The notes beneath the pieces were generated by a model that worked only from the letters and a program-made list of their open reading frames with translations, made no database searches and was not told where the DNA came from. Positions 1-64,000 of a stretch of 64,000 nucleotides of DNA are shown here, piece by piece. This stretch comes from Zygnema circumcarinatum SAG 698-1b (taxonomy: Eukaryota > Plantae > Zygnematophyceae): NCBI GenBank assembly GCA_037447605.1, contig CM074808.1, positions 1,922,001-1,986,000 on the forward strand, given 5' to 3'. Each line of letters starts with the position of its first letter. Within the stretch, counting starts at the first letter, position 1. Position numbers and translations under genes: made by a program.

Positions 1-147
1 GCTTGTCGTATTGTGTCGTGTTACTTGCGCGTCACGGGCGGCGCGGCAGGCGGAAGCGGAAAACAACCATGACGTCGCGTTGGCCTTGATTTTTAAGCCA
101 GTGTTTTACTTTATACGTCCATTTCGGTACTCTGCTTGGGTGCAAAC

Positions 148-1121
148 AAAATGATGCGAAGAAATGCAACCCTACGGGTCAATCTTCGCAACGTTACGGC
201 CGTTGACTTACTTACAGTTGACTTCAGGTCGGTTCGGTTTTGGAAGGTTGAGGGCCATGATGATTTTAGTGCCAGTAACCTCGTTCTCGTATTACTAAAA
301 CTCAATATTCGCTACTGTTAGAAGTCGACCACTAATAGGGGGTGTCAGACTTAAAACTTCGATGCAGCGTGTTAAGTAAGTTTGACATCAGAACGAGTAC
401 TCCAGTATAATGGCGATCCTCTGTAGAAGCCGGTACTTTCGTAACCTTTTTTCGTATAAACTTTTAAGTAAGATTTTTGTTAAGTGACACCCACTGATAG
501 AGTGGCCAGACTTAAGGCTCTCGTAATACTAAAAACTCGATATTACGTGGCACATTTCAGAGTCAACGTCCCGATAAAACTAAAATTCCTGAGCGTAGTT
601 TTTGCACTTTCATGGCCTTGTCCTGTTAGCACTCGATGCGTAGATCTTCGCGCTACTCAAACACCCGTCTTATGAATTTAAGCCCCTGGCGAACCCTCGA
701 ACGGTACGCCCGTGGCCCATGTATGAACGCCGCTTTGTCGGTATTATTAGGTGTTCTTGGCGTCCGCGGGCGAGAGCGCTGGCGCGAACCGGGAAGCGGT
801 AACCATGGCGTCACGTTAGCGATTTTTCGCCAGTGTTTTCGCCGCTACGTCCATTTGGCGCCTCTCTTGGAATTTCAAACAAAATCATCACGTACATTCG
901 ATAAACCGCGGGTCAATCTTCGCAACACGTTGACCCGTTGATAACACAGTTGACTTCCGTTGGTTCGGTTTAGGTTGAGCGCGATGATTTTTTAGTACCG
1001 TAACCTCGATTCTCGTAATACTAAAGGCTTCGATATTAAATCAACATTTTGTTAAATTCGACCGCCCTAATAGGGGTGTCGGACTTAAAAATTCGATGCA
1101 GCGTGTTAAGTAAGTTTGACA
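148..1121. repeat. Degenerate tandem repeat, ~733-bp period, containing MITE-like TIR motifs
   Basis: gggtcaatcttcgcaac at ~177 and ~910; taatagggg(g)tgtc(a/g)gacttaaaa...cgatgcagcgtgttaagtaagtttgaca at ~333 and ~1068; runs into the N-gap. 333-660 is also a diverged copy of 4117-4434. Confidence 0.75.
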
Positions 1122-1799
1122 NNNNNNNNNNNNNNNNNNNNNNNNNNNNNNNNNNNNNNNNNNNNNNNNNNNNNNNNNNNNNNNNNNNNNNNNNNNNNNN
1201 NNNNNNNNNNNNNNNNNNNNNACGGCTATTCCTCTCTCGGCCTCAATGGGTCGGTGAGTACAACGTACGAATGCTCGCTTCAGGCTCAAGGGCTGGGCGC
1301 CGGGCGATTACGCGCCGCCAGACGTTGGTGTACGGGTCGGATCCTACGCTACGGGGCGCTGGGTCCGACGATACCCTGGCCCGGTACTTCAACGGTAAAT
1401 CAAGTATCAGACGGACGCAACGGAGAAGTCTGTGCGGGGATTCACCGCTGCCCGATCCAATCGCGAGACCGATTGTCCCGTGGTGCCGCGAAGTTCGTGA
1501 TCCTCTACGCCGAAAGAGGCAAATCCTTTTGGCCGGTGACGGGGCCCATAGAGATTATAGGCAGCCCCTCTAATGGGTGAAATCCGCCAGCTTCTTACTT
1601 GCTGAACTCTAGGACCTGCTGCCCTATAGTAGGTATCCATGCCCTAACAACCGCTAGATAATGCATCGATGGAAACATAAAGCCACGCTGGCTCTGGTAA
1701 CCTTCTTGGGGTGATCAGAAGGCTTCGCTACAAAGAGTGACTACCGGAAGGCCGCTCGTGAGTGGTGGTGGTGGGAATTCATGAGCTTGCGATTGTCCT

Positions 1800-2000
1800 G
1801 AAGAGTAAGAGACAGAAAGAAGAGGGAGAGGGAGAGGGAGAGGGAGAGAAAAAGGGAGAGGGAGAGGGAGAAGGAGAGGATGAGGGAAAAAGGGGGAAGG
1901 AGAGGTGGAGGTGGGAAGGGGAAGGGGAGGGGGAGGGGGAGGGGGAGGGGGATGGGGAGGGGGAGGGGACGGGGACGGGGAGGGGGAGGGGAGAGAGGGA
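1800..2000. repeat. Polypurine (GGA/GAGG-rich) low-complexity tract
   Basis: Almost pure G/A run (gagggagaggg..., ggggagggg...). Confidence 0.9.
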
Positions 2001-2094
2001 TTTTTAAACGGCTACCCTTTGTCAAAGTACAAATAGAGCTATTACGTAGAGCTGTTATTAATGGAAAATTCTATTCTCACATAACGCAAACTTT

Positions 2095-2265
2095 CATTGA
2101 ACTCGCGATGGCGAGGCCATCAAATTTACATGGATAAAGGCAAAATGTGGAACCACGGCGACCGGGTCACAAAGGACCAAAACACAATAAAACGAAGCTA
2201 GGAGCGAAAACTACGCCAAAGTACAACAATGCGTTCTAGAAGCGTGCTCGCCAAGGTCACCGTAT
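2095..2265 (+). repeat. Copy of dispersed ~150-bp repeat (MARPS...GRKGPK family)
   Basis: cattgaactcgcgatggcgaggccatcaaat...gtcacaaaggacc; homologous to 36345-36455(-), 42470-42660(-), 46735-46815(+), 62148-62335(+). Confidence 0.75.
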
Positions 2266-2344
2266 GTGGAGTAAAAACGCCGCTACCGGCATCGCCAATT
2301 TATTTCACACCTTTTTGTCTGGCTACAATATCAAAGTTCTCCTC

Positions 2345-3245
2345 GGCGCATTTTAAAATAGCACGTAAAAAAGAACACACCTTTCACACCTTCTCACCAC
2401 CTTTTTCACCTTTGAAATCGATATCATCTCCCGCTTCCATCGGGCAGAGATTTTATCCCTTTCTTGTTACAGCAGCCACGCTCGCTCATTCATTCTAGAA
2501 GATTCAGTCCGCCACGAGATCGCTCGGTGGCCGGCCCTTCACACGTGCGTAAAACTATACAATCGGGCTTCATTCTGCTGGTGATCACACCACGGCCGCA
2601 TCATCGCTCGACGGCAATGGGCTCTATTCCGGGAATGACGCTTCATCGCAGTCTCACCCGGAGCAGCTGAGGTCCGTGACACAACTCGTACCTGGCCGCA
2701 ACAGGAAAGCTCCAATTCTTATATCAAGGAAGCTTGAACCAATCACCACCCGCCGCGTTCTTTTCGTACGTGGCAAACCGTGATTGGTATAGGCACTCAA
2801 CTTTAATTATTACGTTTTTTGACTTTCCTCGGCCGCTGGCGTACGCCTTTTGTACGGTCCTTGAGCCGCTTGATGGGACACGCGGGATGAAAGCCCTGGC
2901 CGTTGATCTAACGTGATTCGCCAGTAGTGCGACCAAGGCGTAGTCATCGACGGGCGGCGAATTATTTATGGTGAAGCTGCATCGCCAAACGTAATCCATC
3001 TTCGGTATGATCTGATCTTCCTCGCCTCCGAAATGGACGTAAGTAGGCAGATATTTTTTCTGAAAATAAATGATAAGGAGTAAATCTGCCCGACAGAAAA
3101 AGGTCTCACGGCGCTCGGCCGCTCAGGTCTAGTAGCGTGTATCGATTCCAAAAAGATGTGAAAAAAAAGGTGAAAAAAAAAAGGTGTGAAAGGTGTGTTC
3201 CTTTTTTGTTTTTTTGTTTTTTTTCTATTTTAAAATCTGCCCAGC
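2345..3245. mobile_element. Degenerate foldback element related to the Mutator-like element at 25635
   Basis: aaaaaagaacacacctttcacacctt (~2368) is the inverted match of aaggtgtgaaaggtgtgttcctttttt (~3181); arms share ttttcacc...gaatcgat...ggcagattttat with the TIRs at 25635-26579. No TSD found. Confidence 0.5.
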
Positions 3246-4118
3246 GAAAAAAGGTCTGTGTGCGTAGAAAAAAAAGGTGTGAGAATAGAATTTTCCTTGT
3301 TATCAGCTATATATCAGTGAAGGCTGAGTCAGTGTGTTTATTTCGGGTAGCAGCCACACCTCTCGCAGGACGTTGCCGGATGCACGGATGGTTATTTGAT
3401 GCGCCGCCTGCCAGGCGTCGAAGTTATTTTTGAGCTTGTTGATGATTGGTCAAGGGCATTATATGACGCGGACAAGAATGCTGGAACCGACGCGATCTAA
3501 ACGGAGACGCTGACAAAAGTGGATGTCCCGGACGGAATTAAACTCCATAGCTTATTCCTCAAACATACGCTATGCCCTATCTTTTGTCGCTTTGAATTCT
3601 CGCCATTTCCGGACCGCCCCGCTGATTCCACTTTTTCGCGCCTTCTTTCACACGCGACGGGTCCTTAAAACATACTTGTCACGCCATATGTTGCCGCCAT
3701 CAATCATACGCTTCCACGTTAGCGCTCTTATACCTTGTGACGCTACAAGGCCGCATATTTCTGCAATCACCATCCGCATATCCCATCTAAAAAGGTCTAT
3801 ATCTATTCTGAAAAGTGTGAAACAACATTTTTCGCCAAAAAAAACCTTTTTTTGCTGCCCCGTGAAATCGTACACTACATTCAGAAAACGTACAGTGTAA
3901 ATAGTCGCCCCCTATTAATTTGACCAACACCATAACCGTTTCGGGCGTTGTCAACCGAACCATTCCAAATCTTGCGTGTCGCTAGTTTGACAAATCAAGC
4001 TGTTACGGTTTACCAACACACACCGGTACAAACATGCCGTTTCGGGCATGTCAACCGACAATCACAATCCCGAGATTACGAAAATCGTAAAAAAAAAAAC
4101 CCACATCCTCATCCAATA

Positions 4119-4275
4119 GGGGGTGTCAGACTTAAAAAAATTCAGTACGCGTGTTCGTAAGTTTGACATCAGAACGAGTACTCCAGTATAATGGCGATCC
4201 TCCTGCGGCGGAGTACTTTCGTAACCTTTTTTTTCGTATCGCTTTTCATAAGATTTTGTTAAGTCTGACACCCCC
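4119..4275. mobile_element. MITE with TIR GGGGGTGTCAGACTTAA, TA-flanked
   Basis: TA|GGGGGTGTCAGACTTAA (4119) ... TTAAGTCTGACACCCCC|TA (4275), perfect 17-bp TIR; a further TIR-like gggcgtgtcagacttaa starts at 4281. Confidence 0.8.
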
Positions 4276-4769
4276 TATTAGGGCGTGTCAGACTTAAAAA
4301 ATTCTCGTAATACTAAAAACTCGATATTCGTAACATTTCGAGTCAACGTCAGTAAAACTAAAATTCCTGAGCGTAGTTTTTTGCACTCGCGGCGCGGTCC
4401 TGTTCGCACTCCGCGATCGCCGTCTTCGCACTTCTNNNNNNNNNNCACAATCCCGCGATTACGAAAAACGTAAAAAAAAGAGAGCCGAAATAGAGCCAAA
4501 TAGAGCCGTTTCGTGCCTGTACGGGGACGTCGACGACGTTTCGATGACGAAACGTTTACGGAACAACCGCGATATCATCTTCCCCTGTTCTTCACGTCCT
4601 CCCGACTTCCATTTTCTTACACTTGCCTGTCTAGCTGAAGAGTTGCTGCTGATGCTTGGTGGAGGAAGGAGGAGGAAGGAACATGGAGTGTGGTGGAAGG
4701 GAGAATGGTGGAAGAGCGAAGGAAGAAAAAGGAGAGGGTGTTGAGGAAGGATGGAGGAAACTAACTGAC

Positions 4770-4925
4770 AAGTCAGCCAGTCAGTCTGTCAGTCTGTCGG
4801 CCAGTCTGTGAGTCCATCTGTCAGTCAGTCACTTAGAAATTCAGTCTGTGTCTGTCAGTCTGTCGGTCAGTCAGTCAGTCAGTTAGGTTGTCCGTCCATA
4901 AGTCAGTCAATCCTCAAGCCAGTCC
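4770..4925. repeat. Degenerate (AGTC/AGTCTGTC)n microsatellite
   Basis: agtcagccagtcagtctgtcagtctgtc... repeated. Confidence 0.85.
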
Positions 4926-5123
4926 TCCGGACTTTAAAGATTTTGCTGGACATATGGAAACGTTGGACATATTAAAAAGCTGGACATATTGAAATGCTGG
5001 ACATATGGAAATTTGCAATTTTGGAAGTTTTGGAAATTACCAAAAAAAAAAAAAAACTTGACATAAGATGGTAAAGATAAGATCATGATATTCATAAGGC
5101 TCGTACTTACGCTTTTACACATG

Positions 5124-6286
5124 TGTTGTATAGAAAATAACCCTGGACAGATTTCGGAAGGACCCGGTCCTGGAGATGACGATGTTCGAATGTCGGATAC
5201 ATGAGATCTTGATGAAAAAAGGTTCGTTTTTACCTTACCTTTTTATCTTTCTTTTTCTTTTTCTTGCTTTCAAGTTGTTTTTTTTTTTTTGTGAGAGTGT
5301 GTGTGTAATACCCGTGAGCACAAGCTCCCGGGTGGTGCGTGTTGGTGGAGGGACTCCTCCACTGCTGCCGGCTTCTCCACTCGCATCACCTTCCATCGGA
5401 GTTCGCGTTCCAATCGATGATGACATTTCCCAAACTCTCACATTCACTCATAGCCCATTTTACTCACAGAGTGAACCTCTCAGAATATGCACAGCGGAAT
5501 AACAGAGAGAAAAGGATAGGAGAAAGCTCTCGGCTCTAAAACTCCTTAATAATAATCTTATCAACACAAAATGAGAGACCCCCTCTCAAATAGCCCAATA
5601 AACTCAAAAGCCCACTACCTCGCAGCACAAGCAAGTGTAATGTTCAGCAACACGAGCATCAGCTTCTCAGAGTCTACAATAGCTACGCTTGATAACCGAA
5701 GTTAAAACAACACACTATATACTATGTCACAACATCCGCGGGACACTACCATACAACGAAGCTCTCACAACATCGGGCATGGCCCGCAAGGGCCCTATCC
5801 CTGATCTCTCATCCTGCGCTGCCGGATCCTCGCCGCTCACACGATCCTTCCGTGACGCTTCTCCGGCTAGATCCGACCGGCTTGCTAATTCACGCCTTTG
5901 CCGAGGATTCACTCGCCTAAGATTGATGACGCTGGGTTGTTCCGCGCCGCCGCACGCCACCGGCGACCACGCCGCCCGCATAATGATGAATCGCGCTACG
6001 ACATTTTGACGCCGCGGATCGCCAAGTCCTCAATCGCTCAATCCAGCGTTGGTCGCCAAGGCCGCTACACTTCCTCATTCGCTACAGATTCGCCACAAGG
6101 CCATTCACTCCGCTTCCGCTGCAGCTGGGCCCAAGGCCATCGCGCCTGGGAAGTCTGCTGCTGGGCCACTGACCAAGGCCAAGGCTTCTTCCACTCCACT
6201 CAAATGTCCTATCACTGGGCCATTTAACTTACAAGACCGCCAAGGAAACACACACAACACAAACACACAAAACTAATGTTCCAACA
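5124..6286 (-). mobile_element. Possible LTR region of the adjacent copia element
   Basis: TGTTG at 5124 and CCAACA at 6281-6286 bracket the region; purine-rich PPT-like aaaagaggga on the minus strand at ~6315-6325. No second LTR in the window to confirm. Confidence 0.3.
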
Positions 6287-6309
6287 AAACATGCTAACTA
6301 TCATACACT

Positions 6310-8720
6310 AAATAATCCCTCTTTTGAACTTCTAGTTTTGGCGCTGGCCCCAGCCCAATCAACCTCCCTGACTAATAGTGTTTCCCACTAACTCTTTGTT
6401 AGCATATCTCGCTGGGCCGCTTCCTTGGTGCCTACGACCACTCAATCAAGCCCCTCACTCAACTCTCGTGACGTAATGGTACCGCACTAATGTGCTTTTG
6501 GTCCCTTCAGGGAACACAGGGTTTCCCACCAGGCAATCGACGCATTGATTGCCGGTAAACAAGGCGTAATCGGTCGCTGGGTCCTCTTGCATTCTTCTTC
6601 AAAGAACTCGCATGAACCACACTCCTTCCTTCGGGCATGACAAGTACCTATGTATTGCCCTCCGCGGCTCGATAACGCCAACAGTCCTCGCGAATCCTTG
6701 AACCCACGCAAATCGCCCTCCTCCATTCAGGTAAACGAAACCCGAAGTCGAGCGTGACGTATCGACATCTCCTCCCCAATCTGAGTCTGTATAGCCAATC
6801 ACTCTGGTTGGCCCCCTCTCATACCTGATTCCATAATCGAGCGTCCCCTTCACATATCTGAAAATCCTCTTCACTGCCTCCCAATGCTCGAGGCCCGGAT
6901 TCTCCATGAATCGGCTGGCCGAGCTCACCGCCTTCGCCAAGTCCGGACGCGTTCCGATCATCAAGTACATTAGACTCCCAATCGCGGATCTGTATGGCAC
7001 TCCGAACATCTTCTGTGCCTCCGCATCCGACGAAGGTGACATCTCCTTCGATAGCCTAGTGCCGATCTCCATGGGGCTGGAGCATGGCGTGGCGTCCTCC
7101 ATTCGAAATCGGGCAAGTACATCTGAAGCATACTTCCTTTGACATAGAAACAAGCTTCCATCCCGCTCTCTTCTGCATTCCTTAGATATCGCTACTTCCC
7201 GTATCTCATGTTTTGAAATTTGCCTCAAGCAATTCCTTCAAAGACTGGATTCTTCAAGGAGAGGCTCACCATGATGAGATCGTCGACATAGATCCCAACG
7301 AACATGATGTCTGCCCCCTCTCCTTGACGGTACACTGAATGATCTGTCTCAAACCGAGCAAAGTCATTCCTCCTCAAAAGATCGTCAATCTTTTCGTACC
7401 ACACTCTCGGCGCCTGCTTCAAGCCGTACAGGCTCTTCACCAGTCGACAGACTAGGTGCTCCTTCCCGGGAACGACCTTCCCCTCCGGCTGCTCCATGTA
7501 AATCTCTTCCGTGAGATCACCATACAGAAATGCCGTCTTGATGTCCAATTGATGGACGTGCATTCCTTCAGCCGCTGCAATGGAAATCAAGGCTCTCAGG
7601 GAATTGAACTTTACCACTGGAGCGAACGTCTCCATGTAGTCAATCCCATACTGCTGGCCGTATCCTTTCGCCACTAACCGCGCCNNNNNNNNNNTCTTTC
7701 GCGCCTTGGGCAGTGCAGCCCAGCATCGCGCGCCAAAGGTCCTCAGATGGGAAACTGTGGGCTTCCTCCCACTCTACATCTGCTCAGGGACCTAGTCTTT
7801 CAAGACAGAAGATGGACATCTGTTCCTAATGTTAGCAGCCGTAGAAACTGCTTCTCCCCAAAAGGAAGCCGGAAAGGGGGAATCAATCAACATGGTCCTG
7901 GCCATGTCCCCCAATGTCCTATTCACACGTTCAGCTGCTCCATTACTCTGTGGGGAATAAGGGGCTGAGAATTCATGCCTTATACCGCGGTTCTTCAGAA
8001 ACGTTGCGAACTCGTTCGATTTGAACTCGCCACCATTGTCCGAACGAAAAGCTTTCAGCTTCTGTCCCGTCTCTGTTTCCGCCTAGTTCAGCCAGTCTCG
8101 AAAGGCTCCGAAAGCCTCTGACTTGTTCTTCAGGAGTGTAATCCAAATCTTCCTCGAATAGTCGTCAAGGAAGGTGACGAAGTACCGTGCTCCGCCACTG
8201 GTCGCCGGTGTAACAGGCCCGCACAAATCGGAGTGAACTAGCTCCAATCTCTCCTTCACTCGAAAGGACTCGTCTCCACTTCTCACGAACGGTTTCCTGT
8301 GCGCCTTGCCCTCCACACATTCTCGGCAAACCCCTAACTCCTTCTCCATTACACCCGGGTCTAGCCCACGGACTAGCCCCCTCTCAGCCAAGAGCTTCAT
8401 ACCTCTGTGGTGTAAGTGACCAAGTCTACGATGCCATACATCTACGGCATTCTCTGAAACTGCATTCACCTCCTCATGATTTTCCCTCTTATAATCAAGA
8501 TAATACAACCCTCCTCTCTCATAACCCCTGAACAGCTGTCTCCCAGTTTTTGAATGGATAGCCACGCATGACTTCTCCCCAAACAGAACATTGTATCCCT
8601 TCTTGCACACTTGGCTCACAGACATAAAATTCTGCATGAGGCCAGGGGTGTGAAGAACATCACCAATGTGCAGTTTATCCTGAACATCGTCTTCATTGAT
8701 GACTGAGCCCTCTTCGAGGA
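6310..8720 (-). mobile_element. Ty1/copia retrotransposon pol (protease end, GAG-pre-integrase, integrase, RT, RNase H), disrupted
   Basis: Minus-strand motifs in copia order: WHRRLGHLH, CRECVEGK, LVHSDLCGP, FVTFLDDYSRK, RSDNGGEF, PQSNGAAER; RT GIDYMETFAPV, QLDIKTAFLYG, KSLYGLKQAPRVW, YVDDLI; RNase H GYTDSDWGGD...RSTSG, KEGVW, DMLTK. Stop at 8083-8085, frameshift near 7230-7260, indels in RNase H, internal gap. Confidence 0.95.
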
Positions 8721-9079
8721 CCANNNNNNNNNNCTACCTCTCCCTTGCTCTCAACTCATCTACATTTTCCAAGGCCACAAACGATCCCAGCATATGGACG
8801 GCCTTTCAATAGGGAAGAAAAAGAAGGGCGCTTTCATTCAGTTGCCACCCGTTTATTTACAAAGTCGGCTCTCAGTCACAATTGGATGCACAGTGCAAAT
8901 TTGGGTCCTGGCAAAGCCTTGCCCACTTCCGAGCATGCGAATTCTATTTGACTGACAACAAAGCTCAGAGCGAGCGTTTTCTCTCGCTCTGAGCATATTT
9001 AAAAAAAAAAAAAAAAAAAAAAACAAATTTGAAAGAAGCGAAACTGTCCTCAAAGCCGCCTTTGCAAGGGGGCGCTCTC

Positions 9080-10075
9080 ATGGCAAGTGACGACAGAGTC
9101 TTCTTAGACGTTATTCATTTCGTGATCTTCCTAAGAGAGTACTGGAGAAGGCGGTACCGAAAAAGACTCCCCGTTTTTGAAGGAGGGAAGAAAGTCACAT
9201 ATGCTCCCCGAAAAACGAATCCTGACGAACAAAGAACTGCTAAGGGACAACAACGTGAGCACCAAAGCAATATTAAATATCACAACCTCCAGCTTTAAAA
9301 AGATGAATAGACGGACAGAAGGGCTTAATGATGTATGGTACAAAATGTAACTACCGTATCATCAGTTAGCCGGGACCGGATGGTTGCTAGAAGCCAACAC
9401 GGAACACCCTTCATTGAGAGAACTCACTATTTACAGCACTCTGCTCCACATCACCACATTTCCAGGACGAACTAAACACATGCCTGGCCATTGGCGGGCC
9501 TGAGCCACAACACCTAGAAGATCTTGTTCCCTTTACGGTTTAATGTGAGATAGTCTGCCTCTCGACAGGGGTAGAAAGGCTTACTCATTCATACAGCATC
9601 AGAAGAAGAGAGCGAAGCAGACTACCATGAGCTCAATTAGCTGAAAGCCGCCACAAGAGATATCCCCAAAATAGTAATTCCAGTAAGCCTACTCAGCCCC
9701 CACACCGTGAAGCTGCGCCATAGTTCCTGTATTTCCCAGCAAACACATCCATTAACTCCATCCTCTGCGTATGCTTTGATATCATCGCCTCAAGCATTAG
9801 GCCCTACCTCTAATACCTTCTCCAAAAAAGAAAGGTTTCAGATGATAATACTCACTTCCCCTTATCATACTCAGGCAAATGACCACAGAGATAATTGTTG
9901 GCCATACCCACCTTCAGAGGAGCTCCTGTGGTTTGTACACGCGAGCCAAAGCAGGAGTGTGGCCCCTACTCTGGCTGTGCAAGGCGGAGGCGAGGCTCTC
10001 CCACTCAACACGCGCCGCCATGAAATCTGAACAACCGCTGTCACCACCAAACTAAATATAAGCTTGTTTTAAAGT
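9080..10075 (+). pseudogene. Possible degenerate Crypton-type tyrosine recombinase (second copy)
   Basis: With frameshifts/stops: RHK/DIPKIVIPVSLL (9649-9694), PLSY/HTQ (9858-9875), VHASQ (9935-9949, HxxR with R>Q), TRRHEI* (10010-10030). Order and spacing resemble Crypton RHxDxxxCPxGAL...LSYxTQ...THxxR...IRRxGxW as recalled. Confidence 0.4.
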
Positions 10076-10390
10076 CAAGCAATATGACTTAATAAAACAG
10101 AACACGGATTGAGATAGAAAAGAACCCTAACAAACCCTAAAAGCAGATTTTTTCAAGTCAGGGAGGTCTGAAGGGATGCAAGTTGCAAGCAGGAAGGGAG
10201 AAGAAGAACAATCACCAAGTTGATGAAGAAAAAGAAAAATATAAAATGCATGGGGAGAAAAGTGGGCAAAGAAGCTTACTTTAACAATGGCGGCCTTCTC
10301 CAAGAAGCGCTGCAAATCTCTACCGCATGTAGTTGGACATTCTAATTTACTTCTTTATTTCCTTTCTCCTCGCTATACTATAGCTACACA

Positions 10391-11353
10391 TCATTCTTGT
10401 ATTTTATACCTCTCCAAAAAGTCTTTTGCTCGATCAGGTTCTTTTCCAACAATCCCCAATGCTTCACGAGCATGTCCACTGTTCCCCCTTTTAACAACAT
10501 CCCACCCTTTTAAAGCCCGGACCAACCCATCAATGGTTTTTGGACTGACAGCCTTCATCATTGAAGAGACATTCGCCACTGCCGTTTTCTCGTCTTCACC
10601 ACCCTCATCCATCCTCCATATAATTTCTATGACAATAGGATACATTCGATTCCACCAAGCATTTTTCCGATTATTTTCTCCTTGTCGTCCACCACTGTAC
10701 CAACGCGTCACACCAAAAAATGCCATCAATTCGATGATGGGCTTTTTTCCTTCTGGCCCGACAATCCAGAACTCCTTCCACAAGCTAAGTACATCTGTGT
10801 GCATGCTGACTAAATATCTATCTAACTGTTTCCCAACATGCACTCTAAGTCCCTGACCGTCTTTAGCCCCTGGCCCCATGGCTGGCCCCATGGCTGGCCC
10901 CATGGCTGGCCCCATGGCTGGCCCCATGGCTGGCCCCATGGCTGGCCCCATGGCTGGCCCCATGGCTGGCCCCATGGCTGGCCCCATGGCTGGCCCCATG
11001 GCTGGCCCCATTCCTGGCCCCATGGCTGGCCCCATTCCTGGCCCCATTCCTGGCCCCATTCCTGGCCCCATTCCTCGCCCCATTCCTGGCCCCATTCCTG
11101 GCCCCATTCCTGGCCCCATTCCTCGCCCCATTCCTGGCCCCATTCCTGGCTCTATGCCTGGCCCCATTCCTCTATGCCTGGCCCCATTCCTGGCCTGCCT
11201 CTCTGACTGCCTTGGCCCCAACCGTTTCTTTCCTCGTCCATGCTTGCTCCCCTGCCTCTTTGACTGCCTTGGCCCCAACCACCGTTTTTCTCGTCTATGC
11301 TTGCTCTCGCTTTGGATCAGCTTTTGGCTCCCAACCGCTTTTCTCGGGCCCAT
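10391..11353 (-). CDS. GCR1_C-like DNA-binding domain preceded by MGPA/MGPG repeats (likely 3' end of a Crypton-like ORF)
   Basis: YLVSMHTDVLSLWKEFWIVGPEGKKPIIELMAFFGVTRW...RK...R..IV.EI...AV...TIDGLVRALK fits the recalled GCR1_C pattern (S..I.TV.DLW.EW..G..G.PS..ELE..YG..WR....RK.F.RRK.I...I). Confidence 0.72.
   Translation of the reverse strand: MGPRKAVGSQKLIQSESKHRREKRWLGPRQSKRQGSKHGRGKKRLGPRQSERQARNGARHRGMGPGIEPGMGPGMGRGMGPGMGPGMGPGMGRGMGPGMGPGMGPGMGPAMGPGMGPAMGPAMGPAMGPAMGPAMGPAMGPAMGPAMGPAMGPAMGPAMGPGAKDGQGLRVHVGKQLDRYLVSMHTDVLSLWKEFWIVGPEGKKPIIELMAFFGVTRWYSGGRQGENNRKNAWWNRMYPIVIEIIWRMDEGGEDEKTAVANVSSMMKAVSPKTIDGLVRALKGWDVVKRGNSGHAREALGIVGKEPDRAKDFLERYKIQE
10871..11170. repeat. 12-bp tandem array (tggccccatggc x11 perfect, then tggccccattcc variants; ~25 units)
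   Basis: Eleven identical units 10871-11002; variant tcgccccattcc recurs at 11075 and 11123. Confidence 0.97.
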
Positions 11354-11720
11354 GCTTGCTCTGCCTCTTTGGATCGCCTTTGGCCCTAACCGCTTTCTTC
11401 TCGCCCATGCTTGCTCCCCGCTTTTGGATCAGCTTCTTGGCCCCAACCGCTTTTTCTCGCCCATGCTTGCTCCTCGCTTTTGACCGCTTTTGCCCCAACC
11501 GCTTTCTCGCCCATGCTTGCTCCCTGCCTCTTTGACTGCCTTGGCCCCAACCGCTTTCTCGCCCATGCTTGCTCCTCTGCCTCTTTGACCGCCTTTGGCC
11601 CCAACCGCTTTTCCTCGGCCCACGCCAGCTCTCAGCTTCTTTGATCGCCTTGGCCCCAACCGCTCATTTCCTCGCCCATGCTTGGCCCCGCGGCTCCTTT
11701 GCATGTTCTTGGCCCCTGCC
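11195..11720. repeat. ~55-bp degenerate minisatellite
   Basis: c(c/t)atgcttgctc...ttggccccaaccg recurs at ~11238, 11295, 11349, 11405, 11461, 11511, 11563. Confidence 0.9.
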
Positions 11721-12429
11721 TTCTCTCGCCTAATATCTGTCCTTTCCTCGCATGCCGCCATAGTACTCCCACCTTCGCTTCCCAGCCTCCGCCACCTTTG
11801 GTCCATATCACCCCGCTTTGTCGCCCCAATTTGTGTCTGTGTCTATCGCTTCCCTGCAAATATTGCTCTTGCCCATAACCAACAAAAAAGCTGACACTTG
11901 AAAACTGTACAACTAGTGTGAAAAGTAGGACTGTAATGAGGATATCAATACAATTTTGTTTGATACACTAGAGAGATGAGAGTGATGAGAGTGATGCAGC
12001 ATGGTTTTACTCACCATAGTTCGAGTCCATGACTGAGATTGTGTTGTCTTAGCTTGGATCCTGTCAAAGGCCTCCTTCTTCCTCCTCCCCCTCGATCCCG
12101 CCGCTTCTCGCGAAATTGAGAACTTCTTCACTCAAATAACAACTCAAGACAGCGACGCCCCGGCCACCCCACACGAAGCCCTTCCTCCTTCTACTTCCTC
12201 GCCCACTCCAACCGGGCCTACGCTAGTCAAAGTGATTACCAATGTAAAGCAGCTAATATTAACAAAAAGTAAAAGAAGCGGGGCCGCAGCAGAAAACATA
12301 AGAAGAAGTAGCTAAATAAAGAATGTGAGTGCTGTTTTCTCAACAATAGCAAAACAGTCAAAACAGCAAAGCAGCAGCAGAAGTTGTTATAGTGAGCACT
12401 AAAAGCAGCTAAGTGCAAAAAGGGCCAAA

Positions 12430-13600
12430 GAACAAAAAAAAGCAAAGAATAACCTTGAAAGGAAGACTATACCCACGCCACCGCTGGAAGAACGGATATC
12501 TGGGCGAACAATGGAATTTATGAGCTAACGCATGCATCTTGCACAAAACACATTTGAAAAATAACGCAAAGATGCCCACAAAGCCTCCCCGCCGAAGATT
12601 CCGGGACTTAAAAGGCACTCCACAAGTAACCTACACATAAAAACACATAACGTTAACTCCTTTCCTCCTCCTCTCAATCTTTTCATTACCCTTTTCTCTC
12701 GCTCTTCCACCCAAAAAGAGATCCACGCAGTGATGACATATTACTTGGCCGCATAAAGAGTTTGCTGTCGGAAAGAACCGGGAAAACCATATTCACAAAG
12801 TCATTTCATTTGGTTTAAGATGCTAACGCCCAAAAAATAATCATCGCCTTCCTTTTTGAATCCCCGCAGTTAATCTCTACGCACGGAGTGTGACAATCGG
12901 GTTAAGCGTACTGATCGCAGCGGATTTATTCAAGCTCGCCCCACCTCCCCGCCACCTCGGATTTGATCAAACCTACAAGAATACAACATTCCCTTGTCAT
13001 ACCACGTAATATGCGCGTAAGGTTCCCTAACAACGGAGAGATCTAAGCGCCAATGATTTTTCACTTAACTTTGATCATGCTTCACGACACACATTTCCAA
13101 CCTCAAAGGGAGTTTCCTTTGACGGGAGTCACAAGGTTTTTGTGACCGCAAATCAACAAACAAACGCTATTAATAAAAAATAATACATTTGTGCAAAATA
13201 TAAAACAAATACACAAATAATAGCTTGATCGATAAGTTTAGACTTCACTCAAAGGTACCAAGATCCGAGGAGGTTCTTCCTCGATACAACGTAACCTCGC
13301 TGAACAAATATCGCGATATCCATCCATGACCGCAGTACCCGGAATCTCAATCGCTTCCAAAGCGAAGCCCCATATCGGGATCAAGCCCTCCCGAAGTTCT
13401 TTTTCCACGCCACACCACACTTAGGACAAGACATTCGTGACAAGCCAATAGTCATGTAGCCATATCATCAATAAATGGGGACGACCAACCGAATCACCTT
13501 TGGTCATCTCCTCAAGATCATTTTCACAGAAATTTACCATACTACCATATTTTAAATATGTTTCCTCGCTGAATTTAATTCCATATACCTTAATAACTTT
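12430..13600 (-). pseudogene. Degenerate Crypton-type tyrosine recombinase (NDC10_II-like) upstream of the GCR1_C-like domain
   Basis: Across frameshifts on the minus strand: WRGKRTSGGLDPDM (~13410-13370), LTRILRG (13021-13001, THxxRG with H>R), DQIRGGG/RW (~12968-12940), LTRL...LRGFKKEGDDYFL (~12905-12830), LRRGGF.../FVQDACV/LAHKF..P (~12600-12480). Confidence 0.55.
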
Positions 13601-13844
13601 CAAAAGTCTCTGAAGCTTAGTTTATCCTACGCCTCCCCTCGCTAGATCAATGAACATCCCATTACCAAAAAACTAAAAGACATTTAGAGAGGAGGAGGAG
13701 GAGTGGGGGGGAGGGGGGAGAGCGCGTAGCGAGGAGAGTAAGGAGAGACGGGCAAAGCAAAGAGGAAAGAGAGAAAGCAGCGAACAAATGTTGCACGCAC
13801 GCACGCAGAATGAAGACGCGGTAATGCACGCAAAATGCAATGCG

Positions 13845-14560
13845 TAATGCAAAATGAATATGTTTGCAGAATGCGTAACGCAGAATGCGTAATACAGATA
13901 AGTGTATCGCAAAATGCAAAATGCAGAATGCAGAAAATGCAGAATGCAGAATGCAGAATGCAGAATGCAGAATGCAAAATGCAGAATGCAGAATGCAGAA
14001 TGCAGAATGCAGAATGCAAAATGCAGAATGCAGAATGCAGAATGCTCAATGCTCAATGCTCAATGCTCAATGCTCAATGCTCAATGCTCAATGCTCAATG
14101 CTCAATGCTCAATGCAGAATGCAAAATGCAAAATGCAGAATGCAAAATGCAAAATGCAAAATGCATAATGCATAATGCAAAATGCACAATGCAGAATGCA
14201 GAATGCAGAATGCAGAATGCAGAATGCAGAATGCAGAATGCAGAATACAGAAATAAATGCCAAATGCAAAATGCAGAATCGAGGAGAATGCGAGAAGCAG
14301 AGAAAACCAACGTGAGAATGTAGATAGCCAGATTCGCGAGAAACCAACAGCGGGAATGTAGAATATGAAGCGCAGAATGTAAGAATGCAGAATGCAGAAT
14401 GCGAGAATCTGAATGCAGGAGAATGCAGAATCTTGAGAATCGAATGCAGAATCTGAGAAAGCAAATACAGGAGAATGCGGAGAATGCAGGAAATGCAAGA
14501 TGCGAGAATCTGCGAATGCAGAAATACAAAAGCGAAGCGGCGAGAATCTGAAAGCAGCAG
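13845..14560. repeat. Compound heptamer microsatellite (AGAATGC / TCAATGC / AAAATGC)
   Basis: Blocks of (gcagaat)n, (gctcaat)n and (gcaaaat)n, degenerating after ~14250; short outlier array at ~14905-14965. Confidence 0.95.
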
Positions 14561-15633
14561 AAGAGTAGAAAGCCAAAAGCAAAGCGGCCGCAGGCGGCCT
14601 TGAGAAGTGAAAAGCAAGAAGCGAAGAAGCCAATAGCATACGCCTGGCTTTATAGGCATGTCAGCGTCTTTGTTCCTCATCTTCATCTTCAATTGTGGTT
14701 CACTGCAAATATTGTCCTTTAAGCTCTTCATCTCTTATAATACATCCATTCTTCTTCACTGAATGCAGAGGCATCATCAAATAAGCTCAGCTTAGTCTTA
14801 GGTCAACCCTAGATGATGAGGATAGAGATGAGGAATTCTTGGATCCATTTCTGCAATAGAAGAAAGAGGTAAGTAAACGACGCTGCATAAATGGATGGAT
14901 AGAAAAAAAGATGGAGAATGCAGAATGCAGAATGCAGAATGCTGAAAGCAGAATGCAGAATGCAGAAAGATGGATAGAGGCGTACCTGCAACACATGCGG
15001 TGGTAATGTGTAAGGGGGCGCGGCCGCCACACACCGCCCCCCCCAAGCAACCAGGGCCTCCCCCGCCCGCTCGGGCTGTGTAGCAAACACGCCTCCAGCA
15101 GAGATCAAACTCTAGACCTACCGGTACTAGGACACGATGTTCAAATTCAATGGGCGGTGGGCAAGCGGCAGCAAGCACACCCGAAGTTCAATTTCAGTGG
15201 TTTTAAATGATGTGGTGCCAACGTGGATGAACATGCAGACGTGGAATTGACGTGGCAGATGTGGTGCCGCCATGGCATCTACGTGGCAACCGTCACTGCG
15301 GTGATCGCGCGCTCGGCCGGCGTCGCCCGCTTGGGCGCTACACCGTACCTAGGAGGATGTTGCAGGGCGGGTGGGCGGCCGGGGGGCGGGGAGCTGCAGC
15401 ATTGCCGATCGTGGCGATCGACGGCGGGGAGGGGGGGAGCCTCGCTGCAGGCGGTGCACAGTTCTCACCCCCCCCCCAAAATTACGCCTGAGTTTTCCAA
15501 TCGTGCGCCGCCGCGTGGCGTTGAAGATCCGTTCGAGATGCCACGGGGGTACGGCGGCCACGCTGGCGCACAGCCACCAACGCGCGGTGACCGTAGGTCG
15601 GGGTGGCGGCACGGGACTGCCTACCTGCCTGAA

Positions 15634-15651
15634 CCCTAACCCTAACCCTAA
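15634..15651. repeat. Interstitial telomere-like (CCCTAA)3
   Basis: ccctaaccctaaccctaa; (TTAGGG)2 also at 30435-30446. Confidence 0.6.
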
Positions 15652-16034
15652 TCCCGCACGTACGGTAACCGCGGTGGGCCACGGTGGACGAGTAAGTGTG
15701 TCCACGTGGCGTCCGCTGTTTGGCTCGCGCGACCTCTGATGGAACCCGCAATTCTCCCTTCATGACTCTAATCCGATGTGGCGGTACAGGCAAACGATGA
15801 TGGAAACCCACCCTATGTGTATTGCAGGTGACTTTACAACAAAAATCAACTACTAATACAAATCACGCAGGCCTCATGTTGTAATATTTAGATTGATTAT
15901 GTTTTTTTTTTTTAAACCACACACAAACTGCGACGACAGAATGAGATGTTTGTGTGTGTGTGTTTGTGATGTTTGATGTTGAGATGTTTGATGTTTGTGT
16001 GTGGTTTTTTTTTGGTTTTTTTCCCATTTTAGGG

Positions 16035-16890
16035 CTACGTGGCAACACCTGACTGGATAAGCGACATACCCCATTTCCTACAAACGATCCAAAAACACAC
16101 TACAACACCCACGTGGCAATTTCTGACAATAACTGACTGGTTATCCATATACCCAAATTACTGTACATTAGATCCACACAAAGTGCTGAACCAATAAGAA
16201 TGCACCACGTGGCCACTTTAAACACGCTGCGACACATACCCTATTTACAACAATAGATCCCGTAAAACATTCAAACCGAACGCTGTCGTAAATAGAAAAC
16301 GACACGTGGCAATGACTGAATGGGAACGCGATATACCCCATTTTCTGCGCATTTGATCTAACAAAACGCACAACCAATCAGGACGCGCGACGTGGCAACG
16401 TCAGACTCGCGGCAACTATACCCCATTTTCATTAAATTCATCTTTGACAACCTAATCGAATCCGTAGGTCACATAAAACATTCAACGGGAACGCCGTCAG
16501 CCGACGTGAAAACCACACGCAGCACCAATGGTTACGATACCCCCATTTTCGCCGCATTCGATCCAACGCAAAAGCACACCAACCGACGCTACGACGCGGG
16601 CAACGCCGACCGCTGCAACTATACCCCATTTTCATTAAATTCATCTTTGACAACCTAATCGGTCCGTAGGTCAACAAGCATAAAACATTCAGTTCTAACG
16701 CTGCCGCATCTAGAAAAACCCATTATCGCGGCAATCTGAATGGTTACGCGATATACCCCATTTTCTGCGCATTCGATCCAACGAAAAGCACACCAAATCC
16801 GGACGCGCGACGTGGCAACGTCAGACTCGCGGCAACTATACCCCATTTTCATTAAATTCATCTTTGACAACCTAATCGAACCCGTCGTAC
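16035..16890. repeat. Degenerate ~75-100-bp tandem array, each unit ACGTGGC + ATACCC(C)ATT + GATC; internal 420-bp-offset duplication
   Basis: ACGTGGC at 16037, 16111, 16207, 16304, 16390, 16810; 16326-16460 nearly identical to 16746-16880. Confidence 0.8.
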
Positions 16891-17044
16891 GGATGAAAAC
16901 GATGACAAAGCTTTTGCCTACGGCAACGCAAAAAGATGAACCAGTGAGAAACCCAACCACATATAGACGGGTCACCATCACAGAACTCAGTATGGAATTC
17001 TTCCACATGAATGATGACGGAGCGGGCAGTTGCCCTGTGATGGT

Positions 17045-20000
17045 TCAACCTGATGAGGCTCGTGACATGGCAGCCGCCAGCACAAGCAGCAGCGGCATGA
17101 GCAGCAGGAGCAGGTACGGGAAGGCCTCCCAGAGAAGCCGCTCATCGCCCTCATCTTCACTCGCTTTGTACGCATTGTTGAAGTCGCCAGTCAGCGAATC
17201 GAAGTATTTCCTGTAGACGCTGCTGTCATATGAGTCCTCCCCCCGCACTCGCAGATTCTCGGCAGCCTGCAACATCTCACAGACTGGTGAATGAAGGAGT
17301 GCCCCGCCCATTCTAACAAAGCTGCCAAGGAAACACAAGGCATGAGCAGCCGCGGTGATTGAGCCATCCAACGCAGAGCCATCACCATGTGACAATGCGA
17401 AGTTCACAAACGTGGAGTGCAGGTCACTACAGTGGGCAGCTTCCGGTGCAATAATGATGCACGCATGCACCCATTTTTAAACTTCTGAGATTTCTCCGAA
17501 TGAACACCTGAAGAGGCCTCCTTTCAGTGAGGATAAGGTCACACCTGAAAGCCGAACAGAAGCTGACGCGCCCTTTTCCGCACAGAACCATCAGGATGGC
17601 CTACCAGCCTCTCATACAATTCACGAGCATCTTGTGACCTGCGGACGTGAAGAGAGGGTAAGGTTCCGCCATGGACGAAAACCGTAGGAAGAAAGCTGAG
17701 AAAGGTCATCCCCAGCTCCTCTAAATCCTGCTGAAAGGAGGCATATCCTATAGGATGTACCAATGAAACCAGCAACCAGCAAGAGTTCGAGCGCAGGGGT
17801 AACCTTGCCATGGAGTCGAGGCAGACCGCTTTTTGTAGCATGGCCTTGCCATGAAGCACACTCTGCAGACAACGCACAAGGGCAGGAACACGAGCGGATG
17901 TCAAAGTCCATCAGGGTTTCCAACAATCACAAAACCAATTCAACGCGGAGTCCTTCACTCAGGAAATTGCTTCAACAACAAGAAGTCAAAAGCGAATTAA
18001 TGTTCACCCACCTTGAACACAGTTTTTGAAGTAACCATATCAAATTTCTCGAAAGCATCACGCAATCGGCCCACATCCATGAGTGCCAAACCTGCTTCCA
18101 TCGCCTGTCAGACACAAAGCACCACTGGTCAAGAAGAAAGAATCACAGCTAGCTGCTCCCAACTTTTGGACACGTTTAAGCAAGCTGGGTAAAACCGGAA
18201 GAGCTCCCACGATGATCTACACCAACGACTGGGAATCAGTGCTAATACAAAGACTGGCGTGCCCCCTTATTTGGAGTGCAACGCTATAGTACTTGCTTCT
18301 TGGCTGTTCAAACGTAGTTGACATAAGTTTGCTTTGCAAAGCTCCATAATCTCAGCCCTTGTCTTCACCACACAAACAGTTCTGCTGACATGTTGCTCAC
18401 CGCATCACACTCAGCCTTTACAGTCGGATCCAAGTCTATCCCTACTAGCCGCCTGTACTGCTCCAACATTTCTCGCGTTTTCCTTTCACGAGCTTCTTTC
18501 TCCTCCGTTGTCTCCAGTGGCTCCCCTGGGCGAATGGTCCTGCCTCCCCCATACTGCCCTTCGCGTCCCGTGTAGGTCGCTGTCATTCTTTTTCCATGGC
18601 AGCTATGCTCAAGCAGGATAATCCTGAATTTCAGCAGCAAAACACGATTCTGATTCAAGCTGCCAATTGCCTCTTCCACACACACAAATGTCGGGGTAAG
18701 TAATTTGTCTTTGGCCCATCGCAGTCCCACAGTGTAGTGCAGTCAATTGTGTCTTGCAGTTGAATTAGCGCTGTTTGTTATATGCAGCAAGATCTCACCG
18801 TCCGAGAAATGTCCCTAGGCCGTGGGAAAACCCCCCAAGTAGCTACTTTAGGCTTGTAGGCTTCTTCACCAGATTCGAGAGATGAGGCACCCCCCTCTGC
18901 TGCGCTGGCCTCCCTAGTGATGATCTCCACTTCTGGAAGGGGACCACGCGGCATGTCCATTGCCGCATACAGTCCAGCTGGCGTCGCCCGGGAGTCCTTC
19001 TTGTCAGAGAAATCAAGACCAATAAAATCCTTGCTGGAGATAGCCTGAGATTTGAAGGCCTGAACCTTCTCACTAGCTGCTTTCGAGTCTGATACTTTTC
19101 GCCTCACGATACCATCCCGAGTGATTATTTCTACTTCTAGACTTGAACTAGTTTTTGATTGGGAAACACCAACATCGAGAACTTGAGGTGCAGATTCTGG
19201 GAAAGGTTCCGAACCCGCTCGTTCTCTTTGCCCATTCAATGCTGCCATCATTTCAGACTGCTGCTGTTGATAATCATTTTCAGGCAGCATTGCAGAAAGA
19301 GATGGTGTCGATTCACTTCCGCCCGGACTCTGCATCACTAGAGGGTCTTGAGCTTGTTGGAGGCTTGTTGACACGAAACTCTGGACAGATGCCGCCTCCG
19401 TATATCCTAAGTCTGGTCTCAGGTCATTTTCAGTACTCCAAGTCGCGAGCAATTCTGAAGATTCACGACGTATAACTGCTGACGGCACCGCACCTGCCTG
19501 TACGCCTTTCAATATCCTATCGTCACTAGAAGAAATCTCCTCAAAAGTGCGAGAGCTTTGCAGAGGTGCCTTCCCTCGGACTATCTCGACTGTTGGCAGC
19601 TTTCCGGGGGCTTCTAAGGGCTGTGAAGAAACCTTAGATTCTAAACCTAGCTTCTTAACCGAGCCAGACGATTGATTGGCTTTGTAAGCTTTAGCCCTTT
19701 CCAGAGCAGACATTGCAGCGGATTTGGGCGCCGACTGATTTTCTTTTTGCTGCTTATAGGCTGCAGCTTTCTCAATCATTGAGCTGCTTTCTGGGCTGAC
19801 TTTGGCATTAGCTGAAAAAACAGCATTGACGCCACTTTTTGTGTCTGGACTTACAGCACCTTGATCATCCGGTTGAGCTGGCTTCACATCATCAACTGCA
19901 CACTGAACAGGAGCGGCAAGCTTCAGTCTGCGCCTGTACTGCAAACCCAGGTGTGCGCCCTGCGCAGTTCCCCTTCCAAATCTGGCCGCACGAATTCTGC

Positions 20001-20103
20001 TTGATTTCTGCGTTGCCTCTTGAAGCGACGAGGACTGAACGCCTTGCCAGCTTCCCCTTGTAGCAATGCTGGCCTCCATGCCATACAGAACAGCAAAAAC
20101 CAT
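17045..20103 (-). CDS. Conserved plastid-type TPR-like protein with C-terminal transmembrane helix (multi-exon)
   Basis: Transit-peptide-like N-terminus; exons YKPKVATWGVFPRPRDISRT, YGGGRTIRPGEPLETTEEK...AECDA, LMDVGRLRDAFEKFDMVTSKTVFK, LHGKAMLQKAVCLDSMA, ARELYERLVGHPDGSVRKRARQLLFGFQ, ...YLLLLLMPLLLVLAAA; GT-AG boundaries seen. Confidence 0.75.
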
Positions 20104-20254
20104 TGTCTCTCCCTGCCTCCGCAGATGACAGGGAGCAGCAATTCAGCATGATCAGCCCTGCAAGCAACGCCGTGCCCTCCTCTTCAGCAGGAGCCATCCG
20201 TCCATCCATCCATGGCATCATCTCGCCATCCTCCCCATCATGGCCCAGCATACC

Positions 20255-20342
20255 GTACATAGACCGTATAGACTACCGTACAATGGAGTACAGTACAGTA
20301 CAGTACTGTACAGTCACCATGGATTCGTACAGGTTGTCGTAC
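20255..20342. promoter_or_regulatory. Cluster of nine GTAC cores in a head-to-head intergenic region (candidate SBP/SPL or CRR1-type sites)
   Basis: GTAC at 20255, 20278, 20288, 20293, 20298, 20303, 20308, 20327, 20339, between divergent starts at 20103 and 20410. Confidence 0.4.
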
Positions 20343-20409
20343 GGCAACCGTTGCGTCCAACGGCTGTCCAGGCCGGCGGAGTGGAGAGGGAGCGGAGCCT
20401 GGAGTTACC

Positions 20410-23400
20410 ATGGCCATGGCGATGGCGGTCCGAGCTCGTCTTGTTCCCACGCTCGTCCCTCCCGCCATGGCTTCACGCTCCGCCCGGAACAGAGATGCAG
20501 GCTCCTTTCCAGCAAGCCTCCTTCGAAGTAGGAGGGAGCTTTCTCACGCATGGTGGGCGGGGACTTGCCAGCTGGCTGTCTGCTATGCAGCGCTGGCCTC
20601 TCTCGCCGGGAGCGTAAGTGCTACGAGTTCCGAGTATCTCATCGGAGTGGGCAGCTATGACGTAACCGGGCCTGCAGGTAGGATTTTTCGTCAGGTTTTC
20701 GTGCGGGTGCACAATGAGCGAAGAAAGAGGATTTCTTGTCGACTTTTCTCGAAATTCTCGGCTTGCAGCTTTCAGATGAATGCATTTTTAATAATAGGTT
20801 ATATTCTTCAAGTTTTTCCTAAGCTTATTTTATGCACATTGACCTCCTGAAGTCATGCATGTATTTGAGGAGTGTGCCTTCTCTACCTGATGCTCTCTGA
20901 GGGTATCTACACGTTTCTCTGGGGATGATGGTGTAAGCAGCTGATGTGAATATGATGGGGTACGCCAACCCGGCTCAGATTGCTGCCGGCATTCACATGC
21001 GGCTGCGGGCACGAGCCTTCATTGTGGCATCGCCTCTAGCCAAGACTTCAGTGCAGGCGGACTCCACCGTTGTCTTTGTGAATCTGGATGCATGCATGGG
21101 CGAGCAGGCTGTCACCACAGAAGTGGTCAGAAGGCTTCGAACGAGGTAAGATAGTTACTCTCGTCCCCAAAAGATAAAAATTAAAAATTAAGGGGTGGAG
21201 GGGGCCGGGGGGAGGGGAGAGGAGAGGGGAGATGATTTCGTGGGAAAATATGTTCGGCAGTAGCCCGTATTTCTTCCATCGTGCAATTCCGAAGGATAAG
21301 GTACTACAATACGATAATCAGTGCAGTATGGCTTGCAGCTGAAACTTCACTTTCAAGCCTTTATGCAGAGGCTGATAAACTTGATTTTGTTTCCCGCAAC
21401 TAGAAAATTTTTCGACATTCTTACGAAGCGTCTGCCTTTCTCTAGTGGTTCTGAAGTTTTTGTTTTCTACTTGATTGTTACTCCTGCTTGTCGGACCGCC
21501 GCTATACCTTGGTGCAGGCGAAGTCAATTTTTAAACCACACTCTTTAATTAATAATGCGGCAATCGTGATTGTAACACTCACGAGTCCATATATGCTGCG
21601 ACGGAGGAAAGTTGAGAGGCTTGTCCTGCGTGAAAAGCACGCCATGTGTTTTTTTGACAGGTATGGCGACCTTTACACTGAAAAAAACATCATCATCAGT
21701 GGTATTCACACCCATTCGGGTCCAGGAGGCTACCTTCAGTATGCAGTTTACCTCATCACCTCGTGGGGCTTTGTTCGCCAATCGTTCGAAGCCCTCGTGG
21801 CCGGCATAGTGGAGGCCATTGTTGAGGCCCACGAAAGTCTTCAACCTGGCAGTATTTACATCAAGGAGGGTGAGTTCCATGATAAATGCATTAAATGACC
21901 GCTTGCGGTTGTCTAGTTATGTTTATCAGGTTAAGGAGTTTCTATCTGACCACATTTTAGCTCTGTTCTGTCTCCAATTCTCGGAAGATTAGACGCCATA
22001 ATGGCCCTCTGGGGGCTTCTTTGTGGTGCTTGACTGCGGTTCAAGTTAAGCGGTTGATTACGTCACTGCATCTGAGTGTTAAGTCTGCAATTCGAAGAGC
22101 TGAACAGTTCTGCCGGTCTGCAGGTGAGCTGCTGGATGCCAACATCAACCGCAGCCCGAGTGCTTATCTCAATAATCCGGAAGAGGAACGGAGCCAATAC
22201 CCGCATGACGTGGATAAGGAGATGACTCTCCTGAAGTTTCTAGACAGTGAAGGCGATCCCCTCGGTGTTCTGAATTTTTTTCCAGTGCACGGGGTGTCGA
22301 TGAATCGAACGAATGGCTTGATTTCTGGCGATAACAAGGGGGCTGCATCGCGCTTTATGGAAGACTGGCTGGATGGGTACTTGGGCAGGGGAGTGGCAGG
22401 AGAGGAGGCAGACCTGGTTGGTGTAAGCAATGACATGGGAGGGGACGGGTTGGGAGAGACGAGCCAAACCGAGCAAGACGACGATTTTGATAGTAAGCCC
22501 AACTTCTGCTCTCTCCTTTCTGCTGCTGGCGAGTTCAATCTTCCCCCATCTCCCCATACAAGCTGAACTTCCTGTCGCTTATCTTTCCGTGTCTGAAGCA
22601 GTTGTGAAAGGTCTCCATGTCTCTCCTCGATTCTCGAGTCCTGGAGGGCAGCCGAGCAGTCCTGCCGGCAGCAGACTGCACCGCGTTCGCACGCAGAGGC
22701 GGAGCGTGAGAGGAGGGAAGCCCTTCGCTGTGGCCGCATTCGCCACCTCCAATGAGGGGGACGTCTCCCCCAACGTTGGAGGGCCCTTCTGCATCGACAC
22801 AGGCGAGCCCTGCGACTTCTACGCCTCCACGTGCGGCGGCTCTGTGGAGAAGTGCATTGGCCGAGGTCCTGCGTAAGGGCCGGCCGCCCTCTGTTCAGCG
22901 TTTTGGGTAGTCAGATTTTGGAGGGTCTAGCAAAGTGTACCAAGGGGGGAAGAGGGAAGTGGTGACTGAACTGGAAGGCAAGTAGAGGCAAGTAGAGGCA
23001 AGTTGATGTTTTGGGTTGTGTGTGCTGCTGGCAGGTGGCCAGAGGACGACTTTGCAAGCACAAGAATGATTGCCGATAGGCAGTATCAGAAAGCCCGACA
23101 ACTCTTTCTTAGTGCTCAGGAGTCTCTTGCAGGCTCAGTGGGACACCGACAAACGCACCTCCTCATGTCTGACCTGGAGGTGCAGCTACCGCCCTCTTCG
23201 CCAGGTGGCGAGCCGACATTGGTCCACACGTGCCCGGCTGCTCTCGGCTTCAGTTTTGCAGCCGGAACCACGGACGGTCCGGGTGCATTTAACTTCAAGC
23301 AGGGCGATAACAAGGTGGAAACTTGCCTCGCTTTCTCTGCTTTGCGCTGCACGAGGGTGCAGGCTGAATAGTGTGGGCTTTCGTCTTGGACCACGCTACT

Positions 23401-24905
23401 GTATTTGTGAACAGTTTTTATCAATTTTGGCCATGCAGGGAAACCCCTTTTGGCGCATAATTGGAGGCTTTTTGAAGTCCCCTTCAGCTGCCCAAGTGGA
23501 GTGTCAGAAACCCAAACCAATCCTGCTCGACACTGGCGAAATGTCTTTGCCGTATCCATGGGCGGTATGATTTTTTAGCGTAACTGAAAAGGGATGAATA
23601 GCATGGTTCTCATTTGTCAGTGAAAGAGACCGTTCATGCTGCCCATCGACACGGAAAGCAGGTTTAACTTGGTTCTAACTTGACTATCACAGAAGTTGTT
23701 CTTTAACTTCGACGTAAATGCTGACTGTTCTGCTGGAAATGGTGACTTGCATGCTGAGCCCCCACAATGAAACTGCCGTTTGAAATGTCTGGGAGCAGGC
23801 AGCAATCCTTCCCATTTCTATCCACAAAATTGGATCGCTCGTCATTTTGGGGGTTCCGGGAGGTGAGTCTCAACCAATCCTCGTGCGAAGGGATGCTGCT
23901 CTAAGGACTGCATAGGGACAGTGCTCCTCTCCTCCTTTCCCATGACACGTGCGTTCCAACGCCTACAAAGATGATTCGAGCAGTGGACTGCCTTTGTTGG
24001 AGGCTGCAGAGCTCTCCACCATGGCAGGCCGCAGACTGCGCACTGCTGTGAAGGCGGCCCTGCAGGAGAGCTCTCCGGAGCAGTTCGGCAACAGCACGAG
24101 AGTGGTGATTGCAGGGCTTGCAAATGCATACTCGCAATACATCACTACGTACGAGGAGTATCAGATTCAGCGATATGAGGTAATGCCGTCTCGGACTCCT
24201 TCCTAGCTTCGCAGGACCTTCCGTGTAGCTCTTGCTTGATGCTTGTCCGAAAACAGCCTCGTTTTGCTGCATGATAACTGATGAGATAAGGGGGTGACAT
24301 AAGAACAGGTGTTGATGATGTTAACGGAGGTGGGGAATCCGCAGGGTGCGTCTACACTGTACGGCCCGCACACTCTGAGTGCGTACATTCAAGAGTTTCA
24401 GAAGCTCGCTGTGGCCCTCGCTCTCGGGAGGAAGGTTCCGGACGGCCCCTCCCCTCCCAACCTCCTGTCTCGCCAGATTGGCTTCCTTCCCCCGGTTGTG
24501 GCCGACGCAGTGCCACGTGGCGTCAAGTTCGGGGACGTTGTGCGCGACATCGCTCCCAACACCACTGTGGCGAATGGAGACACAGTGGAAGCCGTGTTCT
24601 GGTCCGCCTGTCCGAGAAACGACCTCCATACGGAAGGCACCTTCGCCGTGGTGGAGAGGCTGGACGTGGCCTCTGGGGAGTGGGTGCCCAAGTACGACGA
24701 CGACGACTGGTGCCTCAAGTTCCGGTGGAGGCGGCCCTCCAAGCTCAGCCGGTACAGCGTGGCGACCGTAACATGGGAGATTCCGCAGCCGGCAGCGGGG
24801 GGGGTGTACCGGCTGCGGCACTTTGGAGCGCACAAGCGGTTTTTGGGGAAAGTGGAGCACTTCTGGGGGGCTTCGACTGCCTTCACGTTGAGGAAACGCT
24901 GTTAG
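20410..24905 (+). CDS. NCER: Neutral/alkaline non-lysosomal ceramidase (multi-exon)
   Basis: YLIGVGSYDVTGP, MMGYAN, GIHMRLRARAFIV, GIHTHSGPGG, NINRSPSAYLNNP, VHGVSM...GDNKGAA, GDVSPN, FAAGTTDGPGAF, KPILLDTG, YITTYEEYQIQRYE, GASTLYGPHTL; stop at 24905. Start codon (20410 vs nearby ATGs) uncertain. Confidence 0.95.
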
Positions 24906-25141
24906 TATGCTTCCTGTCAGAGGGAGGACGACCTGTAAAGTCTTTTGTGGGGCGTAGGAGTGCGCCAGTGTGCCAGTGTGTATAAAAGCATCTCGTTCAG
25001 GGTTGAATGGCATGGGATTTGCAGAATAGTCGGTAGACATGTGCGTGTGAACCCCCCTTGTGGAGTACATAGGTGTCATCAGAAGGGGAGGCCCGCTGCT
25101 CGTTAAAACCATTCAATATCAATCCCTTATTTTTTGTGTGT

Positions 25142-25215
25142 AAATTCGCAAGCCCAATGTTGGAAATTCGCAAGCCCAATGTCGGAAATTCGCAAGCCCA
25201 ATGCTGGAAATTCGC
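25142..25215. repeat. 22-bp tandem repeat, 3.4 copies
   Basis: aaattcgcaagcccaatg(tt/tc/ct)gg at 25142, 25164, 25186. Confidence 0.95.
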
Positions 25216-25634
25216 GGCTTTCTGTGAACTAAGCTGACCATTCAGTGCCTTGCAACCGTGGCTGCGAATCCATGTACCGCTGCCCGGCCTTCAATCCTCT
25301 GATCCCGGTCTGGCGAGGAACGTTGTGGACATGTCCTTTGCATGTCCATGTTGAGCCTTGTGGCCATGCATGCCATGGGTCTTGGTCATGGACATGGTCA
25401 TGGTCATGGTCATGGGCTCATGGCCCCTTCCGGCCATGTACCCATGGCAAACGTACTCCTCCAGTGGCCAACATCCATGCCATGTGCCCCATGGCCATGT
25501 GTCGCGGCATCCGGTGCCCCTTCTGGTCTCGTGTGAACGGCGTCCGCGACGCGCTGGTTTGGTCGTTCTGATTCTGTACGTACGCCGTCCCTTCTATCGT
25601 CCGTACGACGGAGCCGAATCGACCACATGTTTAC

Positions 25635-26579
25635 GGGTAGTGATATTTCCACCCCTTTTTTGGATCCAAACACCCCTTCCCGGCCGGGCAGATTTCAAAA
25701 AGGATTAAAAACGGAAAATGCTTTTTTCACACCTTTTTGGAATCGATACCCACCCTCTATCGGCAGATTTTATTTTTGCGAATGAAGGAAAATGATAACC
25801 CGTCACCCCATTTTGAATATCCCGCCTACTTGAATTTTTTTTTCACGCGTGCGGTCAATCGCAGCCGTCGATTCCCTCGCAGATCGCAACACGGCAGATC
25901 ACTATTTGCTCTGCAGCCGGGCTCGGTCACAGCGAATGGCACGTGCCCACGTATCCCGCCAAACTCGTCTCCAAAAGTTGTCCGTACAAATGTCGTATGG
26001 TTGCAACTTTGAGGAACCCAAAATACATTGAGAGCTTGAACCAATCAAAATTTTCCACGTCGATATGTAACACGTGGTAGATGTTGATTGGTTGGAAACT
26101 GACAATGACGAGATCTCGGGCCGAGGGACGCGCGCACTCGCACTTGCGATCCGGCTTTGACGGGACTCGTGGGCGCTTTCCATTCGCTGAAATCGAGCCC
26201 GGCTCCAGATCGAACGGTGATCTGCAGTGGTGCGATCTGCGAGGGAAATCGACAGATGCGATTGACATGCACGTGTGAAGGACGGACACCCGCGAACGAT
26301 CTCGTGGCGGACGGATCTTCCGCTCCGAGCGGATTCGAGCAGGCAGATATTTCTTTCCCTCAAAAAAAAAATTCAGGGAGGCGGGATACAGTATTCAAAA
26401 TGCGGTGACGGGGTATCATTTTCCTTGGTTAGCAAAAATAAAATCAGCCGACGGAAGAAGGTGGGTATCGATTCCAAAAAGGTGTGAAAAAAACATTTTC
26501 CGTTTTTAAACCCTTTTGAAATCTGCCCGGCCGGGAAGGGGTGTTTGGATCCAAAAAAGGGGTGGAAATATCACTACCC
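25635..26579. mobile_element. Non-autonomous Mutator-like foldback element, 9-bp TSD
   Basis: CATGTTTAC (25626-25634) | GGGTAGTGATATTTCCACCCC ... GGGGTGGAAATATCACTACCC | CATGTTTAC (26580-26588); arms remain imperfectly inverted for several hundred bp. Confidence 0.9.
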
Positions 26580-27078
26580 CATGTTTACACCGATTTTCGC
26601 CAAATTCGTCCACCGACCTACGGGGAGCCACGTCAGTGCTGCACCGACACGGTTTCTTGTCGCATCGACCGGCCACCAACCGCCGGATGGCTCACCGACA
26701 TGATGTGAACCGAAATGTCGGTGCAAATGTCGGTGCAAATGTCGGTGAGGATGTCTGTGCCGCCTCCAGAATGCATGTTCTCGGGAAATGCCCCTCCCAT
26801 TCGGCCGGGCCCGCTCCGCCTCCGCTTTTAGCCCCCGGCTTCGAAGGAAGGGGAGGGAGGGAAGGAGGGAGGAAGGTGCGAGCGGAGGGAGGGAGGGAGG
26901 GAGGAAGGTGAGATCGGAGGGAGGGAGCGAGGGAGGGAGGTGCGAGCGGAGGGAGGGAGGGAGGGAGGTGCGAGAGGAGGGAGGAAGGGAGGGAGGGAGG
27001 GAGGTGCGAGCGGAGAAGAAAGGGAGGGAGGGAGGGAGAGAGGGAGAAAAGGAGGGAGGGAGAGAGCCGCAAGTAGCC

Positions 27079-30000
27079 ATGGCGGGCGGCGACTGCACGA
27101 CGTGGAAGGCCTCGTCCAACGGCGCGTGGGCGGGCGATAACCCCGTCCACTTCGCGCTGCCGCTGCTCACCATCCAGCTCTGCCTCATCCTCTGCTTCTC
27201 ACGCATATTCAGCATCCTGCTGCGACCCCTCCACCAGCCACGCGTCATTGGGGAGATTCTGGTTAACTTCCCTTCCTATATTCCCGTTAATTCTAGTAAA
27301 ACTATTCTCTCCTACCCTCTGCTGCTTAATCTCCCCTCCGCAATTTTTTAATTCCAAATGGTTTTCTGACTAGCTGCATGTTTCTGCGATTCGCAGGGCG
27401 GCATCGTGCTGGGGGCCTCCGTGCTGGGCAACATCCCGCAGTACCAGGAGGACCTCTTCCCCACCGCGAGCCTCACGGTGCTGACCACAGTGGCCAACCT
27501 TGGACTGCTCTTCTTCCTCTTCATGGTGGGTCTCGAGCTCGACCTCCGCAGCCTCCTCCGCACCGGCAAGAGCGCCGTCATCATCTCCGCCAGCGGCATC
27601 CTCGTGCCCTTCTCTCTGGGCGTGGGCGTCTCCTTCATCATCCGCCGCGTGCTGGGCATCGTCGACAGCAAGTTCCTCCCCTTCGTCGTCTTCATGGGCG
27701 TGGCCATGTCCATCACCGCCTTCCCCGTGCTGGCGCGCATCCTCGCGGAGAGGAAGCTCCTCACCACAGAGGTGGGGCAGCTCGCCATGTCGGTCGCCGC
27801 AGTGGACGACATCACCGCGTGGGTTCTGCTCGCCCTCGCCATCGCCCTCTCGTCGAACTCGAGCGGTCAGATCGTGGCTTGGATTCTCCTCTGCGCGCTC
27901 GCCTTCCTGGTGACAATGTTCGGCGCAGTGAGGCCCCTCATGGCGCGGATCAGCCGGCAGGTGGTCGAGAACGAGCCCATCCCCGAGTGGATAGTGGGCA
28001 TCACTCTCACAGGCGTTCTGGTGTCGGCTTTCGCCACAGATGTGATCGGAATTCACGGCATTTTCGGCGCTTTTGTGTTCGGTTTAGTCATACCCAAAGA
28101 CGGGCCCTTCGCGGGCATCATCATGGAGAAGATTGAGGACTTCACCATGACCTTGCTGCTGCCTCTGTACTTCGCGTCCAGCGGTCTCAACGTGCGGTTC
28201 CGGTCCATGTCCGGATGGAGGTCCATTGGGCTCGTCGTGCTCGTGATCGGAGTGGCCTGCATCGGGAAGATTGGTGGTACCATCTTTGCAGCAGTGATGA
28301 CCAAAATTCCTTTCCGCAAGGCTCTCGTGCTTGGTGTCCTTATGAACACAAAGGGGCTGGTGGAGCTCATCGTTCTCAACATCGGTTTGCAAAAGAAGGT
28401 GAGGCATGCAGATCCAACACATGAAAGTGGCGCTCGCCATCAGACAAGTGGGTTATGCCGGTATGGCCTTTTTCAGAGGTTGAAGCATGTTTGTTAGGAG
28501 AGGTGAGTTCAAAGCAGTGAACTCAAACATTTTACTCAAATGGAATGCATGTTTGTACACTGCAGGTCATCACCCAGGAGCTTTACACCATCATGGTGAT
28601 CATGGCTCTTGTCACAACCTTCATGACGAACCCTCTCGTCACATGGCTGTATCCTTCCGCGGAAGGCGGCGAGAACAAGGCGCGAGAAGAAGCGAAGAAG
28701 AGCGACGAGGACCTGCGCTTGCTAGTGTGCATCCATGGCGCGCACTCAATCCCCCCCGCGCTCAACCTCATGGAGATGTCGCGCGGCACTCGCAAGCATC
28801 CTCTCAAAGCCTTCATGCTGCACTTGGTGGAGTTCTCAGAACGCTCCTCCGCCATCATGATGGTGAGAAACTTGTGGCTCTGGAGAACGTAAACGTGTAC
28901 TTGCGGAGCTCTTGCGTTTTGTTTTCATCTGTCCCTTTTCTATTGCCATGAACTTAAAACCCCAGATTTACTCAATATGTGCATTCTAATGCCGAAATTG
29001 CTTAGGGGGGCGTTCACAGGTGACGCGAGTTCGGAAAAATGGAAAGCCATTTATAAGCAAGGATGGGAAGAAGAAGGGACCGGACCAGGTGGCTGTGGCC
29101 TTCCAGGCGTATGCGCGGCTGAGCAAGGTGTCGGTGGAATCCATGACCGCCATTTCAGGCTTCTCGAACATGCATGAAGACATCTGCAGCGTAGCTGTTG
29201 ACAAGCGCGTCAACCTCATCGTCCTGCCATATCACAAATGTGCAGTAAGTGTTGCTATCGCTTGCATCCTTTGGAACGTAGCATCATCAGCAATTTCATC
29301 CTTCTTCTCCTTACTTCCTATGTTGCGTCACAATATTCTGTTGCTGTCACTTCGGCCAGCATCAGCTTCCCCGTCATGCTCCTCTCCCGTTTAGTGCCAC
29401 ATTTCAGTCAACCCAAAACGCTGTCGAGACCATGTGCTGCTGACGCGCTTTCCCCTTGTTCCCCTGCCCGAGTGCCGACCTGCTCCCTGCAAAGCCTACC
29501 TTGTTGTGAACTTGCCGCTCTCCCTCATGCTGCGGATCCCTGCAGGGTCCCGACGGGCTGGAGATCGGCAACCCGAACCTCCTCTCCGTGACGCGGCGAG
29601 TGCAGCGCGCGGCCCCGTGCTCCGTGGCGGTCCTCGTGGACCGCAGCCTGGGGGAGGCGGTGCAGGTCCCCCCCGAGCAGCTCGAGCAGCGCGTGGCAGC
29701 GCTCTTCTATGGCGGACCGGACGACCGCGAAGCGCTGGGCATCGCGCAGCGCATGGCGGAGCATCCCGGGATCGCTGTCACCGTCATCCGCTTCCTTCCT
29801 GCGGCGCGGGAAGAGGTCGTGCTATCGATGCCTGCCGCAGCGCAGGGAGAAGAGCAGCCGGAGGAAGGGTTGGCATCCGCTCCTGACGACAGCGAGGACT
29901 GCGAGGCGCAACTGGACGAGGAGGCGCTGCAGACTGTGAAGGCAAACGCGAGAAAATTGAGCAAAGAGGAGAGTAGACCAGTGAAGGCGACTCACAATGC

Positions 30001-30370
30001 TGAGGAGGTTGGGACTCAAACGCTCTTTTACGAGGAGCGCGAGACTGAGGACGCGGTTGCGGCAGCCATAGATGTTTTGGGAGAGTCTTACAACTTGATA
30101 ATTGTTGGTCGAGGGCGACGGCCTGCACCACTGTTGGTCCGAGCCATGGAGGCGAGAACACCCTCCGTGTGGCAGAGCGAGGAGGCTGCCGGGCTGGGCA
30201 CCGTGGGAGCAGCCCTCGCAGCCCAGGACGCGGCCCCTGCAGGGGCCTCCCTCCTGGTGGTGCAGCGCCATGACTCGGCGCTCGTGCAGACGGCATCGCT
30301 TGCGCCGAGCGGGGCCGCCACGCCGCGGAGGCAGCACCCTGCTGACGAGTACGCGGCACCAATGCCTTAA
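27079..30370 (+). CDS. CHX: Cation/H+ exchanger, CHX family (CPA2)
   Basis: SSNGAWAGDNPVHFALPLL...QPRVIGEIL; FLFMVGLELD; ITAFPVLARILAE; GIHGIFGAFVFG; LMNTKGLVELIVLNIG; LHLVEFSERSS; APCSVAVLVDR; FYGGPDDREAL. Confidence 0.95.
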
Positions 30371-31604
30371 GACCGATCCTATTTCATTTTTGCAGTTCTT
30401 GTGCATCCGTTCGGAAGCTTTTGCTTGTGATTTTTTAGGGTTAGGGCTGTACATAGTCGGCAGCTGAGCGGTTACTGTTAGGGTTAAAGTGCGTGCAGCT
30501 TATAAAGGTCTACTGGCAGGGAACTGGCGTTACTTGGTTCATTTATCTGCATAGGTGTTTGGAGTCGGGAAGGCTCGCCCCGACACGGCTGATGAGTTTT
30601 AGAGAGGATGGGTCATTAGGTGGCGAGGGGACGTTTGGATGTGGGGCACCACTCGAGAAGGAAGGGGGAGCTCGATTTTTTTTAGATGTATATGTAGTCT
30701 TTGTATTTAGTATTCTTTTTGTAAACTTTCATTTCACAATACAAGAGAAGTGAGGACGACCAAGCAGCAGAATACAATAATTGATTGACAGGTTTCATGG
30801 CTTTGCATGCATGCCGGTTTGATTTACCAATATGAGAAAAAAGCAGAATCGTGAGACCACTTCAAAGGAAATCCTGCGTGAAGTTGATTTTTAGGGTTTT
30901 TAGGAAGGGAAAAGTGCAAACCGAAGAGCAGCTTGCAGTCGTTATTGGAATCGAAGTCGCAAACAATGGCAATAGAGACGAGCCTGAGTATAATTTCTGG
31001 ATCCGGGTTTTAATTTTACAGAATTCTTCTGAGGTAAATCCAGATCGCGTCGACAGGGGGGGGTCATGTGCCAGGAGGCGCCTGTTTGAGTTCACGCACA
31101 GAACTGTGCTGAGGTAGCCGCATTAGAAAAGGCGCCGTCTGATCCAGAGATTGAGCACTGGCGTTCAACCGTGAACCCTAAAAAAGGGCTGCAGAAGTGG
31201 GAGGGAGGAAGGGAGGGAGGAAGGGGTTGATCATAAGTCTAAAGGGCGCCCTCAGGGAACGTTTCTGGTTCTGGTTTCCGGTTTTTGGTTTTCTGTTTTT
31301 CACTTCTGTGTAAGCGGGACCGCGGGAGGTGTCGACGTTGAAAAAACAATCTCCCGCGACGTTGAAAAAACAATGTACCTCGGCGGCTTGTTCGAAAATA
31401 GTACATTACGATGTGTGCATACATCTTAACGTGAGGGTGAACATGTACCGGTTTTGAAATTTCTTTGTTCAGGAAAAGGTCAAAGATTTCTATTGACAGG
31501 CGAGGAAAGGATGCAGGAGTGCGAGCCGAGATGTACATCGGAGGCATGCGGCATGCTTGCATGCATGGCAAGGCCTTGGAAGTGCAAAATGTCTGCCATG
31601 CATG

Positions 31605-31665
31605 CATACATACATACATACATACATACATACATGTATACATACATTACATACATACATACATA
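31605..31665. repeat. (CATA)n microsatellite
   Basis: catacatacata... with minor interruptions. Confidence 0.95.
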
Positions 31666-32089
31666 GGACTGTAGATCTCAACTTGGAACTACAGTATTCC
31701 CAAGTTCCCAAGTTTTAGCGCATGCGATTGTGCACAATTCAAACAACCTGCGACAGAGTCGTTCACAAGGGCAAATACAGGACCGCTGTGAATAGCTAAA
31801 TTCCCATCCTCCTATGACATCTCGCCACGTACGACACTTTGTATACGTGGCATGCCGTGAATGGCTGCATCCCAGAACTGAGACATTGGTCCAAGCACAC
31901 GGATCCCCTCCCGTTGCTGACGAGAAGATATCCCCCCGCGGATGCGCCACGTGGCCAAACGCCGCGCTCTGATTGGGCGGCCTAGCGCCACCCCATCGAC
32001 CGGAGGGCGGCCTCCCCCTTGAAGGGGCGGCCCTTGGAAAAGTGGTCTGTTGTGACAGGCGAGCAGGACAGGCGGCGAGCTCGGCAGCC

Positions 32090-34949
32090 ATGGCTTCCTC
32101 CGCCGCGCGCCTCGCCGCTCCTGCTGCCGCACACGCACGGATATCGTCTGACGCCTCGCCCTGCTCGTCTGCTGCACCCGTCACTAGAGCAGGGAGGGCT
32201 TCGGCGGTGGATAGGACGAGGGAGTGGAGGTCGTTCTGCACGGGTGTTAGGGTTTTGAAGTCGGAAGCGGGACGGCCGGCGCAGACGGAAAGGAGAAAGG
32301 GGTTGAGGATAGAAGCAGCTAAACGGATTTCGACGGGAAAGAGTCTTGTGCTGAGCGCAACGCTGGTTGTGGAGGAAGGCAACGAGGCCCAAGTTCAGAA
32401 GCTTTGCGATGGAGTGTTGGCTTGGGCGGAGGAGAGAAAGGTGCAATCATTTTGCGCCATAACAATAGCTTATTATTGTTTTTTGCTTGTAGAAAGTGCT
32501 GCATTCCTTATAGCATCAGGACTGCTGGAGTCTGCCACTGGCAGCATGACCATATCATTTTGCATACGCATCGGGTTGTGTAAATTGTTTCCTTTTCGTG
32601 CAGCGTGCTCACTTTTGGGGATGCTGTGGTTGCTGTATTGTAACATTGGTCTTGGGGTGCAGAAGGACAAGAAGTTGGGTGTGATTCATTTCGAGTGCAG
32701 CTCAGATGCATACGATAAGAACGTTTTCCACTTTTGGGAGCGTTACGACACCTTTGCTTCCATGAACGATACTCGTGCATCCCCCGAGCACAGCGCGTTC
32801 ATGAACGAAGTAAGCAATTCCTCCATTTCTTCTTCATCGTGTCGTCGCGTGCGAGCTGATATGAACACTACCTTTTACCAGGATATGAAGTGAAGTTCTG
32901 TGAAAGTTGTCTTGCTGATATTTCGCTACGTCGGATATTATTTTGCTTGTCAGAATCAGACGTTTTAATGTTGGTGGAACTCCTACCGTATTGAGTGGGT
33001 ATTAACAGCAACGTGATATGGTTCCATTTCGTATTTGTGATTGCCTGGCCCTGATTTATCCCGTCTTCGTTGCATTATTGTCTTTATTTTATGACCTTGT
33101 TCCTGGAACTGAATTATTGTTGTGAGAATCTAACTGTTATGGATTCTGTTATAGGTTACCCTCTAGCTGTTGCCCGGGCCTTTCTCTTTGTTTTGCATCA
33201 AGATGAAGCCGATTTCAATTAGCTTCTGAATCATGCTATTTGGGAAACTTGAAAGGAGTTGTTGCCGGCGACAGGAATGAATCCCAGTTCTGATATGTCC
33301 TCCTCTCACCCCGTCTCTCTTTTCTTACTTCTACCCTCAAATTCTCGATAGCTTGTCATTTGTGCGTAATGGTCTGCGTCGTATATTTGAAATCGGCCTG
33401 GTTTCCATGAAGTGCTGAGCTGGTTTATCTTTAGTACACCTTTCTTTATTTCCCTTGCTGATGAAAGGCGTTTCGTTTCTATTTCACCAGGTGAGGCCGC
33501 TATTGAAGGAACCAGTGGCACTTGCTGCATACGAGTATAAGGATGGCAAAATCGGCTGCATGTTGAATCCAATTGGTAAGTGCCATACGTGTCTGTTAAA
33601 ATCAAGCTTCTAAGCGGTTCCATTCAAAAGTAGAGAGTTCAGGTTTTGAGTCTGACGCGTTGTTTGCGCCAGTGAGTCCATGCCAACCCCGACTTATGCA
33701 AAGTTGGTTCTGGAAAGAAAATAGAGACTTGCCCCAGTGCTCAGCAGCCTGGAGCTTCACTTTTTAATAAGAAGCTAAGAGAATGTGATTATGTTGGGCT
33801 TTTTTTTTGTTTTTCTTAGACGGCAAGTCTTGAAAACAGTGTTTTTAGACGCTTTTCGTTCCCCTGAGATATTGCTATCTTCTGCAGATTTGGGCATGGG
33901 GGTAATTGGAGTAGACCCGATCGGGTAAATATGGAGACCTTGCAGTGGGGATGGACTAGCAGGCTGAAGGGTTGGTGACGGTTTAGGACCTGAGGACCAT
34001 AGGGGGGCATTTGGGCCATCAAATTGGACCATGATGTTGAACGAGGGGACATCAAGCATGAAACCGTGCCCCGTACATACTGCAAAATGCTGAGATGTGG
34101 CATGTGCATGCACGTGTTGTACTCACGGCATTTTGACGGGATTGTGAAGCTGTCTTTACGATCGTTATTTTTCTTGTTTTTTCCATTTATCAAATAGGTA
34201 AAGCAATTAAAAGCCATGACGATGTCCGCTTGTCCGTTCCAGGGCGTGCAGAGTAGTTTCCGAAGTGGCCAGTGAATGCTCATCATTTGCCCCTCAAGCG
34301 TATGTCTGGCTGTTTCGAAAGCTTTCTGGCATAGTTCAAGAAAGTGTACTTCTTTTAAGTTGCAAGAATGCAAGATCCCGTACTTAGCAACGCAGCATCC
34401 TTCTGCTCCCTCTGTAGACAGGACTGTATATGCTCTGTGTGCCAATTCAGCTGTGGGGAGCTGGCAGTCTCCTGACCGAGAATTGTCACGATCAGGATGG
34501 TTTAGCTAAAACTGCGGCTGATCTTACAATCTGGTGTTTCTGAGCTCATATTGAAGAGGTTATGAGTATCCGATCTGCACGCAAGTTTTGTGTAGTGAAC
34601 ATTTTGTTTTTTGGCAGTATTTCAAATGCTCTTCTAATCCCTTGAATCTGGAATTTATTACGCTTTGAGTACAGGTCCCAAAGGTGAGGGAGGACTGGAC
34701 GATGCCACTGGACAGGGAGGCAGCGGTGGAGGCGCCAGTTATAAGCAGACTTCTTCAGGAGTGAGGCAGGGTATCAACGATTCCTCGGAGGAAAATGTTT
34801 GGGGTCTGGAAAGGGCACTGGAACTATCTTCTCCGAAAGCGGCTGCAGCAGCAGCAGCCAATGCCAGGGAAGCAGCTGTAGGTGCGGCAGCCAAAATTGC
34901 CGAAGGTTTGGCGAATCTTTTTGGCACCAACAAGAGGAAATCAGGTTGA
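32090..34949 (+). CDS. Plastid-type dimeric alpha/beta-barrel (ABM-like) protein, multi-exon
   Basis: gcagccATG start, transit-peptide-like N-terminus; exons SLVLSATLVVEEGNEAQVQKLC, HFECSSDAYDKNVFHFWERY...SPEHSAFMNE, VRPLLKEPVALAAYEYKDGKIGCMLNPI, GPKGEGGLDDATGQGGSGGGASYKQT; stop at 34949. Confidence 0.7.
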
Positions 34950-36344
34950 GGCACGTTTTCTTTCATTTTTGTTTTCGCGACACACCAGGTCGTCTAGCGG
35001 GTTTTCAACTTCGCAAAAGTCCCACTCACGAGAGATGCAGGACATGGATGTGGTGGTGACGTCACCGTAGGCGAGAAAGGCAGGTCGGTGTAGGTGCAGG
35101 ATTTGTAGCACCCTGCGGTAATTTCTGGCTGACATTTACAGGAATGGCAAGAATTGAGCTCTTTTGGGGACGAAGGGGACCTGGTGAGGGGTCAGACCAG
35201 GTTTGTAGCGGCTGCAGGCTGCGCTGCTCACTGTAATTTATTCTGCCACCTCATGATCTCATGGGTTGCGCTATATGCGGCGGACTGTAATAAAGACTGA
35301 TATCTGCTTCAGAAAGGATGGAGCTCCATACTTTTCGACGGTCATGAAATGGATAGAATGTGCTTGAGCTTTCACTCTTGTCTTTTGACTTGGTCTGGTT
35401 TGTACAATACAGCTGGCATCACGAACGCATCTCCACTCGTGCTTGGATGAAAGCTAATTTGTGAATGGTTAAAGGCCATGCTGTTGGGGGGACAACATGG
35501 CCTTAGCAAGGTTCGGCTTTTATTTGACCAGCTGTTTTTTTCTCTGTCAAACGTCTGCAAGCTTCTAAGCTTTGGCATCCGGATAGGCGTGTTCTCATTC
35601 CTGCTTTGGAGGTTCTCATGGCTGGCGACTGTGCTCAGGTGTCAACACTCCACTGATCCAACATTACCCACCATTTATGGAGATACTGTAGCCCAAACTT
35701 TTAAGCTCGGCCTTCTTTCATCATGCAGTGTTCCTGCAAGTTGACGGGATACCAAATATCAGCAGGCCTTTGTTATCGTGCAAACCAGGCCTCGCTGCCA
35801 TACGAGTTACAAAGCTCGACCGTATCACGCAGTGTGAGGCTCGGTGTTGGCATTTGGCAAACCAAAGGCGAGAAGTGAACCCCAAAGTCTTGAAGCAAAG
35901 CTTGGCTTGCTCAAGCTTAGCACGAATAGTGTTCGGTACTTTACACCTTGAGGTTCGATACAATGTATAATACAGCATTAATACAGTATTATACACTGTA
36001 TAATACCCAAACGCAACTGTTGACATCTGTATAATTGGACATATAACCATACGGAGCGTTTGTACGACGGCGTACGGGGATGTACGGACATATTCACACG
36101 TGTTGAGTGTTAGCAAGTGACGTGAATCGAAGGGGCAAAGGCTTTGCACCTACTTCTAAGACTTTGAAGACGAACTGTTTAGCACTACAGACTTTGATGG
36201 GTTGTTGGACGATCCAAACCTCATGCCAGGTAGTGCACTCCTTTGTGACAACTCAGGTGCTGGCAATGATGACGATGTTCTTGACCAGGTTGATCTGAAT
36301 AATTATAGCATCATCAATGAGACGAACGATTCACTAGCTTCTTC

Positions 36345-36455
36345 CTTTTGTGGTTAGGTCCTTTGCGACCAGTCCCTTGTGGTTCCACATCATGCTTTTG
36401 TCCATGTACATTTCATGGCTTCGCCATCGTGAGTTCAATGCCATTTTCCTTGCAA
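36345..36455 (-). repeat. Copy of dispersed MARPS...GRKGPK repeat
   Basis: Minus strand: ggaaaatggcattgaactcacgatggcgaagcca...ggtcgcaaaggacctaacc. Confidence 0.75.
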
Positions 36456-37018
36456 TTCACTTGTCGTCTTTGGGTGTAATTACTATAAATAGTAGAAGAA
36501 GAAAAAAGGTGCGGCTTTTTTTTGTTGTGTGCATAAAGAGTTTTCATCATCATTTTGTTGTTGCTCTTCTTCTCTTATCCTGCTCATGATGCCTTCACCG
36601 CTGTAGGTAGCAGCACTACCATATGTCCCATCATCACCGCCCCCCCTTGAAACTGCTCTTGTGGACCTATGTTTCAATACAACTATTTTGAGACTAGTGT
36701 AAGGTGTCCTAGAGCTACCTTACGGCTTGAAGCTTCAATCATTTTAATCAATCTCTGTCTAACTTGCAAGAAAACGAAGAAAATACGTTAAATACATTAA
36801 AAGTACATTATAAATGTTGTATAGTACGCATGTATTATACAGTGTATTATACACGCGTTTGATACATGCGGATCACAAAGCACGAGACCCCATGGCGGCC
36901 ATGAATGCGTGTCCGGCGCCTCCACGGGACCGTTCAGTTCTGTTGGCCGTTTAACAGCGACAGGGGCCGCTCCATGTCGGCAAATAGTGTTCGCATGCGA
37001 ATATGTTCCCTAGTAATA

Positions 37019-37151
37019 GGGGGTGTCAGACTTAAAAATTGTTCGTAAGTTTGAGACCAGAACGAGTACTTCGGTGACATCGCAATCCTGGTGCGGCGGA
37101 GTACTTACAAAACGTTTTTGTTCGTAAGATTTCGTTAAGTCTGACACCCCC
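37019..37151. mobile_element. MITE, same family as 4119-4275
   Basis: TA|GGGGGTGTCAGACTTAA ... TTAAGTCTGACACCCCC|TA; internal cgtaagtttga..cagaacgagtact and gcggcggagtactt shared with the 4119 copy. Confidence 0.85.
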
Positions 37152-37753
37152 TAATGTACCTCCCCGACCGTATAAACCGTAAGAACACATCAAACGACTG
37201 TACGACGCCGTACACGACACCGACGAAAGATACCCATACGGAACAGATCTAATACGACAAAGCGGCAACGGAAGGTCCAATCAGAGAGAGTGGATCTGCC
37301 ACGCCAGTCTACCGGCGCCCAGCCCTCAAGTCCGCCAGTCGGTGATCGCCACGTCAGATAAGGGACGGTCCACCACCCAATTAGCAGCGTACACGTGGTC
37401 GCAAGAAACAGCGCGGCGGAAAAGTGAAGGGCGCGCGCGACGTGGAAGACGAGCTCGTCTGCTGCTTGTCGCGTCGCGTCGCAGAGGGGGAGGGAGGGGG
37501 AGAGAGCGAGAGAGCGAGAGAGCGAGAGGGAGCGAGAGAGCGAGAGAGGGAGTGGAGAAGGAGGGAAGGAGGGAGGGAGAGGAAGGAGCAGGAGGGAGGG
37601 AGAGGAAGGAGCAGGAGGGAGGGAGAGGAAGGAGCAGGAGTGGGAGGGAGAGGAATGAGCAGGAGGGAGGGAGAGGAAGGAGCAGGAGTGGGAGGGAGAG
37701 GAAGGAGCAGGAGTGGGAGGGAGAGGCCGGAAGCGGAGAGGGAGCTTGCAGCC

Positions 37754-40700
37754 ATGGCGCCTCATGTGAGCTGGCGGAAACCCATAAGAACCCGGCAGCT
37801 TATATGGGGGGACGCGTCACGTCCTTCCCTGGTCTGCGTGATCGCTGTGCTGGTGTTGCAGCAGCAGGCGCTGAGAGTGGGATCAATGGTTGACTTATGT
37901 GGGAGGGGGGATGTGGATTTCCTTTAAGCAGCAGCAGAATGGATTTTTCGAGGAAAAGTTCGACGGAAAGCCCGCGAAGGATGGCAAAGGGAGTGACATT
38001 GTGGTGGACGTGAGCCAGGCAAGTGGCGGGCTGGGGCTGGCGCTTCAGTCGGGCGATGTTTGGGCAGACGTGGCAGCATGCTGTTGTGGGATGGATCATG
38101 GTGCTGAAGGGTACCGTGTCACGCAAGTGAATGGTGGGAGCGGCTTTCTATCTCTGGGTGGAGTTTAGCTTGAGAGAAATTCACTAAACCTTTAACAGTT
38201 GCGAGTGTTAAAGATGATTGGGATGAAGTAGGGCGAACTAATTCCTTCAAAGTGAATAGCACAAACAAGTTCAAGTCTAACCCACTTGCAAGTTTGCAAG
38301 CACCAACGGCGGGCACTGCTGCTGAGCACTTTTGAAGTTCCAATCATCGTTCACCATAGCTGGAAACGTTGTCCAAATGCTGCTTCCCTGCCTCTATTCA
38401 AATGTTCCAAATTCACGTACCATTAGTTGTCCATGGCTTTCCAAAAATTCCGCATTCACCCGCCAGTTCAGCGGCTGCTGAGCTGACAACTCGTTCTTTT
38501 GGTATTTCTGTTGGCTTTTGGTGCTTGGCAAATCCGACATTGCAGAAACCTCTCGACAAGGGCACCCTCCTCTACGTTCTCTTCTGCACCCTCGTTGCAG
38601 TTTTGGGCCCCTTCAGTTTCGGCTACGCAGTGAGGCCTGCAGCTGCTCTCACCAAAAGCTGCTCAGTTCGCCATGCATGCATTGCACGTTTCAATCGAAA
38701 CGTTTTAACTGACATGCATCCTCACGAGAGGGTCGCAGATCGGGTACACGTCCCCAGCACTCGCGGAGATGGCGGGGGAGATGAGTCTGAGCATTCGCCA
38801 GCAGTCCGTGTTCTCTTCCATCGTCAGCGTGGGAGCCATGGCGGGAGCTGTTTCCGGAGGCCGACTGGCGGACCAATGGGGTCGAAGAGCGGCGCTGGCC
38901 ATAGCGGCTGTGCCCTTCACTGTCGGATGGGTCTTCATCGCCTTCGGCCATGTACGGCTTTTCTGCTTGCTTGCCACGGGAATCGCATTTTGTGGGTCTG
39001 TAGGTGCTGACAATAGCACGTCTGCACGTTTCTTTTGCTGAGACAGGGGGGGAGGGCTGACAGAGCTTCACGGTGCTGTGCATCGGAAGGGTGCTCACGG
39101 GCTTCGGAACTGGAGTGGTGTCGTTCGCGGTAACTACAAACATCCACTCGCTGCAATTAAGAAGCGAATTAAATCTTCTTTTCTGTGTCGCTCCGGCTTC
39201 ATTTCTTTGAAAGTAAGGAAATTTCCGTGAGCATCCGCGGTCTGCCATAGTACGTGTGCGATAAGTCTCTAATGGACGGACACGCAACGGCGATGCAGGT
39301 CCCCGTGTACATCGCCGAGATTGCACCCGTGCAGCTTCGTGGACGTCTATGTGCAACGAACCAGCTGGGCATCGTGGTGGGCATCCTCACCGTCTATGCG
39401 TTGGGGCTGGCCTTCGAGTGGCGCCTGCTGGCGTGCATCGGTGAGCCCCCCCTCCTCTCCTCCCTCCCTCCCCCCTCCCCTGCCCCTCCCCTGCACCCTG
39501 AGGTGCCCATCGTTGCAGTCTGACCCTGGGGCGGGCGGGCGGGCAGGCATCTACCCGGCGGTGCTCCTCCTCCTGGGGCTGCCCCTCCTCCCGGAGAGTC
39601 CCCGCTGGCTCGCGAAGCGCGGCGACGCGGAGCAGCTCGAGCGCGCCCTCGGGCGGCTCCGCGGGGCGAGCGCGGACATCCGCACCGAGATGGCCGAGAT
39701 CCAGAAGTCGCTCGCCGCGCTCGACGCGCTGCCCCGCGCGACGCTGCTCGACCTCGGGGACCCCGCGCTGCGCCGCCCGCTGCTGGTCAGAATCGCCTCC
39801 TGCCTTCCTGCCGGCCTCCCTCCCCCCCCCGGCGTCCCTCTCCCTCTCGCCTCCCTCCCCCTTTGGCCTCCTCTTTCTGTGGGTACGGGGGAGCGGCACA
39901 GGGGTGGTGGTGGCCTGGGTCTGAGAGGGGCTGGCGGGTGGTTGGAGTTTCGCAGGTGGGCGTGGGTCTGATGGTGCTGCAGCAGTTCAGCGGTGTGAAC
40001 GCGGTCATGTTTTACGCGGGGCCCATATTCTCTGCAGTGGGATATGTGGACCCCAACGTACCCGGCCTCCTCTTGCAGGGAGTGCAGGTGCATTCCTCTC
40101 TCCGCTCGTCGTAGGTTGAGCATTTCCTCACAATTAACCAAATTGCTTCAGATAGTGTGAGTCGCTCCTGAACCCACTGGTGGTGTGAGAGGCCGCTCAC
40201 TCACTGCTGAGCTGCACCTGCCTGTGCAGGTGGCTACCACCACGTTGACGGCCGGAGTGATGGACAAGGCAGGCCGCAGGATGCTGCTCATAATCTCCGC
40301 GAGCCTCATGGCTGTCGGCTGCTTCACTCTAGGCCTCTCCTTCAAGCTGGAGGTCAGTCGCTACCTCGCAGAGGCCTTGCACTGCACTGCACTGCACGCG
40401 GAGCAGGAATAGGTCAGGAAGCGTGAGCAAATCTTGAGATCATGGTGACGAACATCCTGTTTACTTCCGAGTACTCCGACAGTGCTTCATGCCCACTCTC
40501 TCTCTCTGCTCACCGCCCCCCCCTCTCTCTCTCTCTCTGCCTTTCTCTCTGCCTATGACTGTGGCTTGTGCAGGAATGGCCAGTGTTTACTCAAGTGTCA
40601 GAGATTCTTGCTCTCGTGAGCCTCCTCGTGTACATCGTAGCCTTCGCCCTCGGGCTGGGGGCCATCCCGTGGATCATCATGTCCGAGGTGGGTCCCGCAC

Positions 40701-41214
40701 CGCCTCTCCTCCATGATGCAACCCGTGCTCTGCCCCGGGCCTGCATATGACCTGCTCACCCACCCACCCCCCCCCTCCCCCTCCCCGCGGCCCTCCCTCT
40801 CTTCCCTCCCGCCCGCAGATATTCCCCGCGCACGTGCGGGACCTGGCGGGCAGCCTGGCGGTGCTGACCAACTGGCTCAGTTGCTTTGTCGTCACGCTCA
40901 CCTTCGAGGACCTCCTCGACTGGAGCACAGTCTGTGAGCTTCCATCCCTCCCTCCCTTCTGAACCCTTACATCCCTCCCTCACATTCTGTTCCTGCCTGC
41001 CTCATTCCATACCACAAAACTCCCAAAGCCATGGATGTGACTGAGAGTGATCGGACGATGATGATGATGATGTGCAGGGACGTTCTGGTTGTACGCGTTG
41101 GAGTGTCTGGGCATTGTGCTGTTCGTGGCGGTGCTCGTACCCGAGACGCGGGGCCGCACGCTGGAGGAGATCGAGGCGTCCTTCAAAAAGCCGCTTGAGC
41201 TGCAGCTCGCTTAG
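37754..41214 (+). CDS. ERD6-like monosaccharide transporter (MFS sugar porter), multi-exon
   Basis: [29 protein letters not shown]...[79 protein letters not shown]; stop 41212-41214. First two exons inferred. Confidence 0.92.
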
Positions 41215-41775
41215 CCCCCCCCCCCCGCCCCCCCCTCGCGGGGTATATAGCTCGCTCTTCTCCGCTGTACAGGGCTGATCGCAGGCGCGTCTCCCTCCAA
41301 TGGCCCCCCTCCGCTCTGCGTCAGGGGAAAAGTGTGCTGGAATGTAGGTGGAGGCTCTCAGCTAGGGAGGCCTTGCAGGGGCTCTTCTTATTCTTTTAGG
41401 TTTAGGAAGTAGTATTTACACGAGTACCTGTTACCCCGCAAGAGTTTCTAAGACCGCTGACAAACAGTTTGTGCATAGGAGAGCATGTAAAGCAATTGTT
41501 TCGACATTTTTTTTCTTGCGGCAGGTTATTCGCTATTAATTTCAGAAGGTGTCTCTCAGATAGGAGATGAAACTATGAAGCAAAAGGCTTCGGATAGGAC
41601 TGTAGTTGGGCGAGTTCGGATCTGGAGGCTCGAGTAGGCCGGCAGGCGGTAAGCGGAGCTGAGAAGCGGCGGTGAAACCATAAGCTCGGATTATTGCAGT
41701 TTTGTTTAGACGCTTCAAGTTAGGCTTTCATTGTTAGCGCGTGAACGAGGGTTGTATTTACTTGTCAATAAACAA

Positions 41776-42840
41776 GTAGAATGATACTGCAACCACCTAT
41801 TTCGGATATCCCACCCCTCTTTTTGAAAAAGTTGCCCTCCCATTTTGGTTATCTCACCCCTGTTTTGGATATTTCACCCCCTTGTTTTTTTTTGGATATT
41901 CCACCCCCCTGTTTGGATATTTCGGGAGGGAATCTTTTGCCCTCCCCTCCCATTCACTCCCCTTCCCTGCCCTGCCCTCCCTTACCCTGCCCTCCTCTTC
42001 TCGGTTTGCGATGTCCATAGAAATGCTACCAACTGAGGAGAAAAAAATTTACTTGCATACATCCATCGGCAATGGTGGTTGGACCAAGATTTTTATCCAA
42101 GTCCAGGAAGAAATCACAGCCGTTGAAGTTGGACCATCGTCATCACCATGGGCAAAGGCAATTCAAGCATTGACAAAAAAACTGTATGCAGACGATTCTT
42201 CAGCAATGTTGCCCCTTGCATCAAAGGTACATGAATTTTTGGCTGTCAAACCACCGCAGTTGCAGAACACCCACCCGGTTATGAAGAAACGAGGTCGACT
42301 TACTAGCACGCGGAGTTTAGCAATCAATTGGGACAAGAGCCATTTCAAGTACGCTGAGGGGAACAAATGTTCCAATTGCAAGCGACCAGGCCACAACTTA
42401 AGATCTTGCCTTAAGTAGGGGGTCTACAATCCTAACCTGAAAACAAAGAGTAACGGTTGCCCCACATTGGTGACCTTTGCGGCTGCTTTTAGGGCTGCGT
42501 TTTTCCGCTTAGGCTTAGTTTAGTTTATTTTTTATTTTTTTGTTCCTACTTTTTTTATTTTGTGCTTAGGTCCTTTGCGACCAGTTTCTTGAGTTTCCTT
42601 ATGTTGACTTCGTCCATGTTCATTTGATGGCCTCACCATCTTGAGATAAATGCAAATCTCCTTTTCTTTTGTTGCACAATGTTGGAAGTCAGTAGTGAAA
42701 AGGAAAAAACAGGGGGGGGGGTATTCAAAATAGGGGGGGGGGAATATCCAAAAAAGGGGGGTGGGATGACCAAAATGGCCAGGCAAAATTTTAAAAAAAG
42801 GGTGTGAAATAACCAATTTAGGGGGTGTAGTATCATTCTC
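41776..42840. mobile_element. Internally deleted Mutator-like element with transposase C-terminal remnant
   Basis: Imperfect ~130-bp TIRs starting G(T)AGAATGATACT; flanks aataaacaa / gataaacaa (8/9 TSD); repeated GG(A/T)TAT..CACCCC subterminal motifs; + ORF to 42418 ends KKRGR...KCSNCKRPGHNLRSC (CCHC knuckle typical of MuDR transposase C-termini). Confidence 0.75.
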
Positions 42841-44093
42841 GATAAACAAAACATGTTTTTCGCATTCGAGATTCATGCGGGGCCTTCTCCCTCCCCCTCC
42901 CCCTCCCCCTGTGCAGTTCCAGTTTATCGCTGTGAAAGACCAGTGATCGCCAGTTCTGTGCAGCGCGGGACTGTGGCTGCTCTGCGCACAAGGCGGACCA
43001 TGGAACGGAACGGCTCCATTTGGACAACCAACCATTGGCTGGCAATGGTTGGACGATCCAACGGTTCGCAACCATTGCAATGGTTGATCCAATGATCCGA
43101 CCTGGTACTGCTCTTGACTTTTGACCCCTTCCGTACCAATATACGGCCTCACGTCACTGCCGTACGCGTGACTACACCGGCTCCCGCCCAGGGTCCTCCC
43201 GCCACGTGGCGCGACTAGCCGTACAGCTCGGCCACGTGTGGCGGCAGAGGTTTGGCGGGTCACGGTCGCGTTCGTACGAACATCCGTACGGAGGTGCTAT
43301 GGCGGCGGGCCAACCGCTAACGGCCGGGACGTGCGCGCGCTTGTCGCTTTCGCGTCAGCGCGAACCGCTGCCCGCAAATGTTTTTATCTGCCCATCAGAG
43401 GGTTTTTTCATTCGCCGGCTGCCCGCTGCCAAAACCCGGTCGGTACGGCCGGTCGAGTGCCGCCTCCCCATTCGCCGCCGCCTGCCACGTGGCCCGCCAG
43501 CGAGGCCGCCCGCGAGCATGTCGGCCTGCCGCGCGCACGGGCCGGTCGGTCCAGCCCCCGCCAAGCTACGGCCGTACAGTCGTACAAAAATCCCGCCGAC
43601 GCTCCCGCACGAGCCAGGCTGCACGGAGGACCCCGCTCGAGCAGCCACGTGACAGTCGCCGTCCAGTTCGTACGGCGGGCCCGATCCGCAGTCCGATCCT
43701 CCGCGGGGCTGCCGGAAGTCTGCCGCTGCTGCGCCGTACAGTGGCTTTGTCGTACGGTATAAAATCAAACCGTACGATTTGATAAGTACTATTTATCTAG
43801 AACCCGTACGGTCTGTCGCAGGCGGCCACGTGGTGGTCGGTGAGGTCGCGCCAGCTGTCCGCGGAGCCCCGCGTCCCGCCGAACCGTGCCGCCCGCCCGC
43901 CCGTCCACGCGGCCCTGCCGGCCTGAGACGCGCGGCGGCCGCTTTCGTGCCGCCGGCTGCCGCCCGCCGCCGGCCGGCCGGCCCTCCGAGGGCAGGAAAA
44001 CATTTTTTCTGCCCGTAGAATTCTGGCGGTCGCTCCGCGGGGCCCTCCCCTCCCTCCCCCTCCCGCCTGCGCCCGTGCGCCTCATGCCGCGCC

Positions 44094-45554
44094 ATGGCGC
44101 CCTCCACCTGCACCATCTTCCAGAGCTTCGGGAAGACCCGCCATGGACGCCCGAGCCCTGAAGCCCCTCTTCCAACTTCTCCAGAGCATTCACGACCGCC
44201 CGCCTCCGTCCAGGTCCCGCCGGCCAGGCAGCCGCACAACAGCGGCAGCGGAAGCAGCAAGAACCTCTTCTTCTGTGGCGCGGTTCCGCCCCTCGAGGCG
44301 GAACGCTCAGACTGGGACGGCGACGATGGGTGGGCGGCGGGCGGCGAGCAGGAGCTCCTGCGGGGCCTCCCGCGCGAGGTGGGGGCGGACATTCTGGCGC
44401 GCGTGGACCGCGCCTCGCTGCCCGCCCTCCGTGGCGTGTGCCGCAGCTGGAAGGCCTTCGTGGAGGGCCGCGAATTTCGGGCGGCGCGGAGGCGGCGGGG
44501 CACCGCAGAGGAGTGGGTTTTCATAGTGGGGGAGGTGCGCGGGCAGCAGCAGCCGCAGCTGCTCGCCTTCGACCCCGCCGCTGCGCGCTACTACCACCTC
44601 TCGTCGCTCCCGCCCAAGCTCTTCTCCCCGCCTCTAAGCCTTGGGGGGGGGAAGGTGGCGCCCATGCAGCGGCAGGACTTTGGCCTGGTGGCCCTCTCTG
44701 AAGAGCTGGTGGTATTTGGGGCCCCGGTTGGGAAGCTGTTCGGGAAGCGCGCGGGCGGCGTGTGGCTGTACAGCACTGTGCGCAACAGGTGGCGGCGAGG
44801 GGCGGAGATGCCCACCGCGCGGTCGGGGTTTGCGTGCGGGGCCATCGCGGGGAAGGTCTACGTGGCGGGCGGGAGGGACCGCACGGGGGTCGCCATGACC
44901 TCTGCGGAAGTGTATGACCCACAGAGTGACACGTGGGAGGCGCTGCCGTCCATGGCGACGGCGAAGCACATCTGCACGGGCGCGGTGGTGGGCGGCAAAC
45001 TGCACGTGCTGGGGTGCGGGGACCAGTGGCGCTGCCAGCCGCAGAACCTCTTGCAGCCCGTGCGGATGGAGGTCTACGACCCTACGCAGCGCGCTTGGAG
45101 CACGCTCGCGCTGGAATGCCCCGCGCCGAAGGTGTGGGGCGTGCCGTGGCACGACCAGGCCTCGCCCGTGGCGTGGCAGAACTGCCTCTATTGGGTCGGC
45201 TGCGGCGCCCTCAAGCTGCGCTTCTACGACGCGGCCGCCAACGCCTTCGTGGGGTACTTCGAGAACGAGCTCTGCGCCTACGACGAGCACGCCAAGCTCT
45301 CGGGGTTCCTGCACGGCCCGCCCGCGGGGCTGCTGCAGGCGCGCGAGTCGTGCGGGCTCGCCGTGGCGCGCGGGGAGCTGCTGGTGCTCGGAGGCTGCCT
45401 CTTCGACCCCGCGGGGCTGCCCACGCTCTGCCCGCCCGACGTGCAGGTCCACACGCCTCGCGCGCCCGCGGGGGAGGCATGGCGGACGCTCTGCGTCGCC
45501 GCGCCCGGCCCGCGCCTGGGGAAGGTCTGGAGGTGCGTTACGGCCGCGCTGTGA
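44094..45554 (+). CDS. F-box/kelch-repeat protein (intronless)
   Basis: F-box LLRGLPREVGADILARV...LRGVCRSWK; kelch repeats WRRGAEMPTARSGFACGAIAGKVYVAGG, AEVYDPQSDTWEALPSM, GAVVGGKLHVLG. Confidence 0.93.
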   Translation: MAPSTCTIFQSFGKTRHGRPSPEAPLPTSPEHSRPPASVQVPPARQPHNSGSGSSKNLFFCGAVPPLEAERSDWDGDDGWAAGGEQELLRGLPREVGADILARVDRASLPALRGVCRSWKAFVEGREFRAARRRRGTAEEWVFIVGEVRGQQQPQLLAFDPAAARYYHLSSLPPKLFSPPLSLGGGKVAPMQRQDFGLVALSEELVVFGAPVGKLFGKRAGGVWLYSTVRNRWRRGAEMPTARSGFACGAIAGKVYVAGGRDRTGVAMTSAEVYDPQSDTWEALPSMATAKHICTGAVVGGKLHVLGCGDQWRCQPQNLLQPVRMEVYDPTQRAWSTLALECPAPKVWGVPWHDQASPVAWQNCLYWVGCGALKLRFYDAAANAFVGYFENELCAYDEHAKLSGFLHGPPAGLLQARESCGLAVARGELLVLGGCLFDPAGLPTLCPPDVQVHTPRAPAGEAWRTLCVAAPGPRLGKVWRCVTAAL

Positions 45555-46734
45555 GGGAGGGGGAGAGGGGGGGAGGGGGAGGGGGAGGGGGAGGGGGAGG
45601 GGGAGGGGAGCGGAGGGGGGGGGGGACAGCTCGACATTGTCAAGGAGTCTCTCGTCTGTGAGACTGCGCTTATCTCCCCTACCTCCCCTCCTCTCCCCCT
45701 CCATTTTAAGGGGTGAATGGAGGGGTTTGGTTTTGCAACGGGTTATGGGAGTTAGGGAGCTTAGGAAATTAATGACCGGCAAGGGTTTTACTCGGGTCCG
45801 TAGGTTCGCATTAATAATTTAAAAGGCTGGTTCGGAATGGGGACTCTGTATATGGGGTATCCCCGCCCGTCTTTCCCCCCGCCCTCAACTTCGCAATGAG
45901 GTGGAATTTATAGCTATGTTTAGGTCCATATAAGTTTAAGGTCAAGTGTAAGCTTCAACCCTTGAGGGAAGAAGGCATGCTCAACTTATTGTTGTCCTTT
46001 GTTGTAGACGTATAATAAAATATTTCCTTAGGAATTCGAGCTTTTGTGGTTGTCGATGGCATCTGTCCCCTGACTCCGTATCCTGTCGGTCACTTTCGCT
46101 GTCAGCTGTTCAGCTTCACTGGACAACAAAATTCCCTTTGTTTCCTACTTCGGTGGCAAATATGAAGCTATGATGTTTGCTGCGAAAGCCTATAGACATG
46201 ACACTGCCTCGACTGCTCGTGTTAGGACATCCTCAGGAAGTCGGTTGGGGCAGATGCTTAATTAAGCAATTTGAGGCTTTCGCAGTAAGTACCAGTGGCC
46301 AGAGATACTGAAAGGGATTTGCTGTCTTGGGTAAGCACAAATGTGATTTGCGAGTAGAAGCAGTCGGTTGGAAAATTTAGCACTCTTAGAATTCATACAA
46401 AGAAACAGCTTATGTGTAATATACGGAACGCCGTTTGGGAGGACGACCATGGCGTGATTTGCCCACACTGTATGGGCATGCATGCCCATCACCAGATGAC
46501 ATGCATGTGGCATGTCCAGCAGATGCATCGATTGCAGTTTACCAGGCAGTGGTGCAGGTGCGTCTCTGTTAAAAAGTCTGGCTAATTCATTAGGTCTTTA
46601 GAGAAAAATAAATATAAAAAATCGAGGGGTAAAGAAGTAGGCACTGGCGAATCGCGATGAGATGAACGGCGGCCATTCGCATACATGATGGACGGTACAT
46701 ACAAAAAGGTGCCACTTGCCGCCAAGAGAAAGAG

Positions 46735-46815
46735 AGGAAGTGGCATTGATCTCACGATGGCGATGCCATCAAATAATGTACAAAATCAGCATACATGGGG
46801 AACCACGAGGAACTA
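46735..46815 (+). repeat. Partial copy of dispersed MARPS repeat
   Basis: ggaagtggcattgatctcacgatggcgatgccatcaaat...ggaaccacgaggaact. Confidence 0.6.
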
Positions 46816-47726
46816 AGTGGGCGCAAATGAGACCTCACCAATGGACCACTCACTCGCAGGCGGGACCAGCCTCGGGGGCGGACTCGGAAACCACGAGTCG
46901 AAGTCTCGTGCGGGGAGGGAACCACGAGGAAATCTTCGCCGTGTTCCATGTGACGGGTCGCGTTCTGTTGACCGTACGGTCTTCCTTGTCGGCTTGCGCC
47001 CAGGAGAAACTCCAGGTCACTGTTGCTGTTCAATGAGCCGGCGGTCCGTGGGCCGTTAGTGGGACCCAGGTTATCGGTTCGAATCCACAACTTTGGCCCT
47101 CATACACCTGTCCAGGCTTCGCGTCCGAAATCAGAATTATCAAAACACAGAGAGAGAGAGAGAAAGGGAGAGACCAATGCAATTTTTTAATTTATTTTTA
47201 TCGAAGTGTTGTGGAACCTGTACAATAACTTAGAAAGTAATTCTTTACAAAAGGTGTTTCATTTACAGTATTCATCTGAACAAGGAAGAAAACAAATCAC
47301 CAGACGATCGCCCTCGGAGAACGAGCCATTCTCCTACGCAGGTATCACTGGCCTGATTCCATGCTAACCCTTTATGAGGGAATACATCGTGGCTTCCATC
47401 CCTACTCCTTGAGACAGGTTCTACTGCATGCTCACGAATATTGTGCGGAAATCATGGCGAACACAGCAAGGCGCCGTTCTGTACATGCATGACAATCAGT
47501 CCACCCATTTCCATGCCATAGTTGCACTTTGGTGTAACTGCTGCAGACTTGCACATGTGAAGGCCACGTGGAGCCACAACCAAGGAGAGAGGATTGGCAG
47601 ACACCGCAACGAGGCCCGCTCTCTAGCTCGGCTAAAACATCAAGCAGTGCAAGCTGAGTCACGACTATCTGGCCTGTATTTACAAGGAGTGGGTGTCGGC
47701 ACATTTGCGCAAAACGTCTAAAGCTT

Positions 47727-49587
47727 CTAAAGCTTGTCTAGACGACCAATGCCAGTGCGATCTCTCCTAATGGCGACTGCCAAATGCATGTCAAAGAGCT
47801 CACATCGAATGGGCATTTCTACTTCATAGAAGGGATTCTTTAACACGTAGTCAACATACAAGTCGTATATTTGCCGAAGTCTTTCCTCTATTCCAGTCGT
47901 TCCTGGCTCAACAGCCATAAAGAATTTCGTTCCTGCAAGAATGCAAGATAAAATCAAACATTAGCTGGGAGCCACGGTGCCTAACACTTTTTCCTGCAGT
48001 CCAGATTCCGCCTTAGGACGAGGTGACTACTTCCTATATGCATTAAGCAGCCTATCGAAGCATAAGCCCAAGAGGCAACGCAGGATCTTTCTACTTTACT
48101 AGAATTTATTAAAACCCATGTTATGGGCTAGGCATTCTCATAATTCCTTTACAAGAAGGACACACAAACACTCCTTTTATATGGGCGCAGCAAGCGAACG
48201 AACAGAGCGCCGTGAGCGAAGGGAACGGCGGCCGCTCTGTTCGAGAGCTAGTTTCACTGCGCTCCCTATCGGTTGCCTGTTCCCTTCGGTCACGGCGCTC
48301 TGTTCGATCGAAAATAAAAAATCTGGCATCACTAACTATTTCAAAACCCGGCCAGGATGAGTGCACTACATAGGAGTCCTTTCTGAAAAAATGCTCTCAG
48401 GTTGTGTGGGAAGATAGACCGGTCAGAAAGTGACTAAAAAAACCACAAATGAACAAGTCATCCAGTGTCGCCCTGCTAGCTTAATACCATCGCTGGTAAT
48501 ACATTCATAAATGGAAGGTGTTATTACGACAATGTGAATTTCTGCAGAGATGGCCAGAGCTCATGGTAACGTAAAACCAAAGCCAATAACTTTTCATAAC
48601 ATTAAAAACCCTCCATATATTGTAAAGCCTTTTGTCACTTATGCAACATTACAGACGTGAAAAATGATAATTAAATAAGAAGTTTGAAGGTAATTGAATC
48701 AGCCCATAGAAGTTGGCACGGCATTGGTGAAAATAAAATTAACAAGGTTAGAAAGAATGTTGAGATGGAGAGGTTCTGCTGTGGCATTCACGGGCTCGTA
48801 CATATTAGAGCGGTTTTGCTTAGTCTTGCATATCAGGGTAATGCGATAAGTCTACCTGTCAAAGTCTGAAAGCAATGTAGATCAAACGTCTCGGCTTCAA
48901 GCAACTCGATGCCGCCTCCACCGGGAACCGGCGATAACTGCATAGCGATAGCGTGCAGGCCATGCCACGTGCTTGCAAGCCGCAAACTGTCATTGATATC
49001 CAACTTCGCAAGGGAACCAAAATCCTGCATCGCGACCGGTGCACGAATGATATGAATTTAGCATACAACACCATCGCACGGCACTCACTCGAATTCCCAT
49101 TTGCCGGATCACTGCCAATCCAAAAAATGGATCTGGATACCACTATACTTTTCCACGTTATAAGGAAGCAAGTCCTGAAAGAACCTTGAGTCTGTCTCCA
49201 AAATTGATTAAAGACATAAACGAATAAGTCCTGCCAACGACTGGAGCGTTCTGTCCTGAAAAATTTCAGCAACGATCCCACGTCCCCACTGATGCTATCA
49301 AACAAGATAATGCAGACAGAACTATGCCGGACTACTCACAGTCTAACTGCAACCCTACAAACCTTGTTCCAACTATTCTATGTTTACCCACTTGTACAAA
49401 CATACAAACATCACCATCCATCCGTCTGCCAATCGAGCATGCTTCCTGGTCACTTCCCGGCCTTTGTCGGCACGAGGGCACAAATGTACCGATGCTACAG
49501 GGAGGCGATTTGCACCTTGTAGTAGATGAGCCCGCCCGATTTGTTAATGACGAAGAGGTTGAAGATGGTGGTGGCAAGCGTGCCCAT
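47727..49587 (-). CDS. TRAPPC4: TRAPP complex subunit 4 (Trs23/sybindin family), 3 exons
   Basis: [17 protein letters not shown] | [26 protein letters not shown]...[15 protein letters not shown] | GTKFF...[27 protein letters not shown]. Confidence 0.95.
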
Positions 49588-50408
49588 CCCTCCCCCCCGC
49601 GGCCAAGCTGAGAGATAACGGTTAAGCGGAGAGGGTGCCGCGCAGGAGCGAGAAGAGAGGGAGGAGGGAGGGCACCGGAGGATGTTAGGGTTTGCGAGCT
49701 GCTCCTTCGGACCTCCTGATGAGGGGCGGACGGGGCAGCGTCCGTTGACGTCACTCGGCGTACAAACGCAAGAGGCGGTGCCCTTATCTTTTGGACATAC
49801 CAGATTTGAGATAAGGTACGCGCGCGGCCCACCGTTTTCAGCCACACCTTTCCTCCCCGGGCAGCTCGTGGCCAACCTTGAGCTGCGCGGACGACGCACG
49901 CCCAATCGGAACCATTGGATCCAATGGTTGATCCAACCCATGGCCCGTCCAACGCATGGCCCGAAATGACTTCGACTGCCGTGTCCGTCCGCGATTGGGC
50001 GAGCGTCGGCCGGGCAGCTGAAATTCTTTCCGGTCCTCCCTCGCCGCGAGTACGAGCAGGTGCAGCCCCCCTTCGGCGCGTCACGTCATGTCACGCGCAC
50101 CGTACGCGACCATTCCCCCACGGCGGTGGCGCCACCTGTCTGTTCGTACAGTCTTATCCGAAATTTGAGATGAGGTAGACGCGCGGCCCACCATTTTGGG
50201 CCACACCTTTCCTCTCCGGGCAGCTCGCGGCCAACCTTGAGCTGCCCGGACGGCGCTCGCCCAATCGCGGACGCTTACGTCGCGCACACGGCAGCCAAAA
50301 CCATTTCAGGGCTGCCCGTGGCCCACCCCAAGGCCACGCCCTCCGGTCCGGGCCATCATTTCTCCCTCACTCACCTCTCTCTCTCTCTCTCTCTCTCTCT
50401 GCTCATCC

Positions 50409-51282
50409 ATGGCCGTGCAGAAGGCTGCAGCTGCTTTGTGCGCCTTATGGCTGCAAGCGATGCAACTTCTCGCAGCAGCGCTAAGCAGCGGGTTGAAGGC
50501 TGCTGTAGCGGCCCGCACGAAGCTTGAAGACCTTGCCTTCGATTTTTGCAGTGTCCCATGGCTGGTCGTCATGGAAAATCTTGGATACAGCTTGCTGGAC
50601 ACGGCTTGGTTCTGGCTGGGTGTGGGCGCCAAAGAAGTCGGAAAGACATACCTTTCCGTTGTGGATTGGCTGCACAAGGAGTTCGCAAGGGAGTTAGCCA
50701 ATTCTCGCCGGGTATGACCTGCTGCATCTTATAAAGCTTTCAAGCCTTTTGTTTTGAGGGTTGTTAGCATCAAAAAGTTCTTTGCCTTGGTGCTTGCTTT
50801 TGTATGGATGAGTTTTTTGGGTTGGTATGCATATGCTGGACTAATGTGGCGCTTGTTGTCTCTTGTTGGCAATACAGGTTCCCCCGACCGTGAGGACATA
50901 TCCCGCATATTACTCGCCGCTCTATCAGCCTCAGCCGCCATTTAATACCAGGCAGTCAAGGCTCTATGAGCCTGAGCCGCCATTTAGTGCCAGGCAGTCC
51001 ATCTTCCGTGACTCATCAGTGTTCAGTGCGAGCCAACTGGCGTTCCGTGAGCCGCAATACAGCCGCCGCCACAGTAGTACTCGGGAGGGGCAAAGGCGAA
51101 TGGGAGGAAATGTGCCAAGTCCCACTCCGCAAAGCTTCTCCTCTTGGAGAATGAAGCAGGAAAAAGAATGGCAAGAAGTAGCTGAATTAGCTTCTATTCG
51201 TGAAAGGTTGAATGATTGGGATCGCGAGAGGAATCGTTTCTCGGGCTGGCACGTGAATTTGGACTTGCCCCGAAACCGCTGA
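50409..51282 (+). CDS. Two-exon hypothetical protein (~235 aa), no recognised domain
   Basis: ATG 50409, phase-0 donor CGG|gtatga after 50711, acceptor atacag|GTT at 50878, in-frame to stop at 51282; divergent from TRAPPC4. Confidence 0.45.
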
Positions 51283-53534
51283 AAACTCCGGTGAAACCAC
51301 TTCATCCCATGTGGAGTGACCCGAGAGGGGTCTTTTTGCCATCTAAGGATGGCCGCAACCTCAAGTGTCCGCTCTGTCCTTGAGAGTTTAAAGCAATGGT
51401 TGAGTCAGCGAAGCTGAAGACTGCGGAGGAATTCAAGAGAGCTTGTTTGGAGGCGTACAATATGTGGCGAGCAAAAGAGACGCCTTTCGAAAGCTCCAAA
51501 GCGAATGGGAAGATTCAGCTTCAGTTTTAGTTTTAGTTGCACGTCAATTTTGCATTTTGATGTACAGTGTTTGCACTTTTGCATTCCTTCATTTGTCGGT
51601 GTCAACGTCAGCTTCAGGTTCAGTTTCAGTTTAGTTTGCTCAGACTTTGGGAGATTGAGTGCGATTTTTTTGCTGCAACATCATTATGTTTGCAATTTCC
51701 ATCGTTGCTCAATTTCAAAGTGCACTTCAAGAGTGTAGCTAAACATGGAACTGGCTGACCAACATTTTTCATTTTTCATTTTTCATTTGATTTTTTTTCA
51801 ATGAGAGTGCAATAAAGCGTTCGCAGGAAATGTTGTGCAGTCGTCGCGTTGGCTTATGAGCGTTGTCCTCAGTTGTATTTCTTTCATAAGAACAAAAGTG
51901 TTTTTCTTTTCCTGTTGGATGGCTCTCTTTCTGCCGGTTTTTTGCAGCACCTCCTTGGTATGTTCATGCTCATGCTGGTTTTGCAAAGCAGCCAGATCTT
52001 GTCCTCTCCTTGTTCCATAATTTGCCCATAATTCTTCCTTTCTGCTCTCCTCCCCTCCCCAGGCAGCCGAAGAAGCCTTTCAGCTTCCTAACCCTACCCT
52101 CCCCTTCCCCTCCCCTTCCCCTCCCCTTCCCCTCCACTTCCCTTCCCCTTCCCCGAGGGAATGGAAAGAGGAAAGGGAGGAGTGGACAGAAGGGAAGTAG
52201 AAAAAAAGAGAATGTGTAAAGGATGATGAGAATGAATGGAAATCGTATGAATGGGACATGAAGAATATATACTTCTGAAAGTTCCATTTTATGTATTGTA
52301 CCACTTCTGCTAGTAAAACTTGTGTTGATGAATTGGAAGTTTACCGCGGACTCGTGCTGTACACTGCATACGGGTTGATTTGAAGATCTCCTGTCTCCCA
52401 TATGTGCTCTTTTCGTTTTTGTGGCACCAAAATTACCAAAATGGTTGATCATGTATGCTGAACAGCATTGGGTCCACTGTGCCTATGAGCATTTGCTGCA
52501 GCGAGAAAGTTTTCTGGCTGAAGCCCTCTCCCTTTCCATTAAATCTACGCTGCTGCCTTTACTCATTGTTTGTAGCTCCTGTGCTTGATTTTGTTTCAAT
52601 AAGACCGGTTGCTGGCAGGCTGATCTCGACCAAAAGCCATCTTGGTGATGTCTGATATGCAATCTGTACATGTGAGAGCGAATTGTGAGACCAGCATTCT
52701 TCATTTCTATTCAACCAGTCGTGTGTTTTCAGGCTCTCGTCGAACTCTTGTAGAGGCTTGATATTTTGCGAATCACCAACATTCAGTTTGTTTGACAAAT
52801 CCGTATGGAAGTCATTGAGAATAATGTCCTTTTTAAACTTCTTGAGCTTCCGGTCCACCATTTGAATGCCTTGTTTGCGAGTTTCTCTTTTTTCCTCTTC
52901 GAGGCTTTTCATATCTTCGGACCAGCGGCCGCCCCAAAAGCCGGGGAAGCATCGATCCAAATGACACGGGCCAATGGCAGAGAAGTTTCAGCCCTGAGCT
53001 TGAGGGCTTTAGCCTTCAGCCCCTCATGAAGTTCGGCATTGATAATTTTCTGTACAAGATAGCACGGTGTTCCTGCACAAAGTATGGCCTGGAGGAGGCA
53101 TTGCCACCCTTCTAGTACATTTTAATTGTATTCAAGGTCTGGGCTGGCGGTTCAGTTCCGCAGGGATAAAGTCACTTGGAATGTGCAGCAGTAGCCGATC
53201 GACATCCACGCATTGTGTAATTGTGTGAGTTACAAATCGCAGCGGGGATTGCACCAAAGCATGGCCGCTTTGCGATCAACGATGGCCTCAAGACGTCTGA
53301 GCCAAGAAACTGAAGTTCTGTGGCGGAGTCATCCTATTGCCCACCAAATCGACCGAGCACAGCCTCACCATCGCCAGGCAAAGCTTTAATATACAGACAT
53401 ATATTAAGAGGACACATTTACAAATGGCGGGAGCTAAAGTTCAAGTAAGAGAAGTCTAATTCCACACTATGCATATGCCTGCCTTGGCCAGCGGCTGCGC
53501 CTGCCAAAGAGGTTCCCAGCTGGCACGAATCCTA

Positions 53535-55818
53535 CTAGCGGAGATATGCCATCTGCGCTGCTGGACGCGGGTCATCCGCTGCCTCCGCCTGGCATTTCCC
53601 GAAACATATAAGACAACGTAAGCATCATATCAAAATGGTAGAAAGCATGAGAAGCACAAACATGGGCAAACTCCTGCCTAGCTCTTTACAGCAGATAGAC
53701 CCAGTCACTGAACTCAGAATCTCTTCAGTACAGAAAACGCAGACACCAGTTTGCGTGGCAACAGGCCATCTACAAAGTGGACCCTTCCCTCCCGCCAAAT
53801 GAGCCCCGTGAACGAGCAGCAGCATTACCTGAGGCTGGGCAGGCCTGCTGCCATGCGGGGCAGTTGGCAGCTGAAGCTCCGAGTCAGCAATTTCAGGTTC
53901 AGCTGACGCTGGTTGCAAGTATGCAGGCAACGAGTCGGTGTCAGCCTCCGTCCCCATGTCTGCCTCCAGCGCATCAAGTTCTGCAGAATACCAACCCACG
54001 CAGGGACAGGAAATAAAACGCTGTTCAGTGAACAGCAGTAGAAAGGCATAGAAGAGAAAACGTTTATCCAAAATTGCTCTATGCTGTCGACTCCAGTCCT
54101 TAGCTTCAGGCTTGAGGGAATGAGCAGTGCACAATTACAAGTGTCTAGTGTAAAATGAAAAAGCCCCACATTTGATGCATATGCACAACGGAAAGAGAAA
54201 CCTTCCAGCCAAAAGGAACTGGAGTTCTATGGCAGTTGAAAATACCTCCCAAAAGGTCATCTTCATCCAAGTCATCTGGCACACCATAACTGCGACCCAA
54301 AGTCTCTTGGATTTCAGAGCTGTAGTCCATAAGGTCCATCATGTCATCTTGCATTTTCTGCACCACAGTAACAAAATACCAGTCAAATTATAGTCCTGTT
54401 TGTACTCAATGTAACTTCAGATAAAACTCGATTTGCAAAAGCAAGACATCATAAAGGCCAATCAAGTCACATACATCCACGTCGTCAATCTTCAAAGTCT
54501 TCATTTGTCCCTTAAGTTCCTTGTTCGCTGCTTTCATTGCTGCCATCTGCACCCAACCGCCCATCATCTTCGAATCAGAGCCTCTCATCACCATCTCTTC
54601 AAAACGTGAGCAAGATTGCAGAGTTCCAAAGCAACCGTGACATGTGTTTTCCCTGCACAACCAAGAGTCAAAAAGCTGAACGACACATGCTATCGCCTTC
54701 AAGACGATGGGACATGATACTGGCATTGTGGAGCTTGCAAAAAAAATATCTAGGCACTTCTAACATTAACATTAACAGCCTTAACCATCAACACCTTGAC
54801 TTTTGCTATAGATGTAAAACTGACGCATCAGTTGGGCTTGCTGAGCTCACCGTTTGTTGCGCATCTTTAAGACCTTCACTGGCGAAAGACACTTGTTCTA
54901 GGTTGAAACTCTGGTTATAAAGGTTATCCCTTTGTCCCTCAAACCTGGCACAAGCTCGTTTCACGCACTTTAACGACCAGATATTGAGAATCTTGCTTCA
55001 GCAGTCACACCAAGTGATTACTGAAATCAAAGTGGCTTTCGTTTCTCATGATCGCACAGCAAACCAGAAACAATGTCGAAGTGTAAACATTGCAGGACGG
55101 ACAGGAATGCATGGGGCAAAAAGCCATGTGTATACCATTTACTGCATACAAATGGTTGGACCGTATCTGGAATGAAAAACAAACAAAAGGGGCGAAAATG
55201 CATCGAGATTGAGGAGTACACTCTGAGAAAACACGCCGTTACGAGTATCTGGACTCACCAAAAAATATTTATCGCTTCACAAAGACCTGCTTGATACTGG
55301 ACAATCCAAGCTCCCTCACACTTGGACGCCCAAGACTTAAAAAAAATTCCTAAGCACACGTATGCATGCTTGAATAGCATCATTCCGTACATGCGAAGAT
55401 ACGCTCCACATACAGAAAAGGATTTTTTACCGACTGCAAGAGTAAGCTTACATTTTTTTCTGCCGAAGAAGCCGCATGGCCCGAGCTTTAATGGCCTCCT
55501 GAGCTGGCCCTGGCCTCGTGCGCTTTATTTGTTCTCTATACTTGAACAACTCTGCGTCCAGCTTCCGTATCTTCTCATCGATGTTATCTCCTCGTTTATT
55601 TATCTGCATTCAGGCCGTTTGCTTTGTGTGAGAGACTGCGAAATCTGCAAACTGCAATTTAAACCTAATTTTTTGCCCATTCGTGGCTGCTGAAATGGTC
55701 CAAATAAGACGAGCATAAACACTGAATAATTATTGAGAGGAGGCATTACTCTTTCATTCGACTCCTCCAACGTCGGAGGAGGAACCTTATCCTTCTTCAC
55801 TCCAAAGACGCGCCGCAT
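53535..55818 (-). CDS. VPS60: ESCRT-III associated VPS60/CHMP5 (Snf7 family), multi-exon
   Basis: MRRVFGVKK..PPPTL; INKRGDNIDEKIRKLDAEL...ARAMRLLRQKKM; FEGQRDNLYNQSFNLEQVSFASEGLKDAQQT; MKAANKELK; LMDYSSEIQETLGRSYGVPDDLDEDDL; ELDALE. Last exon and stop inferred. Confidence 0.93.
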
Positions 55819-56313
55819 GGTCACTCCTCCTGGTGCCGAAGGTCAGCTAAAAATCAAAAGCTGCCAATTGACCGAGACCTTCCCCCTTTCTTGCCTCCTC
55901 AAGCCCTAAACGAACTGCAGCAATCCGCCTCTCCCTCCAAGCAAGAAAGATTCTGAAGGCCGCCCCCTCCCTCCAGGCGCCCAGCTGCTTCACGGTAGTT
56001 TGTGGAACAGCAGCTCGCGCCAGGACGCCTCTGTCTCATGCAAACCCTAAAAGCAGTCTTCCTTGGTCAGCCTGCAGACCGCCTCCGAAGCAACGCCACT
56101 GGCTGCGACAAAAATGTTTTTCCCGCTGCCCGTTTCCTTCGAAGTTGACGAGACCCATTTTGAAAATACATTTTCGAAGAGCAGGACAGCACAGAATATG
56201 TTTTCTCTGCCCGTGATCGGTTTCATAAAAATGGAAAGGTTTTCAATGCTGGTCCCCCCTTGCGTCCGGATGAAGGCCCTTCCCTTCCCTAACAGGCGGC
56301 GCCATCGGAGGCC

Positions 56314-57045
56314 ATGCTCTTTCAGGCCCTTCAGGGCGTCCATGGCGGCCAAGGTCTCGCCCAGCATCTCCCCCTATCCCACATATCGAAGAACGATCAC
56401 AATCAGCATACTGTGTGTATTCACAGCGTTTTTCTAAGGCAGCAAGAGCGTAGGCTTGAATTATATACGTCTCACGATTACTGGTGCAGGACTATAGGCA
56501 GAACAGCCTTGAGGATTCATGGTGAGGGCAGCAGCAAGCTCAATATACCTACTGCCTATGGCGGCTCTGTCCGTAGTCTTCCCATCCGGCTTATATCTGT
56601 CGGGAAGTCTCGGAGTCCGGGCACACATCTCCTCGTTGAACAATACAGCTCAAAGATAAAGCGGTATTGCCCCTTCGAGGAGCTGCAATTGCGACCGAAC
56701 CCTAAAAATAGTCCTGAGGCGCATGTTCAGATTCTTGCAGAGGGAGAGCGCGTGTTGCGATCTTTAAACTCGCGGGACTTCGTGGTCGTGCTCGATGAGA
56801 GGGGGAAAAAGTTGAACTCAGAGCAGTTTGCAAGTCTCATTGCCAGCGCGGGAGAGTCTGCAGCATCGGCTATAGTGGTTTGTGTGGGAGGTCCCTACGG
56901 CCATGGCGACGCTGTGCGGCAGCGTGCTGACTGCATCGTGTGCCTGTCGTCCATGGTGCTCAACCACGAAGTAGCGCTTGTCGTAGCAATGGAGCAGCTT
57001 TACCGGGCTTGGACAATTTTACGAGGAGAGAAATACCATCACTGA
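56314..57045 (+). CDS. rlmH: 23S rRNA pseudouridine methyltransferase RlmH-like (SPOUT), probably organellar
   Basis: LPIRLISVGK, VVLDERGK, VGGPYGHG, LSSMVLNHEVALVVAMEQLYRAWTILRGEKYHH. N-terminus/start uncertain. Confidence 0.92.
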   Translation: MLFQALQGVHGGQGLAQHLPLSHISKNDHNQHTVCIHSVFLRQQERRLELYTSHDYWCRTIGRTALRIHGEGSSKLNIPTAYGGSVRSLPIRLISVGKSRSPGTHLLVEQYSSKIKRYCPFEELQLRPNPKNSPEAHVQILAEGERVLRSLNSRDFVVVLDERGKKLNSEQFASLIASAGESAASAIVVCVGGPYGHGDAVRQRADCIVCLSSMVLNHEVALVVAMEQLYRAWTILRGEKYHH

Positions 57046-58459
57046 ATTCATCGCTTTCGCTTCGATGAAGGTGCCAAGTGCGCCCAAGCATCGTGATCTG
57101 TGTGCTGCTTGCGCAGTCGGAGCGCAGAGTAATAAGTGTGCCATATTCGTCACTGCAACTCCTCAGGTTAGGATGAGCATCATTGCCCTGCGCTTACACC
57201 TACCTGTTAATTGCACCATCTCCCTCCCTGTTGAGAATGGACGCTTGCCACGAAAATTTTACAAGATGCAGGTCCTGCTTCCACCTCTGTTTTTCACCTT
57301 AGCACAAAAGTTGTCTATAGTTGTGGAATAAGTTTAAAAGTGAGTTTTTCACGCACAGGAAATTCTATTTATCCTCTCTTGCACTTAGCTCACGTCTAAC
57401 CAGACGTAGTCTACGTCTGGTTGTGATGCGGAATAAAAAATCCTCCATCGACTCTCAACTTTTTCATCTGGTGGCCTCACTCCTGAGTTTCTATCTCCAA
57501 TCCAATGACTGGAGTCACACATCTATGCCCAAAAGAGCACGTCAATAAAGAATCATGTGCATCGCTTTGCAACAACATGCGGCATCAGCATATACCAGGA
57601 TGTTTTACAATATATTACTCAACTTTTGCAGTTGTACCGCAAGTACTCCAGCGATGTGTGCAGCCAGCTTTTGGGTGCATTGAATCTAAACCTTGTTCAA
57701 GCATCAAAAGCTTTTAAGCACCTGGCTTGAGAGCATCGTTGAGCTTTCTGAGATTGGCCGAGATGAGGCGCGGAACTCTTATACCCCAAAAAAATCAACA
57801 GTATCCAAAATGTTCAATTTCAGGAGCACATTTATGAGTCCGTGGACGCATCGAATACCTGCAACCAAATCCATGTGGTTTGCTCAGTGAACAACAGACA
57901 GAAGCAAGCAATACATGATTATTTTCGTTCTTGCACAGAGAATTGGCGTGATGAGAAAGGCTTCACTTGGAGACACGAGACAAGCCTCTTAAGTTCAGTT
58001 GGTTGACTTGGGGCGTGAAATCTGGATTTTAGTTTTAAGAGCAACTTCTTGCAAGCGTGTGTTCTAAACTCACACTGGGAGATTATATAAATTGGCAAGA
58101 TTCCAACAGTCTCGACAAAATTGCAGGGCTGGAATGAGTGAGACAATAGCCCTAAGTGAATTTTAACATTCCTTCAGGTGATCTTACATATGAAGGGTAA
58201 AGCAAACCAGCAAGTATGACATGGCCAGTATTAACTGTTTTTTTACTGTTCAGAAATGTAAACGCCTCAGCCATTATAGAAAGCACCCGATTCCTGCAAG
58301 TTTGCCTGTGGCGCAAGATGAATAGAAACATAATCGAGTCCAACATCGCATTCATTCATGGCAACAACCATGCAGTGATGACATCTTCAACCCTCACTCT
58401 GTCACTGTATAAACCACTGGAAAACGATCGCTGTTAGAGCAAGAGTTGGTAACTTACAT

Positions 58460-61400
58460 TGAGGACGTTAATCTTTTTCTTGAGTTCAGTTGCCTTCTCT
58501 GGTTTAAGTCCTCCTGCGTCTATGACCCGCTTCAGTCGGCCCACCTCCTGCCTCACAGAAGCAATCCAAACGAAGAGTGAATTCACACTCGAGTTCTGAT
58601 AACATGTTCTAGCGGTGTGTGCATGCCATACAGTGACTTTCCATCAACCAGTTATTTCCAGAACAAGCCATCGTGTATGCAATTTATTTGAATTCAGTAC
58701 TGGTATTACCCTCGCATGCAGGAGCTGACCAACGCCTTCATCTTTCTTCTAGGCTTGCCAGAGCTGCTTAGATTGATTGCCAACTCAATAAGACACATTT
58801 CAGCCAGTGTTTTTCTATTAGATGGTGTAGATGGTGCAGCCACACCTTGCTGATGTAATCGTCACCACGCTTGATTGTATTCGACATCACTTTCACATAG
58901 TACGCCCCGGACCTGCACTCGATTTCAAACCGTAAGGGAGACTGTTACGCTCACCATATTTTCAACAAAGCTATGTACATGCTTTTTAGAAGCTACATTA
59001 GAGGGACGCGTTCACCATTTGACTTCACCGTGAGGCGTACTTCCACACGAATAACATGTTGGTGTACAGAAAATCTCCAAATGTAAAAAAAAAAAAAAAA
59101 AAAAAAATGGTTATGGTTATTGTTAGGTTATATACCTGATCTTGACCTAACCAATAGATTTCAGGGTTCTCATGAAAGCCTGTTCTAAAATCAGTGCAAC
59201 CGCTAGCATCAGATGAAATAATGTAGACCTACTTGGCATCTTCCTTCTCCAGGTCCTTCACTGCTTCTGCCATCATGTCTGCAACTCTCTCCCGTTCGGT
59301 CGGTTGATGCATGAATGCCTTCACCAAGCCCTCCAGCTTCTTCACCGTCCCAGCCTGTATAATCTCAGAAAAACGGTCAAACATTAAAGACTATTTTTTC
59401 ATTGTAATGGCACTTAAGTACCAACTGGTCCGAGTCTGGAGTAAGTAGACCATAGAAGTGCAATGAGTGAAGATAGACTGATATAGCCAGCACTTACTTC
59501 AATTGGGAAATGTCTATCCAACATGACCGTGTGTATGACCACGCAGGCACAAATAAGCCATGTGCAGAACCAGCTCCTCAGAGTCAAAATCTATAGTTCC
59601 ACGAGTTGCAGAAGTTTAATGGAGAGCTAACCTTTGTCCCTGATATCATGTACTCCACAATGGCCTGTGCGTTTGTCTCGCCATCATATCTGCAATGAGA
59701 TTGGTACATCATGGATCATGTAATGCAAAGCATTTTAACGCAGTATCAGCAAGTCCTGTAGGTGTCAGAATAGAGTTGTTCAAAGTCAGAGAAGGGTCTC
59801 CTGAACCACCTCCGTGAAGCCAAGTTTTGCACTTTTCATGCAAGTTATGCACCTTTCATGGCAGCAATCTTGTCAAAAAGACGTGGGAGGAAGGGAAGAT
59901 GAAACCATTTATGTAACAATGGAGACAGAAGACTCTTACTCTTCAGGCTTAATAGAGCCCTTCTCGAAGACTTTGAGCGTTGGGTACCTGCAAAGGCGCA
60001 TATCCCATGAATCGTTAGAATCCATGTGCATCGTACAGAATGATATTGCTCATTAGACATTGACAAGCCTTTGCTCCTGGAGCTTTCACATGCCATACGC
60101 TGTGCGCTATGGTAAAGAGGCTTGCCAACTGGCCTTTACTCTGTGGCTGCTATGCATGCGTTCATATAAAGGCTTCATAACGGCAGAGAGCACCAGACAG
60201 AGCAATGAGTAATGCAGCGTTAAGCACAATGAAACGAGAATTACTTCCTCAAGAGCATGACAACGGATTTCTCATCAATGACTGGAATAGCTCAGGTTTG
60301 ACAGGTGCAAATTTCACGCTACGGGCAATGGAGGCCTTGACTTTTTTAGCGTAGTGCCTTTTGAACACAGTAGTGGAGGTGGACTTTGGCATTGGGGCCC
60401 CACCCGTCAATGTCGAATCTTTCACCAATTTTCCCTTGCTTTTCAGTATTCACCTGCCAAACGCATCAGCAGCCCCTCAACGCTCAGCTTCATTCTCGCC
60501 TTGAATTTTCTTCCTTTCATGACTCCATGTCTAACACTCATTCGTCGGAAGGCGGTTGATTTGAATGCATTCACTGATGTTGATTTCTGATGTTTCTGAA
60601 ACCAGCCTATTCTTATAAAGTTCAAGAGAAAGTTAGAGCATGGACGCTAGCTAAACAAAACAATGAAACAAATGTATGTTGCGGTTTAGCGTGAAAGACA
60701 AAGCTCGAGGAGAAAATGGGGCAAACAGCTTGAGAAGTGAGCAATGAGCATATGCTAAAAAGTCCAGTTACGAAAGTCATACTACTTTTGCAAAAACGCG
60801 AGAGGAAAAAGCCTATGGCTTACCTTTGCGATGAGCATGTCTGGGTACTTTGCAAGTTCTTCTCCGGCTGCTTTCATATCTTCAATCATGGCCTGGACGT
60901 GCTCCCAGCCCAAACAAACAACAAATTTACTTTGCTGCTCGATTCATGAGGCGAAAAGCATATAGACACTCCAGGCTATTTGCTGATGGAATACCAAAGG
61001 TACCATTTCGTGGTGGAAAATGCTGCAAATTCTTAATCATAGAAAATTGATATGTAGTTGTTGGTTTCAATGATCTGCGAGACACTTTCTGTGAGCTAGC
61101 TGTATCTTTCTTTTGTCTTAGATCTGTATTGTACGTGAAAGCAGCTAAGTGTCTAACATGTTCAAACACCTAAACTCCCACGGCACGTGTCCAGGGCTAG
61201 ATGCAAAACGCCACGAATGTAACAGGATTTTCCGGAACAGTGTAGTCGAAGTACTACCAGAAACCTTCCCACAAGCTTTTTTTTGAAACAGAGATATGCT
61301 TCACCTTCGAATCCGGGCACCAGTGTGCGAAAAATTGCACAAAAAAGTCCTTGCTTCCATCCACGAGGATTCGAGGCAGCTCATAGTACATGTGACAAGC

Positions 61401-61786
61401 TTTTCCAGGAAAGTGTACTTGAATTACTACCAGAAACCTTCCCAGATTTTTTTTGAAACAGATATATGCTTCACCTTCGAATTCGGGCACCAGTGAGCGT
61501 AAAATTGCACAAAAACCTTCTTGCTTCCATCCACGACTTTGTCAAATGTCAGCTCATCCAGCTCCAAAACACCTTGCATATGTTGTTCTGGGCCTTTCTC
61601 CGCCTCATCCTCAGAATCCTGCATCTCACCCTCCCCCTCCTCCCCATACTCCGCCGAATAGTCTCCAAAGTCTTCCCCGGGCCCAATGCCGCCGCCCTCT
61701 CCACCAGCAGGAGCCGGCCCTGCCAGCAGCAGGAGAGCAAGCGCGGCCAACAGGAGCAGACACGCCGACCTACAGGAGGCCCGCAT
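58460..61786 (-). CDS. PDI-like ER protein: signal peptide, one thioredoxin domain with WCPNS site, ERp29-type C-terminal (D) domain
   Basis: Spliced exons: ...VLELDELTFDKVVDGSKKVFVQFYAHWCPNSK | AMIEDMKAAGEELAKYPDMLIAK | VNTEKQGKIGERFDIDG | YPTLKVFEKG | YDGETNAQAIVEYM | AGTVKKLEGLVKAF | SGAYYVKVMSNTIKRGDDYISK | EVGRLKRVI...KKKINVLN. Terminal exon not resolved. Confidence 0.8.
61250..61540 (-). repeat. Tandem duplication (~170-bp offset) of PDI exon-1 end and donor site
   Basis: 61253-61368 copies 61426-61540; encodes VDGSKDFFVQFFAHWCPDSK|gtgaag vs VDGSKKVFVQFYAHWCPNSK|gtgaag. Confidence 0.9.
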
Positions 61787-62147
61787 GGCTGCTGCCGCCT
61801 TCCCTGCTGCAACCTGCCCACTCCGCCACTCCCTCCCTCCCCTGCCCCTCTCCTCCCCCCCTGCCCCTCTCCTCCCCCCCTGCGACTCCGCCCCCTCGCC
61901 TTTTACAGAAGCTTGGCCAGTTGGCCTCCTTTGAAGCTTCCTTGGTCAGCAAAGCCACTCACAACTTGCCACGTCTGCATAATTTATGACATGGCAGTTT
62001 CTGATTGGTTCCTAACTAATACCGTACGGAAGACTTGACATCGTACGGTACGGTACCTTGTGTGTCGATTTCGGGCCTGCGTGCCTGCGCTGCATGGATG
62101 GATGGATGGGTGGATAGATGGAAAACAGATTTCTCCTTCTCACGTAG

Positions 62148-62335
62148 AGCAAGGAAAATGGCATTGAACTCACGATGGCGAGGCAAAAGACAAAAGACAA
62201 AAGACAAAAGCAACATGTGGAACCACGAGGAACTGGTCGCAAAGGACCTAAGAACAAAAGACAAAATCTAGGAACGGAAAACTACGCCTCGGCGCAACAA
62301 CGCAGCCCCTAGAAGCAGCCGAATCACATGGTCAT
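62148..62335 (+). repeat. Copy of dispersed MARPS...GRKGPK repeat with internal (CAAAAGA)3
   Basis: ggaaaatggcattgaactcacgatggcgagg...gtggaaccacgaggaactggtcgcaaaggacctaag...actacgcc...ctagaagc. Confidence 0.75.
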
Positions 62336-62707
62336 TCTGCAGCGGCGGAGGGGCTCGCCCTTGTTCTCACTGATTTTGCCCTTCTCTGCGCTTTATGTGG
62401 CTGCCAAAAAGGCGCATTTCTGGGAGTGGCTGTATTGATACATGTCAATAAAAGACGAAAACAATTGAGGAACACAAGTTTTTACGATAAAAGCTAAAAT
62501 TAAATCGTGGTTACCATATGAAATTGAACGAACTCAAATGAAAGAGTATGTGTAACAGCAGCAGCAACACTACTGTGACAACACATGCAATTATTTACTG
62601 CCCAAATCCGTTTCTTCGAGGCAACCATTTAAAAATAGACCACAGAAACCAAGAACCTGAATACTTCGTTCAGTCAAAATCAATAAAGAAACAACACTAT
62701 CCGTTGT

Positions 62708-62963
62708 CTAGCTAGGATCACCTCCAAATCCAAAGCGAAAGCCTCCATTCTGCGTGTCAACAGCCGCTGTCCAAAATGAAGCCTTTTTCTTCTTTTCCAT
62801 GCGTTCCTGCTCTGCCTTCCGGAGCATTTCCAACTCCTGAGGAAATGCTTCATTAAACCGAGCAAGAAACCGATCATGTAAAGACTCCCGATCACGTGTG
62901 CCGGACACGAGCGCACATGCATTTGGACGCTTCAGGAACTCCAAAACCGTCAGAATATTCCGC
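62708..62963 (-). CDS. Terminal exon of an unidentified gene extending beyond the window
   Basis: Acceptor tgtgcag| at 62963; RNILTVLEFLKRPNACALV...KKKKASFWTAAVDTQNGGFRFGFGGDPS*. Confidence 0.55.
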
Positions 62964-63084
62964 CTGCACAGGGTTGAAACGAACTCAGCTGCAACCAAGA
63001 GGTGCAATTGTCTTCACACAATGACTGCAACCAGCCTACGACACTCCGACTCCAGTTCAACGACCAGCTCTAACCAGATACCCT

Positions 63085-63866
<782 letters not shown>

Positions 63867-64000
63867 CCAGTAAGGTACGGACTAGGACTACTTCCGCTCA
63901 GCTTGAATAATAAAAGGCGTCGTGACACAGATCATTTGTATTGCCTTCCAAACCTCAACAAAAAAATTCCGAATAAATAATGAAGCTGAATCGACCATAA

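Follow-up and report, generated by a model that had tools for sequence, protein, structure and literature searches.

Our results suggest that the 64,000-nt stretch of Zygnema circumcarinatum SAG 698-1b DNA analysed here (the window) probably carries, on its minus strand, a decayed copy, truncated at its 5' end, of a CryptonF-type DNA transposon that belongs to a multi-copy family in this streptophyte genome. In support of this, recombinase remnants and a downstream GCR1_C domain are both homologous to the corresponding parts of a related element, and they lie in the same order and on one strand. The recombinase half is broken by lesions, and variant copies are present in other public runs of the same organism. 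The CryptonF-type architecture, in which an NDC10_II-type tyrosine recombinase and a GCR1_C domain downstream of it on the same strand would form a single unit, is supported at the sequence level. From these data we infer how the element transposed, how many copies there are and that the window copy is immobile.

The ancestral element would have encoded one protein, composed of an N-terminal SAM-like DNA-binding domain, an NDC10_II/Crypton-type tyrosine-recombinase catalytic domain and a C-terminal GCR1_C DNA-binding domain. In the window copy, the recombinase half would have died and the N-terminal domain would have been lost, minisatellites would have expanded in the linker, and the GCR1_C segment alone would have stayed open, with an altered tail.

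This is a known kind of element, and the host lineage is what the window copy adds. We found no earlier description of CryptonF-type elements from the streptophyte branch in the literature searched, and their documented host range, comprising fungi, oomycetes and a chlorophyte alga, is widened to this branch, which includes the land plants. The original prediction regarded Cryptons as known for the most part from fungi, animals and stramenopiles. This view is outdated, since the green alga Chlamydomonas reinhardtii has an active one, CryptonF-1_cRei (PMC9977147). As a relic, the window copy brings nothing new on mechanism and is chiefly useful as a marker of its family. It also raises the question of a possible recruitment of GCR1_C domains as DNA-binding proteins of the host in the streptophyte lineage.

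The GCR1_C-like domain and its reading frame

An uninterrupted ORF of 320 aa (10391-11353, minus strand) combines a repeat-encoded N-terminal part with a helical GCR1_C-like domain of ~140 aa (10406-10822, minus strand), which is presumed to bind DNA and is recognised from its homologues and its predicted fold. Neither the ORF nor the domain alone had a direct Pfam match at E<=1, and neither reached the PF12550 gathering cut-off (23 bits). The identification of the domain as GCR1_C is made by three indirect lines: homologues that reach the cut-off, a fold match, and a closest homologue located downstream of an NDC10_II-type tyrosine recombinase.

An exhaustive HMMER search, with the last 156 aa of the ORF (10394-10861) as domain query, recovered 12 relatives, the best at 7e-20. 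When scanned with Pfam, seven of the 12 match GCR1_C: P0005 (28.8 bits) and P0004 (23.1 bits) equal or exceed the gathering score (PF12550, cut-off 23), and the five others fall below it. The AlphaFold model of the domain (pLDDT 75.7, pTM 0.76) had as its best structural match a fungal cluster composed entirely (100%) of PF12550 (TM 0.56, 109 aa, 3.1 A), all other structural matches being <0.4, and protein language-model features assigned the domain to a GCR1_C cluster at 0.93. Note that searches of the PDB with the domain, by sequence and with Foldseek, gave no match, so there is apparently no solved GCR1_C structure. Finally, the closest relative (P0001) is encoded on a metagenome scaffold (ENA ERZ19570860 scaffold_7901, with paralogues P0015 and P0016; hereafter L003), downstream of ORF pieces that match NDC10_II colinearly. 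The uninterrupted minus-strand domain of GCR1_C type that had originally been proposed is therefore upheld, both by homologues at or above the PF12550 cut-off and by the fold.

Outside the domain, the ORF is largely repeat, its N-terminal two thirds being translated minisatellite: a 12-bp microsatellite of 27.6 copies (10869-11195), which reads as a GPGM/GPAM repeat when translated, lies inside the ORF, and a 57-bp minisatellite of ~9 copies (11194-11684), whose lower end forms the ORF start, occupies the linker between recombinase and GCR1_C. At the other end, the last codons and the stop (10353-10410, minus strand) are replaced by 65 other letters in contigs from all four public runs compared, so the ORF tail of the window copy is atypical. 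Compared with its homologues, the domain is ~15-25 C-terminal residues short. The 3' flank that follows (9987-10352, minus strand) is common to the window copy and the family contigs, at ~95% likeness, and a second 3'-flank variant, present in other public runs, lacks 10005-10279.

Recombinase remnants upstream of the domain

The original prediction had proposed a Pfam and frameshift-aware search of this region. Direct matches to GCR1_C or NDC10_II were not obtained, and the 10 upstream stop-to-stop pieces had no match in Pfam. Although Pfam was blank directly, PF16787-type recombinase sequence was recognisable when the L003 recombinase pieces were aligned to the minus strand of the window with frameshifts allowed, which recovered one block on its own and two further blocks when chained.

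Block 1 (13262-13570, minus strand) corresponds to about 36-138 of the NDC10_II profile via L003 1694-2062, the L003 piece itself matching NDC10_II at 46.7 bits. It is identical to L003 at 38 of 106 positions (score 123 vs 45±5 for shuffles, z ~15), and plain tblastn also detects it (E=4e-5). It retains 'LRGDDQR', 'GKRTSGG' and 'CGHGWISRYLFARL', and its frame is interrupted by two stops (13494 and 13452) and 5 frameshifts. Block 2 (12717-12986, minus strand) represents the catalytic half, with '..GRW..', 'LRGF', 'DDYFL' and 'VFPVL'; 28 of 91 positions are identical to L003, a weak match when taken alone (z 2.2), and its lesions are two stops (12870 and 12823) plus 6 frameshifts. Block 3 (12478-12659, minus strand; 'FVGILRYF..VFVQDA') is likewise weak alone (21/64 identical, z 1.6) and contains 4 frameshifts. 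Chained, with two adjacent L003 ORF pieces joined for this shuffle test alone, blocks 2 and 3 scored 80 vs 47±6.6, a score reached by none of 200 shuffles, with permissive penalties only; under strict gap and frameshift penalties these two blocks were non-significant.

Read along the minus strand, the order is 13570-13262, 12986-12717, 12659-12478 and then 10822-10406, the same as in L003. This colinearity of the L003-guided remnants with the GCR1_C domain bears out the CryptonF architecture first suggested from the letters alone. The catalytic-half motifs listed at that time fared less uniformly: RGDD..., DQIR../GRW, LRGF...DDYFL and FVQDA fall inside the alignments in the right order, and the equation of LT[R]ILRG with THxxR was not confirmed. 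The HxxR region reads HITW or TRILR depending on the frame, without a confident alignment and with no intact HxxR.

Together, the aligned recombinase blocks contain 4 stops and about 15-16 frameshifts, ~1 lesion per 40-50 nt. The position of the catalytic Tyr ('AYL' in L003) reads 'STL' in block 2, a change from Tyr to Thr, and the remnant has no open frame in which the catalytic residues (R, HxxR, H/W, Y) are all intact. No signal of the SAM-like N-terminal domain was seen within 3.4 kb upstream. Moreover, when both strands of 8600-10400 as well as 13550-17000 were probed with the recombinase, SAM-like and GCR1_C pieces of L003, all results had z <2, with the exception of one at 2.5. This probe thus lends no support to a second recombinase remnant on the opposite strand at 9080-10075. 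Because of the stops, the frameshifts, the changed Tyr position and the absent N-terminal domain, this recombinase cannot work, and the notion of an intact, candidate-active transposon had to be abandoned. The catalytic piece of L003, used as a query, retrieved two near-identical paralogues and nothing else, too few for a recombinase profile.

Another possibility could be that this is an intact or near-intact Crypton gene containing introns, still able to move, in which the apparent frameshifts are introns or assembly indels. Relatives such as L003 are likewise found in ORF pieces, and indels of other family copies fall exactly on two inferred frameshift sites (public-run contig indels at 12799, 12801 and 12829 coincide with the block 2 shifts placed at 12803 and 12829). 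We consider this very unlikely, however. The stops at 13494, 13452 and 12823 cannot be introns because they are inside well-aligned blocks, the shifts are of 1-2 nt within conserved motifs and mostly outside homopolymers, the Tyr position is occupied by Thr, and the N-terminal domain was not found upstream. The host ORFs of the same window are long and unbroken, which argues against assembly error. Some of the frameshifts could still be assembly errors.

Family copies, host context and the open GCR1_C segment

The public runs contain variant as well as diverged versions of the element, which suggests that it belongs to a multi-copy family. Contigs that come from 4 studies on this organism contain positions 10411-10899 with 1 difference, with at least 2 structural variants of the 3' flank. 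A further contig represents a paralogous copy of 11908-12863, whose alignable pieces are 3-17% diverged and are separated by three stretches too unlike to be aligned. No second copy was found within the window, and neither insertion polymorphism nor an empty site was seen in the public-run contigs.

On the same contig as the element, a copia-like ORF lies on one side and genes for a plant CHX antiporter, an F-box/Kelch protein and a SPOUT methyltransferase lie on the other, the last being closest to liverworts, a moss and Closterium (52-61% identity). As had been proposed, the element thus resides in streptophyte DNA, with streptophyte-type host genes on its contig, and not on a fungal contaminant contig. 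A chance or compositional match, or a fungal contaminant segment, could have been suspected from the lack of a direct Pfam match and because the motifs were originally matched without database searches. Such an origin is improbable in the extreme, given the E-value of the domain (7e-20), the z of ~15 for block 1, the predicted fold that matches GCR1_C, the lack of fungal matches among the domain relatives, the plant-type neighbours, and the occurrence of the segment in public runs that come from 9 studies on this organism. Chance and contamination were ruled out by the E-values, the fold, the neighbouring genes and this multi-study presence. No fungal or oomycete protein was among the domain relatives at E<=1e-3 (HMMER), and the only named one is from the green alga Myrmecia bisecta. 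Since the relatives are green-lineage or metagenomic and not fungal, long residence is favoured over recent transfer, leaving the horizontal acquisition raised in the original prediction unsupported.

The GCR1_C segment has no lesions in 468 nt, where ~9 would be expected if lesions were as frequent as in the recombinase part. Uniform neutral decay of one old copy does not fit this difference. It could be explained if the 320-aa ORF, or a GCR1_C-only family, were a DNA-binding gene of Crypton origin that the host has retained during the decay of the recombinase, which we regard as unlikely. We have equally little confidence that the GCR1_C-only frame represents a family retained by the streptophyte alga, which would parallel, independently and in the plant lineage, the domestications of Gcr1, Msn1 and Hot1 in yeast. 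In favour of a host gene, the open segment is 99.8% identical to the run contigs over 489 nt, compared with ~95% for the 3' flank next to it on that contig and with the 3-17% divergence of the alignable pieces of the recombinase region on a different contig. Moreover, one relative from a transcriptome (P0013) has the N-terminal domain and GCR1_C without a catalytic domain. However, the near-identity could come from a young 3' fragment or from gene conversion and not from selection, two thirds of the ORF, on its N-terminal side, are translated repeat, and its tail is unlike the majority form of the family, without the conserved basic C-terminal stretch. The high depth of the family contigs (10-25x that of low-depth neighbouring contigs of one run, the depths being uncalibrated) is more in keeping with a repeat than with a host gene. 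Canonical intron joints were not seen in the public-run contigs, whose kind is uncertain. A search for long proteins with a similar GCR1_C, using region 900-1062 of P0013, gave no matches.

Relation to known Crypton elements and Crypton-derived genes

As occurs with CryptonF elements (Kojima & Jurka 2011, PMC3212892), the transposon copy described here derives from one protein in which a Crypton/NDC10_II-type tyrosine recombinase precedes GCR1_C, and neither LTRs, TIRs nor a reverse transcriptase are evident beside it. It resembles CryptonF-1_cRei in its probable membership of a repeat family in a green-lineage genome. In contrast to these elements, the window copy is dead and 5'-truncated, its GCR1_C has diverged beyond direct recognition by Pfam, its linker is replaced by expanded minisatellites, and its host is a streptophyte instead of a chlorophyte, a fungus or an oomycete.

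L003, the closest relative found, has the recombinase blocks and GCR1_C in the same order, with 31-36% identity to the window copy in the recombinase blocks and 36-43% in GCR1_C. It differs in retaining HLFR, GRW and AYL, an N-terminal SAM-like piece and open ORF pieces.

Crypton-derived host genes are represented in S. cerevisiae by Gcr1, Msn1, Hot1 and Cbf2/Ndc10 (PMC3212892). As in these proteins, GCR1_C survives in the window and recombinase catalysis is lost. The yeast proteins keep the recombinase as a dead fold, whereas that of the window is frameshifted.

The GCR1_C-like domain

The original prediction placed a tyrosine recombinase and a GCR1_C domain, the architecture of a CryptonF-type transposon, on the minus strand at 10391-13600. 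At its 3' end lies a 320-aa ORF (11353-10391, minus strand), the first two thirds of which are translated tandem repeats; a 57-bp repeat (about 9 copies) spans 11194-11684 and a 12-bp repeat (about 27 copies) spans 10869-11195. The last 156 aa (10394-10861, minus strand) are non-repetitive. A Pfam scan of this domain gave no direct match at E<=1. HMMER, run exhaustively over 1.84 billion cluster representatives, returned 12 relatives, the best of them at 7e-20 to 5e-12 with 37-44% identity, and 7 of these 12 matched GCR1_C (PF12550) in a Pfam scan. Two relatives reached the curated cut-off of 23 bits: P0004 (23.1 bits) and P0005 (28.8 bits), which comes from the green alga Myrmecia bisecta and is named GCR1-like domain protein in UniRef.

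The family alignment conserves W28, F31, G35, K39, M46, N64, W69 and R72, and the AlphaFold model built from it is all-helical (pLDDT 75.7, pTM 0.76). The top ESM Atlas structural match of this model was an ascomycete cluster (TM 0.56 over 109 residues, 3.1 Å), every member of which carries PF12550; the remaining structural matches had TM <0.4. A language-model search ranked a GCR1_C cluster second (0.93), and the PDB held nothing similar by sequence or fold. Thus, the window domain itself misses the Pfam cut-off and joins GCR1_C via its Pfam-passing relatives and the fold match. On this transitive homology and predicted fold it is a diverged GCR1_C domain, and this part of the prediction was borne out, although the direct Pfam test failed. 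Note that the conserved basic tail of the homologues is missing from the window protein. In the contigs of all four public runs compared, 65 other letters replace the last codons and stop of the ORF (10353-10410).

Recombinase remnants upstream of the domain

P0001, the closest homologue of the window domain, is encoded on the 4-kb metagenome scaffold L003 (ENA ERZ19570860 scaffold_7901), downstream of three ORF pieces that match Pfam NDC10_II, the Crypton-type recombinase fold, colinearly: 1694-2062 (profile 36-138, 46.7 bits), 2076-2567 (profile 154-266, 25.7 bits) and 2555-2767 (profile 270-298, 12.4 bits). An N-terminal piece shares 58% identity with the SAM-like domain at the N terminus of P0013, a protein from another contig. 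Taken together, the SAM-like, NDC10_II and GCR1_C pieces identify a bona fide recombinase-plus-GCR1_C gene, and the L003 pieces were used to probe the window. The whole array (869-3734: SAM-like piece, three NDC10_II pieces with HLFR, GRW and AYL kept, then GCR1_C) looks like a complete CryptonF-type gene; its paralogues P0015 and P0016, on two other contigs, are 84-90% identical. P0013 itself (1062 aa, encoded by L001, a transcript-like contig from Logan SRR8128908) carries the Crypton SAM-like domain and GCR1_C, with no recombinase catalytic domain detectable between them, and is a candidate domesticated Crypton derivative.

In tblastn against a 9-kb search space, the first L003 piece matched 13511-13302 (minus strand, 32% over 71 aa, E=4e-5) across an in-frame stop. 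A protein-to-DNA dynamic programme permitting 1-2 nt frameshifts, with significance measured against shuffled queries, widened this match to 13570-13262 (minus strand; score 123, shuffles 45±5), where 'LRGDDQR', 'GKRTSGG' and 'CGHGWISRYLFARL' align with L003. The second piece aligned at 12986-12717 ('GRW', 'LRGF', 'DDYFL', 'VFPVL') and the third at 12659-12478 ('FVGILRYF', 'VFVQDA'), both on the minus strand. Singly these two blocks are weak (z 2.2 and 1.6); as a chain they reach 80 against 47±6.6, a score matched by 0 of 200 shuffles. With strict penalties, the heavy fragmentation of the region causes this chained signal to vanish. The order and strand of the three blocks and GCR1_C are identical in the window and L003. 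Moreover, same-organism public contigs differ from the window by one T inserted after 12829 and by deletion of letters 12799 and 12801, coinciding with the shifts that the alignment requires (-1 at 12829, +2 at 12803). This is independent support for the frameshift-aware alignment. All the recombinase fragments originally read in the sequence fall inside the L003 alignments except the proposed THxxR match, which aligned confidently in neither frame; therefore, the observation is confirmed.

A decayed copy of a probably repeated family

Along the aligned recombinase blocks the reading frame is interrupted by stops at 13494, 13452, 12870 and 12823 and by about 16 frameshifts, most at sites outside homopolymers. 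Where L003 has its tyrosine ('AYL'), presumed to be catalytic, the window has Thr ('STL'). The window copy is a dead relic. Since the host ORFs of the window are long and unbroken, wholesale assembly error is unlikely, with room left for single indel errors. No SAM-like N-terminal domain was detectable within 3.4 kb upstream of the remnant; a (GCAGAAT)n satellite starts there, which may mark the site where the 5' part of the element was lost. These long heptamer arrays (13684-14731 and 14787-15100), immediately upstream of the remnant, are open in all frames, producing spurious ORFs of 120-210 aa.

Decay is uneven: the 468-nt GCR1_C segment has 0 lesions, compared with about one per 40-50 nt in the recombinase remnant, and is 99.8% identical to public contigs, whereas the 3' flank next to it, on one and the same contig, reaches about 95%. 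This pattern could stem from selection acting on a product with GCR1_C alone, from gene conversion, or from a mosaic structure in which an old relic is combined with a younger 3' fragment.

About one fifth to one quarter of the stretch was found in 20 runs from 9 studies of one organism, four of which were compared in detail. Contigs of these four cover 10411-10899 with one difference and continue into either of two 3' flanks: the first is colinear with 9987-10352 (about 95%), the second is without 10005-10279. Over 11908-12863, a contig of 1160 nt represents a diverged paralogue; its alignable pieces differ by 3-17%, and three stretches are too divergent to align. Thus, several non-identical copies exist. 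In one run the family contig had a depth of 238, compared with 9-22 in neighbouring contigs, which suggests a moderately repeated family, with copy number inferred.

Host and relation to known Cryptons

The window carries plant-type CHX cation/H+ antiporter exons (27406-30370), an intact F-box/Kelch ORF in a 68% GC island (44094-45554) and a SPOUT (RlmH-like) methyltransferase ORF (56314-57045), all on the plus strand. The best named relatives of the methyltransferase are from liverworts, a moss and Closterium (52-61% identity). With the plant-type genes, these indicate a streptophyte host, to which nothing sequenced in the database is closely related. The GCR1_C search found no fungal or oomycete protein at E<=1e-3, which, together with the plant-type genes, argues against a fungal contaminant; the proposed horizontal acquisition, if recent and from fungi, is disfavoured by the same result.

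CryptonF elements combine a tyrosine recombinase and GCR1_C with short terminal direct repeats, and yeast Gcr1, Msn1, Hot1 and Cbf2/Ndc10 derive from them (PMC3212892). CryptonF-1_cRei (CACCG terminus, CAYCG target) transposes actively in Chlamydomonas (PMC9977147), whereas the window copy is dead; the green lineage was thus already a known Crypton host. Our literature search found no paper on Cryptons in streptophytes. The original interpretation is partly supported, since the CryptonF-type reading stands for the architecture in a streptophyte but not for a functional element: the element belongs to a known kind, the copy is dead, and the host lineage has so far lacked a detailed description of such elements.

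Adjoining the relic is a copia-type LTR retroelement fragment (8083-8637, minus strand; gag-pre-integrase and the start of the integrase core domain). A second, plus-strand recombinase remnant at 9080-10075 is unsupported: neither strand gave a signal when the recombinase, SAM-like and GCR1_C pieces of L003 were aligned to it with frameshifts allowed. This segment is partly covered, at 9036-9551, by a separate high-depth repeat contig from the public runs. The longest ORF near the relic (441 aa, 18778-20103, minus strand) matched no Pfam family at E<=0.01. Finally, 62001-64000 is a purine-rich low-complexity array with extreme strand asymmetry (GC skew 0.36, AT skew 0.48), overlapping repeat-encoded ORFs at 63083-63980 and a tblastx cross-match to low-complexity parts of L002.
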